Source: an uncultured Elusimicrobia bacterium | GTDB taxonomy: Bacteria > Elusimicrobiota > Elusimicrobia > UBA1565 > UBA9628 | Assembly: GCA_964600165.1 (NCBI GenBank) | Contig: CAZRIP010000002.1 | Coordinates: 16,400 to 80,399, forward strand | DNA: 64,000 nt | Direction of reading: 5' to 3' | Shown here: piece after piece, positions 1 through 64,000 of the stretch | Numbering within the stretch: the stretch's first letter is position 1 | How the letters are laid out: every line of letters starts with the position of its first letter | Notes under the pieces: generated by a model | Told to the model about the DNA's origin: nothing | What the model saw: the letters and a program-made list of their open reading frames with translations, nothing else | The model's database searches: none | Translations under genes and position numbers: made by a program

Positions 1-1
1 T

Positions 2-445
2 GCGCTGCCGCTGACTCTGCTTTCGACGTACCTGCCGTTCGCCCTGCCGCGAGGCGTCTTCGGCGGCGTGGAGGATTGCGTCTCCACGGGCCGCTTATCG
101 GGCGTCGCGCGCGAGCGGCTCTCGGAGCTGCTGCGGGCGCTCGGGCTCGGCGCGGCCGAGGCCGCGGGGCCGCTCAAAGAATTTGAAGGGGAGCTCGCGC
201 GCGAGACCCCGTATCGAGCCCGTTTTTTCACGACGGTCGTCGCGCGCGCGCTGCGCCGGCGCCCGATGCTGATCTTGCCGATCGCGCATCGGCTCGAAGG
301 CGGGCTCGGCGTCGAGGCGCGGGAGGCGTGGCTGCTGTCGTCCTGCGGCCCGGGCCGGGCGGCGGGTGAGCGCGGCGACGGCTCCCGATTCGAAGGAACG
401 CTCGCGGAATTCGCCGAGGCGTTCGGCAAGGAGAACTTCCGGTGA
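2..445 (+). CDS. Hypothetical protein, 5'-truncated by the window edge
   Basis: The frame of ORF 68..445 stays open back to position 2. Its stop overlaps the GTG of the next gene (GTGA). No recognisable motif. Confidence 0.55.
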   Translation, partial: ALPLTLLSTYLPFALPRGVFGGVEDCVSTGRLSGVARERLSELLRALGLGAAEAAGPLKEFEGELARETPYRARFFTTVVARALRRRPMLILPIAHRLEGGLGVEAREAWLLSSCGPGRAAGERGDGSRFEGTLAEFAEAFGKENFR

Positions 446-1341
446 GCCACCAGATCTATCGGACCGTCCAGGACCTCAAAGGCTTCTCGCTCAAGAACTG
501 CCCCGCCATGCCCGATCCCGCGCGCGTGCTGATGTGCGCGCCCGAGCACTTCGACGTGCTCGAGGTCAAAAATCCTTTCATGGCGGGGCAAGTCGGCCGC
601 GTCGACCGCGCGCTCGCGCGCAAGCAGTGGGAGGAAGTGCGGGCGGCCTTCGAGGCGGCCGGCAAGCCGGTGGCCCTGATGGACGCGGTCCCGGGCCTCG
701 AGGACATGACGTTCTGCGCGAATACCGGCCTCGTCGGCGTCACGCCGCAGATGGAGCGCGTCTGCGTGACGAGCCAAATGCGCCATTCTTCCCGAAAAAG
801 GGAAGTACCGGCCGTCGAGGCCTGGTTCAAGTCCCAGGGGTATCGGATCGCGCGTTTGAAGGACTCCTCGCACGCGTTCGAGGGCGCCGGGGACGCGCTA
901 TGGCATCCGGGCAAGCGCCTCTTGTGGGGAGGCTACGGCTTTCGCTCGGACGCGGAGGTTTACGACGACGTCGCGCGCGCCTTCGAGTCGCCCGTCGTCT
1001 TGCTCAAGCTCGTCAACGAGCGCTTCTACCATCTCGACACCTGCTTCTGCCCCCTGACTTCGGAGGCGGTCTTGATCTATCCCTCGGCCTTCGACGGGCA
1101 GAGCCTCGAGTTGATCCTCAAGATCTTCCCGGTCGTCTTGACCGCGGGCGAGTCCGAGGCGGTGCGGTTCATGGCCTGCAACGCCGCCGTCGTCGACGGC
1201 AAGACGGCGATCCTGCAGCGCGGCGCCTCGGGCGTCGCGCGCCACATGTCCGTGATGGGGCTCAAGGTCATCGAGGTCGACACCGGCGAGTTCATGAAGT
1301 CGGGAGGCAGCGTGTACTGCCTCAAGAACTTCGTCTACTGA
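442..1341 (+). CDS. Amidinotransferase / dimethylarginine dimethylaminohydrolase (arginine deiminase superfamily) protein
   Basis: Family motifs MCAPEHFDV..KNPFM, DMTFCAN, FEGAGD, FYHLDTCFCPL and C-terminal FMKSGGSVYCL with the nucleophile Cys. Confidence 0.9.
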   Translation: MSHQIYRTVQDLKGFSLKNCPAMPDPARVLMCAPEHFDVLEVKNPFMAGQVGRVDRALARKQWEEVRAAFEAAGKPVALMDAVPGLEDMTFCANTGLVGVTPQMERVCVTSQMRHSSRKREVPAVEAWFKSQGYRIARLKDSSHAFEGAGDALWHPGKRLLWGGYGFRSDAEVYDDVARAFESPVVLLKLVNERFYHLDTCFCPLTSEAVLIYPSAFDGQSLELILKIFPVVLTAGESEAVRFMACNAAVVDGKTAILQRGASGVARHMSVMGLKVIEVDTGEFMKSGGSVYCLKNFVY

Positions 1342-1344
1342 CCG

Positions 1345-2139
1345 ATGATCGGGGCCTGGCTCCTGCTCGCCTGCTTGGGCGCGCGCGCCGCGGAGACCTC
1401 CGGGCTTCCGGACGCCGCCGTCCGGCGCGTCGCGGCTCTCGAGCGGGAGATCTCGAAGGAGCGCTTCGGCAGGGTCCTGCTCGCGGAGACCGCCGGCGTG
1501 CCGAGGCGCGCGGTTGAGGGCGCGTCGGTCGTCGCCTATCGCGGCGCGCCGCCGGCCGTCGTGTTCGATCTCGACCGCCTCGCCTCTGAAAGCGAATGGG
1601 ATCTGGAGCTCGCCTACGCGCGCGCGTTGTCTTACGCCGCGCAGGGCCTTTCCGTCGAGCTTGTGGAGTCCGACGAGAAGGCCTGGGCCGACGCCTTGGC
1701 TTGGGCCGTCGAGAAAGCTCGGGAGGACGCGGCGTTCTCCGCGAAGTTGCGCGGGGCGCTGCGCGCGCGCGCCGCCGACCCAGAGGCGCCTTCGGTCGGA
1801 GAGCTCGACCGCCTCTCGCGCTACGGCGCGCGGCTGCTCGAGTCCGTCGACTCGTTTTGCCTCGCCGTGGAGTCCGGCCGCCCCTGGAACAAGGAGGCCG
1901 TTTCGATGACCGCGTTGTCCGATTTCATCGACCGCTACGGACCGGGCTACGAGGCGATCGCGTTCCAGAAGGGGTCCCCTTACGCCCGCGCCGGCGAGCG
2001 CCGCTACCCGGCGGCCCTCTACGAGGCGGCTCTCGCGCTCAAGCCCGGCGGCGGCCTCGCGCCGATCCGCGAGGCGCTGGGGCCGCTCGAGACGGAGACG
2101 CTGCCCGAGCTGCGTCGCGCCCTCGAGCGGCTTAAGTGA
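1345..2139 (+). CDS. Secreted hypothetical protein
   Basis: 264-aa ORF starting 3 nt after the previous stop, with a signal-peptide-like N-terminus (MIGAWLLLACLGARA). Confidence 0.7.
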   Translation: MIGAWLLLACLGARAAETSGLPDAAVRRVAALEREISKERFGRVLLAETAGVPRRAVEGASVVAYRGAPPAVVFDLDRLASESEWDLELAYARALSYAAQGLSVELVESDEKAWADALAWAVEKAREDAAFSAKLRGALRARAADPEAPSVGELDRLSRYGARLLESVDSFCLAVESGRPWNKEAVSMTALSDFIDRYGPGYEAIAFQKGSPYARAGERRYPAALYEAALALKPGGGLAPIREALGPLETETLPELRRALERLK

Positions 2140-2157
2140 TTTGATATACTAGCGTCC

Positions 2158-2469
2158 ATGCCGCGACGATTCCTGCTGAGCCTGCTCATGCTGCTCTTGG
2201 CGCTGCCGCTGCTCGCCGCCGACGGCGCCCCCGTCAAGAAAAAGAAGAAGAAAAAAGCCGATCCTTACGAGAACAGCAAGTACAAGTCTTATAAGGTCCT
2301 GACGCCGGAAGAGGGCCATACCTACCGCTTCGACGACAAGGGCGATCCGATCGCGCCGCCGTCCAAGAAGAAGAAGGCCGCGAAAAAGAGGACGTCGGAC
2401 GACGGCGACTCGAAGACGGACTGCGCCGAGGGCGATACCTGCGGCGATACCGCCAAGTCGGGCGAGTAG
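2158..2469 (+). CDS. Small secreted Lys-rich hypothetical protein
   Basis: Signal peptide (MPRRFLLSLLMLLLALPLLA), poly-Lys tracts, TATACT 7 nt upstream of the ATG. Confidence 0.7.
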   Translation: MPRRFLLSLLMLLLALPLLAADGAPVKKKKKKKADPYENSKYKSYKVLTPEEGHTYRFDDKGDPIAPPSKKKKAAKKRTSDDGDSKTDCAEGDTCGDTAKSGE

Positions 2470-2479
2470 CGGCGCGGCG

Positions 2480-2656
2480 GTGAAGAACCACGGCCTGCGC
2501 TGGCTGAACTTGATCCTCTCGGTCGCCTTCTTGCTCAAATCGGTGTTCGGCGCGACGACGACCTGGTCGGTCGCGGGCTTCTTCGTCTTCGGCGCGGTGT
2601 GGTATTTCCTGACTTGGCGCCGGACGCGCGAGCTCGACGCGACGCGCCCGCGCTAG
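2480..2656 (+). CDS. Small membrane protein (58 aa), missing from the ORF track
   Basis: GTG..TAG read manually: VKNHGLRWLNLILSVAFLLKSVFGATTTWSVAGFFVFGAVWYFLTWRRTRELDATRPR. Two hydrophobic segments. It fills the gap between genes and its stop overlaps the next GTG. Confidence 0.6.
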   Translation: MKNHGLRWLNLILSVAFLLKSVFGATTTWSVAGFFVFGAVWYFLTWRRTRELDATRPR

Positions 2657-3168
2657 TGGACTGGTCGCCGTTTCGCGTCGCCGCGGCCGGCGCGCCCGTC
2701 GCGCGCGCGCGCGGCCTCAACGGTCCGGACGGCCTGGGCGATCGCTTGCGCACGGCGGCCTTCGCCGAAAAGCAGGCCGCGGCCGCGTTTCACTGGGCGG
2801 TCAAAAATCTCGGCGACGCCGGCGAAGATTTGCGCGCCTCTTGGGCGCGCTTCGCGGCCGAGGAAGAGAAGCACTACGGCTGGATTATGACGCGGATGAC
2901 GGCCCTGAATATCGACCCGGCCGCGCGCGAGGTCTCGGACTCGCTATGGCGATCCCTTTGCGCGGCGGAAACGGCGGGCCAATTCTGCGCGCTGATGGTC
3001 GCGGCCGAGGATCGCGGACGCCAGGCCGAGCGGGCCTTCGTGTCCCTGCTGGCCGGGCGCGATCCCGAGTCGGCGGAGATCTTCAGGCGGATCGCCGACG
3101 AGGAGGACGAGCACATAGCCCGGCAGACTACTGGCAGGGCGGGAGATTGCGGCCCGAGTAATCCGTGA
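2656..3168 (+). CDS. Ferritin-like domain protein (DUF455-like)
   Basis: Paired E/ExxH-type carboxylate motifs (AFAE, EEEKH, AAEDRG, DEEDEH). Start placed at GTG 2656, overlapping the upstream stop. Confidence 0.75.
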   Translation: MDWSPFRVAAAGAPVARARGLNGPDGLGDRLRTAAFAEKQAAAAFHWAVKNLGDAGEDLRASWARFAAEEEKHYGWIMTRMTALNIDPAAREVSDSLWRSLCAAETAGQFCALMVAAEDRGRQAERAFVSLLAGRDPESAEIFRRIADEEDEHIARQTTGRAGDCGPSNP

Positions 3169-3985
3169 GGTCGGCGATCTCGAGCGCGGCGTTCTTGATC
3201 CGGAAGCCGTAGACCTTTCGGTTCAAAGTCCGGGCGACGTAGCCTTCCGCGAGCGTCTCGGCCCGAAACACCAGACTGTCGTCGTCCCAGCGCTCGTAGG
3301 TCTTGCCGCCCTCGATGTACTCCTCGAAGCTCTTGAGGGTCACCGCGTGGTCCATGCGCGGCTCCACGCCGCCGAAGCGCTCCTGGATGATCCTGGAGTA
3401 GACGAAGCGATAGGTCTTGCCGTTGAGCGCGACGGCCGGCGCGGCGGAAAACGTGTTCCAAGCCAGCTCGCCCGTCGTCAGCTCGCGCTTGAAACCGGCG
3501 TCGTCCCATACTTTGATGCGGATGCGCTCGTTGTGCGTGATGCCGCCCCACACGGCGACTTGGGCATGGAAAAGATGCCCGTGGATCATTTTGTCCTGCC
3601 GGCTGCGCTCGGCCGGCATCCAATAGATCGCGGGGTCTCCCTCGACGGCGAAAGCGAAGAACCAGCCGGCGCCCAAGCCCTTGGCGAACGGGTCCTTGCT
3701 TCCGGTCATGTGGATCCGCATGCCGGCGGTCTCGAGCACGGTGGCGGAGTTGAAATAGGCTTCCTCGTTGGGCAGCGGGATCGGCTGGGCGACGAGGGGC
3801 TTCACCTCGCAGAGCGGTCGGCCTTCGACCGGCTTTTGGCCCTCGAGCGCGGCGCCGCGTTGGAATAAGAACGAGGCCGGCAGGGCGAGCGAAGCCGACG
3901 CGAAGGCGCTCGCCGATTCGGCGGACTGGGCCCGCGCCTGGGCAAGGGGCTGGACCGCCAGGAGCGCGGCTAGGACGATCTTCAT
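3128..3985 (-). CDS. Secreted hypothetical protein
   Basis: 285-aa ORF with a signal peptide (MKIVLAALLAVQPLAQARA) and a predicted beta-rich mature part. Confidence 0.7.
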   Translation of the reverse strand: MKIVLAALLAVQPLAQARAQSAESASAFASASLALPASFLFQRGAALEGQKPVEGRPLCEVKPLVAQPIPLPNEEAYFNSATVLETAGMRIHMTGSKDPFAKGLGAGWFFAFAVEGDPAIYWMPAERSRQDKMIHGHLFHAQVAVWGGITHNERIRIKVWDDAGFKRELTTGELAWNTFSAAPAVALNGKTYRFVYSRIIQERFGGVEPRMDHAVTLKSFEEYIEGGKTYERWDDDSLVFRAETLAEGYVARTLNRKVYGFRIKNAALEIADLTDYSGRNLPPCQ

Positions 3986-4091
3986 CTAAGGATAGCATAG
4001 CCTCGATCCCCCGCCGGCGGCTGGGCCTACGGGACCTCGATCCTCGGACAAAAGGCCTATCCTGCCGCCGCAATTTGATAATCTCTCCGCG

Positions 4092-5123
4092 ATGAAGGCG
4101 CGCCTGGGCTTCGTCGTCCTTTCCTTCTTGTTGAGCGTCGCGCTGGGCCTGACGCTCTCGCGCCGGGGCGGGGAAGTCTCGACGGCGCATGCCAAGCCGC
4201 TGATCGGGCTGTCGCTCGACACCCTCAAAGAGGAGCGCTGGCAGGCCGATCGCGACCTCTTCGTCGCGCGCGCCGGAGAGCTCGGCGCCGACGTGCTCGT
4301 CCAGGCCGCCAACAGCGACGACACGAGGCAGATCCAGGACGTCGAAGCCCTGATCTCGCGGAAAGTGGACGCGCTCGTGATCGTGCCGCACAACGGCGCG
4401 GCGATGGCCAAGGCGGTCGGGCTCGCCCACGACGCGGGGATCCCGGTGATCGCTTACGACCGCATGATCCCGGACGCCGGAGTCGATCTTTACGTCAGCG
4501 TCGACCCGTACAAGGTCGGCGCGCTCCAGGCGCGGTTCCTTATCGACTACTTCAAAGGGAAGGGGCCCAAGAAGCTCGTGCGCATCAACGGCGCCAAGAC
4601 CGACCCCAACGCCCATCTGGTCAAGAAAGGACAAGACGACGCCCTCGCGGCCGCGCCCTCGCTCAAGATCGTGCACGAGGACTGGGCCGAGGAATGGAAG
4701 CCCGAGAACGCCAAGAAGATAACACAGGCCGCGCTCACGCGCGTCGGCTCCTTCGACGCCGTGCTCGCCGCCAACGACGGCACGGCGGGCGGCGCGATCC
4801 AGGCGCTTTCGGAGGAAGGCCTCGCCGGCAAGGTCGTCGTGACGGGGCAGGACGCCGAGCTGGCCGCCTGCCAGCGCGTCTTGGCGGGGGTCCAATCCAT
4901 GACGATCTATAAGCCGCTCAAGAAGCTCGCGGCGCTGGCGGCCGAGGCCGCGGTGCGGCTGGCGAGCCGCCGGCCGGTGATCGCGAAGGAAGAGGTCGCC
5001 GACGCGAAGGGTCCCGTGCCCGCGATCATGCTCGCGCCCGTCATCGCCACGAAAGAGAACATGCTCTCCACCGTCGTCGCCGACGGCTTTCATTCGCGCG
5101 AGGACGTCTTCCGCAAGCCTTGA
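4092..5123 (+). CDS. xylF: Sugar (D-xylose-type) ABC transporter substrate-binding protein
   Basis: XylF-like motifs: TLKEERWQADRD, QIQDVEALIS..VDALVIVPHNG, AANDGTAGGAIQAL, GQDAELAACQR, SMTIYKPL. Confidence 0.85.
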   Translation: MKARLGFVVLSFLLSVALGLTLSRRGGEVSTAHAKPLIGLSLDTLKEERWQADRDLFVARAGELGADVLVQAANSDDTRQIQDVEALISRKVDALVIVPHNGAAMAKAVGLAHDAGIPVIAYDRMIPDAGVDLYVSVDPYKVGALQARFLIDYFKGKGPKKLVRINGAKTDPNAHLVKKGQDDALAAAPSLKIVHEDWAEEWKPENAKKITQAALTRVGSFDAVLAANDGTAGGAIQALSEEGLAGKVVVTGQDAELAACQRVLAGVQSMTIYKPLKKLAALAAEAAVRLASRRPVIAKEEVADAKGPVPAIMLAPVIATKENMLSTVVADGFHSREDVFRKP

Positions 5124-6643
5124 TGAGCGCGACGCCGATCCTCGAGGCGCGCGGCGTCACCAAGCGCTTCGGCGGCGTGACCGCCTTGAAAGGGGTCAGC
5201 TTCGACTTGTTCCCGGGCGAGGTGCACGCCCTTTGCGGAGAGAACGGCGCCGGCAAGTCGACTCTCATCAAGCTCTTGACCGGCATCCATCCGCACGGCT
5301 CCTATGAAGGAGAGCTCGTCGTCTCAGGGGCGCCAACGCGCTTTCGCGGCGTGGCCGACGCCGAGGCCGCAGGGGTCGCCGCGATCTACCAGGAGCTCGC
5401 GCTCGTGCCCGAGATGACGGTGGCCGAGAACGTTTTCCTCGGAGCGGAGCCCGCGCGCGGCTTTCTCATCGACGGCGAGCGCATGCGGCGCGAGACGCGC
5501 GGGCTACTGGAGCGCTTCGGCCTCGACATCGACCCCGACGCCAAGGCCGGCGAGCTCGGCGTCGGGCGCCGGCAGCTCGTCGAGATCGTGAAAGCCCTTA
5601 GAAAAGACTCCCGCGTCCTGATCCTCGACGAGCCGACGGCGGCGTTGTCCGAGACGGAGGTCGACGTCCTGCTCGGCATCGTGCGCGGCTTGAAGAAAAA
5701 GGGCATCGCCTGCGTGTACATCTCCCACAAGCTGCGCGAGGTCTTCGCGCTCGCCGACCGCGTCACGGTCCTGCGCGACGGCGCCACGGTCCGGACGCTT
5801 TTAAAGGAAAAGACGGACGCCCAGGAAGTCATCAAGCTCATGGTCGGCCGCGAGATCGGGCAGCTCTTCCCGCGCAAGGCAACGCCGGTCGGCGCGGCGC
5901 TTTTGACGGTGGAAGGCCTCTCCGTCGCGCCCGCCCCCGAGCAGCCGCCGCTCCTGCGCGACGTCTCGTTCCAGGCGCGGGCGGGGGAGGTCCTCGGCAT
6001 CGGAGGGCTCATGGGCGCCGGGCGCAGCGAGCTCTTGATGCACGTCTTCGGCGCGTGGGGCCATCGGCTCAAGGGAGCCATAAAGCTCCTCAACAAGGAG
6101 CTTGAGCCTCAGGACTGCTCCGCGAGTATTGCGCGCGGTTTGGCGCTCGTGACCGAGGACCGCCGACGCTACGGGTTGTTCATGGATAAAGACATCGCCT
6201 TCAACCTCTCGCTCTCGAGCCTTCTCGCGCTCAGCCGCGGCGGCATGATCGACGAGGAGCGCGAGCTCGCGCGCAACAAGGACGCGTCGGCCGCGCTCAA
6301 GGTGCGCGGGGCTTCCCTCGAGGGCCTCGTCAGCGCGCTTTCGGGCGGCAACCAGCAAAAGGTCGTGCTCGGGCGCGCGCTGATGACGGAGCCGAAGGTC
6401 GTCTTCCTCGACGAGCCGACGCGCGGCATCGACGTCGGCGCCAAGCTCGAGGTCTACGAGCTCGTCAACCGGCTGACGGCGGAAGGCAAGGCCGTCGTGC
6501 TCGTCTCGAGCGAGCTGCCCGAGCTCATCGGCATGAGCGATCGCGTCCTGATCCTGCATGAGGGCCGCGTCGGCGGGGAATTTTCCAAGAGCGAAGCGAC
6601 GCCGGAGAAACTGATGGCCGCGGCGACGGGGAACGCGCTATGA
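5120..6643 (+). CDS. xylG: Sugar ABC transporter ATP-binding protein (two ABC domains)
   Basis: Walker A GENGAGKS, ILDEPTA, LSGGNQQKV, FLDEPTRGIDVGAK (RbsA/XylG family). Confidence 0.85.
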   Translation: MMSATPILEARGVTKRFGGVTALKGVSFDLFPGEVHALCGENGAGKSTLIKLLTGIHPHGSYEGELVVSGAPTRFRGVADAEAAGVAAIYQELALVPEMTVAENVFLGAEPARGFLIDGERMRRETRGLLERFGLDIDPDAKAGELGVGRRQLVEIVKALRKDSRVLILDEPTAALSETEVDVLLGIVRGLKKKGIACVYISHKLREVFALADRVTVLRDGATVRTLLKEKTDAQEVIKLMVGREIGQLFPRKATPVGAALLTVEGLSVAPAPEQPPLLRDVSFQARAGEVLGIGGLMGAGRSELLMHVFGAWGHRLKGAIKLLNKELEPQDCSASIARGLALVTEDRRRYGLFMDKDIAFNLSLSSLLALSRGGMIDEERELARNKDASAALKVRGASLEGLVSALSGGNQQKVVLGRALMTEPKVVFLDEPTRGIDVGAKLEVYELVNRLTAEGKAVVLVSSELPELIGMSDRVLILHEGRVGGEFSKSEATPEKLMAAATGNAL

Positions 6644-7755
6644 AGTTTGGGCGCGAAGCGACCATGGCGGCGTCGCTCGCGGCGATCTTCGCCGTGTTCG
6701 CGATCCTCTCGCCGCAGTTCGTGAGCGCGCGCAACCTGTCGATGCTCGTCATCGAGCTCTCGATCACGGCCACGCTCGCGCTCGGGGTGTTCCTCATCAT
6801 CTTGGCCGGGCACATCGATCTTTCGATCGGCAGCGGCGTGGGCCTGATCGGCGGCGTGGCGAGCGTGCTCGTCTTCCAGCATCATTGGCCGGCGCCGCTC
6901 GCGCTGCTCGCCGCGCTCGCGCTCGCCGTCGCGTTGTGGCTGGCGATGGGGGCGCTCGTGGTGACGCAGAGGATGCCGTCTTTCATCATCACGCTCGGCG
7001 GGCTGCTCGTATTCAAGGGATTATTCTGGCTCGTCATCCACAACGCCACCGTGCCGGTCTCCGTCGGCGGCGTCGCGAACCTCTACTCGCGCCTGACGAC
7101 GTTCTATCTTCCGCCGTGGCTCGGCTACGCGCTGCTTCTCTTGGGAGTCGCCGCCGCGGTCCGCCGCAAGCTCGCGGCCGGCGCGCGGCGCCGCGCGCAC
7201 GGCCTCGAGGCCGACGACGGCGAGACTTCGTTTTTGAAGCTCTTCGTTCTGGGACAAGCCGGGTTGTTGTTCGTGCTCACGATGAATCAGTTTCGCGGCG
7301 TGCCGCTGCCGGCGGTCATCCTGGCCCTCGTCGCGGGCGGCGCGGCCGTCCTCACGAGGCGCACGCGCTATGGGCGCTACCTTTACGCGATCGGCGGAAA
7401 CCACGAGGCCGCCGTCGTGTCGGGCTTGCCCGTGGACGCGGTCGTGATCGGAGCCTTCGGCGTGATGGGCGCCGTCGTCGCCGTCACCGGCTTCATGCAG
7501 ACCGCTTACGCCGGGGCCTCGACGACGACGGTCGGCGAGCTCATGGAGTTGGACGCCATCGCCGCCTGCGTGATCGGCGGGACGAGCTTGACGGGGGGGC
7601 GCGGCACGGCGCTGGGCGTCCTTTTCGGCGCGCTCATCATGGCGACGCTCCTCAACGGCATGACGCTGCTCGCCGTGTCGCCCGAGTTCAAGCTCATCGC
7701 GCGCGGGCTCGTGCTCGCGCTCGCGGTCTGGCTGGATACCCGCCGGAGCGCGTAG
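6640..7755 (+). CDS. xylH: Sugar ABC transporter permease
   Basis: Multi-TM protein with GHIDLSIGS, YGRYLYAIGGNHEAA and ELDAIAACVIGGTSL motifs. In an operon with xylF/xylG. Confidence 0.85.
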   Translation: MKFGREATMAASLAAIFAVFAILSPQFVSARNLSMLVIELSITATLALGVFLIILAGHIDLSIGSGVGLIGGVASVLVFQHHWPAPLALLAALALAVALWLAMGALVVTQRMPSFIITLGGLLVFKGLFWLVIHNATVPVSVGGVANLYSRLTTFYLPPWLGYALLLLGVAAAVRRKLAAGARRRAHGLEADDGETSFLKLFVLGQAGLLFVLTMNQFRGVPLPAVILALVAGGAAVLTRRTRYGRYLYAIGGNHEAAVVSGLPVDAVVIGAFGVMGAVVAVTGFMQTAYAGASTTTVGELMELDAIAACVIGGTSLTGGRGTALGVLFGALIMATLLNGMTLLAVSPEFKLIARGLVLALAVWLDTRRSA

Positions 7756-7758
7756 CCG

Positions 7759-8607
7759 TCAGTCGTCCTTGCGCTTCTTGTCCAGGCCGTAAAGACGCGG
7801 CTTGGTGAACTTCTCCTCGCGGTCGAGAAGATCGATCAGCGCGATGCGCACCCAATACGCGTCCTGATCCATGACGACGCCGGCGTTATCGAACTCGTTG
7901 ATGAGATCGATCGGCTTCATGGCGTCGTAGGTCCTGTCGAAGATCGGCTGCTCGAAATCGCCGGTCGACGAGATCTGGATCCGGTAGGCCGTCACGTCGA
8001 GCCGGTTTTCGAGGAGCTTGTCGACCTGTCCGCCCTTGACGTCGGACATGACGGGTAAGTCCATCGCGCGCGGCGACGCCCTCGTCGAGCCCGCCGAAGA
8101 GCCCGCGCCGCCGCCGCCGCGCGCGCCGAAAGCAGCGGAGAGGCGGCCGCCGCCGCCGGATGGCGGAGGATCCCCGGCCGCGAGAGGCGGAACGGCGCCC
8201 GCGTTGGGAACTCCGCCTCCTCCGGGAGGCACCGGCGCGTTCGCCTCGCCGTCGCGGCGCTGCGTCGTTTGGGGGGGCGCGCCCTGATCGGCCCGGGCGG
8301 GCGCGTTCTCGGCGGCTTCCGGCGGCGCGCCCTCCGAATCGGGCGCGGCCGCCCCGGCCGGCGCCGCCGCGGCCGGCCCGGCCGCTCGCAACTTGGCCGC
8401 CGCGGGCGCGGCGAAAGCCTCGGGCGTCGCGGAGCGGCCCTTACCCGGGGCGGGGGCGGCGCTTGCGCCGGCAAGAGGAGGCGCGAGGGTCGTCGCGCGC
8501 GACTGGCCCTGGTCGACGGACAACTTCTTGGGCGTGCCCGGGCCGTGGTGCGTGGCGCAGGCGCAAAGAAGGATCGATGCCAGCGGCGCTCCGCGCAAGC
8601 GAGCCAT
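7759..8607 (-). CDS. Putative lipoprotein with long Pro/Ala/Gly linker and small C-terminal domain
   Basis: MARLRGAPLASILLCAC contains a lipobox-like LxAC. Low-complexity middle, globular ~95-aa C-terminus. Start placed at ATG 8607. Confidence 0.65.
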   Translation of the reverse strand: MARLRGAPLASILLCACATHHGPGTPKKLSVDQGQSRATTLAPPLAGASAAPAPGKGRSATPEAFAAPAAAKLRAAGPAAAAPAGAAAPDSEGAPPEAAENAPARADQGAPPQTTQRRDGEANAPVPPGGGGVPNAGAVPPLAAGDPPPSGGGGRLSAAFGARGGGGAGSSAGSTRASPRAMDLPVMSDVKGGQVDKLLENRLDVTAYRIQISSTGDFEQPIFDRTYDAMKPIDLINEFDNAGVVMDQDAYWVRIALIDLLDREEKFTKPRLYGLDKKRKDD

Positions 8608-8690
8608 TGCCTTAGTGTCGCCCCGCGAGCGCCCGAAGTCAAGACCATGAACGCGCCGCATGCCTCGGGCGATATTAGGCCAAGCTCGCT

Positions 8691-8710
8691 ATATACCGGA
8701 ACCGGTATAT
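8691..8710. promoter_or_regulatory. Perfect inverted repeat, candidate operator
   Basis: ATATACCGG-AA-CCGGTATAT (9-bp arms) in the AT-rich divergent intergenic region. Confidence 0.45.
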
Positions 8711-8797
8711 TATTCTACGCGGCCATACGCTCGGAAGGGCTCATGACCGGACCTCTCTTGGCCGGGACCGGCGCGTATGTGCTTTAATGTGGCGTCA

Positions 8798-8883
8798 GGG
8801 CAGGTGGCGGAACTGGCAGACGCAGCGGACTTAAAATCCGCGGGCCGGAAACGGTCGTGCGGGTTCGACTCCCGCCCTGCCCA
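8798..8883 (+). tRNA. tRNA-Leu(TAA)
   Basis: Acceptor stem GGGCAGG/CCTGCCC, D-arm TGGCGGAACTGGCAGACGC, anticodon stem GCGGA/TCCGC with loop CTTAAAA, long variable arm, T-loop GGTTCGACTCC. CCA is not encoded. Confidence 0.95.
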
Positions 8884-8892
8884 AGGATCTCG

Positions 8893-9540
8893 ATGGCCAA
8901 GCAAGGCATCCGTTTCGTTCTCGTAGGAGCGATCTTCGACGCGCTCGGCGTCGCCGGCGCGGCGTGGGGCGTCGTCGGACATCTCTTATCTCTTGTCGTC
9001 GCCGGAGCGATCTTGGCGGCGCTGGCCACGGTCTTCACGGCCTTCTGCGTCTATTTCTTCCGCGACCCGGAGCGCCCGTTGCCGACGGATTCGACGACGC
9101 TCTACGCGCCGGGCGACGGCCGCGTGCTGGCGATCTCCGAGGAAACGCCGGGGACGACGACGATCCGCATTTTCCTGTCGGTCTTCGACGTGCACATCCA
9201 GCGCGCGCCGTGCTCGGGCTCGGTGCGGTCCGTCGTCTATCAGCCGGGCTCTTTTCGCGCGGCGATGGTCGAGGCGGCGAAAGGCAACGAGCGCTCGATC
9301 ATGACGATCTCGCCCGAGGGCCGGCCCGACGTCGTCGTCGAGCAGATCGCCGGGCTCGTCGCGCGGCGCATCGAGACCTGGCCCAAGCAGGGCGAGCGCG
9401 TGACGATGGGCCAGCGCTACGGCATCATCTATTTCGGCTCGCAGGCGGCCGTGCATCTGCCCAAGGGCGCCGTTCCCGTCGTCAAGCCCGGCGACCGCGT
9501 CGCCGGAGCCTTGACCCCCATCGCGCGATGGACAAGCTGA
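8893..9540 (+). CDS. psd: Phosphatidylserine decarboxylase proenzyme
   Basis: FFRDPER, YAPGDG, IFLSVFDVHIQRAP, QIAGLVARRI, and YFGSQ self-cleavage motif. Confidence 0.9.
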   Translation: MAKQGIRFVLVGAIFDALGVAGAAWGVVGHLLSLVVAGAILAALATVFTAFCVYFFRDPERPLPTDSTTLYAPGDGRVLAISEETPGTTTIRIFLSVFDVHIQRAPCSGSVRSVVYQPGSFRAAMVEAAKGNERSIMTISPEGRPDVVVEQIAGLVARRIETWPKQGERVTMGQRYGIIYFGSQAAVHLPKGAVPVVKPGDRVAGALTPIARWTS

Positions 9541-10319
9541 CCCTCAAGCGCGGGGGCCAGCTCGTCGCGCCCTCGCTTTTTACGGTCGGCAACATGGCGT
9601 GCGGTTTTTACGCGCTCCTGGCTTCGCACAGAGAGGAGTTCGGCGCCGCGGCCACGGCGATCATCATCGGCATGGTCTTCGACGCGCTCGACGGCCGCGT
9701 CGCGCGCCTGGTGCACGGCGAGTCGATGTTCGGCGTCGAGTTCGACTCGCTTTCCGACTTCATGACCTTCGGCGTGGCGCCCGCGCACATGATGTACGCC
9801 TTCATCTTGAAGGACTACGGGATGTGGGGCTACCCGATCGCCTTCATCTACGCGTTGTGCGGGGCCCTGAGGCTCGCGCGCTTCAACGCCGTCGCGCACG
9901 ACTCCGGCGGCAGCAAGACGCATTTCACGGGCCTGCCGATCCCGGGCGGGGCGGGCTTCCTCTCCTCGTTCGTGCTGCTCTACCAGATCATCGAGGAAGG
10001 CCGGCCCGCGCATACGTGGAAGCTGCTGATGGACCAGGTCCCGGCGCTCTACGGCCTTTGCCCGGCGATGGTCATCATCGTCGCGTTCTTGATGGTTTCG
10101 ACGATTCCCTATCCCGCGTTCAAGCAGGCCAACGCGCTGCAACCGCGCTCGGTCAAGACCCTGCTCGGCGTGCTGCTCGCCGTTTTCCTGATCTTCATGT
10201 ACCCGCAGAACACGCTCTTCCTCGTCTTCCTTTTCTACACGCTGCTCGGTCCGGTCGGCTGGCTCGTGCGGACGGCCCTGCGGCTCTTGGGGTTTGACCG
10301 CCCGCCGGCGTCGGCCTGA
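9528..10319 (+). CDS. pssA: CDP-diacylglycerol--serine O-phosphatidyltransferase
   Basis: CDP-alcohol phosphotransferase motif DALDGRVAR...G.EFDSLSD, LRLARFN, FTGLPIP. Adjacent to psd. Confidence 0.9.
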   Translation: MDKLTLKRGGQLVAPSLFTVGNMACGFYALLASHREEFGAAATAIIIGMVFDALDGRVARLVHGESMFGVEFDSLSDFMTFGVAPAHMMYAFILKDYGMWGYPIAFIYALCGALRLARFNAVAHDSGGSKTHFTGLPIPGGAGFLSSFVLLYQIIEEGRPAHTWKLLMDQVPALYGLCPAMVIIVAFLMVSTIPYPAFKQANALQPRSVKTLLGVLLAVFLIFMYPQNTLFLVFLFYTLLGPVGWLVRTALRLLGFDRPPASA

Positions 10320-10320
10320 G

Positions 10321-11775
10321 CTAGCGCTTGGCGGCGGGCGCCGCCGCAGCCTGCTTGACGTAGGGCATTTGCGACGCGTCCCAGCCGCCGCCGACGGCGC
10401 GGATCAAGACGACCGCCGACGTCAGCCGCCGGCCGAGGACCTGCGCGGCCGCCCGCTCGTTGGTCAGGGCGATGTTCTGGCTCTGGATCACGTCGAGATA
10501 AGAGACGATGCCCGCCTTGTAGCGGTCGAGCTCCAGCTTGAGCGAGGTCTCGGCCGCCTTGGCGGCGGAGTCCTGCTGGACGCCCTCCTGCGAAAGCAGG
10601 GCGAGCGCGGAGAGGTTGTCCTCGACTTCTTGGAAGGCCGAAAGCACGGTCTGGCGATAGGCGGCGACGGCGGCGTCGTAGGCGGCGTTGACCTGCCGCT
10701 GCTCGGCGCGGCGCTTGCCGAAGTCGAAGATCGTCTCGGCGGCCGACGCGCCGATCGACCAGAACCTGTTGGGCCAGTCGAACCAGTGGGCGGCGTTGCC
10801 GGCCTCGTAACCGATCGCGCCGGCCAAGTCGATGGCGGGGAAATAGGCGGTGCGCGCCAGGCCGACGTTGGCGTTGGCCGCGGCCACGGCGCGCTCCGCG
10901 GTGGCGATGTCCGGGCGCCGCTCGAGGAGTTGAGCGGGCAGCACCGCGGGGATCGGGGGCGGCGGGGCTTGGATCGTGCCGGTCGACAGCGAAAAGCTCG
11001 CGGGGGCCTGTCCGACCAGCACGGCGATCGCGTGCTCGAGCTGCGCGCGGCGCAGCGCGACGTCGGTCGCCTGCGCCCGCGTGCTGTCGAGCTGGGTCTG
11101 CGCCTGGTCGACGTCGGTCTCGGCGGCGACGCCGTGCGCGAAGCGGGTCTTGGTCAGCATGAGAGCCTCGACGTAGGAGCCCGTCGACGAGTTGAGCAGG
11201 GTCTCCTCCATGTCTAGCTCCTGCAGCGAGAAATAGTCGATCGCGAGCTGGGCTTGGAGACTCAGGCGCACGTTCTCGAGCGTCGCGGCGCTCGCCTGGG
11301 CGGCGGCCTTCGCCCCCGCGACCGATTGCCGTATCTGCCCCCAAAGATCGGGCTCCCAGGCCGCCGTCAACGGCAGCTGGAAATTATCGGTGTAAGTGTG
11401 GGCGGCCGTGCCGCTGCCGCCGTACCCGCGCTGAGCGGAAGGGTTCGTCGCGATCGTCGGCAGGTAAGCCGAGCGGTTGATCGAGACGAGCTCGAGAGCC
11501 TCTCGGTACTGGGCCTGCGCCTGGGCGACGGATTGGTTCGAGACGGCGATCTTGAGCTCGAGCTCGTCGAGCTTGTCGTCGCCGAAGATCTTCCACCACT
11601 CGCCTTTCGGGACGGCGTCGCCCGGCTTGGCGACCTGCCATTGCGCCGCGTCCGCGGCCTCCTTGTAGGTGGCGGGCGTCTCGACGGCGGGGCGCTTGTA
11701 GGCGGGCCCCAGGCAGCCGGACAGCGCGAGGGCGGCCGGCAAGGCGATGAGGACGGCGATCTTTTTCTGGCTCAT
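10321..11775 (-). CDS. RND efflux outer-membrane factor (NodT/OprM family lipoprotein)
   Basis: Lipobox LALSGC, WWKIFGDDKL, WEPDLWG, LLERRPDIA.AER, YFPAIDL. Last gene of the mdtABC operon. Confidence 0.9.
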   Translation of the reverse strand: MSQKKIAVLIALPAALALSGCLGPAYKRPAVETPATYKEAADAAQWQVAKPGDAVPKGEWWKIFGDDKLDELELKIAVSNQSVAQAQAQYREALELVSINRSAYLPTIATNPSAQRGYGGSGTAAHTYTDNFQLPLTAAWEPDLWGQIRQSVAGAKAAAQASAATLENVRLSLQAQLAIDYFSLQELDMEETLLNSSTGSYVEALMLTKTRFAHGVAAETDVDQAQTQLDSTRAQATDVALRRAQLEHAIAVLVGQAPASFSLSTGTIQAPPPPIPAVLPAQLLERRPDIATAERAVAAANANVGLARTAYFPAIDLAGAIGYEAGNAAHWFDWPNRFWSIGASAAETIFDFGKRRAEQRQVNAAYDAAVAAYRQTVLSAFQEVEDNLSALALLSQEGVQQDSAAKAAETSLKLELDRYKAGIVSYLDVIQSQNIALTNERAAAQVLGRRLTSAVVLIRAVGGGWDASQMPYVKQAAAAPAAKR

Positions 11776-14700
11776 GCGGGCTGCTCCTGCTCTCCGTGGT
11801 CGGACGCGTGGCGGTGAGGCAGATACCGCTCGCGCATGCGCTCGAGCCACTCTCGGAACGACTCGAAGTAGAGATAGACGACGGGCGTCGTGAAAAGGGT
11901 GAGCATCTGGCTGACGATCAAGCCGCCGACGATGGCGATGCCGAGCGGCCGGCGCAGCTCCGAGCCCGTGCCGGTGCCGAACGCGAGAGGAAGGGCTCCG
12001 AGGAGCGCCGCCATCGTCGTCATCGTGATCGGCCTAAACCGCAGAAGGCTCGCCTCGTAGATCGCGTCGCGCGCGCTCTTGCCCTCGCGGCGCTGGGCGT
12101 CGAGCGCGAAGTCGATCATCATGATCGCGTTCTTCTTGACGATGCCGATGAGAAGGATGATCCCGATCACCGCGATCACGGAAAGATCCGTGCCCGTGAG
12201 CATCAGCGCGAGCAGCGCGCCCACGCCGGCCGACGGCAGCGTCGAGAGGATCGTGATCGGGTGGATGTAGCTTTCGTAGAGCACGCCGAGCACGATGTAG
12301 ACGGCGATGAGGGCCGTCAAGATCAGCATCGGTTGGCTCGCCAAAGAATCCTGGAACGCCTGCGCCGTGCCGGAGAAGCGGCCGATGATCGACGCCGGCA
12401 TTTTCATCTCGCGCTCGGCGGACTCGATGATGTCGACGGCCTGCCCCAGAGCGACGCCCTTGGGAAGATTGAAGGAGATCGTGACGGCGGGGAAGAGGCC
12501 CTGATGGTTGACGACCAAAGGCGTCCGAGCCGGAGACAGGCGAGTGAACGCCGCCAGAGGCACGTCCTTGCCGCCGCGCGTATGCACATAAATCCTCTGG
12601 AGCATCTCGGGATTTTGCCAATATTCCGGCGCCACCTCCATCACGACGTGATACTGCGCGAGCCCCGTGTACATCGTCGAGACCTGCCGCTGGCCGAAGG
12701 CGGAGTAGAGCGCGCTGTCGATATCGGCGGCGGTCATGCCCAAGGCGGAGGCCGCGTCCCTGTCGATCGAGAGCCAGGCTTGCTGGCCGTTGTTTTGCTG
12801 GTCCGTGTTGACGTCGGCGAGCTGCTTGAGGCTCTGCATCTTCGCGAGGACTTTCGGCGCCCAGGCCGTCAACGTGGCCAGGTCGGAGGATTGCATCGTG
12901 TACTGGTAAAGGGCGTTGCTCCCGCGGCCGCCGATCTTGATGTCCTGCACGGGCTGAAGAAAAAGACGCGCGCCGGGGATGCCGGCGGTGTTCTTGCGCA
13001 CGCGCGCGATGACTTCGTCGACGCCGGTCTTTCGCTGGTCGAGGTCCTTGAGCTGGACGAACATGCGTCCCGTGTTCGTTCCGCCCGAGCCGCCGCAGAA
13101 CGCGACGGCGTTCTGGACGGCCGGGTCCGCCATCACGACATTGAGAAACTGAAACAGCTTTTGCCTCATCGCCTGGAACGAGATGTCTTGCTCCGCCTGG
13201 ATGCCTCCCATCATGCGGCCCGTGTCTTGCTGAGGGAAGAAGCCCTTCGGCACGAGGATGAAAAGCATCACGTTGACGGCGACCGCCGCGAGGACGGTCA
13301 TCGCGGTCGCTCGCTGATGGTCCAAGACGTAGCGCAGGCCCCGCGCGTAGCCGTCGATGATCCTTTGGATGAACCGCTCGACGGCCATGTACATCTTTCC
13401 GTGCTCCTTCTCGTGCTTGAGAAAGATGGCGCACATCATCGGCGTCGTCGTCAAAGACACGAGCAGCGACACGCCGATAGCCACTGAAAGGGTCACCGCG
13501 AACTCCCGGAACAGCCGGCCGATGATGCCGCCCATCATAAGGATCGGGATGAACACGGCGACGAGCGAAAGGCTCATCGAGAGGACGGTGAAGCCGATCT
13601 CGGCCGAGCCCTTGAAAGCGGCCTCCAGCGGCGTCATCCCCATCTCGAGGTAGCGCGCGACGTTCTCGATCACGACGATGGCGTCGTCGACGACGAAGCC
13701 CGTCGAGATCGTCAGCGCCATCAGCGACAAGTTGTCGAGGCTGTAGCCCACGAGATACATGACGCCGAAGGTCCCGATCAACGAGAGCGGCACGACGATC
13801 GACGGGATCAGGGTCGCCACGACGTTGCGCAGGAAAAAGAATACGACCAGGATGACGAGCGCGATCGAGATCATCAGGGTCTTCTCGACGTCTCTGACCG
13901 AGGCGCGGATCGTCGTCGTGCGGTCGACCATCACGTCGATCTTGATCGCCTGGTTGATGCCCGCCTGCAGCTGGGGCAGCGCGGCGCGCACGCGGTCGAC
14001 CGTGTCGATGATGTTCGCTCCGGGCTGCCTGAAGATGATGATGAGCACGGACGGCTTGCCGTTCGCCACGCCCGCGTTGCGCAGGTCCTCGACGGAGTCG
14101 GTGACGGTGCCGAGATCGCCCAGGCGCACGGGCGCGCCTTTTTGATAGGCGACGACGAGAGGGATGTACTGCGCCGCTTTGAAGATCTGGTCGGTCGTCT
14201 TGAGATAGGTCGAGCCTGTGGGCCCGTCGATGGAGCCCGTCGGCGCGTGCGCGTTGGCCGACGCCAGGGTCGAGGCGAGCTGGCTCATGCTGATCCCGTA
14301 CTTGTTGACCACGGCCGGATTGAGCTCGACGCGCACGGCGGGCAGGGAGCTCCCTCCGACGCTGACCTGGCCCACCCCGTCGATCTGGGAAAGCTTCTGC
14401 TGGAGCACGGATGAAGCGACGTCGTACATCTGCGCCTGGCTCTCGACCTCCGAGGTCAGGGCCAGGATCAGGATCGGCGCGTCCGCCGGATTGACCTTGC
14501 GGTAGGTCGGATTGCTCGGAAGATTGGACGGCAGATAGCCGCGCGCGGCGTTGATGGAGGCCTGCACGTCGCGCGCGGCGGCGTCGACGTTGCGCGACAG
14601 ATCGAACTGCAGGGTGATGCTCGTCGAGCCCAGAGAGCTCGTCGAGGTCATCTCGGTCACTCCGGCGATGCGGCTGAATTGGCGCTCGAGCGGGGTCGCC

Positions 14701-14888
14701 ACCGAGGACGCCATCGTCTCGGGGCTCGCGCCCGGGAGTCCCGAGTTGACGCTGATCGTCGGGAAATCGACCTGCGGCAGCGGAGAGACCGGAAGCAGCC
14801 GGAACGCGATCCCGCCTGAAAGCGCGACGGCCGCCGTCAGGAGCGAAGTCGCGACCGGCCTCTTGATGAAAGGCTCGGAAAGGCTCAT
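11772..14888 (-). CDS. mdtC: Multidrug efflux RND permease subunit, MdtC type
   Basis: MSLSEPFIKRPVAT, PLPQVDFPTI, GFVVDDAIVVIENV, GIVKKNAIMMIDFAL, RFRPITMTT. Confidence 0.85.
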   Translation of the reverse strand: MSLSEPFIKRPVATSLLTAAVALSGGIAFRLLPVSPLPQVDFPTISVNSGLPGASPETMASSVATPLERQFSRIAGVTEMTSTSSLGSTSITLQFDLSRNVDAAARDVQASINAARGYLPSNLPSNPTYRKVNPADAPILILALTSEVESQAQMYDVASSVLQQKLSQIDGVGQVSVGGSSLPAVRVELNPAVVNKYGISMSQLASTLASANAHAPTGSIDGPTGSTYLKTTDQIFKAAQYIPLVVAYQKGAPVRLGDLGTVTDSVEDLRNAGVANGKPSVLIIIFRQPGANIIDTVDRVRAALPQLQAGINQAIKIDVMVDRTTTIRASVRDVEKTLMISIALVILVVFFFLRNVVATLIPSIVVPLSLIGTFGVMYLVGYSLDNLSLMALTISTGFVVDDAIVVIENVARYLEMGMTPLEAAFKGSAEIGFTVLSMSLSLVAVFIPILMMGGIIGRLFREFAVTLSVAIGVSLLVSLTTTPMMCAIFLKHEKEHGKMYMAVERFIQRIIDGYARGLRYVLDHQRATAMTVLAAVAVNVMLFILVPKGFFPQQDTGRMMGGIQAEQDISFQAMRQKLFQFLNVVMADPAVQNAVAFCGGSGGTNTGRMFVQLKDLDQRKTGVDEVIARVRKNTAGIPGARLFLQPVQDIKIGGRGSNALYQYTMQSSDLATLTAWAPKVLAKMQSLKQLADVNTDQQNNGQQAWLSIDRDAASALGMTAADIDSALYSAFGQRQVSTMYTGLAQYHVVMEVAPEYWQNPEMLQRIYVHTRGGKDVPLAAFTRLSPARTPLVVNHQGLFPAVTISFNLPKGVALGQAVDIIESAEREMKMPASIIGRFSGTAQAFQDSLASQPMLILTALIAVYIVLGVLYESYIHPITILSTLPSAGVGALLALMLTGTDLSVIAVIGIILLIGIVKKNAIMMIDFALDAQRREGKSARDAIYEASLLRFRPITMTTMAALLGALPLAFGTGTGSELRRPLGIAIVGGLIVSQMLTLFTTPVVYLYFESFREWLERMRERYLPHRHASDHGEQEQPA

Positions 14889-17800
14889 GTGGAAGCTGCC
14901 CGACGGGCGGCGAGCCACTTGTTGAAGCGCTCGAACTGCAAATAGATCACCGGAGTGGTAAAGAGAGTCAGCAGCTGGCTGACCAGCAGGCCGCCGATGA
15001 TCGTGATGCCGAGCGGCCGGCGCATCTCGGATCCCGTGCCGGTGCCGCAGGCGAGCGGCACGGCGCCGAGCAGCGCCGCCATCGTCGTCATCATGATGGG
15101 CCTAAAGCGCAGCAGGCAGGCCTGATAGATCGCTTCCTCGGGCTTCTTGCCGTGGTTGCGCTCGGCCTCCAGCGCGAAGTCGATCATCATGATGGCGTTC
15201 TTCTTGACGATGCCGATGAGCAAGACGATGCCGATCAGGGCGATGACGCCCATGTCCTGGCGGAAAACGATCAAGGCCAGCAGCGCCCCCACGCCGGCCG
15301 AGGGCAGCGTCGAGAGGATCGTGATCGGATGGATGTAGCTCTCGTAGAGCACGCCTAGGACGATGTAGACGGTGACGATGGCCGCCAGCACGAGGATCCA
15401 CTCGTTCGAGAGCGAGGCCTCGAAGGCCTCGGCCGTTCCCGAGAAGTTCGCCTGCAGGCTCGCGGGCAGGCCGAGCTGGTCGGTGACCTTGTGGATCTTG
15501 TCGACGGCCGAGCCGAGCGAGGCGCGCGGCGCGAGATTGAACGACAACGTGACCGACGGGAACTGGCCTTGATGGTTGATCGCCAGCGGCGAGGCGACCG
15601 GTTCGGCGCGCACGAGCGCCGACAGCGGCGTCTGCGTGCCGTTGGTCGTCGGAACGAAGATGTTCCGCAGGCCGTCGACGCTCTGCTGCCAGTCGGGGCG
15701 CGCCTCGAGCACGACATGGTACTGGTTCGACTGCGTGAAGATCGTCGATACCTCGCGCTGGCCGAAGGCGTCGTAGAGCACCCCGTCGAGCGTCGCCGGC
15801 GCGATGCCCAGGCGCGACGCCGTATCGCGGTCGATGTGCAAAAGGACGCCCGCGCCGTCGTTTTGCTGGTCGGTGGCGACGTCGCGCAGCTCCGGGATCG
15901 CTTTCATTTTATCGACCAGGCGCGGCGCCCAGGTCGCCACCTCGTTGGGATCGGGGCCCTCGATCGTGTATTGGTACTGCGTGCGGCTGACGCGGTCCTC
16001 GACCGTGAGATCCTGGACCGGCTGCATATAGAGCTTGATGCCCGAGACGGAGTCGACCTGAGGCTGGAGGCGGCGTATGATGTCCGAGGCGTTGGCGTCG
16101 CGCTCCTCGAGGGGCTTGAGCGTGATCTGGATGCGGCCCGAGTTCTGCGTCACGTTGGTCCCGTCGATGCCGATGAACGAGGCCACGTTCTCGACGGCCG
16201 GGTCCAGCAAGATCTTCTTGACCAGCGCCTGCTGGCGGTCGGCCATCTCGGCGAACGAGGCCGTCTGAGCGCCCTCCGAGATGCCCAGGATGACGCCCGT
16301 GTCCTGCACCGGGAAAAAGCCCTTGGACACGATCAGGAATAGGACGCCGGTGAGAACGAGCGTGCCGACCGCGGCCCACATCGTCTCCTTCTGGCGCACG
16401 AGAACGATCTTCAGGATGCGGTCGTACTCCTCGAGCATCCGGTTGAAGTAATGCTCGAAGAGCAGGAGCCAGCGGTTCTGGGACTCGCCCTCTTTGTGGT
16501 GGCGCAGGATCTTGGAGGCCATCATCGGCGTCAGGGTCAGGGAGACGATCGCCGACATGATGATCGTGACGGCCAGAGTCACCGCGAATTCGCGGAAGAG
16601 GCGGCCGACGATGTCGCCCATGAAAAGCAGCGGGATCAGCACGGCGATCAAGGATACGGTCAGGGAGACGATCGTGAAGCCGATCTCCTCGGAGCCCTTG
16701 AGCGCCGCCTCCATCGGGGTCTGGCCCATCTCGATGTAGCGCGAGATGTTCTCCACCATGACGATGGCGTCGTCGACGACGAAGCCCGTCGAGATCGTCA
16801 GCGCCATCAGCGACAGGTTGTCGAGGCTGTAGCCGAGCAGGTACATCACCGCGAAGGTGCCGATCAGCGAAAGCGGCACCGCCACCGCGGGGATGACCGT
16901 GGCGGATAAGTCGCGCAGGAAGACGAAGATCACGAGGACGACCAAGAAAACGGTCAGGATCAGCTCGAACTCGACGTCGTGGACCGAGGCGCGGATCGTC
17001 GTCGTGCGGTCCGAGATCACCTTCACCTTCACCGCGGCCGGCAGCGACGCGCGCAGCGACGGCAGCACCTGCGTGATGCGATCAACCAGGCCGATGATGT
17101 TGGTGCCCGGCTGGCGCTGGATGTTCAAGAGCACGGTCGGCTTCTCGTTGTACCATGCCGCCTGTCGTACGTTCTCGGCGCTGTCGATGACGGCGGCCAC
17201 GTCACGGATGCGGATCGGCGCGCCGTTGCGGTAAGCGATGATGATCGGCTCGTACTCGGCCGCGGTCAGGAGCTGGTCGCTGGCTCCGATGGTCCAGGAT
17301 TGGCGCGGGCCGTCGAAGTTGCCCTTGGCGTTGTTGACGTTGGCTTGGCCGAGCGCCAAGCGCAGGTCCTCGAGGCTCATGCCGTATGACGCCAAAGCGG
17401 TCGGATTGGCCTGGACGCGCACGGCGGGCCGCTGCCCGCCGCTGATGCTCACCAACCCGACGCCGGGCAGCTGCGAGATTTTTTGTCCTAGACGCGTTTC
17501 CGCGAGCTCCTCGACCTTGGGCAAGGGCAAGGACTCCGAGGTCAGCGCCAGCGTCAAGATCGGCGCGTCGGCGGGGTTGGTCTTGCTGTAGATCGGCGGC
17601 GTCGGCAGGTCGCTTGGCAAGTAGGTCTGCGCGGCGTTGATCGCCGCCTGAACCTCCTGCTCGGCGACGTCGATGTTCAATTCAAGCGCGAACTGCAGGG
17701 TGATCAGCGAGCTGCCGAACGAGCTCGTCGAGGTCATGCGGCTGAGGCCCGGCAGCTGGCCGAACTGCTTCTCCAGCGGCGCCGTGACCGACGCCGTCAT

Positions 17801-17974
17801 GACCTCCGGGCTCGCGCCCGGATAGAAAGTCTGGATCTGGATGATCGGGTAATCGACTTGCGGCAGGGCCGAGATCGGCAGCTGGCGGAACGCCGTCATG
17901 CCCACCAGCACGACGCCCGCCATGAGCAGCGAGGTCGCGACCGGCCTCAGGATGAAGACGCGCGACGGGCTCAC
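14885..17974 (-). CDS. mdtB: Multidrug efflux RND permease subunit, MdtB type
   Basis: MSPSRVFILRPVATSLLM, ALPQVDYPII, DDAIVMVENISRYIE, TLFTTPVIYL. First of two tandem RND permeases. Confidence 0.85.
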   Translation of the reverse strand: MSPSRVFILRPVATSLLMAGVVLVGMTAFRQLPISALPQVDYPIIQIQTFYPGASPEVMTASVTAPLEKQFGQLPGLSRMTSTSSFGSSLITLQFALELNIDVAEQEVQAAINAAQTYLPSDLPTPPIYSKTNPADAPILTLALTSESLPLPKVEELAETRLGQKISQLPGVGLVSISGGQRPAVRVQANPTALASYGMSLEDLRLALGQANVNNAKGNFDGPRQSWTIGASDQLLTAAEYEPIIIAYRNGAPIRIRDVAAVIDSAENVRQAAWYNEKPTVLLNIQRQPGTNIIGLVDRITQVLPSLRASLPAAVKVKVISDRTTTIRASVHDVEFELILTVFLVVLVIFVFLRDLSATVIPAVAVPLSLIGTFAVMYLLGYSLDNLSLMALTISTGFVVDDAIVMVENISRYIEMGQTPMEAALKGSEEIGFTIVSLTVSLIAVLIPLLFMGDIVGRLFREFAVTLAVTIIMSAIVSLTLTPMMASKILRHHKEGESQNRWLLLFEHYFNRMLEEYDRILKIVLVRQKETMWAAVGTLVLTGVLFLIVSKGFFPVQDTGVILGISEGAQTASFAEMADRQQALVKKILLDPAVENVASFIGIDGTNVTQNSGRIQITLKPLEERDANASDIIRRLQPQVDSVSGIKLYMQPVQDLTVEDRVSRTQYQYTIEGPDPNEVATWAPRLVDKMKAIPELRDVATDQQNDGAGVLLHIDRDTASRLGIAPATLDGVLYDAFGQREVSTIFTQSNQYHVVLEARPDWQQSVDGLRNIFVPTTNGTQTPLSALVRAEPVASPLAINHQGQFPSVTLSFNLAPRASLGSAVDKIHKVTDQLGLPASLQANFSGTAEAFEASLSNEWILVLAAIVTVYIVLGVLYESYIHPITILSTLPSAGVGALLALIVFRQDMGVIALIGIVLLIGIVKKNAIMMIDFALEAERNHGKKPEEAIYQACLLRFRPIMMTTMAALLGAVPLACGTGTGSEMRRPLGITIIGGLLVSQLLTLFTTPVIYLQFERFNKWLAARRAAST

Positions 17975-17980
17975 CGCGGA

Positions 17981-19183
17981 CTACGCGCCTTTGGCGGCCT
18001 TGGGCGAGGAGCCGGCGGGCGGCGTGATCGACGCCTTGGCTCCGGGCTGCAGGTTGTCGGCGCCGTCGACGACGACGCGCTCGCCGGCCTTGAGCCCCTT
18101 GTCGATCGACGACTCCGTCCCTTCCGTGATCCCGACCGTGACGGGCCGCGCCTCGACGGTCCCGTCGGCCTTGACGACGTAGACGAAGGTTCCTTGCGCC
18201 CCGCGCTGGACGGCGACGCTCGGCACGATCACCTGGTCCTTCCGTGTCTCGAGGAGAAGGCGGACGTTGACGAACTGATTGGGGAAGAGCGTGCCCTGCT
18301 CGTTGTCGAACACGGCCTTGAGCTTCGAGGTCCCGGTCGTGGGATCGATCTGATTGTCGACGGTCAGCAGCACGCCGTCGGCGAGCTCCTGCGTCTTATC
18401 GCGGTTGTAAGCCTTGACCGTGAGCTTGCCGCCGGCGCTTATGCGCTTCATCACCTGCGGCAGCGCGTCCTCCGGGAGCGTGAAGACGACGGTGATCGGC
18501 TTCATTTGCGTGATGACGAGCAGGCCGTTCGGGTCCGAGGCGTGGACGATGTTTCCCGGATCGACCAGGCGCAGCCCGATGCGCCCGGAGATGGGAGCGG
18601 TGATGCGCGCGTAAGTCAACTGGAGCTTGGCGGCGTCGACCATCGCCTGATCGTTCTTGACCGAGCCGGCGTACTGGCCGACCGTGGCCGCCTGGGTGTC
18701 GAGCTGCTGCTTGGGGATGGCGTTCTCGGCGATGAGATCTTTATAGCGCGTGAGATCGAGATTGGCGTTGTCGAGCAGCGCCTGGTCCTTGGCGAGCTGG
18801 CCTTGCGCCTGCTCGAGCTGCGCCTGGTACGGGCGGGGATCGATCTGCGCGAGAAGGTCGCCTTCGTGGACGTACTGGCCTTCCCGAAAGGCGACCGACA
18901 TCAGCTGGCCGTCGACGCGCGAGTGCACCGTGACGGTATAGAACGCGGCAACGCTGCCGAGTCCTTCGAGGAAGACCGGCATCTCGCCGCTCTTGGCCGA
19001 GGCAACGCCAACCGGGACGGCGGGAGCGGACTTGGCCTTGCCCTTATGCTTGGGGCCGAACAGCAGCCAGCCGCCGGCCAAGAGCCCGGCCGCGGCGGCC
19101 CAATGCCACCAGGGCCGGTGCCCCAGCGGCGTTTTTCGTCCCGCCAGCTGGTTGATCAAGTCTCGCGGCGAAGTGAAATTCAT
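17981..19183 (-). CDS. mdtA: RND efflux membrane fusion protein, MdtA type
   Basis: TVTVHSRVDGQL, ITAPISGRIGLRLVDPGNIV, DNQIDPTTGT, LFPNQFVNVRL. Start placed at ATG 19183 behind an AAGGA RBS. Confidence 0.85.
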   Translation of the reverse strand: MNFTSPRDLINQLAGRKTPLGHRPWWHWAAAAGLLAGGWLLFGPKHKGKAKSAPAVPVGVASAKSGEMPVFLEGLGSVAAFYTVTVHSRVDGQLMSVAFREGQYVHEGDLLAQIDPRPYQAQLEQAQGQLAKDQALLDNANLDLTRYKDLIAENAIPKQQLDTQAATVGQYAGSVKNDQAMVDAAKLQLTYARITAPISGRIGLRLVDPGNIVHASDPNGLLVITQMKPITVVFTLPEDALPQVMKRISAGGKLTVKAYNRDKTQELADGVLLTVDNQIDPTTGTSKLKAVFDNEQGTLFPNQFVNVRLLLETRKDQVIVPSVAVQRGAQGTFVYVVKADGTVEARPVTVGITEGTESSIDKGLKAGERVVVDGADNLQPGAKASITPPAGSSPKAAKGA

Positions 19184-19311
19184 TTCCTTAATATCGTCGG
19201 ACTGCTTCATCAAACGCTCCGTGCGGCCGTGCCGGTCGATGAGACGCGCCGCGGCGCCGGAATGTGTCGCCATTTTATCAAATCCGCCGACCGGGCGGCG
19301 GCGACGTTATT

Positions 19312-20676
19312 TTATGTCTTCTTGAGTGCCGTCGAGGCGCCGATGCCCGCGCCGCCGATCACGAAGGCGAGCAGCCCCAGGGGCCCGAGGCCGAGCATCG
19401 TGGCGGCGAGCGCTCCAGCCACCCAGCCGATCGATCCGCCGAGCGCGGCGTCGACCATCTTGTCGGACCAGCTCTTCTTGCCGCCGGAGCCGGCGCCGTC
19501 TCCGGGAGCCTTGGATGGAAACGCCGCGGGCGCGGCATCGGAGCGGCTGCCCGGCGTCACCGCGCCGCCGCCGGGCGCCGGAGGGGGCAAGACGGAAAGG
19601 CTCATTTGCGGGCCGCCGGGCCTCTGCTGCTCTTGGACCTTGCCCGCGTTGGCGGCGTCTTGGCAGAACTTTTGAAGGCCGGGATAGACGGCGCCGACGG
19701 CCGTCACGACGTCGGCCTGGCTCTTGATGGACTCGGGATCGGGCGCGGCGGCGCCGGCGCCGCTCTGCAGCTTGAACGCCTTGAGCTGGTCGAGGGCCGA
19801 GGCGCCGCCTGATCCGGCCGGCGAGCCGAGCAGGACGTCGCAGCCGACGTAGCCGGCGAAGGCCTTATCATCGAAGCCGAGCGGCTTCAAATAGTCGCGC
19901 AGCGGCGACTTCGAGGGATCGTCGGTGTCGTGGCGCGCGGCGTCGAGCGCGGCCGCGTGCCAATCCTTATCCGAGCTGTTGCTCGCGATCTTGGCCAGGT
20001 CGTCGGACGAGGCGATCTTCTTGATGACGGCGCGCTCGATCGGCGAGTAGCTTCGCAGCGCGGCGTCGATATCGGGGGCCGTCGACGGAGAAGGCTGAGG
20101 TTTCGGCTGAGGCGGCGGATCGGGCTGAGGCGCCGGCTTGGACTGAGGCTTGGGCTCGGGTTGCGGCTGGGGCGCCGGCTTGGGCTGCGGCTTTGGCGCG
20201 GGCGGCGCGTCGTTGGCCATCGAATCGGGAGGATGGACGATGACGAGGCTGCCCGTCGCGGACACGCCGCCCGGCGTCGAGGCTTGGCTCAACGGCATCG
20301 AGAACTTCCCGTCGTCGCGCGTGATGTCGCCGTTGGACACCGAATAATGCGAGAGCATCGTCTTGAACGTCGTTTTATACGCCGTCCAAGTCCGGCGCGG
20401 CGGCCAGGCGAACTGCCATTCGGACATCTCGAAGGGGATCTGGCTGACGCTCTCGAAGACGTAGAGCGAGGCGGAAGCGGGATGATCGGGCCCGTAGCAG
20501 TCCTTCCATCGGCACCAGACGTCGTGCGAGACCTTCTGGTCGTCGGTGAAGAATATCTCGGTCCAAGCGCCCCAGCCCTCCTCGGCGGGCGTCCACTGCG
20601 GATATTGCCGGTCCTCCGCGCGCGCGCGCGGCGCGGCCAGCCCCAGGAGCAGCGCGAGAGCGATGAGGATCCTCAT
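19312..20676 (-). CDS. Secreted Pro-rich-linker protein with C-terminal glycine-zipper-like TM hairpin (paralog A)
   Basis: Signal peptide MRILIALALLLGLAAPRARA, PQPKPA linker, C-terminus near-identical to 20753..22069. Confidence 0.75.
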   Translation of the reverse strand: MRILIALALLLGLAAPRARAEDRQYPQWTPAEEGWGAWTEIFFTDDQKVSHDVWCRWKDCYGPDHPASASLYVFESVSQIPFEMSEWQFAWPPRRTWTAYKTTFKTMLSHYSVSNGDITRDDGKFSMPLSQASTPGGVSATGSLVIVHPPDSMANDAPPAPKPQPKPAPQPQPEPKPQSKPAPQPDPPPQPKPQPSPSTAPDIDAALRSYSPIERAVIKKIASSDDLAKIASNSSDKDWHAAALDAARHDTDDPSKSPLRDYLKPLGFDDKAFAGYVGCDVLLGSPAGSGGASALDQLKAFKLQSGAGAAAPDPESIKSQADVVTAVGAVYPGLQKFCQDAANAGKVQEQQRPGGPQMSLSVLPPPAPGGGAVTPGSRSDAAPAAFPSKAPGDGAGSGGKKSWSDKMVDAALGGSIGWVAGALAATMLGLGPLGLLAFVIGGAGIGASTALKKT

Positions 20677-21520
20677 GGCCCTTTCAGGATAGGCCCGCGG
20701 GGTCGAGCTTCGCCAGTCCTGGAAGGCCTGGGCCGGCTGTGGGCCCAAAGGCCTATTTTTTCTTGTCGTCTTTCTTGAGGGCCATCGAGGCGCCGATCGC
20801 CGCGCCGCCGATGAGGAGAGCAAAAAAACCCAAGGGGCCGAGGCCGAGCATCGTCGCGGCCAGCGCCCCGGCCACCCAGCCGATCGACCCGCCGAGCGCG
20901 GCGTCGACCATCTTGTCGGACCAGCTCTTGCCCTTTCCGCCGCCGCCGGCGCCGTCTCCGGGGGCCTTGGACGGGAACGCCGCGGGCGCCGCGTCGGAGC
21001 GGCCGCCGGGCGTCACCGCGCCGGGAGAAGGCACGGGCGTGACGGAAAGGCTCATCTGCGGCAGGTTGGTATTCAAGAGTTGTTGGATCTTGCCCGCGTT
21101 GGCGGTGTCCTGGCAGAACTTCTGCAAGTTGGGATAGATCGCGCCGATGGCCGTGATGACGTCGGCCTGGCTCTTGATCGACTCGGGATTGGGCGCGGCG
21201 GCGCCGGCGGCGCTCTGCAGCCTGAACGCCTTGAGCTGGTCCATGGCCGAAGGGCCGCCCGACGAGGACGTCGGGGAGCCCAGAAGGGTGTCGCAGCCGA
21301 CGTAGGCGGCGAAGGCCTTGGCGTCGAAGCCGAGCGGCTTCAAATAGTCGCGCAGCGGCGACTTCGACGGATCGTCGGTGTCGTGGCGCGCGGCATCGAG
21401 GGCGGCCGCGTGCCAATCCTTCTCGAAGACCTTCTTGGCGATCTTTTGGAGGTCGTCGGGCGAGGCGATCTTCTTGATGATGGCGCGCTCGATCGGCGAG
21501 TAATCGCCGAGCGCGGCGTC
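19325..21520. repeat. Tandem gene-duplication repeat (~19325-20065 vs ~20775-21520)
   Basis: Long near-identical nucleotide runs, e.g. AAGCCGAGCGGCTTCAAATAGTCGCGCAGCGGCGACTTCGA near 19873 and 21327, and CCGCCGAGCGCGGCGTCGACCATCTTGTCGGACCAGCTCTT in both copies. Offset about 1.45 kb. Confidence 0.85.
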
Positions 21521-22069
21521 GACTTGCGCGTCGAGCGCCGGGGGAATCGTGGGCGTGGTCGTCGGCGGAGGCTTCGGCGGCTCTCCGGGCTTGGGCGGCG
21601 CGGGCCCGGCCGGGGCCGGCGCGCCGTCGTTGGCCATGGCCGTCGGGGCGGCGACGACGATCGAAGTGTACTTTCTCCAGTCGACGTCCGACATGTCCTT
21701 CTTGAGATCGATCGCGGGGCCCGCATGGCCGTCGTCGCGGACGATCTTGCCGTCGGCGAGCGAGTAATGCGACAGGGTCGCCGTGAAGAAGCCTCGGGCG
21801 CCCGAGCTCGGCAGCCAGCCGTCCGGCGCGTCCTTCTGCGACTGCGTTAAGACGAACAGCGGTCCCGCGGCCGGTTTGCCCGTGGGCAGGCAATCCTTGA
21901 CGCGGCAGTAGAGCTTATGGAAAACCTTGTTGTCATCCTGGAAAAAGATCATCTTCCAGTCCGACGCTTTCTCGACCTGGGCCTTGGGCCAAGTGGGATA
22001 TTGCGTGTCGGCGCGCGCGAAGGCGCAAAGCACCGACAGCAGCAGCGCGCAGAGGGGTAAGCGCTTCAT
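20753..22069 (-). CDS. Secreted Pro-rich-linker protein with C-terminal glycine-zipper-like TM hairpin (paralog B)
   Basis: Signal peptide MKRLPLCALLLSVLCAFARA, shares motifs throughout with paralog A. Confidence 0.75.
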   Translation of the reverse strand: MKRLPLCALLLSVLCAFARADTQYPTWPKAQVEKASDWKMIFFQDDNKVFHKLYCRVKDCLPTGKPAAGPLFVLTQSQKDAPDGWLPSSGARGFFTATLSHYSLADGKIVRDDGHAGPAIDLKKDMSDVDWRKYTSIVVAAPTAMANDGAPAPAGPAPPKPGEPPKPPPTTTPTIPPALDAQVDAALGDYSPIERAIIKKIASPDDLQKIAKKVFEKDWHAAALDAARHDTDDPSKSPLRDYLKPLGFDAKAFAAYVGCDTLLGSPTSSSGGPSAMDQLKAFRLQSAAGAAAPNPESIKSQADVITAIGAIYPNLQKFCQDTANAGKIQQLLNTNLPQMSLSVTPVPSPGAVTPGGRSDAAPAAFPSKAPGDGAGGGGKGKSWSDKMVDAALGGSIGWVAGALAATMLGLGPLGFFALLIGGAAIGASMALKKDDKKK

Positions 22070-22136
22070 GACCCTTTGAGGATAACCCCTGAACCGTTTT
22101 TTCGCCAGTGCCTAGTCGTCCTTCGGCGAACCGGGT

Positions 22137-22802
22137 CTAAAGACCTACGATCAGGACGCGGCCGTCCGTGCGAAACGCATACCCCTTGTCGTTGACCCCC
22201 TCCAGAGGGATCTGGGGCAGCGCTTGCCAGGCGAGAGAAGCCTTCCCTTTTAAGGAAGCGGCGATGAAGTCGCGCTCGGCGTCCATGTCGGGATCGGGCG
22301 TGTGGGAAAGGTCGGACCACCGCACGAAGAGGTCGAGGTTGCCGCTGCCCCACCACAACTCGCGGCCGCGGCCGTCGACGATCCCCGTGCGCCAAAGGCG
22401 GAAGTGGTGGCGGCTTTCGATCGCGCGGATCGGGCGTGCCCAGTTCATGTCCTGGAAGCGTCCCATCGTCCGGTAGCTGTTCATCGGGGGAAAGCGCGCC
22501 AGCGGCCGGGCGAGCCAAAGATCCTCGAGGCCTTCCGCCAAGCTCTGCGCCGTCGAGCCCGGTACGCGCGACCAGCCCGCGGCCTCGAGCGCCGCCTCGA
22601 TCGCGGCCGCGTCGCCGAAGAAGACCAGGTTGAGCGGGTCGCCCGGACGGCCGAAGCGGCCTTCGTCGCGGGCCGGGAGCGCGCGCATCGCCCGCGCGAC
22701 GTCGTCCGGGGAAAATTGCGCCGGAGGAGCCTGCGCGGGACGCCGGTCGAAGGACAACGCCAACGCCAGCGCCGGCGCGAGCAGCGCGGCGCGGCGGATC
22801 AT
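22137..22802 (-). CDS. LssY C-terminal-like domain protein
   Basis: GDPLNLVFFG, ALEAAGW, RHHFRLW, WWGSGNLD, HTPDPDMDAERDFI match the LssY_C pattern. Signal-like N-terminus, 4-bp overlap with metG. Confidence 0.7.
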   Translation of the reverse strand: MIRRAALLAPALALALSFDRRPAQAPPAQFSPDDVARAMRALPARDEGRFGRPGDPLNLVFFGDAAAIEAALEAAGWSRVPGSTAQSLAEGLEDLWLARPLARFPPMNSYRTMGRFQDMNWARPIRAIESRHHFRLWRTGIVDGRGRELWWGSGNLDLFVRWSDLSHTPDPDMDAERDFIAASLKGKASLAWQALPQIPLEGVNDKGYAFRTDGRVLIVGL

Positions 22803-24319
22803 GCCTTGCGCGGGAAAAGCGGCGGCCCCTTTTGGATCTTGCCCTCGCCTTTCTGCTTGCCTTTCATCACGTCCTCGGCGGACAGCGCGTCGGGGAACTG
22901 CCGAACGCCCAGGCGGGTCTGCAGCTCGGCCATCTTGCGGGGCATGAACGGCTCGATCCACGCGGCGATGATGCGAAGGCACCAGACCATGTCGAAAAGG
23001 AGCGCGCGGGCTTTCTGGTGATCCTCGGGCTTGGCCGTCTTGAAAAGCTTCCAAGGCTCCTCGGCGGCGACGCGCTCGTTGAGCTGCCGGACGATGGACC
23101 AGATGATTCCCAGCGCGCCCGAGAAATCGAGACGCTCCATGCACGCCTCGTAATCCTTGGCGCGCTCGGCGACCTTCTTGGGATAGACGTCTTTTTCGGG
23201 ATCCGAGCGTTTGGGCAGCTCGCCGTTCATGTTCGCGTCGATGAGGTTCTCGACTCGAGACACGAGATTCCCGAGATCATTCGCGAGATCGGCGTTGTAG
23301 CGCGCCTTGAGCGAGGCGATCGAGAAGTCCCCGTCGTTGCCGAAGGGCATCTCGCGCAGCAGGAAGAAGCGGAAGGCGTCGACCCCGAAATCCCTGGTGA
23401 CCTCGGTGGGGTCGACGAAGTTGCCCTTCGACTTCGACATCTTCTGGCCGTCGACGGTCCACCACCCGTGGGCGAAGACCTTCTCAGGCAGCTCGAGCCC
23501 GGCGGCCATGAGCATCGCCGGCCACGTCACGGAGTGGAAGCGGTAGATCTCCTTGCCGACGATGTGGACGTCGGCGGGCCAGCCGCCCGCGGCGGCGGAC
23601 ACGTAGTTGATCAGCGCGTCGAACCAAACATAGACCGTCTGGTCCGGATCGCCGGGCACCGGGATGCCCCATTTGACCTTGGCCCGGGAGACCGAGACGT
23701 CCTGAAGCCCCTGCTTGACGAAAGAAAGGATCTCGTTGCCGCGGTGGGTCGGCGACAGGAACTGCGGATGCTTGGCGTAATGATCGAGCAGCGGCTTCTC
23801 GTATTTCGAAAGCTTGAAAAACCAGCTGTCCTCGCTGACGAACTGCAGCTCGCGCCGGCAGTCCGGGTTCGGGCAGAGGCGCTTGCCGGTCTTGTGGTCG
23901 GGCGGGGCCTCTTTCTCCGTCCAAAACGTCTCGTCCGAGACGCAGTAATAGCCCTCGTACTTTCCTTTATATAGGTCGCCGGCGGCCGCGAGCTTGGTCC
24001 AGATCTCGACGACGGTCTTGTCGTGGCGCGGCTCGGTCGTGCGGATGAAATCGTCGTTGCTGATGTCGAGGTGTTTCCACAGCGCGCGGAACTCCTCGGA
24101 GATCGCGTCGGCGTAATCCTTCGGGGACTTGTCGTGCGCCGCCGCCGCCTGCTCGATCTTCAAGCCGTGCTCGTCGGTGCCGGTCAAGAAGTGGACTTCG
24201 CGCCCGCGGTGGCGATAAAAGCGCGCTAGCACGTCGGCCGCGACCGTGGTGTAGGCGTGGCCGATGTGCGGGGACGCGTTGATGTAATAGATCGGCGTCG
24301 TGAGGTAGAACTTCTTCAT
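22799..24319 (-). CDS. metG: Methionine--tRNA ligase (short form, no C-terminal tRNA-binding dimer domain)
   Basis: MKKFYLTTPIYYIN, HIGH, FLTGTDEHG, YVWFDALINY, KMSKS. Confidence 0.95.
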   Translation of the reverse strand: MKKFYLTTPIYYINASPHIGHAYTTVAADVLARFYRHRGREVHFLTGTDEHGLKIEQAAAAHDKSPKDYADAISEEFRALWKHLDISNDDFIRTTEPRHDKTVVEIWTKLAAAGDLYKGKYEGYYCVSDETFWTEKEAPPDHKTGKRLCPNPDCRRELQFVSEDSWFFKLSKYEKPLLDHYAKHPQFLSPTHRGNEILSFVKQGLQDVSVSRAKVKWGIPVPGDPDQTVYVWFDALINYVSAAAGGWPADVHIVGKEIYRFHSVTWPAMLMAAGLELPEKVFAHGWWTVDGQKMSKSKGNFVDPTEVTRDFGVDAFRFFLLREMPFGNDGDFSIASLKARYNADLANDLGNLVSRVENLIDANMNGELPKRSDPEKDVYPKKVAERAKDYEACMERLDFSGALGIIWSIVRQLNERVAAEEPWKLFKTAKPEDHQKARALLFDMVWCLRIIAAWIEPFMPRKMAELQTRLGVRQFPDALSAEDVMKGKQKGEGKIQKGPPLFPRKA

Positions 24320-24329
24320 GCGGCGGAGA

Positions 24330-25256
24330 TTATAGCCTTTCGGCTTCGAGGCCCGCCAACGCGAGGACCGACTTGGGATCGGCGTTGGCGCGCAGCGCCT
24401 GACGCAAGGAGACGATCTCACGCAGCGGCTTCTCGACTTGGGCGAACGTCTTGCGCCCGCTCAAGTGCTCGAGGCGCAGCTTCTGGGCGAGGGAAAAGAG
24501 CGCGAGCTCCGCCTGCGAGCGAGCGAGGTAAAGCTCCTTGGGCAGCGCGTCGGCGGCCGAAAAAGGCGCGAGCGGCCCGTCGCAAAGGCTCTCGGGGTAG
24601 CCCGGGCTTTGCGCGAGCGCCAGCGCGCGGCTGACGGAGCCCTCGCACAAGGCCCCCAGCCGCGCGGCCTCGGGAGCGGCCATGCCCGACGCCCCGAGGA
24701 CGGCGGAGACGTCGGCCGCGGAAAGCGGCGCGAACGGGATCTTGACGCAGCGCGAGGCGACCGTCCTCGGCAGCCGCTCAGGCTGCGCGGTGACGAGGAT
24801 CCAAAGGCTCTTGCGAGGCGGCTCTTCCAAGATCTTGAGCAGCGCGTTGGCGGCCTCGATCTCGAGGGTGTGCGCGTCGTCGAGCAGCGCGACCTTCCAG
24901 CCGCCGAGCAGCGACTCGAGCTCCATGTCGCGGCGCAGGTGGCGGATCGTGTCGACGCGCAGAGAGCGCTGCTTGGCGGCGTCCTCTTCTCGCAGCGACG
25001 CTTGATACTCGGCGTCGACGATCTTGATGTCCGGGTGGCGGCGCGAGCCGACGGCTTGGCAGTCGCCGCAGGCGCCGCAGCCGCCGACGACGCCGGAAGC
25101 TTCGCGGCAGACCAAGCCCTGCGCCAGCGCGCGCGCCGCGAGGGCCTTGCCGACGCCCTCCGGCCCGACGAGCAGAAGAGCCGAGGGGACGCGGGCGGCC
25201 TCGAGCATCGCCGACAGCCGTTTGAGAGCTCGTTTTTGGCCGAGGATCCTGGTCAC
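24330..25256 (-). CDS. holB: DNA polymerase III subunit delta'
   Basis: GPEGVGKA, zinc motif CGACGDC, HPDIKI, AANALLKILEEPP, TVASRC. Start placed at GTG 25256 because TAAAAT lies 8 nt upstream; ATG 25274 is the alternative. Confidence 0.88.
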   Translation of the reverse strand: MTRILGQKRALKRLSAMLEAARVPSALLLVGPEGVGKALAARALAQGLVCREASGVVGGCGACGDCQAVGSRRHPDIKIVDAEYQASLREEDAAKQRSLRVDTIRHLRRDMELESLLGGWKVALLDDAHTLEIEAANALLKILEEPPRKSLWILVTAQPERLPRTVASRCVKIPFAPLSAADVSAVLGASGMAAPEAARLGALCEGSVSRALALAQSPGYPESLCDGPLAPFSAADALPKELYLARSQAELALFSLAQKLRLEHLSGRKTFAQVEKPLREIVSLRQALRANADPKSVLALAGLEAERL

Positions 25257-25346
25257 CTGACGCGATTTTAACATATCCCCCCGGACGCGAAATCATTACA
25301 TGGCTTTGAAGTCTTCGTTGAGTCCCGGGTGGTATCATGCGCACTT

Positions 25347-26624
25347 ATGGAGAGCCCAAATCCGCCGCGCGCCGAGCCCAGGGACGTCTTGGAAAGGCTC
25401 AAGAGCGAAGGGACTCGCTTCGTTGAGCTTTGGTTCACGGACCTGTCGGGAAAGCCCTGGCGCGTCAACCTTCCGGCGAGCCACGTCGACGAGGCGGCTT
25501 TCGCGGAAGGGGTCACGCTCGACGGCCCGTCCACGGGCCGGCCGTGGCGCGGGCTCTTCACGCTCCTTCCCGATCCCGCGTCGTGCTTCTCGCACCCCGT
25601 GGCGAAGACGCCCACGCTCGCGATCTTCTGCGACGTGCGCGAGACCGAGTCGCGCTCGACGGCGGGGGACGCGCGCGGCGCGCTGCGGCGCGCGCAGCAG
25701 CAACTCGGCCGCTCCGGCGTCGCCGACCGGCTCGTCGTCGGCGCCGAGTGCGAGTTTTTCCTCTTGGAGGAAGCCCACGGCGCGGCCGCGTGCGAGGAGG
25801 AGGTGTGGGATTTCCTGAGGTCCCTGGCGCTCGGGCTCGAGGAAGCGGGCATCGTCGTCGAGGGCTTCCGGTACGGGCCGGCGAGCGGCCAAGGCCGCGT
25901 TCAGATGCGCTGGGATCAGTCGCTCAAGATCGCCGACCAAGTCCAACTTTATCAACACGTCGCCAAGACGATCGCGCGGCGCTCGGGCCGGGTCGCGACG
26001 TTCGTGCCCAAGCCGCTTCCCGGGTTCGGCGCGGCCTCGATGCCGGTGCACCATTCGTTGTGGATCGGCGATAAGAACCTCTTCCATAAAGACGACGGCT
26101 GGGCCCTGACGAGCGACGTCTGCCGGTGGTGGGCGGGCGGCCTCTTGGCGCACGCCCCGTCGCTTCTCGCGTTCTGCTCGCCGACGGTCAACTCATACCG
26201 GAGATTGAGCGTTCCCGGATCGCCCACGGCGCTCGTCTTGTCTCGCGCGAAGGCGGAGGCGGCTTGCCGCATCCCCGCGCGCTTCATCGAGCCCCGGGCG
26301 CGCCGGCTCAAGTTCCGGCTCTGCGACGCGAGCGTCAATCCCTACTTGGCCTTCGCGGCCATGCTGATGGCGGGCCTCGACGGAGTGATGCGCAAGCTCG
26401 ACCCGCCGCTCGAGGACGCGCGAAGCCCGTTTTTCCTTCCGCGCTCGCTCGACGAGGCGCTGGAAGCGCTCGAGACGGACCACGCCTTTCTCGAGGAGGG
26501 CGGCGTCTTCGCGCCCGAGTTGATCTCCGCGTGGATCTCGCAACGCCGTCAAAGCCAAGTCGACGCGTTGCGGGCGTTGCCGCATCCGATGGAGCGTCTG
26601 CTCCAAATAGATCACGGGTTCTGA
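25347..26624 (+). CDS. Glutamine synthetase type I-like protein, catalytically degenerate
   Basis: GSI scaffold present (FVELWFTDLSGK, GAECEFFL, ATFVPKP, PTVNSYRRL, NPYLAFAAMLMAGLDG, LDEALEAL, HPME). Many metal, ATP and glutamate ligands are substituted. Confidence 0.85.
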   Translation: MESPNPPRAEPRDVLERLKSEGTRFVELWFTDLSGKPWRVNLPASHVDEAAFAEGVTLDGPSTGRPWRGLFTLLPDPASCFSHPVAKTPTLAIFCDVRETESRSTAGDARGALRRAQQQLGRSGVADRLVVGAECEFFLLEEAHGAAACEEEVWDFLRSLALGLEEAGIVVEGFRYGPASGQGRVQMRWDQSLKIADQVQLYQHVAKTIARRSGRVATFVPKPLPGFGAASMPVHHSLWIGDKNLFHKDDGWALTSDVCRWWAGGLLAHAPSLLAFCSPTVNSYRRLSVPGSPTALVLSRAKAEAACRIPARFIEPRARRLKFRLCDASVNPYLAFAAMLMAGLDGVMRKLDPPLEDARSPFFLPRSLDEALEALETDHAFLEEGGVFAPELISAWISQRRQSQVDALRALPHPMERLLQIDHGF

Positions 26625-26639
26625 CCCGGAGGGGGCATC

Positions 26640-27347
26640 ATGATCATGGCCGCGCATCAGCCGAACTTCCTGCCGTGGCTCGGTTTCTTCGACAGGATGC
26701 GCCAAGCCGACGTGTTCGTGATCGTCGACCACGTGCAGTTCGAGCGGCAGAACTATCAAAACCGCGTGCTGATCAAGACCGACGGCGGGCCGCGCTGGAT
26801 CACGGTGCCCGTCCAGCAGCGCGCGCGCGAGGAGACCATCCTTGAGAAGAGGATCTGCGCCGACGCAGGAGGCAAGCACGATTGGCGCCGCCGCTTGTCG
26901 CGCACGCTCGAGCAGTCTTACGCTCGAGCGCCGCATTTCAAGGAATACGCGAGGCCGTTCTTGGAGCAGCTGTCGGCTCCGGGAGAGAGCTTGGTCGAGC
27001 TCAACGTGCGCATGATCGAGACGGCGATGCGCTCCCTCGGCATCGAGAAGCGGCTCGTGCGCAGCTCGACGCTCGCCATCACCGGAGCCAAGTCGGACAT
27101 GGTCCTCAACCTCTGCAAGGCCGTCGGAGCCGACGCGTACTTGGCCGGGCTCGGCGGCTCGCATCAGTACCTCGACGAGGCGGCGTTCAAGGAGGCCGGC
27201 GTCGAGGTGCGGTGGCAGCGATTCGAGCATCCGGTCTACCCGCAGGAGCCGTCCGTCGTCCCGTTCGCCCCGGGGCTCTCGGTCATAGATCTTCTCGTCA
27301 ACTGCGGGCCGCGCAGCGGCAGCGTCATCGCGGGGAGGCCGTCGTGA
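26640..27347 (+). CDS. WbqC family protein
   Basis: AHQPNFLPWLGFFDRM..AD.FVIVDHVQF..QNYQNRV.I, HYARAP, CKAVGADAYL.G, GLSVIDLL.NCG. Confidence 0.9.
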   Translation: MIMAAHQPNFLPWLGFFDRMRQADVFVIVDHVQFERQNYQNRVLIKTDGGPRWITVPVQQRAREETILEKRICADAGGKHDWRRRLSRTLEQSYARAPHFKEYARPFLEQLSAPGESLVELNVRMIETAMRSLGIEKRLVRSSTLAITGAKSDMVLNLCKAVGADAYLAGLGGSHQYLDEAAFKEAGVEVRWQRFEHPVYPQEPSVVPFAPGLSVIDLLVNCGPRSGSVIAGRPS

Positions 27348-28030
27348 CCAACAAGACCGACAAGGCGGCCGGCGAAGCCGTCAAGTTCGACGGGATGCGC
27401 CTGGACGCGCGCTATACCGGCAAGACGGTGCTCGTTTTAGGAGCGCACCCCGACGATATGGAGCTGGGCGTCGGGGGAACGATCGCGCGGCTGTCCAAGG
27501 TCGCGCGGGTGATCATGGCGATCGTCGGCGTGCCGAGCAAGCTCGACATCCGGCTGGCCGAGGCCGCGCGCTCGGCCGCGATCTTGGGCGCCGAGCTCAC
27601 GGTGCTCGTGCCGGACGCTTGCTGCCGCGTCGAGGATCTGAAGACCTACGAGCTCGTCGGCATGCTCGACGCGCTGGTCGAGCGGTTTCAGCCGGCGCTG
27701 ACGCTCTCGCACGGCCCGTCGGACTTTCATAAGGACCATACGCTCGTGTTCAACGCCTGCGTGGCCATGCAGCGGCTCGCGTCATTCGACGTGCTCTGCT
27801 ATCGTCCGACGGCCACCCGCCCGACGAGCGTCGGGTTCCAGCCGGAGCTCTTCGTCGACATCTCGGACACGATCGACGTCAAGATGGACGCCATCGCCGC
27901 TCACGAAAGCCAGTTCGCCGCGCGCGGCCTTCCGATCGAGTCTTTCCGCGACCAGGCCCGGGACTACGGCCGCGCCGTCGGCGTGACGTTCGCCGAGGCG
28001 CTCGAAGTCAGCCGGCTGGTCTTCACTTGA
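27344..28030 (+). CDS. PIG-L / LmbE family deacetylase
   Basis: AHPDDMELG and HKDH metal motifs, FVDISDTIDVK..AIAAHESQF. GTG start overlaps the wbqC stop. Confidence 0.85.
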   Translation: MTNKTDKAAGEAVKFDGMRLDARYTGKTVLVLGAHPDDMELGVGGTIARLSKVARVIMAIVGVPSKLDIRLAEAARSAAILGAELTVLVPDACCRVEDLKTYELVGMLDALVERFQPALTLSHGPSDFHKDHTLVFNACVAMQRLASFDVLCYRPTATRPTSVGFQPELFVDISDTIDVKMDAIAAHESQFAARGLPIESFRDQARDYGRAVGVTFAEALEVSRLVFT

Positions 28031-29055
28031 TCATGGACCCGATGGTCACCGTCGTCATCCCTTGCCGAAACGAGGCCCCGTTCATCCGCTTGGTGATCGA
28101 GTCGGTCCTGCGCAGCGCGTATCCCCGCGAGCGGTTCGAGGTCCTGTTCGTCGACGGGATGAGCACCGACGGGACGAGAGGGATCCTCGCGGCGACCGCG
28201 AAAGACCGCTCCTTCATCCGCGTCCTCGACAACCCGAGGCGCGTCACGCCCGCGGGGATGAACGTCGGCATCAAGGCGGCGCGCGGCGAGATCATCGTTC
28301 GTCTGGACGCGCACTCCTCCTACGACGCCGACTACATACCGCGCTGCGTGCGTTTATTGCTGTCGGGCGATCGCATCGGCAGCGCCGGGGGGCGCAGCGT
28401 CATCGTTCCCAACGGCGACGGCCCGTGGGCAAAGGCCGTCGCGTTCGTGACCGCCCACCGCTTCGGCATGGGGGGAGGAGCCTACAAAGCCAGCTTGCGC
28501 CCCGGCGCCGTCGATACCGTGGCGCTGGGCACTTTCCGGCGCGAGGTCCTCGAGAGCGTCGGCCTGTACGACGAGCGCCTCACGCGCAATCAGGACAACG
28601 AGCTCCACGCGCGCCTCAAGAGAGCCGGATACTCCGTCATTTACGACCCCGCGATCATCATGTATTACCGCAACCAGGCGACGCTCAAGGGACTCGTGCG
28701 TCAAGGCTACCGGGCGAGCAAGTGGAACGTCTACACGCTCGTGCTCCATCCATACACTTGGAAGCTCAGGCGCTTCGTGCCGATGCTCTTCGTCGTCTAC
28801 TTGGCCGCGCTCGGCGCCGCGGCTTGGAGACGCCCTGATCTCCTGCCGGCGGCGGCCGCGCCGCTGGGCCTTTACGCGTTGATGGCCGCGGCGTTCTCCC
28901 TGACCGGCGGCAGGACCGCGGCGGACCGGCTGCGCGTCGGGGCGACGTTCGTCTCTTACCATTTGGCGTACGGCGTCGGACCGTTCATCGGGCTGCTCAA
29001 CGTGCTGACCGGCCGCTGGCGGGAGCATCTGGGCCGCCCCTTCGGCGAGATTTGA
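28027..29055 (+). CDS. Glycosyltransferase family 2 (ExoA-like)
   Basis: VTVVIPCRNE, VDGMSTDGT, RLDAH, YDERLTRNQDNE, C-terminal TM helices. Confidence 0.9.
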   Translation: MIMDPMVTVVIPCRNEAPFIRLVIESVLRSAYPRERFEVLFVDGMSTDGTRGILAATAKDRSFIRVLDNPRRVTPAGMNVGIKAARGEIIVRLDAHSSYDADYIPRCVRLLLSGDRIGSAGGRSVIVPNGDGPWAKAVAFVTAHRFGMGGGAYKASLRPGAVDTVALGTFRREVLESVGLYDERLTRNQDNELHARLKRAGYSVIYDPAIIMYYRNQATLKGLVRQGYRASKWNVYTLVLHPYTWKLRRFVPMLFVVYLAALGAAAWRRPDLLPAAAAPLGLYALMAAAFSLTGGRTAADRLRVGATFVSYHLAYGVGPFIGLLNVLTGRWREHLGRPFGEI

Positions 29056-29064
29056 GAGGAGACC

Positions 29065-30213
29065 ATGAACGACAGCGTGCCATTTCATAAAGCGTGCTTG
29101 GGCGAAGACGAGCTTTCCGAGGTCTCGGCCGCGATCAAGTCCGGCTGGATCACGATGGGGCCGAAGACCGTCGAGTTCGAGGAGCGCTTCAAGGCGTATC
29201 TTTGCGCGCGCTCCGGGCGCGCGCCGTCCGAGCTCTACGCCTTGTGCGTCAGCTCGGCGACGGCGGCGCTGCATTTGGCGCTCAAGGCCGTCGGCCTCGA
29301 TCGCGGCGACGAGGTGATCCTTCCGACCAATACCTTCATCGCCACGGCCGAGGTCGTCACCTACTTCGGCGCCGTGCCGGTGCTCAGCGATATCGAAGAG
29401 GACACGCACAACATGTCCGTCTCGTCTCTCGAGAGCCTGATCACGCCTCGGACCAAGGCGATCATTCCCGTCCATTTCGGCGGCCAGCCATGCGACATGG
29501 ACGAGATCATGGCGCTGGCCAAGCGCCGCGGGTTGGTCGTTATCGAGGACGCCGCCCACGCGCTGCCGAGCGAGTATAAGGGGAAAGTCGTCGGCGTCAT
29601 CGGCGATCTCACCTGCTTCAGCTTCTATGCCACGAAGACCCTGGCGATGGGCGAAGGCGGGATGGTCGTTACCGCCGACCAGAAATACGCGGAGCGCGTG
29701 CGCATCAACCGGCTCCACGGGATCAGCCGCGACGCGTGGGATCGCTACAGCCTCACCGGCGACTGGTATTACGAGGTCGTCGACAACGGCTTCAAGTACA
29801 ACGCGACCGACATCAACGCCGCGTTGGGCTTGGCGCAGTTGAGGAAGTTGGACGCCATGAACGAGGCTCGCGCGAAGATCGCGTCCTCCTACGACGGCGC
29901 GTTCGCCGGGTCGCGCGTGACGCCCGCGACCGTCCGGTCCGATCGGGCCAGCAGCCGCCACCTTTACGTCATCAAGGTCTCCAACCGCGACGAGCTCTAC
30001 CGCAAGCTCAAGGAGGACGGCATCGGCACGTCCGTCCATTTCATCCCCGTGCATAAGCATCCCCATTACCGTTCGGCCTACGGCTATCAGGACGCGGCGT
30101 ATCCGGTCGCCAACCGCGTCTTCGAGCGGGCGTTGTCTTTGCCCATCTACCCTGATATGACGCGCGAGCAAGTCGAACGCGTCTGCGAGGGCGTCTTGCG
30201 CCATGCCCGATAG
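29065..30213 (+). CDS. DegT/DnrJ/EryC1/StrS family sugar aminotransferase
   Basis: SSATAALHLAL, VIEDAAHA, FSFYATKTL..GEGG (PLP Lys), GFKYN. Confidence 0.92.
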   Translation: MNDSVPFHKACLGEDELSEVSAAIKSGWITMGPKTVEFEERFKAYLCARSGRAPSELYALCVSSATAALHLALKAVGLDRGDEVILPTNTFIATAEVVTYFGAVPVLSDIEEDTHNMSVSSLESLITPRTKAIIPVHFGGQPCDMDEIMALAKRRGLVVIEDAAHALPSEYKGKVVGVIGDLTCFSFYATKTLAMGEGGMVVTADQKYAERVRINRLHGISRDAWDRYSLTGDWYYEVVDNGFKYNATDINAALGLAQLRKLDAMNEARAKIASSYDGAFAGSRVTPATVRSDRASSRHLYVIKVSNRDELYRKLKEDGIGTSVHFIPVHKHPHYRSAYGYQDAAYPVANRVFERALSLPIYPDMTREQVERVCEGVLRHAR

Positions 30214-30823
30214 CGTCTACGCCCGCCGCCTCAAGCGCGCGCTCGACGCCGGGGCGGCGCTGGTCGGCCTGGTCGTCGTCGGCCCGCTCATGCTGCTCGT
30301 CGCCGCGGCCATCAAGCTCCTCGACCCCGGACCCGTGCTCTTCCGCCACCAGCGCGTCGGCCTGCGCGGCAAGCCGTTCGCGATCCTCAAGTTCCGCACG
30401 ATGCGCGCGGGCGCGGAGAAAGAAGGCCCGCAGATCACGTCCGGCGGCGACGCGCGCGTGACGAGGCTCGGCCGGCTCTTGCGGCGCACGAAGGTCGACG
30501 AGCTCCCGCAGCTCGTCAACGTGCTGCGGGGGGACATGAGCCTCGTCGGACCGCGCCCGGAGGTTCGGCACTACGTCGAGCTCTTCCGGGACGACTACGA
30601 CGTCATCCTGTCGGTGCGGCCCGGCATCACGGACTATGCGGCCATCAAGTACCGCGACGAAGAGGCGACGCTCGGAGCCTATCAGGACGCGGAGCAAGGC
30701 TACGTGACCGAAGTTCTGCCCGACAAGATCGCGTTATATCACCGCTACATCTCCGAGGTAGGCTTCGCGACCGACGCGCGAATTCTTCTCGCGACCCTCG
30801 CCAAGGTCCTCGTCCGGCACTGA
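30203..30823 (+). CDS. Bacterial sugar transferase (monotopic phosphoglycosyl transferase, PglC-like)
   Basis: KRALD, FRHQRVG, KFRTM, LRRTKVDELPQLVNVLRGDMSLVGPRPE, RPGITD. Confidence 0.92.
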   Translation: MPDSVYARRLKRALDAGAALVGLVVVGPLMLLVAAAIKLLDPGPVLFRHQRVGLRGKPFAILKFRTMRAGAEKEGPQITSGGDARVTRLGRLLRRTKVDELPQLVNVLRGDMSLVGPRPEVRHYVELFRDDYDVILSVRPGITDYAAIKYRDEEATLGAYQDAEQGYVTEVLPDKIALYHRYISEVGFATDARILLATLAKVLVRH

Positions 30824-30888
30824 CTCAAAACAAAGACGTTGCCCGGCCTCTATGTATCGCGCGGCGCGCCTGGGTTATCATCTCGAAC

Positions 30889-32055
30889 ATGGCCATCCCG
30901 TTCCACCGGCGTGGCATTGATAGACGGAAGATTCGTTCCCGGCGCGGCCTCGACACTCGCAACGTGCGGCCCGCCGACCTGCTGAACCGCCGGGTGATCT
31001 CCCTCGACACATCGAGCATCGCCCGGTCGATCGAAGACAAAGTGGTCGTCGTGACGGGCGCCGGCGGCACCATCGGCGGCGAGTTGGCGCGCCAGGTCCT
31101 CCGCTATAAGCCGAAGAAGCTCATCCTGCTCGAGAACAACGCGACCGCGTTGTTCTATTGCGAATCGGAACTGAGGGCGCGGCGAACCCCCGCGCAGATC
31201 GAGGCCGTGTTGGGCGATATCCGCGATCGTGGTCTCGTCGACCAGATTCTGCGCGAGAACCGTCCGCATACGCTGTTCCACGCGGCGGCCCATAAGCACG
31301 TCCACCAGCTAGAGACGAACGTCTATGAGGGCGTCAGCAACAACCTGCTCGGGACCTATCACCTCGCCCTCGCGGCCGAGCGGCACGGCGTCGAGACTTT
31401 CCTTTTCATCTCGACCGACAAGGCCGTCCGCCCGCGCTGCGTGATGGGGGCGACCAAGCGCGCCGCCGAGATCACGCTGTTGAACCTGGCGCGCGCGAGC
31501 AAGACCCGCTACGTCGCCGTGCGCTTCGGCAACGTGCTCGGCAGCTCGGGCTCCGTGCTCAAGATATTCCAAGAGCAGATCGAAAAGGGCCTGCCCCTGA
31601 CGATCACGCACCCGGAGGCCGCGCGCTACTTCATGACGGTCGAGGAGGCGGTCGGTCTCGTGCTGCAGACTTCGCTCTTGGCCGGCAGCGGCGACATCTG
31701 CATGCTCAAGATGGGCTCCCCGGTGCGCATCATCGACTTGGCGCACCGCTTGATCCGCATGTCCGGGCTCGTGCCCGATCGCGACGTCAAGATCCGCGTC
31801 ACCGGGCTCAAGCCCGGCGAGAAAGTGGCGGAAGAGCTCATTGAAGAGCTAAAAGAACTGCATCAATCAGAGCATCCGGATATCATGATCGTGCGTTCCG
31901 AAGACGGCCTCGTGCGCGACCTCAAGGAAAGGCTGGCGCGACTCGAGACGATGAGCCTGGGCTGTTGGGCCAAGGCCGACGTCATCGGGGCCTTGGCTCG
32001 TCTCGTTCCGACTTACGTCCCGGACCCCGTGCACGGCTTGGCTCAAAATTGCTGA
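30889..32055 (+). CDS. UDP-GlcNAc 4,6-dehydratase (PglF/CapD/WbpM type), catalytic domain only
   Basis: DLLNR, VVTGAGGTIGGEL, HAAAHKHV, ISTDKAV, MGATK, VRFGNVLGSSGSV, RYFMT, GLKPGEK. No N-terminal TM region. Confidence 0.88.
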   Translation: MAIPFHRRGIDRRKIRSRRGLDTRNVRPADLLNRRVISLDTSSIARSIEDKVVVVTGAGGTIGGELARQVLRYKPKKLILLENNATALFYCESELRARRTPAQIEAVLGDIRDRGLVDQILRENRPHTLFHAAAHKHVHQLETNVYEGVSNNLLGTYHLALAAERHGVETFLFISTDKAVRPRCVMGATKRAAEITLLNLARASKTRYVAVRFGNVLGSSGSVLKIFQEQIEKGLPLTITHPEAARYFMTVEEAVGLVLQTSLLAGSGDICMLKMGSPVRIIDLAHRLIRMSGLVPDRDVKIRVTGLKPGEKVAEELIEELKELHQSEHPDIMIVRSEDGLVRDLKERLARLETMSLGCWAKADVIGALARLVPTYVPDPVHGLAQNC

Positions 32056-32552
32056 TCTTCGGGCACGTCGGCTTGACGACGGCGGCGGCGCAAGCCGTCC
32101 GCCCCGGGGAGGATTTGCGCGCCCCGGCGCTCATGTCGCTGCTGCCCGACTTGATCGACAAGCCCGTGCGCGTGCTCTGGCCGGCGCTCGTCAACGACAG
32201 CACCCGCGGCTTCGCGCACTCGCTGGCGGGCGCGGCCGTCGTCCTGATCGCGCTCGTCGCCGCGCGCGGCCGGAGACCTCGGACCGCGCTTCTCTGGGCG
32301 TGCTACGCCGGCCACCTCGTGTTGGACCGCATGTGGCTGGCGCAGGACCGGATCGTCCTGCTGTGGCCCTTGTTGGGACCGTTTCCGCGTCCGGGCCCCG
32401 GCAGCGTCCTGCTGGCCCACCTCAACTACTACGACGTCGGCGGCGAGTTCGTCGGGCTGCTGCTTCTGCTCGAGCTCGCCCGGCGCCACCGGCTCTTCGA
32501 GCGCGCGCGGCTGCTGGCCTTTTGCCGCACGGGCGAGCTGCGCCCCGCCTGA
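32049..32552 (+). CDS. Membrane-bound metal-dependent hydrolase (YdjM/DUF457-like)
   Basis: GHVG, SLLPDLIDKP, RGFAHSL, GHLVLD pattern. TTG start overlaps the previous stop. Confidence 0.7.
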   Translation: MLIFGHVGLTTAAAQAVRPGEDLRAPALMSLLPDLIDKPVRVLWPALVNDSTRGFAHSLAGAAVVLIALVAARGRRPRTALLWACYAGHLVLDRMWLAQDRIVLLWPLLGPFPRPGPGSVLLAHLNYYDVGGEFVGLLLLLELARRHRLFERARLLAFCRTGELRPA

Positions 32553-32555
32553 AAC

Positions 32556-33206
32556 TCAGCGGCCCGCCGGCCGCGCGCGGGTCCGCCGCCCGCGCAGGAA
32601 AGGCTCCAGCCGCTTGCGGATCGTCGCGCGCAGCTCCTCGACCGGCTTGCGCCCATCGGCGGCGACGACTCCTTGGCGTTGGGCGATCATGCGGTAGCCG
32701 CGGCGCACGCGCGCGCGGAAGGCGTCGGGGGCCGATTCCAGCCTGTCATGCTCCCGGTGCGCGTCGCGGGCGGAAAACTCCGAATCGGGGATGTCGAAGA
32801 GAAACGTCAGGTCGGGGGAGAGTCCTCCGGTCGCCAAGCGATTGGCGGCGTCGACGATCTTGAGGTCGAGGCCGCGTCCGTAGCCTTGATAGACGACCGT
32901 CGAAAGCGTGTAGCGCTCGCAGATCACGATCTTGCCCTCGGCGAGGGCGGGACGCAAAAGCTCCTCGGTGTGCTGGGCGCGCGCGGCCTCGTAGAGAAGG
33001 AGCTCGGCCAGGGGCTTGACGTCGTGCTTGGGGTCGAGCAGTATCGTGCGCACTTCCTCGGCGAACGAGGTGCCTCCGGGCTCGCGCGTGTGGACGACGT
33101 CGTGCCCGGCGGCTTTCAGATCTTCGACCAGCAAGCGCGCCTGCGTCGATTTCCCGGATTTATCGGGGCCTTCGAGGACGACGAACAACCCGCGGCGCGA
33201 GGTCAT
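32556..33206 (-). CDS. tmk: Thymidylate kinase
   Basis: FVVLEGPDKSGKSTQ, TREPGGT, LLYEAARAQH, CERY..ST..YQG, PDLTFLFD. Confidence 0.93.
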   Translation of the reverse strand: MTSRRGLFVVLEGPDKSGKSTQARLLVEDLKAAGHDVVHTREPGGTSFAEEVRTILLDPKHDVKPLAELLLYEAARAQHTEELLRPALAEGKIVICERYTLSTVVYQGYGRGLDLKIVDAANRLATGGLSPDLTFLFDIPDSEFSARDAHREHDRLESAPDAFRARVRRGYRMIAQRQGVVAADGRKPVEELRATIRKRLEPFLRGRRTRARPAGR

Positions 33207-33616
33207 TTGTTTTGAAGAGAGGCGGCGATCGAGTCGTAGATCGGCTCGATGTCCTGGAAGCGCTGCCCGATCCGTTCCTTGAGAGCCCATTGGACGTCCT
33301 CGGGCGCCAGCGCCGCGACACGCAAGACGCCGCGAAGCGACGCCGTCACGGCGTCCGCGGGAGCCAGGAAGTCCTGGGTGGTCTCGAGCGCGACGGCGAC
33401 GATCGCGGCGCCGCCCTCCGAGACGCGGTTGGGGTCGATGAGAATGAGGCCGCCCACGGCGCCGGCGCAGGCGCCTTCGACGAGCGCGGCGGGCTCGGCT
33501 ACGCCCGCGCGCAGGTCGCCTAGGAGTTTTCTCACGAGAGCGGCGGCGCCCCGCGCGAGCCCTTCGTCGTTAGGAAGCCGCGAGACGGCTTCCCGCAGCA
33601 CTTTTTCCGCGTCCAC
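33203..33616 (-). CDS. Hypothetical protein
   Basis: 137-aa helical ORF coupled to tmk (4-bp overlap). TATAAT 8 nt upstream of the GTG. Confidence 0.65.
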   Translation of the reverse strand: MDAEKVLREAVSRLPNDEGLARGAAALVRKLLGDLRAGVAEPAALVEGACAGAVGGLILIDPNRVSEGGAAIVAVALETTQDFLAPADAVTASLRGVLRVAALAPEDVQWALKERIGQRFQDIEPIYDSIAASLQNK

Positions 33617-33649
33617 GCGCTAGGATTATATCATCATGCGGACGGCGGA

Positions 33650-34387
33650 ATGATACGATACGAGCCCGTGATCGATGGCATCGGCGGAATCGCTCGTCGG
33701 ATGCTGGGCGTCTTTTCGCGGCCGAGGCGGCGCGTGCTTTTCGTGGGCAACAGCCTGATCTATCGCGCCGTCGGCTCGGCTCGCGCGCCGGACGTGCTCA
33801 GCGATCTTCCTGGCGCCGTCGAGGCCCTGTGGCGGCTGCGCGGCGGCGGACCGCGTCTGCTCGTCGGCAGGAGGACCGAGGACGCCGCCACTCTGACGGA
33901 GCACGCGGACGACCGCGTCCTGCTCCGGTTGCTGAGCTCGGGGACCTGGGACGACGTCGTGCTGCAAGAGCAGAGCGGCGCCGTGTTCTCGAGCTCGCCG
34001 GACTCCGCTCGCGCGGCCCGGGCCCTGGCGGACGCGGCGCGCGCGGGAGGGGCGGCTCCGTTTCTCTTGTCGACCTGGACCGCCGATCGGCGAGCCGACG
34101 TCGTCTCGGCGTACGAGGGGCTGTCGCGCGCATGCGGCGTCGCGCTGATCCCGTCGGCCCGCGTCTGGAGCCGGGTCGAGCGCGACCGTCCGGGACTCGC
34201 GCTGCGCGCCGAGGATGGGCTTCACGCCAGCCGCCTCGGCACCTACCTCCTGGCTTGCGTCGTCTGCGAGAGCTTGCGCGGCCCGGCGGCTTCGGCGTCG
34301 GCGCGCGAGGACGATTGGGCCGGACGCGAGTCGTCCGCGGGGCCCGAGGAGCTTGCCTACCTGCGCGCGGCGGCGACCTCGGCGTAG
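33650..34387 (+). CDS. SGNH/GDSL-like hydrolase or acyltransferase (DUF4886-like)
   Basis: VLFVGNSL (block I Ser), WDDVVLQEQS, DGLHAS..GTYL.AC (DxxH). Confidence 0.7.
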   Translation: MIRYEPVIDGIGGIARRMLGVFSRPRRRVLFVGNSLIYRAVGSARAPDVLSDLPGAVEALWRLRGGGPRLLVGRRTEDAATLTEHADDRVLLRLLSSGTWDDVVLQEQSGAVFSSSPDSARAARALADAARAGGAAPFLLSTWTADRRADVVSAYEGLSRACGVALIPSARVWSRVERDRPGLALRAEDGLHASRLGTYLLACVVCESLRGPAASASAREDDWAGRESSAGPEELAYLRAAATSA

Positions 34388-35361
34388 AGCCGCCGGTAGC
34401 GGCGCGCCACGGAGCCCCATTCGAACCGGCGAGCCGTTTCACGGGCTCGCCGCCCCAGTCGAGCGCGCAGACGCGCGTCGCGGCAGAGCAGCCGCATCGC
34501 CCGGGTCAGCGCCTTCACGTCGTTGGGAGGCACGAGCAGTCCGTCGACCCCGTGCGTCACGGCCTCCGCGACGCCGCCGACGCGAGCCGCGATCACGGCC
34601 TTGCCGCGCGCCATCGCCTCCAACAGCGCCATCGGCATGTTCTCGTCGCGGGATGGGAGCACGAAGAAGCGGCAGGAGCCAAGCAAAGAGTCGACGCGCC
34701 TCGGTCCCACGGCGCCCGGGAACCGCGCGCGCCGACCGAGCCGCAGGGCCGCGGCGAAGCGCGGCAGCCGCCCCGCCGACTGGTCCGGGCCGCAGACCAC
34801 GAGCCGCAGCCCGGGCTCGCTCTCGGCCAGCGCGGCGAAGGCCATCAGCAGCACGTCCGTCCCCTTATAAGCCGCGAGGCGCCCGACGGTCAGGATGAAA
34901 TCCTCCGCCCGCCGTCCGGGCGCGCGAGACGCGGGACCGGGCTCGGCGCCGTTGGGGATCGCCAGCGGCGCGCGGCGCAGCCGCAGCGCTTTCAACTCCT
35001 TGCTGCCCGCGCGGGAGACGGAGGTCACGGCGTCGGCGCGCCGCGCCAGGCGCAAGAGCTCGTCGCGATCGTCGAGCAGGTCTAGCGAGGCGCCCTGGTG
35101 CGTGACGATCAGGGCGGTCCTTGCCGGGAGACGCACGCGGCGCGGGAAGCCGACGCGGCGGCTGAAGCAATGGACGTGGCAGACGTCGATCTCCTTTTGC
35201 CGCAATAAGCGCTCGAGCGCGGCAGAGAGACCTGAGCGGCGGCCCGACGGAGGAAAGAGATAGACGTCGTCTCCGGCGGCGCGCAAGCTGCTCCCGAGCG
35301 AGCGCAGCACTCTTGCGTGGGCGGGGTCCGACCGCGAGGGAGCGACGAGCACGACCCGCAT
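34357..35361 (-). CDS. Glycosyltransferase family 4
   Basis: C-terminal part of ORF 34357..36576 from MRVVLV. GRLAAYKG, FVLPSRDENMPMALLEAMA, VGGVAEAV. Confidence 0.88.
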   Translation of the reverse strand: MRVVLVAPSRSDPAHARVLRSLGSSLRAAGDDVYLFPPSGRRSGLSAALERLLRQKEIDVCHVHCFSRRVGFPRRVRLPARTALIVTHQGASLDLLDDRDELLRLARRADAVTSVSRAGSKELKALRLRRAPLAIPNGAEPGPASRAPGRRAEDFILTVGRLAAYKGTDVLLMAFAALAESEPGLRLVVCGPDQSAGRLPRFAAALRLGRRARFPGAVGPRRVDSLLGSCRFFVLPSRDENMPMALLEAMARGKAVIAARVGGVAEAVTHGVDGLLVPPNDVKALTRAMRLLCRDARLRARLGRRARETARRFEWGSVARRYRRLYAEVAAARR

Positions 35362-35397
35362 GTACGCAAGATAGCATTTGTATAATACCGGCCGATC

Positions 35398-36597
35398 ATG
35401 AAGGCCAAGCGCGGGAAGCTTCTGCTCATCGCACCCGTCGACGCGCGCATGCTCCGCCTGTCGCGCGAGCTCTCGCGCGATTGGGAGCTCCATTCTCGCT
35501 GGCCCGCGGAGGCTCCTTTGGGCGCGCCGAAGGAGCTCCTTTCCCGGGAGAGCTATTCCGCGATCCTTCTGGCCGACGACCCCCGCGCGCGCGGCTGCGT
35601 CGGCCCGCTGCGCCGGTTCACAACGGCGCCCATCGTCTTTATTAAGGGAGAGCCCGCCTCGCCCGGCGCGCCCGCGGCGCCGCGTTCCGGCGAACGCTCC
35701 GATCAGGCGATCTCGGTCGCCGCCGAGATCTGGTCGTTCGCCCGCGCCGAGCGCGCGTGGCTCAATCGACGTCTTTCTTCGCTCGTCGCGCCGCGGGCGC
35801 CGCGGTCCGCGGGATTGACGAGCATCGTCATCCCGTGCCTTGACAAGCTCGACTACACGCGCAAATGCCTCGAGAGCGTGGCCCTTCACACGAGTCTCCC
35901 GCACGAGGTCATCGTCGTCGACAACGGCTCGCGCGACGGCACGGCGGCCTACGTCCGGAGCCGCCGTCGCGTGCGTCTCATCCGCAATCGCGAGAACCTC
36001 GGCTTCGCGCGCGCGGTCAACCAGGGCATGCAGGCGGCTACGGGTCGCTACGTCGTCTGGCTCAACAACGACGCCGTCGTGACGCCCGGCTGGCTGGAGG
36101 GGCTCATAGGCTGCGCGGAACGCTCGCCGTGGATCGGCGCCGTCGGTCCGTGCACCAACGAAGCCGTGGGCTATCAGCGCGTCGAGTCCCCATCCTACCG
36201 CGGCGGCGACGGACTGCTGGCGTTTTCCCAGGCTTGGTCGCTGCGGCACCGGGGCCGCTCCATCGCCGCGCACCGCCTGACGGGGTTTTGCTTGCTGCTC
36301 AAGAGCGAGGTGATCAAGCAGATCGGGCTCCTCGACCCGCGCTTTTCGCCCGCCTGCTACGAGGATTTCGACTACTGCTTGCGGATCCGTCAGGCCGGTT
36401 ATGAGCTCGCTTGCGCGCTCGACGTCTACGTCCATCACGACGGGCATCAAAGCTACGCGAGCCGCGACGCGATGCTGCGCCAATCGGCGGCCAGCCGCGA
36501 GATCTTCCTGGATAAATGGTGTCACCAAGCGCTGAGCCTGCTCGACGACCTCGACGCCGAAGCCGCGCGCGTCCACGCCCGCCGAGCGCGGGGGTGA
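35398..36597 (+). CDS. Glycosyltransferase family 2 with extra N-terminal domain
   Basis: TSIVIPC, VVDNGSRDGT, ENLGFA..VNQG, WLNND, GFCLL, YEDFDYCLR. About 135 extra residues at the N-terminus. Confidence 0.88.
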   Translation: MKAKRGKLLLIAPVDARMLRLSRELSRDWELHSRWPAEAPLGAPKELLSRESYSAILLADDPRARGCVGPLRRFTTAPIVFIKGEPASPGAPAAPRSGERSDQAISVAAEIWSFARAERAWLNRRLSSLVAPRAPRSAGLTSIVIPCLDKLDYTRKCLESVALHTSLPHEVIVVDNGSRDGTAAYVRSRRRVRLIRNRENLGFARAVNQGMQAATGRYVVWLNNDAVVTPGWLEGLIGCAERSPWIGAVGPCTNEAVGYQRVESPSYRGGDGLLAFSQAWSLRHRGRSIAAHRLTGFCLLLKSEVIKQIGLLDPRFSPACYEDFDYCLRIRQAGYELACALDVYVHHDGHQSYASRDAMLRQSAASREIFLDKWCHQALSLLDDLDAEAARVHARRARG

Positions 36598-37772
36598 AGC
36601 CGGGCGTCCTGGTGGTGATCCCCCGCATCATCTACCCCGCCGTCAGCGGCGGAGAGTTGCGCGTCTACTCGCTGTTGCGCCGGTTGTCGGGCCGCTATCG
36701 CTTCTCCCTGCTGACGTTCATCGAGCCCCGCGCGCGGGCGCAGAGCCTGGCGGCGGCCATGAGCCTGGAGAAGAGCCTCGTCGAGAGGGTCCACTGCGTG
36801 GAGCGTTCTCCGTCGCCTCGGCTCGTGGAGGGAACGGCGCTCCCGTCGGACTTCTACCGCTCGCGCGAGCTCGCCCGCGGCTTGCGCGCGATCTTGGCGC
36901 GAGGAGGCACGGACCTCGTTCAGATCGAGTTCGCCGAGATGGCGCAGTACGCGCGCGACGCCGGCGGCCGCGTGCCGGTCGTGCTCACAGAGCACGACAC
37001 GAGCGTGCTGTCTCGCGACCGCTCCTACTTGCGGAAAGCGCTCGGCGCGCGGACGCTGCGCCGGCAGCGCGCTTATCATCGCCGCGCGCTCTCGCGCTGC
37101 GACCGGGTCGTCGTGATGTCCGAGGCCGATCGCGAGCGGATGGCCGAGTTCGTCGACGCGCGGCGGCTGTGCGTCGTCCCGACGGGCGTCGATCTCGAGC
37201 AATTCCCGGTCGCGCCGTGGGCGGGGCGGCGCGGACGCACCATCGTTTTCGTCGGACACTATCTCCATTACCCGAACCAGGACGCCGCCGTGCGCTTGCG
37301 GCGGGAGATCCTGCCGCGCGTCGCCCGGCGCGCGCCGGGCGCGAGGCTCTTGCTGGTAGGCTCCGGCGTCACCGGCGCCGTGCGCGCGCTGGCCGGGCCT
37401 TCCGTGCGGGTCACCGGTCCCGTGGAGTCCGTGCACCCGTTTTTGGCCGGGGCGAAGGTCTTCGCCGCGCCTATGCGCTTGGGCCACGGCATCAAGGGCA
37501 AGCTGCTCGAAGCCTTCGCGGCCGGCGTCCCGGTCGTCGCGTCGACGCAGGCCTGCGAGGGGATCCCGCAGGCCAAGCACGGCGAGCACCTGCTGCAAGC
37601 CGACGACCCGGAGCGGTTCGCGGGGCACGTCGCGCGCCTGCTGGTCGACCCGGCGCTGGGCCGCTCGTTGGCGCGCGCGGCGCGCGCGCTGGTCGAGAGA
37701 CACTTCCGATGGGAACAATCGGCGGCGCGCCTGGATCGCCTCTACAAGGACTTGCTCGATGCGCGCGCTTAG
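36594..37772 (+). CDS. Glycosyltransferase family 4
   Basis: GGELRVYSL, VPTGVD, FVGHY.HYPNQDA, APMRLGHGIKGKLLEAFAAG.PVV. Confidence 0.88.
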   Translation: MKPGVLVVIPRIIYPAVSGGELRVYSLLRRLSGRYRFSLLTFIEPRARAQSLAAAMSLEKSLVERVHCVERSPSPRLVEGTALPSDFYRSRELARGLRAILARGGTDLVQIEFAEMAQYARDAGGRVPVVLTEHDTSVLSRDRSYLRKALGARTLRRQRAYHRRALSRCDRVVVMSEADRERMAEFVDARRLCVVPTGVDLEQFPVAPWAGRRGRTIVFVGHYLHYPNQDAAVRLRREILPRVARRAPGARLLLVGSGVTGAVRALAGPSVRVTGPVESVHPFLAGAKVFAAPMRLGHGIKGKLLEAFAAGVPVVASTQACEGIPQAKHGEHLLQADDPERFAGHVARLLVDPALGRSLARAARALVERHFRWEQSAARLDRLYKDLLDARA

Positions 37773-38679
37773 CCTTTATCCTCCCGGCCGCCGCCGCGCC
37801 TTGGCGCGCTCCTTCGCGTCGGCGCGCCCCTTCAAGCACGTCGTCATCGACGATTTCTTCGCCCCCGGATTCTGCCGGCGCCTGGCGAAGGATTTCCCGA
37901 AGTACGACCGCGCGCGCTTCCTCAACGAGCACGGCGACCCGGGGAAAGCGCACCACGAGGCGCTGCGGCGGCTGGGTCCGGCCTTCCGCGCGCTCGACGA
38001 CGCGCTTCGCTCTCCCGCGTTCATCGGGCTCATCGAGGACATCTCCGGCATCGACGGCCTGCTCTTCGATCCCTCGTATTTCGGCGGCGGGACGCACGAG
38101 AACCTCGACGACATGGAGCTGTTTCCGCACGTCGACTTCAACTGCCGCGGCGGCCTGCACCGCCGTTTGAACCTGCTGATCTATCTCAATCCCGTCTGGC
38201 GCGCGGAGTGGGGAGGCTCGCTGCAGCTCCACGAGAACGCCTGGCCGGCGCGCCGCGACGACCGCGTCAAGACCGTCGCGCCGCTGATGAACCGGTGCGT
38301 CATGTTCGAGACGACCGACCGGTCTTGGCACGGCTTCGAGCGCCTGCGTCTTCCTCCGGGCGAGCGCGTCTCGCGCCGCTCGATCGCGCTCTATCTTTAC
38401 TCGAAGAGCCCGGCCGCGGGCGTGGCCCCGATCCCGCCGGACCTGACGATGTTCGTCGACCGGCCGCTGCCCGAGCGCTTCAAGCAGGCCGGACGCGCGC
38501 TGTCGGCCGAGGACGCGCGCGAGCTGGAGCGGCTGGTGGTCGAGCGCGACCGGCGCATCGAGTATCTTTACGGCCGCGCGTTGGATTGGTACCGAAGAGC
38601 CGTGCGCGGCGAGGCCGTCTCGGGCATGCTGGATGAGGCGGCGGAGCGCGTGCGCCGCCTGCGCCGAGGACGCGCGTGA
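37759..38679 (+). CDS. 2-oxoglutarate/Fe(II)-dependent oxygenase
   Basis: PFKHVVIDDFF, GGGTH, HVD facial-triad motif, RRLNLLIYLN..W..EWGG.L, SWHGF, RRSIALY. Confidence 0.85.
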   Translation: MRALSLYPPGRRRALARSFASARPFKHVVIDDFFAPGFCRRLAKDFPKYDRARFLNEHGDPGKAHHEALRRLGPAFRALDDALRSPAFIGLIEDISGIDGLLFDPSYFGGGTHENLDDMELFPHVDFNCRGGLHRRLNLLIYLNPVWRAEWGGSLQLHENAWPARRDDRVKTVAPLMNRCVMFETTDRSWHGFERLRLPPGERVSRRSIALYLYSKSPAAGVAPIPPDLTMFVDRPLPERFKQAGRALSAEDARELERLVVERDRRIEYLYGRALDWYRRAVRGEAVSGMLDEAAERVRRLRRGRA

Positions 38680-39815
38680 GGCGGGCTCCCAAGGACGTCT
38701 CTTTCGTGCTCAAGCAACTGGACCGCTGGGTCGCGGCCGGCGTCCGAAAGCTCGGCGGCGAAGGCGCGCGCCCGGAGCCGATCCGCGAGCTCCACGTGGA
38801 GCTGACCCACCGCTGCGACCTCAAGTGCGTGATGTGCCACCATTGGGAGATGCCCGCTCGCGATCCGGGCTCCGTCGAGCGGGAGTTGACGCCGCGGCAG
38901 CTCGACGCGATCGCGGGACGTTCGCGCCTGCTGCGCGCGGTCCAGTTCGTCGCCGTGACGGGAGGGGAGCCGTGGGTGCGGCCCGACGCCGTCGACGTCG
39001 TCGCCGTGCTGCGGCGGCGGTTCCCTCGCGCGTCTCTCGGCGTGCTGACCAACCTTTGGAACACCGGCCTCCTGCGCCGCAAGCTCGGCGAGCTCGCCGA
39101 CCGCGGCGTCGAGCGCTATTGGCTGGGCTCGTCGCTGGACGGCCTGGGCGCCACGCACGACCGCGTGCGCGGGCAGCCCGGCGCCTTCAAGGGCTTCGAG
39201 CGCACGCTGGCGATGCTCCGCAAGGAGTTTCCGAAGGTCGACGTCTCGGTGAACTTCACGATCCTGCCGGACAACGCCGGCGAGCTGTGGGACGTCTACT
39301 CATTCGCCAAGGGCAACGGTCTGGGCTTCGGAGCGCAATTCGTGGTCGAGCACGAGGGTCTCCCGGCGCCGAAGGCCTTTTCTTGGAAGCCCGCCCAGTT
39401 GGCGCGCGTCGAGGCGCAGATCGACCGGATCCTCGAGGACATCGCCCGCTCCGAGCAGGCGCTGATGCGGCTCGTGACGGCGCCGCCCTCTCAGTCGCGC
39501 GGGCTGTGGAACCGGCTCCTGTTTTGGAAGTACCTGCGCCGGCACGGGCGCGGCTCGCCGCGATTCTTCGACGACTGCATGGCCGGCGAGCGCTACGCGA
39601 TGCTCGATCCCGAGGGCAACCTGTTCTTCTGCCCGGTCAACAAGCACAAGACGGTCGGCAACGTGCGCGACGACGGCTTCGACGCCGTCTGGCGCTCCGC
39701 CCGCGCCGGGCGCGTGCGCGGCGAGCTGATTCCCTGCCAGTGCCGCTGCTGGCTCAACTGCATCGCCAACCCGATCCTCGATCGGGTCACGCGGCTGGCT
39801 CTCGACGATGCCTAG
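38676..39815 (+). CDS. Radical SAM protein with C-terminal SPASM/twitch-like Cys cluster
   Basis: CDLKCVMC (CX3CX2C), TGGEPW, SLDG...HDRVRG, then C.AG..Y..LDPEG.LFFCP...VGNV and CQCRCWLNC. Confidence 0.88.
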   Translation: MRRAPKDVSFVLKQLDRWVAAGVRKLGGEGARPEPIRELHVELTHRCDLKCVMCHHWEMPARDPGSVERELTPRQLDAIAGRSRLLRAVQFVAVTGGEPWVRPDAVDVVAVLRRRFPRASLGVLTNLWNTGLLRRKLGELADRGVERYWLGSSLDGLGATHDRVRGQPGAFKGFERTLAMLRKEFPKVDVSVNFTILPDNAGELWDVYSFAKGNGLGFGAQFVVEHEGLPAPKAFSWKPAQLARVEAQIDRILEDIARSEQALMRLVTAPPSQSRGLWNRLLFWKYLRRHGRGSPRFFDDCMAGERYAMLDPEGNLFFCPVNKHKTVGNVRDDGFDAVWRSARAGRVRGELIPCQCRCWLNCIANPILDRVTRLALDDA

Positions 39816-41688
39816 GCTCGTCTCGATCATCGTCTTGTGCCACGATCGCTGGAGCGACACCCGTCGCTGCCTGGAGGCCGTCCGCCGCTCCACGCCGCCG
39901 GACCTTTACGAGGTGCTGGCCTACGACAACGCCTCGACCGACGGGACGTTCGCGCGCTTGAGCGCGCTCGCGCGAGGCTGGCCGCAGCTCAAGCCGCGGC
40001 GCAACGAGCGCAATCTTTCTTTCGCGGAAGGCGTCAACAAGGGCATGCGCGAGGCCCGCGGCGATCTCTTCCTGTGGCTCAACAACGACACCGTGCCGGA
40101 GCGCGGCTGGCTCGAGGGACTGCTCGCGGCCTTGGGGGCCGGCGGCGCGGCCGCGGCCGGCCCGATGACCGACCGCATGGCGCCTCTCGACCAAGTCGGC
40201 GCTCGGTTCAAGACGAAGGCGCGCGGCCGGATCCGCGACGAGACGTTCCTGGGCGGCTTCTGCTTCTTGGTCGCGCGCGCCGCGGTCGAGCGCGCCGGCC
40301 CCATGGACGAGCGTTTCGAGTGGGGCTGGGAGGACATGGATTACTGCCTGCGCCTGCGTCAGGCGGGCGAGAAGCTGGTCTTGGCACGCGACGTTTTCGT
40401 CCATCACGCGGGCAGCCGGACGCTGCGCAAGATGCCCATGCCGCGGCGGCGGGCCACCGATTTTCGCAATCGGCGGCTGATCCTCGAAAAGTGGGCGCGC
40501 GGCGAGCCGTGGCGCTCGGACTTCCTGAGGCTCTATGAAAGGATGCCCTCGCCGTGGCGGTCGATCGGACCGGGCGTCTCCGTGATCGTCGCTTGCGACG
40601 GACCGTGGCCGGCCGCGCGCGCGCGCCTCGAGGCGCTGCGACGCTCCGCCGCGGGGCAGGACTGCGAGGCTCTGTTGGTCGCCGGCGAGCGCCGGCGCGC
40701 GGCGGAGCTTCGGCGTTGGGCCGCGGCGTGGCCGGCGGCCAAGGTGGTCGGCCCCTGGGGAGACGCCCCTCCGGCCAAGGCGTTCAATCGCGCCGCGGCT
40801 CTCGCTTGGGGCGACCATCTGGCTTTTCTCGACGCGGGCACGCGGGTCTCTCCGATGTGGCTCGCGGGCTTGCGCGCGGCGTTGCGCGGCCGGCCCGACA
40901 TCGGCGTCGCCGCCCCGGTCGGCGCGAGCTTGGGTTTTCTCGTCCGCCGCGACGTGTTCGCGCGCGTCGGCGGCTTCGACGAGCGTTTCTCCGGCGCCTT
41001 GTGCGGCGACGATTACCGCCGGCGAGTCGGCGAGGCCGGCTTCCCGGTCGTGGAGGCGCCCGGCGCCCGCGTCGTCACCACGCAGGCGCGGCCTATCGCC
41101 TCGATCGTGGTCGCGTGCCGCCGCGATCGGCCGACGACGCGCCGCTGCTTGGAGGCGATCCGGCGTTCGGCCGGCGCTTTTCCGCACGAGATCCTGGTGG
41201 CCGCTTCTTGGGGCGCCATCCACGAGGCCGACGCCCTCAACCGCGCGCTGCGCGAGGCTCGTGGCGAGCATGTCGTCGTGATGTCGGGCGACGCGGCGCC
41301 GGAGGCGGGATGGCTCGAGGCGCTCGTCGAGGCGGCGCGCTCGGAGCGCGACGTCGCCGGCGCGGCTCCGGCCTGCGCGGACTCGGATCTTTCCTGGCAG
41401 TCGCGCGTGCCGCCCGGCGGCGCGCGGCCCGTCCGCTTCGTGCGCGGGCTCTGCCTGCTGATCCCGCGCCGCGCGCTCTCGCTCCTCGGCGACTTCGACG
41501 ACCGCTTCCGGCGCGACCTTCACGTCGAAGACTTCTGCATGCGCGCCGAGCAGCGCGGCCTCAAGATCCTCGTCAGCGGGAAAGCCCGCGTGCGCCGGAT
41601 CCCGAAGGGGCGTCCCAAGAAGCCGTCGGCGCACGATCTCAAACTCTGGTTCCACAAGTGGCCTGCCGCCGGGCTCCTTCAGCGTTGA
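39808..41688 (+). CDS. Multi-domain GT2 glycosyltransferase (one intact plus two degenerate GT2 repeats)
   Basis: First domain YDNASTDGT / WLNNDT / WEDMDYCLR. The repeats have FLDAG / GGFDERF and MSGDA / GDFDDRF..EDFCMR. Confidence 0.85.
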   Translation: MPRLVSIIVLCHDRWSDTRRCLEAVRRSTPPDLYEVLAYDNASTDGTFARLSALARGWPQLKPRRNERNLSFAEGVNKGMREARGDLFLWLNNDTVPERGWLEGLLAALGAGGAAAAGPMTDRMAPLDQVGARFKTKARGRIRDETFLGGFCFLVARAAVERAGPMDERFEWGWEDMDYCLRLRQAGEKLVLARDVFVHHAGSRTLRKMPMPRRRATDFRNRRLILEKWARGEPWRSDFLRLYERMPSPWRSIGPGVSVIVACDGPWPAARARLEALRRSAAGQDCEALLVAGERRRAAELRRWAAAWPAAKVVGPWGDAPPAKAFNRAAALAWGDHLAFLDAGTRVSPMWLAGLRAALRGRPDIGVAAPVGASLGFLVRRDVFARVGGFDERFSGALCGDDYRRRVGEAGFPVVEAPGARVVTTQARPIASIVVACRRDRPTTRRCLEAIRRSAGAFPHEILVAASWGAIHEADALNRALREARGEHVVVMSGDAAPEAGWLEALVEAARSERDVAGAAPACADSDLSWQSRVPPGGARPVRFVRGLCLLIPRRALSLLGDFDDRFRRDLHVEDFCMRAEQRGLKILVSGKARVRRIPKGRPKKPSAHDLKLWFHKWPAAGLLQR

Positions 41689-43154
41689 TGTCCTTGCACC
41701 GCGTCGTGCTCAAGACGCGCCGCGTCCCGGGCCTGCGCGCCGTCTACCGCGGCATCTACTCCGTCGCGGCGGCGGCTTGCGCTCGCTCGCTCGCGGCGCT
41801 TCCGGGCGTCTCGGGCGTCTATCTCCATCGCGGCATGAGCCGCGACGGCTGGGAGCCGGGCGTCAGCGACGTCGACCTTCTCATCGTGCTCGACGACGCT
41901 CAAGACGACGAAGTTCGGGCGCTGGCCAAGCTCGCCGCGCGCTCGGCGTCGCTGCGCCGCGCCTTCCCGATGCTGGGCGACGTGTGGATCGGCACGGGCG
42001 ACGAGGCGCGCGCGTATCTGCGCCGAGGCGGTCTGCGGGCCTGGGAGGATTTCCCCGATTGGAGGCTTCTCGCCGGGCGTCCGCTGGCCGGCGGCGGCTG
42101 CGCCGAGAGCGCGGCCAAGCGCCGCTGGCTCGACCCGTGGTCTTGGCTGCTCGTCAGCCACATGGAGCTCGGCCGGCGCGTCTTCGGCGGTTCGGCGGCC
42201 AACGAGAAAGACGACGCCGATCTGCGGAAGATGCACGCCGACGCGCGCCGCTTCTCCGATTTCCTCCTGTCCGAGCGCGACGCCGCGCCGGCGCCGCGCT
42301 CCCGGGTCGTCGTCGATCCCGCGACGCCGCCGCTCGAGCTGTGGTTGGACTCGAGCGAGCGTTTCGCGCGGGCGTCGCGCCGCGTCCTCGAGAAGGTCGC
42401 GGGTCCCGAGCGGCTGGTCGTCGGCATTCCTCCGGCCGCGCCGGGCGAGCTGGACGGCCTGCTAGCCGGCCCCGCGCGCGCCGTCGTCGCCGATCCGCCG
42501 TATCACGACTATCTGCTGATGGAGGAGGGCTCCTCGCGCGCGGACTACGAGGCCGTCGCGGCGCTGGCCTCGCGGCGCCTCTCGCCCCGCGTTCTCTTGG
42601 CGCTCGAGCCTTCCGCGTGGGCGCTCGCGCTCCAATCGTCCTACCTCGGCGCGCCGCTCGGCTGGGCCGGCAGCGAAGGGGGGGCGGCCGTCGAGGACGG
42701 GCCCCTGTTCCCGCGCTGGGGGGCCCGCGCGGCGGGGCGCGCGCTGGCGCGCGTGCCCGCGCTCGACGCCGGCCTGCGTCGTGAGACGGCGGCCGAGGCG
42801 GCGTCCTGGATGCTGCTTTGGTGGCGCGCGATGTGGATCGGCGCGGATTGGTCGAACCGCTTCGTCCTCCATCATCTCTGCAGCCGCGCGATGGGCCTGC
42901 GCGCGATCTTGGAGGGCGAGGCCGGCGCGCCTTTTTGCGACTGGGAGCTCCAGCTCGCGCGCCTGAGCGCGCGGCACGAGGACGAGCGTCCCGCGTTCAG
43001 CCGCTTGCGCGAGCGTCTGCGCCGGGAGCCCGCGCCGCGCCTGGACTCCAGCGACCGCGGGGAGCTGGACGCCGGCCACCTTCCGGCCGTCGCGCGGCTC
43101 ATGGGAGATCTCCGCCGGGCGCTGCTCGCGAGCGAGGCCGGGGCCGCGTTCTGA
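41688..43154 (+). CDS. Nucleotidyltransferase (DNA pol beta-like) domain protein
   Basis: GVSGVYLHRGMSRDGWEPGVSDVDLLIV fits the hG.x(9-13)DhD NTase motif. ATG overlaps the upstream TGA. Confidence 0.7.
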   Translation: MSLHRVVLKTRRVPGLRAVYRGIYSVAAAACARSLAALPGVSGVYLHRGMSRDGWEPGVSDVDLLIVLDDAQDDEVRALAKLAARSASLRRAFPMLGDVWIGTGDEARAYLRRGGLRAWEDFPDWRLLAGRPLAGGGCAESAAKRRWLDPWSWLLVSHMELGRRVFGGSAANEKDDADLRKMHADARRFSDFLLSERDAAPAPRSRVVVDPATPPLELWLDSSERFARASRRVLEKVAGPERLVVGIPPAAPGELDGLLAGPARAVVADPPYHDYLLMEEGSSRADYEAVAALASRRLSPRVLLALEPSAWALALQSSYLGAPLGWAGSEGGAAVEDGPLFPRWGARAAGRALARVPALDAGLRRETAAEAASWMLLWWRAMWIGADWSNRFVLHHLCSRAMGLRAILEGEAGAPFCDWELQLARLSARHEDERPAFSRLRERLRREPAPRLDSSDRGELDAGHLPAVARLMGDLRRALLASEAGAAF

Positions 43155-43161
43155 TCGATTT

Positions 43162-43170
43162 TGCTATACT
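43162..43170 (+). promoter_or_regulatory. Extended -10 promoter (TG-n-TATACT) for the PqqD-rSAM-peptide unit
   Basis: TGCTATACT, with the hexamer at 43165-43170, 10 nt before ATG 43181. Confidence 0.6.
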
Positions 43171-43180
43171 CGGTCCCGCT

Positions 43181-43459
43181 ATGGCCTCGGCAAAAGAAGG
43201 GCGCTGGAAGCACAGCTCGCGCGTGGCTTGGCGGAAAGTCGCCGACGAAGCGATCATCCTCGACGTCGAGAGCGCGGTCTATTTCTCGCTGAGCGGCGCC
43301 GGACTTCGCATGTGGGAGCTCTTAGGAAAGGGCAAGACGGCGGGGGAGATCGCCCGCGCGCTCTCCGCGGAGTACGACGCGCAGGAAAACGAGATCGCCC
43401 GCGACTGCGCGAAGCTCGCCGGAAAGCTCGCCGACGAAGGCCTGATCGCACCGGCGTGA
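43181..43459 (+). CDS. PqqD family peptide chaperone / RiPP recognition element (RRE)
   Basis: 92 aa: VAWRKVADEAIILDVESAVYFSLSGAG.RMWELL......EIARALSAEYDA...EI..D...L..EGLI, the typical PqqD / lasso-B1 pattern. Confidence 0.9.
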   Translation: MASAKEGRWKHSSRVAWRKVADEAIILDVESAVYFSLSGAGLRMWELLGKGKTAGEIARALSAEYDAQENEIARDCAKLAGKLADEGLIAPA

Positions 43460-44766
43460 GCGGCACGGTCTTCATCGATCCGCCCAGCCCGCGGGGCTTC
43501 GTCGCCTTTCGCCATTCCCACGGCGGCTACGGCGAATGCTGCCGGACGAGCCGCCTGAAGTTCCCCACGCTGGATCTCTTTCACGCCGCGACGCTGCTGC
43601 TCGAGCGCGGGCACGCCGCCGCCGTCGTCGACTCCGTGCTCGAAAACCACGACCCCGAGGCCTGCGTCAAGGCCGTGCTCGCCAAGAAGCCTTCGGCGGC
43701 CGCGTTCCGGACGAGCGCGGGCTCGTTGGCCGAGGATCTCGCCGTCGCCGAGCTGCTGCGGCGGAAATTCGACGGGCCCATCGTCTTTTTCGGTCCGCAA
43801 GCGGGCGTCGAGTCGGACCGATTGCTCGAAAGCCCCGCCGTCGACGCCGTGCTCGTCGGCGAGCCGCCGTTCCCGTTCCTGGACTTGGCCCGCGACGGCG
43901 GTTTCGGCCGCGCGCGCGGCTTTCGCTATAAGCGGCGGGGAAAGATCGTCGAGAACGCGCCGTCGGGCTTCATGACGCAGCAGGAGCTCGACGCGCTGCC
44001 GGCGCCGCGTTGGGACCTGGTCGATTTCAAGCGTTATTCGTACGTCACCGCGCAGACGAGCTGGGGCTGCCCTTTTCGCTGCGGCTATTGCCCGTACCCG
44101 GTCACGCAAGGCGAGCGCTGGCGCACGCGCTCGATTCCGGCCGTCGTCCGCGAGTTCCAGACGCTGCGCGCGCGCCACGGCCTGCGCTTCGTTCTTTTGC
44201 GCGACCCGGAGTTCTCCCTGGAGCGGCGCCGCACCGTCGCGCTCTGCCGGGCGCTCGCGGCCGCGGGCACGCCTCTCATGTGGGGCTGCGAGACGCGGCT
44301 CGACACCCTGGACGGGGCGCTGATGGACGAGATGGCCGAGGCCGGCTGCGTGCGCGTCGCGTTCGGCGTCGACTCGATCAACCCGGCCGCGCTCGAACTG
44401 ATGGGCCGCCGCGGCCCGTCGCCGGCCGGGATCAGGCGGAAAGTCGCGGCGCTTAAAAAGCGGGGCATCCTGACCTACGGGATGTACATCATCGGGCTGC
44501 CCGGCGAGACCCGGGAGACGACGGGGCGCCTGATCGATTTCGCGCTCGAGCTGGGCACCAACGCGGCCTCTTTCTCGATGGCGACGCCGTTCGCCGGCAC
44601 GCGGCTGGCCCGTTTGGGCGCCGAGACCGGCCGCGTCGAGGCTCCCGACCCGCGGCGTTTGACGGGCTGCGTCCCTTCGATGCGCACCGAGGCGCTGTCG
44701 CTCAAAGAAGTCGAGGAGCTCTATTTGTCGGCGAAGGCGCGTTGGAACGCGAGCAGGATCAACTGA
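43456..44766 (+). CDS. Cobalamin-binding radical SAM protein
   Basis: N-terminal B12-binding-like domain (PTLDL..AA.L...G..A.VVD; D.VLVGE), TSWGCPFRCGYC (CX3CX2C), CETRLD, FGVDS, YIIGLPGET. GTG overlaps the PqqD stop. Confidence 0.88.
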   Translation: MSGTVFIDPPSPRGFVAFRHSHGGYGECCRTSRLKFPTLDLFHAATLLLERGHAAAVVDSVLENHDPEACVKAVLAKKPSAAAFRTSAGSLAEDLAVAELLRRKFDGPIVFFGPQAGVESDRLLESPAVDAVLVGEPPFPFLDLARDGGFGRARGFRYKRRGKIVENAPSGFMTQQELDALPAPRWDLVDFKRYSYVTAQTSWGCPFRCGYCPYPVTQGERWRTRSIPAVVREFQTLRARHGLRFVLLRDPEFSLERRRTVALCRALAAAGTPLMWGCETRLDTLDGALMDEMAEAGCVRVAFGVDSINPAALELMGRRGPSPAGIRRKVAALKKRGILTYGMYIIGLPGETRETTGRLIDFALELGTNAASFSMATPFAGTRLARLGAETGRVEAPDPRRLTGCVPSMRTEALSLKEVEELYLSAKARWNASRIN

Positions 44767-44783
44767 GAAGGCGGGGACCACTC

Positions 44784-44900
44784 ATGGCGGCCAAGAAAAC
44801 GAAAAGCGATTCGTCCAAGAAGAAGCGCAAGGGCAAGAAGAAATACCACCGGCCAGATCTGGTCAAGCACGGCGTGCTGTCGATCATCGAAGGCGACTGA
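44784..44900 (+). CDS. Putative RiPP precursor peptide, 38 aa (missing from the ORF track)
   Basis: MAAKKTKSDSSKKKRKGKKKYHRPDLVKHGVLSIIEGD. GGGGA RBS, 17 nt after the rSAM stop, carries YxxPxLxxxG. Confidence 0.75.
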   Translation: MAAKKTKSDSSKKKRKGKKKYHRPDLVKHGVLSIIEGD

Positions 44901-44904
44901 CGCC

Positions 44905-44920
44905 GCCTTTCAGCAAAGGC
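44905..44920. terminator. Short hairpin between convergent genes
   Basis: GCCTTT-CAGC-AAAGGC directly after the peptide stop and overlapping the stop of the convergent GT4. No clear U-tract. Confidence 0.35.
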
Positions 44921-46022
44921 TGACGACGGGGCGCTCGCCGGTCACGCGCGAGAACCAATTCATCCCTTCGAGCCTCTTGTAGCGGATCAGGAAGTAGTGC
45001 CACAGGCGCACGCCCTCCGCGCGGCGGATCCACAAGAGCTGAGCCATCACGATCAGACCGTCGAGGAGCTTGGGCCCGCGGTCGGCCGGCAGCCCCAACC
45101 GGTAGAGCGGCCAGCCGTCCTCGACGGTCTTGAAGGGCTCGGTCCAGCGGCTGCGGCGCAGGCAGGCGCAGAACCGGCGTCCTGGCCCGCCGAAGCCCGC
45201 GGCGAGGTTGCCCAGCATCGCCCGCGCCGTGGCGTCGTCGGAGGCGTCCCAGAAGACGCAGGCCGTTGTCGAGCCGACGGCGGCGGGATGGCGGGCGTAG
45301 ATGCCGGCGTAGGCCTCCAGCGCCTTGTCCCAAGAGAACTCGCCGCTTCGCTCGCGGGCGCGGCGGCCGAGCTCCCGGCGCAGCGCCTCGTCCTCGACGA
45401 GCCGGCGCATCGCGGCCGTCAGCGCGCGCGGATCCTTCGGCTCGACGAGCAGGCCTTCGACTCCGTCGCGGACGATCTCGGTGATGCCCCCGACGCGGCT
45501 GGCGACGACGGCCTTGCCGGCCTGCATCGCCTCGATGGCGGCGCCGCCGAGGCTTTCGCGGCGGCTGGGCAGCGCGAAGAACAAGCAGCCGCGCATCAGC
45601 GCGCGGACCGAGCGGTGCGGCAGCTGCCCCAGCCACAGCACGCGGCGCTCGAGGCCGAGCCGGCGGACGAAGGCCTGGAGCTTCCCGTCCGAATGGTCGG
45701 CCCCGCAGAGCACGAGCTGGAGGTCCGGGTGGCGGTCGGCCAGCTCGGCGAAGGCCATGACCAGGACGTCGACGCCCTTGTACTCGGCCAAGCGCGCCGC
45801 GCAGAGGATATACGGCGCCTTGACGCCCGGCGGCGGGGGATAGTCGTCTCCGGGCGGGGGTTCGAGGGCCGTCCCGTAGTAGATCACGGAGATCTCGTTG
45901 GGCGGGCGCCGGTACCAGCGCAGGATCTCCTTTCGATTCCAGGCTGAGTTCGAATTGACCTCGAAGGCCGCGGCCATCAGGCGCCCCGCGCTCGCGACGT
46001 CGAAGCCCGGCTCGTCGCTCAT
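44910..46022 (-). CDS. Glycosyltransferase family 4, apparently circularly permuted
   Basis: ARLAEYKGVD, FFALPSRRESLGGAAIEAMQAG, VGGITEIV. An N-domain-like segment follows the nucleotide-binding domain. Confidence 0.8.
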   Translation of the reverse strand: MSDEPGFDVASAGRLMAAAFEVNSNSAWNRKEILRWYRRPPNEISVIYYGTALEPPPGDDYPPPPGVKAPYILCAARLAEYKGVDVLVMAFAELADRHPDLQLVLCGADHSDGKLQAFVRRLGLERRVLWLGQLPHRSVRALMRGCLFFALPSRRESLGGAAIEAMQAGKAVVASRVGGITEIVRDGVEGLLVEPKDPRALTAAMRRLVEDEALRRELGRRARERSGEFSWDKALEAYAGIYARHPAAVGSTTACVFWDASDDATARAMLGNLAAGFGGPGRRFCACLRRSRWTEPFKTVEDGWPLYRLGLPADRGPKLLDGLIVMAQLLWIRRAEGVRLWHYFLIRYKRLEGMNWFSRVTGERPVVSLC

Positions 46023-47143
46023 CGCGGCTTGCGCGCGAAGGCCCGCGCGGCGTCGACGACGCGGTCGACCTCGGCGTCCCGAAGCCTCGGGTGAAACGGA
46101 AGATAGAGGAACTCCCGCGCCAGACGCTCGGCGACGGGCAGGCGCCGCCGATACGGTTTGTAGAGCGCCTGGAGATGGTTGCACGACAGCCAGTCGCCCG
46201 TCTCCACGCCGCGCGCGGAAAGGGCGGCGCGCAAGGCCGCCTTGCGCCCGCCGGCGACGCGGACCGGGAAATAGTGGAGGGAGCGGCGCGCGTAGGGCTG
46301 GTCGCGGGGCGGCGCGACGGAGTCGAGCCCGGCCAAGCCCTCATGATAGCGGCGCGCGATCGCCTCGAGGCGCCCGGAGAACTCTGGCCAGCGCTCGAGC
46401 TGGCGGAGCCCGATGACGGCCGACGCGTCGCTGATGCGGTAATGATAGCCGAGCTCGGCCACCCCGCGCGGCGGCGGGAGCGGCCCGTCGGGCCCGACCG
46501 CCTGCCCCAAGCGGGCGAGGCGCGACAACCGCTGCTCCCAGGCGCGGCGGCGGTGGACGACGGCGCCGCCGTCGAGCGCGGACAGGTTCTTGAGCCCGCT
46601 GAAGCTGAAGCAGCCGAGGTCGCCCATCGAGCCCAGCGGCTTTCCTTTATAGAGGCCGTCGCCGGGCGCGGACGCGCAGGCGTCCTCGATGAGAGCCAGG
46701 CGCCGCTCGCGGGCGAAGGCGAGGATCGGGTCCATGTCGCAGGCGTGCCCGTTGAGGTGGACGACGAGGACGGCGCGCGTCCGCGGCGTGACCCGCTCCT
46801 CGAGCCGTCGCCAATCGAGGTTGCCGGTCTCCGGCTCGACGTCGCAGAAGACCGGGGTTGCCTCGTTATAAAGGATCGCGTGGCTCGTGGCCGGCACGGT
46901 GAGCGGCGTGGTCAGCACCTCGCCGCCCTCGACGCCGGCCAGGCGCAGCGCCAGGTGAAGCGCGGCCGTGCCCGAGTTGACGCCGGCCGCGAACGGCATG
47001 CCGGCGGCGCGCGCGACGCGCTTCTCGAAGAGGCGTGGATAGACTCCGGCGCCGATCCAGCCGCTTTTGAAGGCTTCGCCCAGCGCCGCGGCCTCGGGCG
47101 CGCCGAAAGTCGGCACGACGTAGCGGATGGCGGCGCGTTTCAT
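46019..47143 (-). CDS. DegT/DnrJ/EryC1/StrS family sugar aminotransferase
   Basis: VNSGTAALHLAL, LIEDACA, FSFSGLKNL (PLP Lys), LGYHYRISD, LPFHPRL. Confidence 0.9.
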   Translation of the reverse strand: MKRAAIRYVVPTFGAPEAAALGEAFKSGWIGAGVYPRLFEKRVARAAGMPFAAGVNSGTAALHLALRLAGVEGGEVLTTPLTVPATSHAILYNEATPVFCDVEPETGNLDWRRLEERVTPRTRAVLVVHLNGHACDMDPILAFARERRLALIEDACASAPGDGLYKGKPLGSMGDLGCFSFSGLKNLSALDGGAVVHRRRAWEQRLSRLARLGQAVGPDGPLPPPRGVAELGYHYRISDASAVIGLRQLERWPEFSGRLEAIARRYHEGLAGLDSVAPPRDQPYARRSLHYFPVRVAGGRKAALRAALSARGVETGDWLSCNHLQALYKPYRRRLPVAERLAREFLYLPFHPRLRDAEVDRVVDAARAFARKPR

Positions 47144-47184
47144 CGAGGGGGACTGTCCGTTGGGGATTTATTATATTACTTCGC

Positions 47185-48279
47185 GTGAAGATCGCGCTGG
47201 CGTGGCTCGATCCGTCCGATCCCACCGACCGCCGCGTGGCGGAGTCTCTGACGCGCGCGCTGCGGACGCTCGGGCACGACGTCATTTGGGTCGGCCCGCG
47301 GCGCCGGACGGGGGAGCGGGCGACCGCGCGCGTCGCCGGCGCGCGGCTTTTCCGTGTAAGCGGAGGCTCGCGCGCTCTGCTGGAGCTGCACCGGCGCGAG
47401 CGCGTCGACGTCTGGCATTGCCACGCGTTCGCGCGCTCGCACGAGGCGTTCTCGCGAGCCGCGGCGCGGGGCCGCTGGCCGCTCGTCGTCACGCTGCACC
47501 TGATCCTCAAGGATTATCTTCCGTCCATCGGCGGCGCGCGCGGCTTGCGCGCGCTCGTCGCTCCCGCGGATTTTATCGTCGCGGTCAGCCGCTCCGAGAG
47601 CGAGGAGCTCGCCGCTCTTTGTCCGGAGGCGCGGAGACGGAGCAGAGTCGTCTACAACGGCGTCCCCCGGGCCGACGGCCCGCCCGCGCCGACGCCGATC
47701 CGGACTCCCTACGCGCTGACCGTCGCGCGGCTGGCGCCTTACAAGGGGATCGACTTGCTGCTGATGGCCTTCGCGCGTCTTCGCCTCGAGCGGCCCGACC
47801 TCAAGCTCGTCGTCTGCGGCCGCGACCAGCTCGGCGGCGCGATGCCCGCCTTCGCCCGGCGGCTGGGGCTGTCCGACGCCGTGGTCTTCACGGGCGAGCT
47901 CCCGTGGCCTCGGGTGAGGGCCCTGCTCGGCGGCTGCGCGTTCTTCGCGCTGGCGTCGCGGCGGGAGAACCTTCCCGCCGTCGTGCTCGAGGCGATGGCC
48001 GAGGGCAAGGCCGTCGCCGCGTTCGCCGCGGGCGGCGTGCCGGAGCTCGTCCGCCACGGGGAGGAAGGTCTGCTGGCGCGTCCGGGAGACGTCGCCGCGC
48101 TCGGCCGCGCGATGCTCGCGCTCGCGCGAGACCCCGCGCGCCGCGCGCGCCTGGGAGCGGCCGGCCGCGCGCGCAGCCGGATTTTTTCTTGGGAGCGGGC
48201 GGCGCGCGAGTACGTCCGGCTTTACGTCCGGGCTTCGGCCAAGCGGCGCAGGGCCGCAGGGACGCGCTCGAAGAAGTAG
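47185..48279 (+). CDS. Glycosyltransferase family 4
   Basis: VVYNGV, VARLAPYKGID, FFALASRRENLPAVVLEAMA, GGVPELV. Confidence 0.88.
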   Translation: MKIALAWLDPSDPTDRRVAESLTRALRTLGHDVIWVGPRRRTGERATARVAGARLFRVSGGSRALLELHRRERVDVWHCHAFARSHEAFSRAAARGRWPLVVTLHLILKDYLPSIGGARGLRALVAPADFIVAVSRSESEELAALCPEARRRSRVVYNGVPRADGPPAPTPIRTPYALTVARLAPYKGIDLLLMAFARLRLERPDLKLVVCGRDQLGGAMPAFARRLGLSDAVVFTGELPWPRVRALLGGCAFFALASRRENLPAVVLEAMAEGKAVAAFAAGGVPELVRHGEEGLLARPGDVAALGRAMLALARDPARRARLGAAGRARSRIFSWERAAREYVRLYVRASAKRRRAAGTRSKK

Positions 48280-49094
48280 CCCGCGTCGGCCGACGAGACC
48301 TCGGGAGACGGCAGCGCGCGGCCCGGGGCGCGGCGCGCGAGGTCCGACAGTATCACCGGCAGGAACGCGCGCTCGGCCCGGCGCTGATCGGGCCGGTACG
48401 CGCCGGGCTTGGAGCCGGGCGTCCGGCGCTGGCGGTAGCGGACCCAGGCGCCGGGATGGACGGCGACGGGCCAGCCGGCCGCGACGCTCCACATCAGGAA
48501 GTTGTCCTCGTAAACGGGATTCTTGCTGGCCGCGCGGGAAAACCGCGCCGCGGCCAGCATCGCCTCGCGCCGCAGCAGGGAAGCGCTCGTGCGCGGCTCC
48601 GTGTTGTGGCCGCTGCTGAGAAAATTTTGCAGCAGCTCGCCCGGCGCGAAAATCTTGGCGCGAGCCGACGGCATCGCGTGCGTAAAACCGCGCCTGCGCG
48701 GCCGCTCCGGGAACCAATAGACGGCGGGGCCGTAGCTCAGGCCGACGCCCCGGGCGGCGACGGAGCGCCAGCGGCGCAAGTGGCGCGCGAGATAGTCCCG
48801 CTCCCAGACGTCGTCGGCGTCGAGCAGGGCGATGACCGGCGCGCGCGCGCGCCGCGCGCCGAGCAGGCGGGAAGCGAACGCGCCCAGGTGAGCGCCGCCC
48901 GGGTGGCGCAGCATACGCGCGCGCGGCTCGCCCGCCGCGAACGCGCGCGCGATGCCCGGCCCTCCGTCGCGGGAGCCGTCGTCGACGACGAGCAGCTCCC
49001 AGTCGCGGAAGGTCTGGGCCCGGACGCCGTCGAGCGTCTGCGCGAGGAACCGGGCCTTGTCGAAAAGCGGGATCACGACGGAGACCGCGGGCAT
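48222..49094 (-). CDS. Glycosyltransferase family 2
   Basis: VSVVIPLFD, VVDDGSRDG, ALLDADDVW, YEDNF. Start at ATG 49094. Confidence 0.85.
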   Translation of the reverse strand: MPAVSVVIPLFDKARFLAQTLDGVRAQTFRDWELLVVDDGSRDGGPGIARAFAAGEPRARMLRHPGGAHLGAFASRLLGARRARAPVIALLDADDVWERDYLARHLRRWRSVAARGVGLSYGPAVYWFPERPRRRGFTHAMPSARAKIFAPGELLQNFLSSGHNTEPRTSASLLRREAMLAAARFSRAASKNPVYEDNFLMWSVAAGWPVAVHPGAWVRYRQRRTPGSKPGAYRPDQRRAERAFLPVILSDLARRAPGRALPSPEVSSADAGYFFERVPAALRRLAEART

Positions 49095-49125
49095 CGGCCT
49101 ATGATAACATACGCTCCGCTCCGCC

Positions 49126-49764
49126 ATGCTCCGACGCCGAAAAGACCGCGCTCTCGCCGTGCCGACGCAGGCGCGCTCGCGCTACCGGATGGAGGGCTAT
49201 CGCTACAGTCCGGTGCTCGACCCCTGCGGGGGCCGGCGCAGCCGCCTGGGGCAGCGGCGGTTCGACGAGACCTTGACCCTCGTCGCCGGCCGGCGCTTCC
49301 GGAAGGTCCTCGAGGTCGGGTGCGAGGAAGGCCGGATGCTCGAGCGCTTGGCGCCCCTGTGCGACGGCGCCCTGGGCGTCGACCTGTCGGAGGGCGCCGT
49401 CCGCGCCGCGCGCAAGCGCCTGAAAGACCGGCCGCACCTGCGGTTTTTGGCCGGCAACTTCCTGACGCTCGAGCTTCCCGGCGACTTCGATCTCGTCGTC
49501 TGCGTCCACGTGATCACCGACTTCGAGCCGCTGATCCAGCGTCGGCTGGTGGAGCGGATGCGCGAAAGGCTCGCGCCCGGCGGGCTTTTGCTCTGCACCG
49601 TCACCGACAAGCCGTTCGCGCTTTTTAACCCGGCGGCCTTCGTCCGGCTCCTGCGGTCTTGCGGCTTTCAGGTCTTGGCGCGGCGCTCGTTCGACACTTC
49701 GGTCCCGAAGTCGGTCTTCGGCAACCGCGCGATCCTCGCGCGCAAGGCGAAGGCCTCGGCGTAG
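49126..49764 (+). CDS. Class I SAM-dependent methyltransferase (NodS-like)
   Basis: VLEVGCEEG (motif I), GVDLS, FDLVVC..V, LAPGG.L. Confidence 0.8.
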   Translation: MLRRRKDRALAVPTQARSRYRMEGYRYSPVLDPCGGRRSRLGQRRFDETLTLVAGRRFRKVLEVGCEEGRMLERLAPLCDGALGVDLSEGAVRAARKRLKDRPHLRFLAGNFLTLELPGDFDLVVCVHVITDFEPLIQRRLVERMRERLAPGGLLLCTVTDKPFALFNPAAFVRLLRSCGFQVLARRSFDTSVPKSVFGNRAILARKAKASA

Positions 49765-50372
49765 GAAGCTCCGGGCGACATCAGCGCGCGCGCGGCGCCG
49801 GTGAAGACGGCGTCCTTCACGTAGTCCCTGTAGCGCAGCTGGCTGCGATAGAGGCGCAGCGCGGCGAGCTTGCGCCCGAAGGCCGCGCCGACGTCGAGCA
49901 AGGCGTCCGGCCGCCGCTGGAGGAAGCCGATCTCGTAGCGGCAGTCGACGAACCGGGGGCGCGGCCCCGCGGCCGCCGCGAAGGCGCGGGCGAGGGCGCG
50001 GTGGTCGGGGTGCGGATCGTTCTCCGCCGGACGATAAACGACGGCCGGCGCCTCGGCCTCGAGCAGGGCGCGCAGTCGCCGTCGCAGCGCGGCGTCGTCC
50101 TCGAGCGCGCCGTCCGGATAGCCCCAAAATTCGAGCGACGGCCTTCCCAGCGCGCGCGCGGCGCGGCGTGCCTCGCCGCGGCGGAGCTCGCGATAATCGC
50201 GGGCGCGATAGAGCCCGCGCGGATCGCCGGCGGCGCCGTCGGTGACGACGACGACTTTCACCGGATCGCCGCGGAGGCGGTGCAAGACGACGGCGCCGCC
50301 GCAGCCGAGCGTCTCGTCGTCGGGATGGGCGGCCAGGACGAGCGCGCGGCCGCGCGGAGGTCGCCAGCTCAC
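49668..50372 (-). CDS. PIG-L / LmbE family deacetylase
   Basis: C-terminal half of ORF 49668..51104 from GTG 50372: AHPDDETLGCGG, VVTDG, RRGEA, HPDH, KLAALRLYRSQL. Confidence 0.85.
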   Translation of the reverse strand: MSWRPPRGRALVLAAHPDDETLGCGGAVVLHRLRGDPVKVVVVTDGAAGDPRGLYRARDYRELRRGEARRAARALGRPSLEFWGYPDGALEDDAALRRRLRALLEAEAPAVVYRPAENDPHPDHRALARAFAAAAGPRPRFVDCRYEIGFLQRRPDALLDVGAAFGRKLAALRLYRSQLRYRDYVKDAVFTGAARALMSPGASYAEAFALRARIARLPKTDFGTEVSNERRAKT

Positions 50373-52192
50373 CGTAAGACTTTCTCGCGGCGCCGCGCCG
50401 CGCCGAGCAGCCCGGCCGCGATCCGCGAGTAGTGGTCCGACTCCGCGTCGAGCGGGCGCGGGGCGCTCAGGGACGTCCGGTGCTCGTCGCGAAAGAAGCG
50501 CTCGAGCGCGGCCGCGTCGGGCCGGGTCACGGTGCTGAGCATGGACCCCAGATGCACGCGGTAGGCGGCCAACGCTTCGGGCACGAGCAGCCCGCTGCCG
50601 CCGGCGCGCGCCAGCCGCAGCCAGAAGTCGTAGTCTTCCCAGCCGGTCGACAAGTCCTCCCGATAGCCGCCGACGCGCCGCCATTCGGAGCGGCGGACGA
50701 GGGCCATCGCGTCGATGTAGTTGCCGGTCCGAAAGGCCGCGGGGTTCCACGGCCTCGTGTTCATCAGGCCGTCCTCGTCGCCGAAGAGCTTGAGGTGGCT
50801 GTAAGCGAAGGAAGCCTTCGAGGAGTCCAGCGCGCGGACGAGCTTCTCGAGGCACGTGGGGAAGATCAGGTTGTCGGCGTCCAGCACGAAGACGAGGTCC
50901 GTCCGGGCGCGCGCGAAGGCCGCGTTGCGCGAGCGCGCCAAGCCCTGGTTGACGCGGTGGCGCAGCAGCTCCGCGCGCGCGAAGCGCGCGCCGCGGCGCT
51001 CGAGCCAGCGCAAGGCCGCTCGATCCGAGCCGTCGGAGGAGGCGTCGTCGACGACGACGAGGTCGAGCGCGCGCAGCGTCTGCGCCCGCGCCGACTCCAG
51101 GCAAGGCGCGATGAAGCGGCGGTAATCATGGAGGGTCACCGCGATCGTCGCGCGCGGGACGGCGCCGGCGCGGCGGCGGCTCCAGACGACCTCCGCCTCG
51201 GCGCGCCGCGACGTCGCGCGGGGCGCCGGAGCCGAGACGACCGGCGGGGCGCCGTCGGCCGAAATCCGAGCGAGCAGCGGCGGCAGCAGGTCCGAGAGCC
51301 GGCAAGAGCGGCGATAGGCTTCGAGCCCGCGGCGGGCGATGCGCGCGGCCTCGAGGCGGCCGCGCCGCGTGTCGAGATAGCGGCGCAGCGTTCCGGGGAT
51401 GTCGGCCAGCGGAGCCTCGACGAAGTGGACTCCGGGCTCGAACGGCGGGCCGGGGCTGGCGAGCTCGCTGACGACGAGCGCTCCCTGACCGATGCCGTGG
51501 ACGGCGAGGCGGTGCCACTCGAAGTAGCGCGCGTGGTCGCGGTGGACGTTGAGCACGATCTTCGCGTCCCGCGCCAGCGCGAGCAGCGCGGACGTGCCGA
51601 GCGGCGCCGTCTCTCGGGTGACGGGCCGCGAGACGTCGACGAGATGGAACCGTCCGCGATGCCGGGAAAGGGCCTCGGCCTCGCGGCTGAAAAAGCGCTC
51701 GCGGCGGGCCGTGCGGCCGCCGACGAAGAGGACGTCGATCGAGCGGCGCGCCCACGGACGCGCCGCGGGCTTCGGAGAAAAAAGCTCGCAGCTCGGCGCC
51801 CAGCCGAGCGGCAGGTGCGCGCAGGGCCAGCCGGCTTGAGCGAGCTCCCGCGCGTGGCTCCAGTCCAGGTCCCACAAGGCGCGCGCCTTCGAGAAGACGC
51901 GCCGGGCGAGCGGATACCACGGCGAGGACGGCTGCTCGGTGTTGTAGAGGACGACGCGGTCGGGCCATTCGGCGGAGCGCAGCGCGCGGCCGGCGCCCAT
52001 GTAGAAGAATTCGTGCGGCGCGACGACGAGATGGACGTCGGCGCCAGGCTCGAAGCCGCGCCGCTCGTCGCGCTCGACCACGGCGCAGCCGGACTCACGC
52101 AGGCCGCAGGCGAGCAAGCGCGCGATCTCGGCGAAGAAGTAGTTGCCGAGCGAGGAGCGGTAGACGGCGACGCGAGTCCGGTGGGAAGGCAT
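50369..52192 (-). CDS. Bifunctional glycosyltransferase (N-terminal GT-B/CgeB-like domain plus C-terminal GT2)
   Basis: N-half YNTEQP, IDVLFVG, KIVLNVH, FEWHR, LVVSE. C-half VVDDASSD, NQGLARSRN, LDADN, WEDYDFWLR. Confidence 0.8.
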   Translation of the reverse strand: MPSHRTRVAVYRSSLGNYFFAEIARLLACGLRESGCAVVERDERRGFEPGADVHLVVAPHEFFYMGAGRALRSAEWPDRVVLYNTEQPSSPWYPLARRVFSKARALWDLDWSHARELAQAGWPCAHLPLGWAPSCELFSPKPAARPWARRSIDVLFVGGRTARRERFFSREAEALSRHRGRFHLVDVSRPVTRETAPLGTSALLALARDAKIVLNVHRDHARYFEWHRLAVHGIGQGALVVSELASPGPPFEPGVHFVEAPLADIPGTLRRYLDTRRGRLEAARIARRGLEAYRRSCRLSDLLPPLLARISADGAPPVVSAPAPRATSRRAEAEVVWSRRRAGAVPRATIAVTLHDYRRFIAPCLESARAQTLRALDLVVVDDASSDGSDRAALRWLERRGARFARAELLRHRVNQGLARSRNAAFARARTDLVFVLDADNLIFPTCLEKLVRALDSSKASFAYSHLKLFGDEDGLMNTRPWNPAAFRTGNYIDAMALVRRSEWRRVGGYREDLSTGWEDYDFWLRLARAGGSGLLVPEALAAYRVHLGSMLSTVTRPDAAALERFFRDEHRTSLSAPRPLDAESDHYSRIAAGLLGAARRREKVLR

Positions 52193-52237
52193 GGCGGCTA
52201 CGCCATTCTATGACGTGGCCGGACGAGTGTCAAACGC

Positions 52238-53722
52238 CTAAGGCGCGGCCGCCGCGAGGACGGCTCCGTCGGGCGTCCGCGCGAGCGTCTTGAGCGGCAG
52301 GAGGTCCTCGAGCTCCCGGCGCGAGGGCATGTCGTACGAATCCTCGGACTCGTCGAAGAGAAGCAGCACGGCGCGTCGTTCGCGCAGCGCGGCGGCCAGC
52401 TCTCGCAGCTCCCCGTCGTAGCCGGGGTTGGAAGCGCCGGTGTCGAGACGCGTCTTCTGCGGGAGGAGCGCCGCCCCGCGTTGCGCGTAGACGAGCAGCG
52501 GCGCCGCGGCGTTCGTGTAGACGACGGCGTCGCTCGGCGCCTCCTTGGCCCAAGCGACCAGGGCGGAGTTTTTCCACCGGGCGGCGGCGTAGCCGAGCGC
52601 CGCGTCCGGAAAACGATCTCGCCAGCGCGCGGCCTGCCGCAGCTGGCTCGCCGCGAGGACGGCGGCGAGCGTCCAGACGCAGGCGCGCGCGGCGGCGCCG
52701 CGGCGGCGGCTCAGGCGCGCGGCGCGCGCCGCGAGCACGGCCAGCAGGATCAGATGCAGCGGCGCGAAATAGCGCGAACTTTCGGTCAACATCGCGGGCT
52801 CGGTCACGCAAAGCATCGCGGCCATGAAGGCGGCGTAGGCGAGGGCGAAGACGAGCGGCGCCTCCTCCTCCGCGGCGGACGGCGCGGCCGCCAGCAGCGC
52901 CGCGGCCAAGAACGGCGGCAGAGCGCGCGCCCACGGCGACGCTCCATCCTGCGTCGCCCACGTCAGCAGAGTCTCCTTGGCGAAGCGCGCGTTGGCGGAG
53001 GTCCACGGCGAGGTGTAGAACCATTCTCGCGACGTGAAGCGGCCGGCCGCGCCGCGATTATGGAGGAGCCATAGGCCGATGGGGGCGCCGGCCCCGAGCG
53101 CGAACGCCGTCGCGTCGCGGACGCCGCCCCGGCGCTTGCGGGCGACGAGCAAGGCTCCGGCGGGGATCCAGGCGACGCCCGCGAACCGCACGAGAACGGA
53201 CAGGCCGACGGCGAGCGCGGCAGCGGCCGCCTTCCACGCCTTCGGCCGCTCGGCGTCGGAGGACAGAAACGCGAGCGCGAGCAGCGTCAGGAAGATGAAC
53301 AGCGGCTCGGAAAGGATCGTGGCATGGACGAACAGCGCGTCCACCGCGGCCGACGCGAGAACGACGACGGCGAGCGCCGCGCCCGGCGCGCGCGCGGACC
53401 AGCGCCGCGCGAGCCAAGCGGCGAGCGCGAGGTTCGCGGCCAGCAGCGCGGCGTTGAGGCCGCGCGCCGCTTCCAGCGCGCCCGCGCCGCTCGCGAGGGC
53501 CAAGTGCAGCGCGAACGGAAATCCCGGAGGGAAGCGCAGTTCCGGGGCCGGCGCGCCGAGAGGCGACGGGATCGTGAAGCCCAGGCCGGCGCGCAGGCGG
53601 CGCGCCGTGGCGATATAGATGTCTCCGTCGGCGAACCACGCCGCGCCGCGCGACGTCATCGTCCACAGAGAGCGCACGGCCGCGCCGATCGCGAGCGCGA
53701 CGGCGGCGGTCTCAAGCCTCAC
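52238..53722 (-). CDS. Multi-pass membrane GT-C fold (ArnT/PMT-like) glycosyltransferase
   Basis: DGDIY after the first TM, FPPGFP, ILSEPLF, VRFAG, and a periplasmic C-terminal alpha/beta domain. Confidence 0.6.
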   Translation of the reverse strand: MRLETAAVALAIGAAVRSLWTMTSRGAAWFADGDIYIATARRLRAGLGFTIPSPLGAPAPELRFPPGFPFALHLALASGAGALEAARGLNAALLAANLALAAWLARRWSARAPGAALAVVVLASAAVDALFVHATILSEPLFIFLTLLALAFLSSDAERPKAWKAAAAALAVGLSVLVRFAGVAWIPAGALLVARKRRGGVRDATAFALGAGAPIGLWLLHNRGAAGRFTSREWFYTSPWTSANARFAKETLLTWATQDGASPWARALPPFLAAALLAAAPSAAEEEAPLVFALAYAAFMAAMLCVTEPAMLTESSRYFAPLHLILLAVLAARAARLSRRRGAAARACVWTLAAVLAASQLRQAARWRDRFPDAALGYAAARWKNSALVAWAKEAPSDAVVYTNAAAPLLVYAQRGAALLPQKTRLDTGASNPGYDGELRELAAALRERRAVLLLFDESEDSYDMPSRRELEDLLPLKTLARTPDGAVLAAAAP

Positions 53723-55454
53723 GAGCCCTCGCGAGGACGCGCCCCTCGTAGGCGCCCATGACGCGCGCGCCCGAGAGCCGCGGGTCGCCGGCCGGCAGCA
53801 AGTACCAGCGCGGATGGCCGCGGAAGCGCCGCATGTAGTCCTCGAAGGCTCCGCGGTCCACGCAGGCCGGACAGCCGAGGTTTCCTTCGATCGGCGCGGC
53901 GACGATGAAGCCGTGAGCCAGAAGCGGCCCGGCGAGCTCGGCGTCGGTCACGATCTGCTCGCGCGGCCCGACGGCGGCCAGCGCGCGGTCGAGTTCCGCG
54001 GCGGGCTCGCGCAGGCCGCGGGCCAGCGCGCTCGCGCCGAGCCCGAGCGCGCGCAGACGATAGCCGAAACAGGCCAGAGGCCCGCCGAGAACGAAGAGGC
54101 ACAGCGCGGCGCCGAGCGCGGCCGCCGCGCGGCGCGGCAGCGCCGCGAGCCGCTCGATCCAGATCGCCGACATGAGGAAACCCAGCGCGGTTCCGGGAAA
54201 CAGGAAGCGGTCGTAGTCGGGTCCGCCCCAGGTCCCTTCCCGGACGAGCGCGGCGACGGCGAATCCGGCGACAAACAGCAGCGCGCAGGCGCGCCGGCGC
54301 GCGTCGCTCCACGACGCGACGAGCGTCGCGAGAAAGACGGGCCCCCACTCGTAAAACATCGTCGCCGCGGCGCGGCGGGAGAAGAGCGGCGCGGCGCCGG
54401 TCCAGGACAACAGGATGGGCGGCCAAGCGGGGAGCGCCTGCGGCACGGGCATCGGCGAGCCGCCCAGAAAGAACGCGCGAAAAACCCCGGAGAACGACGC
54501 CGAAAGAGCCATGACGACGGCGAAAGCCGCGAGCCACGCGCCGGCCAAGCGGCCGCGCGCCCAAAGCAGCGCCAGCAGCAGCGCCGTCAGTGCGGCGCAC
54601 TCCTCGGAGGCTTGCGGCAGCGCTAGAAGGGCCGGCAGAAGAAAAGCCGGGTGCGCGGGCCTGTCTTCGCCGCCGCCGGCCGGAGGCAGCCGCGGCAGCA
54701 GCATGCCCAGCGCGAGAAGCAGCAGGGCGAAGCCGAGCACGACCGGCGGGCGCACGATCGCCTCGGCGAAGGACTGCGTCGTCAGGCCGTGCAGCACGTC
54801 CTCGACGTCGGCGGCCGGTCCCGGGCGCAGATAGATCGGCCCGAAGCCGAGCAAGAAGAAGACGCGCGCCGCTTGCCGCGCCCCCGCGCCCCTGAAAAGC
54901 AGCGCGGACAGCGCGCGCAGCGCGCAGACGACGACGGCCAACAGCGCGGCCGAGACGACGTGAAGGGCGAGATCGGCCGAGATCCCGAAAGCGCGGCTGA
55001 CCAGCGCTCCAGAACCGGTGTAGAGCCAATGATAGGCGAGAGGGAAAGACGGGTCGTTGAGCGCCGCCGGGGGAAGGTTGCCGCGCCGGATGGTCGCGAG
55101 GATCGGGTGCTGCAGGTTCGCGTCCTCGAGCGGCAGTAAGAAGATCGTCGCGGCGATGAAGGCGAACGCGGCGCCGTCGATCAGGCTCCAGCGGGCGGCG
55201 GGCAAGCGCCGGGGGCGCGAGCGCATCAGGGCCACGGCGGCCAGAGCGGCGAGCGGCGCCGCGGCGGCCAGCGCCGCGCCGAGAAGCGAGCCCGAGAAAC
55301 CGCCCAGCCAGAGGGACGCGTACCAAAGGGAGGCGAGGAAGGCCGGCGCCAGCGCGGGCCCGCGGCGGCCGAGGGCGTAAACGATCCGTCGCGTGCAGAT
55401 GAAGGCGCTCGCGCCGAAGGCCGCCGCCAGGCTCAGGGCCAGGGGAACGTCCAT
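53712..55454 (-). CDS. Multi-pass membrane protein, probable GT-C fold transferase
   Basis: More than 12 hydrophobic segments, EDANLQH...LAYHWLY luminal loop, DYDRF. Translationally coupled to 52238..53722. Confidence 0.55.
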   Translation of the reverse strand: MDVPLALSLAAAFGASAFICTRRIVYALGRRGPALAPAFLASLWYASLWLGGFSGSLLGAALAAAAPLAALAAVALMRSRPRRLPAARWSLIDGAAFAFIAATIFLLPLEDANLQHPILATIRRGNLPPAALNDPSFPLAYHWLYTGSGALVSRAFGISADLALHVVSAALLAVVVCALRALSALLFRGAGARQAARVFFLLGFGPIYLRPGPAADVEDVLHGLTTQSFAEAIVRPPVVLGFALLLLALGMLLPRLPPAGGGEDRPAHPAFLLPALLALPQASEECAALTALLLALLWARGRLAGAWLAAFAVVMALSASFSGVFRAFFLGGSPMPVPQALPAWPPILLSWTGAAPLFSRRAAATMFYEWGPVFLATLVASWSDARRRACALLFVAGFAVAALVREGTWGGPDYDRFLFPGTALGFLMSAIWIERLAALPRRAAAALGAALCLFVLGGPLACFGYRLRALGLGASALARGLREPAAELDRALAAVGPREQIVTDAELAGPLLAHGFIVAAPIEGNLGCPACVDRGAFEDYMRRFRGHPRWYLLPAGDPRLSGARVMGAYEGRVLARAREA

Positions 55455-55531
55455 TGATGGGAAGGATGATAGTATAATTGCCGCGGATTCGAGGCCGGGA
55501 ACGATGAGACCAAAGTCACGAGGGCTTCGCC

Positions 55532-55560
55532 TTGATTTCCGACGGGACGCGACCTATACT
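55532..55560 (+). promoter_or_regulatory. Sigma70-type promoter for the pilin cluster
   Basis: TTGATT, 17 nt spacer, TATACT. Confidence 0.65.
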
Positions 55561-55637
55561 TTGATCAGGAGCGGGCATTTGCCGTACAGCGCGCCGAGAG
55601 ACGGGCGGGAGCTTCACTCCCGCCGCATTGCGTTGCG

Positions 55638-58379
55638 ATGAAAAAGCGGACTCGACGCGGCATTCCCGCCGGCCTTGCGCTGCTCTCGGATGAAAGTCTG
55701 AGCGCTTTCTTCAGCTCCGCCGGAGTCTCTCTCGTCGAGCTGATGATCGCAGTCGCCATCCTGGCGGGCTCGGTCGTCGCGCTGATCGGCAGCTTCGCCT
55801 TGATCCAGAAGGGGATTCAGGCCGCGAAATCCAAGACGTTCGCCACCAACTTGGCGCAGGAGCAGCTCCAAATCCTGAGTCAAATGGACTACTATCAGGT
55901 CCTCGTGACCTCCGCGCCGGCGTCCTTGAACTCGTTCTCGCCGTCGATCCCGTACGATCCGAACAACTTCCCGCCGACGACGATCTTGGAGGGCGGCGTT
56001 TCGTTCCAGCGCTACACGTACGTGCAGGTCGCCCAGGAGGTCGCCGGCGTCCTGCAGACGCTCGCGCCCCAGACCCCGGACACCGGCCTGCGTTTGGTCT
56101 CCGTCACCGTGACGTGGGTCCAGAACGGCACGCCCAAATTCGCCACGGTCAACACGGTGCTGGCCAACCCCAACTCGGTGATGGCGGACTCCATCATCAG
56201 CGGGGTGGTCACCGATTTTACGACGAGCCTGCCGATCTCGAAGGCCGTCGTCACGATCGCGGAGAACCTCGGGTGGCGCACGACGACGGGCGCCTCCGGC
56301 AGCTATTCGTTCGACCTGGTGCCCGGCAGCTTCGAGATGATGATCTCCGCGCCCGGCTACTTCACGAAGTTCGTGCCGGTCGGCGCGCAGGCCAACACGC
56401 CTCAGACTCAGAACGTCACGCTCGTCGAGATGAGCTCGGGTTCGGTGACCGGCAACGCCTGGGTCAGCCCGGACTTGGTGATCAGCCAGGTCGTCTCGTC
56501 GACCAGGCAGTCGAGCGGCTTCGACGTCGAATACATCGAGCTGTTCAACCCGACGTGGTCGACGGTCACGATCTCCGGGTCCTACAACCTCAACATCGTC
56601 TCCGACAGCGGCCTCAAGTGCACGAACATCCCGCTGACTTTCAACAACACGGCCGTCGACCCGCAGCACTACTTCTTGATCGCGAACACGACGACCTTCA
56701 CCGTCAACGGCTCGAGCTACAATCAGACGGGCACCCCGGCGGAGGTGGACGCCTACTACACGCCGGCGATGCCGATCGGCTCCGTATGCAACGGCGCGCC
56801 CGTCGGCTGGACTCCGACCTCGTCGCTCGACATCCTGCAGCGCAACCAGGCCAACGCCGTTTACTTGACCAACAGCGCCGGCAACATCGTCGACGCCGTC
56901 GGTTGGACGAACGGCGGGACGAGCCCGGGCAACTGCTTCGGCACCTGCATCCCTCAGGCGGCCGGCGGCCTGCCGCAGGGCGACCAGATCGTGCGCGTCT
57001 CGAGCCCGGCGCTCGCGAGCTCGCAATACGGCCGCGCCTACAACTCTTTCAACAACGAGAACGACTTCGCCTACCCCAACAACACCTTCGCCCCGTCGGG
57101 TACCTATCCCAACCTGACGGCGACCAACATCCAATTCTCGCCTTTCAGCTCCAATCAGCTCGCGGCTTTCGACTCCTCCGGAAACTTGGCTCCGTCCGGC
57201 TTGAGCCAACTCGGCAACTACACGATCACGGGCCGGCCTGCGATCGGCGGCGTCATCACTTCCAACGACGGCATCTCCAGCGGCGACAGGATCTTCAGCC
57301 AAGGGAGCTCGCCGCCGGGCCCGGTCGGGGAGTTCGCGCTGACCCCCGTCGCGACGGGCACCTGGATCGTGCTCATCACGAGCGGCACTTACACGATGGA
57401 GTGGGACACGACGACGGTCCCGAGCAAATCCTCCGTTTACACTTTCCCCAGCACCACGACGATCCTCAACCAGGCCGCCAATCATGGCTTCATCACGGGC
57501 ACGGTGGTGGACGCGTACGGCAATCCGATCTCTCCGGCGATCACCGTCAGCCCGGGCAACGCGGGCAGCAACGCGACCGCCAACACGTCCACCGGTCGCT
57601 ACACGCTGCGCGTCTCGAGCGGCGCGGTCGACGTGACGGCCAATCCGCAGCCGGGCGGCAACACGAGCTACGTCGCGATGACGTCGGCCGCCGTGTCGGT
57701 CGCCTTGGGCGACATCAGCTCCGACGTCAACTTCGTGCTGTCGCAAGGAGGACAGATCTCGGGCTGCGTCACGCGCGACGGGACCAACGCCATCCCGGGC
57801 ATCGCCGTCGCGTTCTTGGACTCCAACGGCGTGTCGCACGACCAGGAGGTCACGAACAGCCAGCTCACCTGCGCCGCCGGCCCCAACTTCACGTCGATCA
57901 TCATGTCGACGGACACCTACTCCGTGGAGCCCGCCCTGCCGAGCTTGGAGTCCTCGAATCCTTCCTCCGCGACGGTCGTGATGGTCGCCGGCCAGACGAT
58001 CTTTTCGACGACGTTCACGATCACCAACGCCCTGGCCACGGTCACGGGCAAGGTCACCTTCCAGGGCACCCCCATCACGACGGGAGTGCTCATCGTGTTG
58101 ACGACGGGCACGCTTTCCGGCACGGGCGCGTGCTCGGGAACCTGCGCCTCGCCGCCGACGTTGAGCTCGTCCTCGCTGAGCGCGTCGGCGTATTACGCCG
58201 GCTCGAGCCTCGAGACAGGCAGCTACAACCTGTCGGTGCGGGCCGCCTCGTACAACATCTACGGCTATTACACGACGGTCGACGGCAAGGGGAACGTGAT
58301 CACGCGCATCGGCAAGAGCGGCGTCGACGCGAGCACCTGGGCCGGGCGGACGGTGATCGCCCCGATATTGGCATGGTGA
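55638..58379 (+). CDS. Giant PilV-like prepilin with carboxypeptidase-regulatory-like repeats and a lamin-tail-like domain
   Basis: Class III signal G|VSLVELMIAVAIL, ATNLAQEQL, ISGVVTD...PISKAVV...GSY...PG....ISAPGY, LVISQV...EYIELFNPT...YFLIA...IVDAVGW. Confidence 0.8.
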   Translation: MKKRTRRGIPAGLALLSDESLSAFFSSAGVSLVELMIAVAILAGSVVALIGSFALIQKGIQAAKSKTFATNLAQEQLQILSQMDYYQVLVTSAPASLNSFSPSIPYDPNNFPPTTILEGGVSFQRYTYVQVAQEVAGVLQTLAPQTPDTGLRLVSVTVTWVQNGTPKFATVNTVLANPNSVMADSIISGVVTDFTTSLPISKAVVTIAENLGWRTTTGASGSYSFDLVPGSFEMMISAPGYFTKFVPVGAQANTPQTQNVTLVEMSSGSVTGNAWVSPDLVISQVVSSTRQSSGFDVEYIELFNPTWSTVTISGSYNLNIVSDSGLKCTNIPLTFNNTAVDPQHYFLIANTTTFTVNGSSYNQTGTPAEVDAYYTPAMPIGSVCNGAPVGWTPTSSLDILQRNQANAVYLTNSAGNIVDAVGWTNGGTSPGNCFGTCIPQAAGGLPQGDQIVRVSSPALASSQYGRAYNSFNNENDFAYPNNTFAPSGTYPNLTATNIQFSPFSSNQLAAFDSSGNLAPSGLSQLGNYTITGRPAIGGVITSNDGISSGDRIFSQGSSPPGPVGEFALTPVATGTWIVLITSGTYTMEWDTTTVPSKSSVYTFPSTTTILNQAANHGFITGTVVDAYGNPISPAITVSPGNAGSNATANTSTGRYTLRVSSGAVDVTANPQPGGNTSYVAMTSAAVSVALGDISSDVNFVLSQGGQISGCVTRDGTNAIPGIAVAFLDSNGVSHDQEVTNSQLTCAAGPNFTSIIMSTDTYSVEPALPSLESSNPSSATVVMVAGQTIFSTTFTITNALATVTGKVTFQGTPITTGVLIVLTTGTLSGTGACSGTCASPPTLSSSSLSASAYYAGSSLETGSYNLSVRAASYNIYGYYTTVDGKGNVITRIGKSGVDASTWAGRTVIAPILAW

Positions 58380-58876
58380 TCCGCTCGAGACGCAGCCGCG
58401 GCTTCACGCTGGTGGAGGCCATGATGGTCGTGGCCATCCTCGGCATCGTCTCGAGCATCGGAGCCTCGATCATGATCCAGGCCCAAAGGTACTTCATCTA
58501 CGCGAAGACGCGCACGGACCTTCAGCGCGAGGCGCGCGCGATCATGTACGTCATGACCCGCGAGGTCCGCCAAGCGCAGAGCCTCTCGATCGTCATCTCG
58601 CAGAGCAGCGTCAACTCGCCTCCGATGTCGAAGATCACGTTCACCAAGGAGCAGGGCAAGTCGATGTCTTTCTATCAGACCGGCAACCAGCTCGTCCAGC
58701 TCGCCGGGAACGACAAGACGATTCTGACCACGCATTTGGCTTATCTGGCGTTCACGTTTCCGCGCTCCGACGACATGACGATCATCTCGGTCGACGTCAC
58801 GCTCCAAGAGAGCATCTACGGAAGCAAGCAGAAGACGCTGCACATGGCCTCTCAGAAAGTGCAGGTGATGGACTGA
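58373..58876 (+). CDS. Type IV pilin-like protein (PilW/GspJ-like)
   Basis: C-terminal 167 aa of ORF 56114..58876: RG|FTLVEAMMVVAILGIV, LQREARAIM..MTREVRQA. Confidence 0.88.
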   Translation: MVIRSRRSRGFTLVEAMMVVAILGIVSSIGASIMIQAQRYFIYAKTRTDLQREARAIMYVMTREVRQAQSLSIVISQSSVNSPPMSKITFTKEQGKSMSFYQTGNQLVQLAGNDKTILTTHLAYLAFTFPRSDDMTIISVDVTLQESIYGSKQKTLHMASQKVQVMD

Positions 58877-60246
58877 TGAAGAAGCGATCCCCCGGTCAGG
58901 TCCTGGTCGGCGTCGTGCTTCTGCTGCTGGTCCTTTTGATCATGGTCCCGGCGATGGTGTCTTGGGTGCAGATGGAGGCCAGGACGGGAGTCAAGAACAA
59001 GAAGTCGACGATCGCCTTCAATCTCGCCGAGGCCGGCGTCGAGCGCGGGATGTGGAAGCTCAAGAGCTCGACGAGCACGTGGGCGCAGGCCTCGGCCGGC
59101 ACTCCGATCTCGGGCTACCACTTCGACACGACCTACACCGACGTCGCGGGAGGCACTTATCGCATCTCCTTCAGCTCGGGCGTCACGGACGGCAACTCGA
59201 CCGTGCTGGTCTGGGCCGAGGGGCGCGACGACCAGAAAAAGGAGACGCGCTCCATTCAGGCGGTCTTCGAGAACGAGACGATCCCGGGAGCCATCATCTC
59301 CGGAGGAACTCTCAAGCAGGCCGGCACCGCGATCGTCCACTGGGGCCCGGTCATGGCGCAGAACACGATCACGGTGTCGGGGAACAGCCTGACCTCGCAC
59401 TACCCGCGCAAGCTGTCGAAGCAGGCCGTGGTGTCGAGCCCCGCCGGGCAGTACGACACGACATGGCCGTTCCCGCCGAACACCGACAACGTCGAGTGGT
59501 GGGCGGCCTACGACGTCCCCGAGCTGCCCGACTTCGACTTCGCCGCGCTGCGGTCGTCGGCCGCGGCCACGATGTATCTCGGGGTCGCGCACAACACCGT
59601 CAACTGCAACGGCACCATCGGCGAGTACGCCAACCAGGAGAAAGTCAACGGCATCATGACCTGCAGCAGCGCCTCGCCGTCCTGGTGCACGAACTGCGTG
59701 GCCAAGAACCTGTATTCGGACAACCGCTACAACGACAACGACGTCTGGTATTGGGACACCAACGCCATCATCAATCAGCCGGGCGTCAACGGCACCGTGA
59801 TCGTGCGCGGCAACCTGCTGGTCAACGGCGAGGACTTTTACGGCCACGACGGGCCCAACCACAATCCGCTCAACATGCACGTCCCGGTCAACGCTTGGAT
59901 GGAGTACCAGCACTCGACCTTGGCGGGCAACCACGAGCCGGCGCTGACGGCCGGGGCGACGTCGAACAACAGCACCTACATCCTCGGCAACTGCGGCGAC
60001 ACCTGCGAAGGCAGCGCCAGCGGCTGCGACGTCGCCTTCATGGGCTTCGTCTACGTCGGCGGCGACGTCAACATGCAGGGCGCCGGCGACGTCTACGGCG
60101 CCGTCTGGGTCGTCGGCAACTGGTACGCCTCAGGCAACAACCTGGTCTTCTACAACAACAACTTGAACGGCCTGCCCACGCTCAACGTCGTGCTGGTGCG
60201 CACGTCTTGGCAAGAGGTCGGGCCGAACGCGGCGCCCTGGCACTAG
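58876..60246 (+). CDS. PilX-like minor pilin
   Basis: G|QVLVGVVLLLLVLLI hydrophobic helix without E5, AFNLAEAGVERG (PilX_N pattern), Cys/Asn-rich beta C-terminus. Confidence 0.78.
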   Translation: MKKRSPGQVLVGVVLLLLVLLIMVPAMVSWVQMEARTGVKNKKSTIAFNLAEAGVERGMWKLKSSTSTWAQASAGTPISGYHFDTTYTDVAGGTYRISFSSGVTDGNSTVLVWAEGRDDQKKETRSIQAVFENETIPGAIISGGTLKQAGTAIVHWGPVMAQNTITVSGNSLTSHYPRKLSKQAVVSSPAGQYDTTWPFPPNTDNVEWWAAYDVPELPDFDFAALRSSAAATMYLGVAHNTVNCNGTIGEYANQEKVNGIMTCSSASPSWCTNCVAKNLYSDNRYNDNDVWYWDTNAIINQPGVNGTVIVRGNLLVNGEDFYGHDGPNHNPLNMHVPVNAWMEYQHSTLAGNHEPALTAGATSNNSTYILGNCGDTCEGSASGCDVAFMGFVYVGGDVNMQGAGDVYGAVWVVGNWYASGNNLVFYNNNLNGLPTLNVVLVRTSWQEVGPNAAPWH

Positions 60247-60258
60247 GCTAGGCGCCTT

Positions 60259-61689
60259 TCAGCGCGCCGCGCCGCGCCGGACCCAGACGACGGCGCGCTC
60301 GTCCTCGTAGGCGCGGTCCCAATCGGCGGGCGGCATGTACGCGAGGTCGATCGCCGCGCCCGTGTTCTCCTGGACGACGAGCCCGATGTCCTTTTCTATG
60401 ACGAAGGCCTTCCAGCTTTCCGGCGACGACAAGGCGCGGGCGATCTGGGGCAGCTCGTCGTCGAAGACGTAGCGCCCGTCCGCGAAGACCGCGTAGCCGG
60501 GGTAGAGCGCGTAGCCGAGGTAGCCGCCGAGGTTCCACGAGTTGTAAAGCTTGAGCCCGGCCAAGCGCGGCGCGTTCGTCTTTAGATAGGCGCAGGCGCC
60601 CGCCGGGACGCGCCGGCTCGTCTGGTCGAGCCGCTCGAAGAGGTGCTGGCGCCCGAGCGTCTGACGGCCGCTCGCGGCGACGGCGACGACCCCGAAGGCG
60701 AGCGCGTAGGCACGGGCGTCCTTCCACCAGCGCGGCGGCTCGAGCAGGGAGAGCGCGCGCAGCGCGAGGGGGAAGCACAGCAGCGCGTAGTAGGCGGTGT
60801 GGCGCAGCGAGCGCGCGGCGAGCGCGCTGACGGCCAGCACGACGAACCAGTGGGCGTAAGGCAGCCGGCGGCTCGTCGCCGCGCAGGCCAGCAGCGCGCC
60901 GCTCGAGGAAAAGAACAGCAGCCAGTACATGCGCGCGTACGGGTCGCCGAGCGCGGGCGGCCGCCATTGCAGCGCGTAGGCGCGCAGGACGTCCATGCGC
61001 CTCCAATGATCGGCGAAGACGCCGACGATCGTGAGCCCGTAAGGCGTGGCGAAGGAGCCCGCGAGCGCGGCGGCGCCGACGATCAGCCAGTCGCGGACGC
61101 CGCGGCCGTCGACGGCCTCGCCGGCGGCGTAAAGAAGGCACAGCGCCAGACCGAGGGGATAGCCCGCGTGCAGGTTGGCCCACGCCGCGTAGGCCGCCGC
61201 GTGCAGCGCGGCGAGGGGGGCGAGCCCGAGCTTGAGTTTTCCCATCCTGCGCGCCTCGAGCGCGTAGAGCTCCAGCAGGCAGAAAGCGTAAGACGCGATC
61301 TCCGGCCGCGCGTCGAGCAGCTGCCCGAACGATAGGATGAACGGCGGCAGGGCCAGCCCGATCCAGGCGTCCGGAAGCCGCCAGAGCCGCAGCAGCGCGG
61401 CGAACGCGAGCAGCAGCGCGGCGAAGGCCGCCGCCTTGAACGCCCACAGCGCCGTCATGCCGCCGCAGCGCGCGAGGACGGCGTAGAGGAGTTGCGTCGC
61501 CCACTCGAAGTCGACCCACGGCCGTCCGCGATGGGTCCACGAGAGGAAGTCGGCCGTCGGCACGGCGCCGTGCGCGTGCATCCAGCGCGCGGCGGACAGA
61601 TGGAAGTAGACGTCCATGTTCGCGACCGGCGTCAGGCAGGCGACCAGGGCGGCGAGAAAGCCGAAGGCGAGGACGGCGCGGCCGCTCAT
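60259..61689 (-). CDS. Multi-pass membrane GT-C-like protein (paralog 1)
   Basis: DVYFHLSAARW...VPTADFLSW..G.PWVDFEW..Q, RPEIAS, WANLHAGY, WN.GGYL, VFADGRY. Confidence 0.7.
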   Translation of the reverse strand: MSGRAVLAFGFLAALVACLTPVANMDVYFHLSAARWMHAHGAVPTADFLSWTHRGRPWVDFEWATQLLYAVLARCGGMTALWAFKAAAFAALLLAFAALLRLWRLPDAWIGLALPPFILSFGQLLDARPEIASYAFCLLELYALEARRMGKLKLGLAPLAALHAAAYAAWANLHAGYPLGLALCLLYAAGEAVDGRGVRDWLIVGAAALAGSFATPYGLTIVGVFADHWRRMDVLRAYALQWRPPALGDPYARMYWLLFFSSSGALLACAATSRRLPYAHWFVVLAVSALAARSLRHTAYYALLCFPLALRALSLLEPPRWWKDARAYALAFGVVAVAASGRQTLGRQHLFERLDQTSRRVPAGACAYLKTNAPRLAGLKLYNSWNLGGYLGYALYPGYAVFADGRYVFDDELPQIARALSSPESWKAFVIEKDIGLVVQENTGAAIDLAYMPPADWDRAYEDERAVVWVRRGAAR

Positions 61690-63326
61690 CGACGGACCTC
61701 GCCGAGCCAGCGCTCGAGCTGGGCGCTTTGCCCGGGATCGCCGATCTCGCGCTCGTAGCGCCGGATCTCGGGCAGGACCTTCGCCAACGCGAGCTTGCCG
61801 CCGGCGACGCTCGCTGCGAGGAACGGAAGGTCGCCCGGATGGAGGTAGCGGTACTCGCGCCGGGCGAGCCAAGCCCGGTCGACGGCTGCGCGCCGGACCC
61901 AAACGGCGACGCGGCTGTCCCAATAGACGAGGGCCCACTCCGCGGGTGGAAGGTAAAAAAGATCCAGAGGCCGCGGCGGCCCGAGCGGCGCGGCCGGGTC
62001 CCGGGCCGACAGCCGCACAAGGTCGCTGACGACGAGCCCGACGCGCTGGTCGTCCATGAACCTTCTCCAGGATTCCGGAGAGGCCGAGGCTTCCTTGACG
62101 ATCGGGAAATACCGCAGCGACAGGTAGCGGCCGTCCATGAACACCTTGTACGCGGGATCGAGCTCGAAGCCGAGATAGCTGCCCGCGTCCCAGGAGCAAT
62201 ACATCGAAAGCCGGGAGAGGACGTCTTTGTCGCGGTTCAAAAATGAGGCCGCGCCGGCCAGGCCGCGGCCGGGCCGCTCGTCGATTCCCTCGAAGAGGCC
62301 TTGCTTGGCGAGGACGTGGACGCCGAGGACGCCGAGCCAGGCGGCGGCGACGGCCGCCAGCCACGGCCGCAGGGAGGACCACCCCGCGGGCGGCTCGAGA
62401 GCGCCCGCCGCGCCGGAGGCGAGCGGAAAGGCGGCGACGGCGAAATAAGGGACGAACCGGCGAGACGCGAGCGACGACGCGGCCAGCGCGGCGACGACGA
62501 GGAGATGCGGGATGGGGAGCCGGCGCGGGCGGCGCAGACTCGCCAGCGCGGCGGCGAGCGAGAAGACGAGCAGGGCGAGGTAAGAACGGTTGAACATGTC
62601 CGACAAATCCGGCGAGCCCCACCACGTGCGCTCGTAGTCCCTGAGCACCGCGAGCCGGCTCCCATGAGCGAAGAACAGCGCGTAGAGCGCCGGGCCGTAG
62701 GGATTGGCGAAGGTCCCGAGCAGGCCGGCCGCCGCCCAGTCCCAGGCGCCGTAGCACAGGCACAAAGCCAGGCCCAGCGGGAACGCCGGATGCGAATTGG
62801 CCCAGAAGGCGTAGGCGAGGGCGTGCGCCGCCAGCGACGCGCGCCGTCCCAGTCGAGAGACGCCCAGACGCCGGTCCTCGAGGGCGTGGAGCTGCAGCAA
62901 GCAGAAGACGAACGAGGCGATCTCGGGCCGAGCCGAAGCAAAAGGCGAGAGCGTGAGCGCCGCCGCCGGGAGCGCGAGACCGATCCAGGCGTCGGGCACG
63001 CCGCGGCGCCGAAGCAGCGCGGCCAGAAGGAACAGCGCGGCGACGAAGACCGCCGCCTTGAGCAGCCACAGCGCGGCGAGTCCGCCAAGAAGATACAGCC
63101 CGTAGAAAACGAGCTGCGGGATCCACTCGAAGTCGATCCACGGCCGGCCCTGCTGGGTCCACGTGAGAAAATCGGTCGTCGGGACGCGCGCGTGCCGGAC
63201 GATGAACCGGCCCGCGGAGAGGTGCCACGAGAGATCGACCTCGCGGATCGGCGTCAGCGCCGGCAGGCAGGCCGCGAGAAATCCGGCGGCCAAGAGCCAG
63301 CGGCCGGCGCGCGCCCGCCGCGTCAT
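61686..63326 (-). CDS. Multi-pass membrane GT-C-like protein (paralog 2)
   Basis: DLSWHLSAGRF...VPTTDFLTW..G.PWIDFEW..Q, RPEIAS, WANSHPAF, WDAGSYL, VFMDGRY. Confidence 0.7.
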   Translation of the reverse strand: MTRRARAGRWLLAAGFLAACLPALTPIREVDLSWHLSAGRFIVRHARVPTTDFLTWTQQGRPWIDFEWIPQLVFYGLYLLGGLAALWLLKAAVFVAALFLLAALLRRRGVPDAWIGLALPAAALTLSPFASARPEIASFVFCLLQLHALEDRRLGVSRLGRRASLAAHALAYAFWANSHPAFPLGLALCLCYGAWDWAAAGLLGTFANPYGPALYALFFAHGSRLAVLRDYERTWWGSPDLSDMFNRSYLALLVFSLAAALASLRRPRRLPIPHLLVVAALAASSLASRRFVPYFAVAAFPLASGAAGALEPPAGWSSLRPWLAAVAAAWLGVLGVHVLAKQGLFEGIDERPGRGLAGAASFLNRDKDVLSRLSMYCSWDAGSYLGFELDPAYKVFMDGRYLSLRYFPIVKEASASPESWRRFMDDQRVGLVVSDLVRLSARDPAAPLGPPRPLDLFYLPPAEWALVYWDSRVAVWVRRAAVDRAWLARREYRYLHPGDLPFLAASVAGGKLALAKVLPEIRRYEREIGDPGQSAQLERWLGEVRR

Positions 63327-64000
63327 CGGGTCTCTCCGTCCAGCGTGCGCGCCCAGCGGGCCAGGCGCTCGGCCTCGGCGGGCTCGCCGTCCTCGCGGAC
63401 GTAGCGGTCGACCTCGGCGAGCACGGCGCTCCTTACGGGGGCGCCCCGGCTGATGACGTCCAAGCTCAGGAATCGGAGGTCGCGCGGATGCAAGAGGCGG
63501 AACTCGCGGCGCGCGAGCCAGCCGGCGGGGACGGCCGCGCGGCGCGCCCAGACGCCGTAGCGCCCGTCCCAGTCGACGAGCGCCCAGTCCTCGCGCGGGA
63601 AGTAGTAGAGGTCGACGGGCCGGCCGCCGGCGAGGACGGCCGGCAGCTCCATGACGGCGAGGGCGATGCCGCGCTCGGACAGGAACCGCCCCCACGAGTC
63701 CGGCGACGCGAGAGCCTGCTCGGCGACGAGCTTGAGGTCGCCGCCGAAGAGATACCGGCCGTCCATGAAGACCTTGTAATCCGGATACAGCGCGTAGCCG
63801 AGGTAGCCGCCTGCGTTGAACGAGTTGTACATCCTCAAGCGGGATAAGACCGGGGCTTCGCGCGCGAGGAAGCGGGCCACGCCCTTCGGAGCGAGGCGGC
63901 CCGTCGAGTCGAGCCGCCGGAACAGGCCGTCGCGCCAAAGCGCGGCCGCGCCGAGCGCGGCGACGCCGGCGAGCGCGGCGCCGAGCAGCCACCGCCGCGG
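63323..64000 (-). CDS. Multi-pass membrane GT-C-like protein (paralog 3), 5'-truncated by the window edge
   Basis: YNSFNAGGYLGY.LYPDYKVFMDGRY, WALVDWD...VW.RR, shared with paralogs 1 and 2. The frame is open to position 64000. Confidence 0.7.
   Translation of the reverse strand, partial: PRRWLLGAALAGVAALGAAALWRDGLFRRLDSTGRLAPKGVARFLAREAPVLSRLRMYNSFNAGGYLGYALYPDYKVFMDGRYLFGGDLKLVAEQALASPDSWGRFLSERGIALAVMELPAVLAGGRPVDLYYFPREDWALVDWDGRYGVWARRAAVPAGWLARREFRLLHPRDLRFLSLDVISRGAPVRSAVLAEVDRYVREDGEPAEAERLARWARTLDGETR

Follow-up and report, generated by a model that had tools for sequence, protein, structure and literature searches.

Gene arrangement at the locus

The window analysed here is a 64,000 nt stretch of DNA from an uncultured Elusimicrobia bacterium (GCA_964600165.1, contig CAZRIP010000002.1, positions 16,400–80,399 of the forward strand), and the coordinates below refer to it. 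It carries a gene related to glutamine synthetase (GS), followed on the same strand by genes for a WbqC-family protein, a de-N-acetylase and several sugar-modifying and glycosyl-transferring enzymes. The features are as follows, with the residues of canonical GS placed before those of the GS-like protein.

25268–25296, forward strand: sigma-70-like promoter pattern TTAACA-17-AATCAT (consensus match only), within the 73 nt that separate the divergently oriented holB and GS-like genes
25347–26624, forward strand: GS-like ORF, 425 aa, uninterrupted; stop codon 26622–26624; alternative starts GTG 25329 and TTG 25389
about 25413–25640, forward strand: N-terminal beta-grasp domain of the GS-like protein
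about 25665–26597, forward strand: C-terminal catalytic-type domain of the GS-like protein
25740–25757, forward strand: GAECEF motif, the surviving metal-ligand Glu pair (E129/E131, here E134/E136), invariant in 72 of 72 clade members
25866–25907, forward strand: FRYGPASGQGRVQM in place of HHHEVAxxGQxEI (H210/H211 to R175, E212 lost, E220 to R184)
26025–26051, forward strand: FGAASMPVH in place of DNGSGMHxH (N264 to G, H269 to P233, H271 kept as H235)
26301–26318, forward strand: RRLKFR in place of (K/R)R(I/V)EFR (E357 to K322, R355 kept as R320, R359 kept here as R324)
26640–27347, forward strand: WbqC-family protein, 235 aa (PF08889, 8.9e-69), 15 nt 3′ of the GS-like ORF, with a GGAGG ribosome-binding site upstream
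27344–28030, forward strand: LmbE/PIG-L family de-N-acetylase with intact AHPDD and HxDH zinc motifs
28027–29055, forward strand: family-2 glycosyltransferase with a hydrophobic C-terminal region, overlapping the PIG-L stop by 4 nt
29065–30213, forward strand: DegT/PglE/PseC-type sugar aminotransferase (profile matches)
30203–30823, forward strand: small PglC-type phosphoglycosyl transferase (Bac_transf; profile matches)
30889–32055, forward strand: CapD/PglF-type UDP-HexNAc 4,6-dehydratase (Polysacc_synt_2; profile matches)

The ATG at 25347 is a better match to the conserved N-terminal helix than the database gene call (TTG 25389). As claimed in a preliminary description of this DNA, the ORF is full length and runs without frameshift to its stop codon, and wbqC begins 15 nt downstream. 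The GC content at third codon positions (GC3, 0.86) is similar to that of neighbouring genes. The same description gave the gene its own −10 element; a sigma-70-like pattern is indeed present upstream, but as a pattern match only, and the search of the region returned two such sites against 0.5 expected. An Rfam scan of the 22–34 kb region for a glnA/glutamine riboswitch or other leader gave no match. The probable GTG start of the PIG-L gene overlaps the WbqC stop codon (GTGA), with ATG 27395 as an alternative.

Family assignment and fold

The GS-like ORF matches both Pfam domains of GS (Gln-synt_N, 5.4e-11; Gln-synt_C, 5.5e-70), and its nearest solved relative is the M. tuberculosis enzyme (E 1.5e-74). 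It lies below the curated cut-offs of the GlnA, PuuA-type and GSIII models, with 297 bits against TIGR00653 for GlnA (cut-off 429 bits), 243 bits against NF007006 (cut-off 845) and 166 bits against NF045547 for gamma-glutamylputrescine synthetase (cut-off 650). An AlphaFold model of the monomer (pLDDT 94.2) superimposes on M. tuberculosis GS (PDB 2wgs/2bvc) with a TM score of 0.90. Judged by profile matches and predicted structure, the protein is a full-length type-I GS homologue in which the two-domain fold is retained. When two canonical GlnA sequences were compared with the 64 kb window by tblastn, only the GS-like ORF was matched, and a canonical glnA was not found near the GS-like gene in the window or in any of the relatives' loci examined.

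Loss of active site residues

In canonical GS, metal site n1 is formed by E131, E212 and E220, and site n2 by E129, H269 and E357. Two of the six ligands (E129 and E131) are left in the GS-like protein; E220 is replaced by Arg, E357 by Lys and H269 by Pro, and E212 is lost. The HHHEVA motif has become FRYGPA and GQxEI has become GQGRV, with R184 at the E220 position. The register at E212 is ambiguous, corresponding to Y176 without gaps or to G177 by MAFFT, and both are non-acidic. PGYEAP is changed to VPGSPT (E327 lost) and RNRS to AKAE (R339 lost). A deletion of about 40–45 residues removes the (K/E)GYFP loop carrying Tyr179, and the Tyr segment of the adenylylation loop is missing. R321, R344 and R359 are kept in the window protein as R286, R308 and R324. 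The ammonium/glutamate pocket retains D50 and R321, is without the Y179 loop, E327 and N264, and is variable across the clade at S53 and R359.

Most of this had been anticipated in the preliminary description. Its view of an intact GS scaffold with E129/E131, R321, R344 and R359 kept agrees with the Pfam matches, the phmmer and MAFFT alignments and the modelled fold (TM 0.90); the losses it listed (E212, E220, N264, H269, E327, R339, and E357 to Lys) were all reproduced by phmmer and MAFFT, realignment did not restore the metal ligands, and the deletion of the Tyr179 (GGYF) and adenylylation loops was seen again as the 40–45 residue gap and the absent Tyr segment. The loss of four of the six metal ligands and of the ammonium pocket supports the assignment of the protein as something other than a canonical GS. 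Because the metal site is lost within a conserved fold, and the family adjoins genes for amino-sugar modification (see below), the protein almost certainly has a role other than glutamine synthesis, as far as sequence can tell.

Conservation and selection

The GS-like protein belongs to a clade of about 70 sequence clusters, nearly all of them from Elusimicrobiota metagenome-assembled genomes (MAGs), and is part of a small, previously undescribed family; a literature search for the clade, or for such a GS pseudoenzyme, found nothing relevant. Conservation was counted over 72 members. Arg occupies the E220 position in all 72 and the H210 position also in all 72, Lys the E357 position in 71, and Pro the H269 position in 65. 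R175, G177, P178, R184, Q186 and M187 are invariant. Variability is seen at the R359 position, which is Cys in 46 of 72 members, and at the R339 position, which is Arg in 32 of 72; most of the adenine contacts (Y125, F225, S273 and K352) are unconserved. Mean conservation is 0.93 for pocket positions (15 of 21 invariant) compared with 0.64 for the whole protein. The strict invariance of E129, E131, H271, R344 and R355 is also compatible with a retained catalytic role.

The GS-like gene is under purifying selection and is not decaying. Its dN/dS values (0.05–0.26) are no higher than those of WbqC (0.28–0.34) and near those of PIG-L (0.09–0.20) in the same genome pairs, with no relaxation of the kind expected of decay. 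Retention of the GS fold, loss of catalytic residues and purifying selection all hold for the clade.

In one relative (L007, CP096137.1) there is a frameshift within a G-run of the GS-like gene. Long-form clade members have an N-terminal extension, which gave only insignificant matches (Big_7, GlgX_C). Two candidates were rejected as members. The top match in the representative-library search (P0241) is a protein of 4424 aa with six canonical GS modules and falls outside the clade, and a GQGRVQMR pattern match in Streptomyces (L013) was out of frame, the gene there coding for a regular GlnA4/PuuA-type ligase in which the ligands are intact (TELEF, GQHEI, NSCHIHLS, RFENR).

Gene neighbourhood in related genomes

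Of about 19 informative, non-redundant loci, 15 have WbqC and/or PIG-L genes next to the GS-like gene. This linkage is seen in three of the four subclades, spanning both sides of the deepest split. In these three, WbqC and either one or two LmbE/PIG-L de-N-acetylases accompany the GS-like gene, mostly within HexNAc-polysaccharide loci, the cassette genes overlapping or lying 4–15 nt apart. The preliminary description placed the gene at the head of an amino-sugar biosynthesis operon. This is correct for its own subclade only; in most relatives the gene lies mid-cassette (WbqC, PIG-L, GS-like, PIG-L) within HexNAc exopolysaccharide loci. Similarly, the tie to wbqC and amino-sugar genes stands, but the tightest partners are WbqC and the LmbE/PIG-L deacetylases rather than the DegT and CapD genes.

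In four or five loci of the clade (L002/L005, L009/L020, L011, L014 and L031) neither WbqC nor PIG-L occurs within 8–10 kb, so the GS-like protein can work without them nearby, and some clade members adjoin PilZ-type or chitin-synthase-like synthases in the absence of WbqC. Conversely, WbqC and PIG-L are widespread without any GS-like gene, from which it follows that WbqC does not generally need the GS-like protein. A conserved, basic, Arg-rich micro-ORF of 49–57 aa abuts the GS-like gene just upstream in at least six loci, and two divergent ACT-domain genes lie beside the cassette in some relatives; neither a micro-ORF homologue (searched by regular expression) nor the ACT genes were found in the window. 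By analogy with the ProRSx operon of Streptomyces, the cassettes were searched for internal tRNA genes and none was found, the exceptions being opposite-strand genes for tRNA-Cys (L001) and tRNA-Glu (L031). For the high-GC loci L004 and L014, greedy ORF calls were left out because they gave spurious antisense ORFs.

The WbqC and PIG-L partners

The model of the window WbqC (pLDDT 91.5) has a Rossmann fold, and its best solved match is BshC (PDB 4wbd; probability 0.99, TM 0.42, E 1.8e-3). The next fold matches are pantothenate synthetase, HldC and TyrRS, i.e., HUP-type Rossmann folds of the class-I aminoacyl-tRNA synthetase/nucleotidyltransferase type. Sequence-profile searches of the PDB and with the Pfam BshC model gave no match, and the likeness to BshC is structural only. 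The window PIG-L has BshB1 as its best NCBIfam match and BshB (6p2t) as its best match in the PDB.

WbqC genes lie beside PIG-L and/or DegT aminotransferase genes in Bacillus, Mycobacterium, Streptomyces and other genomes. Where these clusters have a third partner, its identity differs: Bacillus and Mycobacterium carry a FemAB-like transferase, Streptomyces a ProRS paralogue with a tRNA (PMC10404621). A literature search on WbqC function found nothing relevant beyond that study. BshC, whose activity has not been reconstituted, is thought to require an unidentified activated donor or partner protein (PMC5790435).

Possible functions of the GS-like protein

A non-catalytic scaffold or sensor and a neofunctionalised amide ligase had both been offered in the preliminary description. 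A non-canonical protein that is not decaying is borne out, but these two alternatives are not told apart by the sequence evidence. The GS-like ORF probably represents a folded, selectively kept type-I GS descendant without GS chemistry. The reading we prefer, and hold with slightly less than even confidence, is that of a metal-free ligand-binding or scaffolding subunit in a cassette that strips and re-acylates the N-acetyl groups of amino sugars. From the ligand map of canonical GS, the Arg at E220 would pair with E131 and the Lys at E357 with E129, forming salt bridges that replace the metals. Being basic and more highly conserved than any other part of the protein, the rebuilt pocket is read as a putative metal-free ligand-binding site and not a dead cavity. 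Its high conservation also speaks against a purely passive scaffold, and the weak conservation of the adenine contacts against a ligase that depends on ATP.

The GS-like protein would act as an accessory subunit, presumably in physical contact with WbqC (BshC-like, with a class-I-synthetase-type Rossmann fold) and one or two LmbE/PIG-L de-N-acetylases. As a HexNAc-rich surface glycan is made, such a cassette would most likely exchange the N-acetyl group of an amino sugar for a different acyl or aminoacyl group, with the GS-like protein holding an anionic substrate (e.g., an amino acid or diphosphate-linked sugar) or scaffolding or gating the enzymes.

A re-tooled carboxylate-amine ligase or transferase is rather unlikely. 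It would form an amide on the amine freed by PIG-L, e.g., by gamma-glutamylation of GlcN or of a 4-amino-sugar, with the fixed Arg and Lys taking over the electrostatic work of the lost metals, and the ammonium pocket, once rid of the Tyr179 loop and Glu327 flap, would be open enough to admit a bulky sugar amine. GS paralogues commonly switch amine substrate (PuuA, GlnA3, GmaS), the pocket is the most conserved region, and E129, E131, H271, R321, R344 and R355 are retained. The context is also suggestive: the one or two neighbouring de-N-acetylases yield an amine of the kind a GS-type ligase uses, the FemAB-like aminoacyl transferase of Bacillus and Mycobacterium is encoded directly upstream of WbqC, in the slot of the GS-like gene, and the window operon is without a PglD-type acetyltransferase for the DegT product. 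However, we know of no GS or ATP-grasp-type ligase that can dispense with divalent metals, and the GS-like protein has lost four of the six metal ligands. In addition, residues Y125, F225, S273, K352 and R359 are unconserved across the clade, and the ORF falls far below the cut-offs of all curated ligase models.

Somewhat less probable is a nitrogen/amino-acid sensor or other regulator of exopolysaccharide, in which the pocket would bind Gln, Glu or a sugar nucleotide without chemistry and would signal through protein–protein contacts, possibly with the Arg-rich small protein encoded upstream. Canonical GS itself doubles as a regulator by way of such contacts (B. subtilis GS with TnrA/GlnR; IF7/IF17 in cyanobacteria), and the micro-ORF in at least six loci, the divergent ACT-domain genes and the members beside PilZ-type or chitin-synthase-like synthases without WbqC would all suit a regulator. 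The micro-ORF and ACT genes are nevertheless absent from the window, the glutamate/ammonium contacts N264, E327, Y179 and R359 are lost or variable, and a gene placed inside an operon and translationally coupled to biosynthetic enzymes would more usually encode a component of the pathway.

More speculative, and improbable, is a metal-free catalytic or substrate-presenting module with Arg and Lys at the metal positions, which would make an amide bond on the de-N-acetylated amino sugar together with the BshC-like WbqC. If true, enzymes of the WbqC/BshC type would generally need a separate amino-acid-handling partner. The GS-like protein would fill that role here, as would the FemAB-like transferase of Bacillus and Mycobacterium and the ProRS paralogue and its tRNA of Streptomyces, which would give a tangible starting point for solving the BshC reaction.

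It is very unlikely that the protein is a catalytically dead subunit that joins and modulates a housekeeping GlnA dodecamer. GS active sites form between neighbouring subunits, and the GS-I fold and the D50-loop aspartate, which contributes to the neighbouring subunit's site, are retained; against this, the gene is linked to glycan genes and not to nitrogen-regulation genes, a canonical glnA is missing from its surroundings in the window and in the examined loci, and the clade is only 35–42% identical to canonical GlnA. A functionless relic, or pseudogene in the making, might be suspected from the lost catalytic residues and the frameshifted relative, but is effectively refuted by the conservation data, i.e., an intact ORF with native codon usage, the same replacements across about 70 clusters, dN/dS on a par with adjacent enzymes, and a hyper-conserved pocket in a confident model.

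Few enzymes are as old or as thoroughly studied as GS, and a GS paralogue is ordinarily taken to be a ligase. In the GS-like clade both metal sites have been exchanged for conserved basic residues and maintained by selection, a clean natural case of active-site repurposing, and the current annotation as 'glutamine synthetase' wrongly credits Elusimicrobiota MAGs with a capacity for nitrogen assimilation. The regular linkage to LmbE deacetylases and to WbqC, a common protein family without an assigned function, would make a three-part cassette for N-acyl remodelling of surface glycans, and bears on the partner or activated donor needed by BshC-type enzymes.

Comparison with known systems

The closest comparison is with GlnA of the GSI-beta type (M. 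tuberculosis GlnA1, PDB 2bvc; S. typhimurium/E. coli GlnA), with which the GS-like protein shares the two-domain fold (TM 0.90), 35–42% identity, E129/E131, H271, R321, R344, R355, D50 and the NPYLAFAA...GLDG helix. It differs in the replacement of four metal ligands, in the absence of the Tyr179 loop, Glu327, the adenylylation loop and conserved adenine contacts, and in a gene context of glycan synthesis instead of nitrogen assimilation.

PuuA, GlnA3/GlnA4, GmaS and IpuC are GS paralogues with new amine substrates, and would be the natural analogy if the GS-like protein ligated an acid to a sugar amine. In these enzymes the metal ligands and ATP site are kept and residues of the ammonium pocket are altered, whereas in the GS-like clade the metal ligands retained by gamma-glutamyl-amine ligases are lost. 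Lengsin of the vertebrate lens is a GS-I-derived pseudoenzyme that has kept the fold, lost catalytic residues and GS activity, and taken on a non-GS role. Unlike the GS-like protein it is eukaryotic, of independent origin and structural in the lens, with no conserved Arg/Lys pattern and no operon.

The BshA-BshB-BshC and MshA-MshB-MshC pathways share a logic with the cassette, in that a GlcNAc conjugate made by a glycosyltransferase is deacetylated by an LmbE enzyme and then given an amino acid by a Rossmann-type enzyme. The window glycosyltransferase, however, is GT2 and not GT4 as in BshA/MshA; WbqC, at about 235 aa, is without the coiled-coil domain of BshC and has no sequence-level match to it; and those pathways serve thiol metabolism, whereas the WbqC cassette lies in polysaccharide loci. 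To our knowledge, no GS-like partner occurs in either synthesis.

Amide-linked amino acids are well known on the sugars of O-antigens. The E. coli O121 cluster is presumably the origin of the 'wbq' gene names. The O121 O-antigen carries amide-linked N-acetylglycine (PMC7685785). In the Wbp/Vim pathway of Porphyromonas and Tannerella, which has experimental support, the N-acetyl group of a sugar is removed by VimE and Ser or Gly is put on by VimA (PMC7468200). The families differ, with a CE4 deacetylase and a GNAT/FemAB-like transferase there and PIG-L, WbqC and the GS-like protein here, but the order of deacetylation and then aminoacylation is a precedent for the chemistry proposed for the cassette.

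Reading frame and fold of the GS-like protein

The glutamine synthetase (GS)-like ORF (25347–26624, +) had been described as full-length, and it is indeed uninterrupted and coding-like, with a GC3 (0.86) close to that of its neighbours. Its alternative starts are:

25329, +, GTG
25389, +, TTG (chosen by the database gene call)

Both Pfam GS domains are recognised (Gln-synt_N, 5.4e-11; Gln-synt_C, 5.5e-70), and all curated GS-family cut-offs are missed by a wide margin: 297 bits against 429 for the GlnA model TIGR00653, 243 against 845 for PRK09469, 166 against 650 for gamma-glutamylputrescine synthetase and 159 against 470 for GSIII. Among solved structures, M. tuberculosis GlnA1 is nearest in sequence (E 1.5e-74), and an AlphaFold model with 52 clade sequences as input (pLDDT 94.2) superposes on GS structures with a TM of ~0.90. 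In ancestry, this protein is a GlnA paralogue of the GSI-beta type. No canonical GS is encoded within the 64 kb window. The −10 element previously assigned to the gene is a mere pattern match; a scan gives a sigma-70-like site at 25268–25296, and promoter and terminator predictions at this locus are no better than chance level.

Loss of the metal site

In GS, the n1 metal is held by E131, E212 and E220, and the n2 metal by E129, H269 and E357 (E. coli/Salmonella numbering, transferred here via conserved motifs). A phmmer alignment to PDB chains and a 120-sequence MAFFT alignment reproduced all residue assignments of the preliminary description. E129 and E131 are retained (GAECEF), as are R321, R344 and R359, to which the alignments add H271 and R355. 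Three metal ligands are exchanged, E220 for Arg184, H269 for Pro233 and E357 for Lys322. E212 is lost from a motif that now reads FRYGPA, its register being ambiguous between Tyr176 and Gly177, neither of which is acidic. N264 has become Gly, E327 and R339 are likewise absent, a deletion of ~40–45 residues takes out the (K/E)GYFP Tyr179 loop, and the tyrosine segment of the adenylylation loop is missing. Judged from sequence, GS chemistry is ruled out for this protein.

Since E220 shares n1 with E131, and E357 shares n2 with E129, Arg184 and Lys322 are expected at the former metal positions. These invariant residues would occupy both positions and pair with the surviving glutamates, forming with R175, R308 and R320 a basic, metal-free pocket. 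With the Tyr179 loop and Glu327 flap gone, the former glutamate/ammonium entrance would be wider.

Conservation across the clade

A search of 5.8 billion proteins returned ~70 clusters at 45–69% identity, followed by canonical GlnA at 38–42%; in a 1.84-billion-protein library of 50%-identity clusters, the clade accounts for just six or so clusters. This is a small family, and Elusimicrobiota MAGs make up nearly all of its named members and GTDB genome matches, along with one MAG labelled Myxococcales. In a neighbour-joining tree the clade is monophyletic with respect to canonical GlnA and comprises four subclades.

The rebuilt motifs are common to all 72 aligned sequences. (F/Y)R(T/Y/F)GPxxGQGRVQM replaces HHHEVAxxGQxEI, with the R at H210, the G-P, the R at E220 and the Q and M of the GQGRVQM region invariant; xGxxGMPxH replaces DNGSGMHxH (Pro at H269 in 65/72, H271 in 72/72); and RRxKF replaces (K/R)RxEF (Lys at E357 in 71 of the 72). 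E129 and E131 are invariant. Not clade-wide are R359 (Cys in 46/72) and the R339 position (Arg in 32/72, lost in the window protein). At the adenine contacts, Y125 is mostly replaced by Val/Thr, F225 and S273 by Ala, and K352 by Ala/Gly. Mean conservation of the former active-site lining (21 positions, 15 invariant) is 0.93, and that of the whole protein 0.64. The dN/dS of GS-like genes (Nei–Gojobori, pairs with unsaturated dS) is 0.05–0.26, equal to or lower than that of WbqC (0.28–0.34) and similar to that of the PIG-L deacetylase (0.09–0.20) in the same genome pairs. The GS fold and rebuilt pocket are strongly constrained, and the window gene is a conserved clade member, not a relic.

In a 'complete' Elusimicrobiota MAG (CP096137.1, locus L007, ~9995–10005) the GS-like frame shifts in a G-run between GRPVSEG and EVWEFLR, reflecting either an assembly indel or a true pseudogene in that genome. 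A long-form subclade of 490–515 aa (P0004, P0005, P0009, P0034, P0039, P0045, P0049, P0056–P0059, P0062, P0243; loci L030 and L031) has a conserved ~95-aa N-terminal extension (..DFPxEGELVxSPHYxIRV...YDWxGY..G.H...AR..), probably an Ig-like domain; a domain search of it gave insignificant matches to Big_7 and GlgX_C. The representative-library search also returned P0241, a 4424-aa predicted protein with six tandem, apparently canonical GS modules (HHEVAPGQYEI, GSGMHVHQS, RIEYR), two beta-grasp-like segments preceding each; though unusual, it is unrelated to the clade.

Gene neighbourhood

Genes 3′ of the GS-like ORF share its strand, with gaps of −11 to +65 nt:

26640–27347, +, WbqC (PF08889), first gene after the GS-like ORF
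27344/27395–28030, +, LmbE/PIG-L deacetylase, zinc motifs intact
next, +, GT2 glycosyltransferase
next, +, DegT aminotransferase
next, +, PglC-type phosphoglycosyl transferase
next, +, CapD/PglF-type 4,6-dehydratase

This operon has no PglD-type acetyltransferase. PIG-L probably starts at GTG 27344 rather than ATG 27395; a GGAGG stands ahead of this GTG, which shares the sequence GTGA with the WbqC stop codon (27334–27347), an arrangement indicating translational coupling. Elsewhere in the window lie a second glycan-type cluster (35398–41688, +; GT2, GT4, 2OG-Fe(II) oxygenase, radical-SAM/SPASM protein, double-GT2 protein) and two tandem paralogues of 503 and 438 aa (19312–22069, −). Both paralogues have an N-terminus resembling a signal peptide and Pro-rich linkers, and their common C-terminal region finishes in a hydrophobic anchor; the 438-aa paralogue, the one scanned, had no Pfam match.

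Genome and metagenome collections yielded ~22 non-redundant loci for comparison, ~19 of them informative by flanking length. WbqC and/or PIG-L directly adjoin the GS-like gene in 15 of the ~19. The most frequent order is WbqC – PIG-L – (49–57-aa Arg-rich ORF) – GS-like – PIG-L, surrounded by genes for a GH18 enzyme, a GlmU-like nucleotidyltransferase, TPR proteins, processive chitin/PNAG-synthase-like GT2 enzymes, UDP-GlcNAc 2-epimerase and a TPR-CE4 deacetylase. Three of the four subclades, lying on either side of the deepest split of the neighbour-joining tree, show the association, which is therefore probably ancestral. Both partners are absent within 8–10 kb in L002/L005, L009/L020, L011 and L014; in L031 a CE4 deacetylase and a PilZ/chitin-synthase-like GT2 flank the gene instead. 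Within HexNAc glycan loci, operon structure links the GS-like gene to WbqC and LmbE deacetylases.

The conserved Arg/Glu-rich micro-ORF, absent from the window, lies directly 5′ of the GS-like gene, often overlapping its start (core ..(E/N)HERR.R....E.R..RK.RR..), and is reminiscent of small basic GS-binding proteins such as cyanobacterial IF7 and archaeal sP26. Upstream of the cassette of WbqC, PIG-L and GS-like genes, two small ACT-domain genes are conserved in divergent orientation, which suggests that the locus is regulated in response to amino acids.

L024 9835–10008; L026 9846–10004; L030 9723–9872: micro-ORF
L010, L016, L021, between upstream PIG-L and GS-like gene: micro-ORF
L024 7579–8234; L026 7562–8241; L030 7425–8107, −: ACT-domain gene pair

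WbqC and its partners

The WbqC model (pLDDT 91.5) has a HUP-type Rossmann fold, a class common to class-I aminoacyl-tRNA synthetases and nucleotidyltransferases. In a single fold search its top solved match was BshC (probability 0.99, TM 0.42), which putatively adds the cysteine in bacillithiol synthesis, followed by pantothenate synthetase, HldC and TyrRS. The relationship to BshC suggested by the model is tentative, as no sequence-level link was found among solved structures or with the Pfam BshC model. The PIG-L protein matches BshB1 and BshB best.

WbqC without a GS-like gene is widespread, adjoining PIG-L and/or DegT aminotransferases, as in a metagenome contig (GT2 – PIG-L – WbqC) and in Streptomyces vietnamensis (UDP-galactopyranose mutase – WbqC – DegT – NTP transferase – MurG-like). 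Plasmids of a Firmicute (Bacillus thuringiensis pHS18-1, L032) and an Actinobacterium (Mycobacterium branderi, L033) share a cluster (~1–10000) of sugar dehydrogenase – DegT – epimerase – DegT – FemAB-like GNAT – WbqC – PIG-L – TIM-barrel – MFS transporter, which resembles a pathway whose exported product is an N-aminoacyl amino sugar. A Streptomyces operon reads ProRSx – GT4 – WbqC – lmbE – tRNA(ProX) – murG (PMC10404621). Comparison of these neighbourhoods shows that the extra partner, where present, differs: a FemAB-like transferase, a ProRS paralogue with a tRNA, or the GS-like protein. All three are from families that normally handle an amino acid that is to be joined by an amide bond.

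Given the resemblance of WbqC to BshC and the tRNA in the Streptomyces operon, two tRNA genes are of note, although their placement is possibly coincidental:

L001 6070–6143, −, tRNA-Cys(GCA), 23 nt past the WbqC gene of the closest orthologous locus, opposite strand
L031 13557–13633, −, tRNA-Glu(CTC), just past the chitin-synthase-like GT2, opposite strand

In the Wbp/Vim pathway an N-acetyl group is taken off and Ser or Gly put on (PMC7468200). For BshA/B/C, reconstitution of the BshC step has never been achieved, and the suspicion is that a partner or an activated donor is missing (PMC5790435). By analogy, both precedents would fit a partner that handles amino acids. O-antigen sugars with amide-linked amino acids are common, e.g., N-acetylglycine in E. 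coli O121 (PMC7685785).

Possible function

The reading we tentatively favour, at slightly below an even chance, is that the GS-like protein is a metal-free ligand-binding accessory subunit of a cassette that would de-N-acetylate an amino sugar and then re-acylate it; the subunit may bind an anionic substrate or serve as a scaffold for the cassette enzymes. A re-tooled amide-forming enzyme is unlikely: the hyper-conserved pocket and a gene position equivalent to that of FemAB-like transferases speak for it, and the loss of both the metals and the adenine contacts against. Somewhat less likely again is a metabolite sensor or regulator, at which the micro-ORF and ACT-domain genes adjoining in other loci hint. 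It is improbable that the protein is a modulatory subunit of a housekeeping GS, and a decaying relic is effectively excluded by the conservation data.

Comparison with known systems

A literature search found no paper on this clade or on a GS-like partner of WbqC. The protein lacks the defining catalytic features of GlnA and those of PuuA/GlnA3-type ligases. In function it would resemble pseudoenzymes of the lengsin type, lengsin being a GS-fold pseudoenzyme; it differs from these in being bacterial and operon-embedded, and in its fixed pattern of Arg/Lys-for-metal substitutions.
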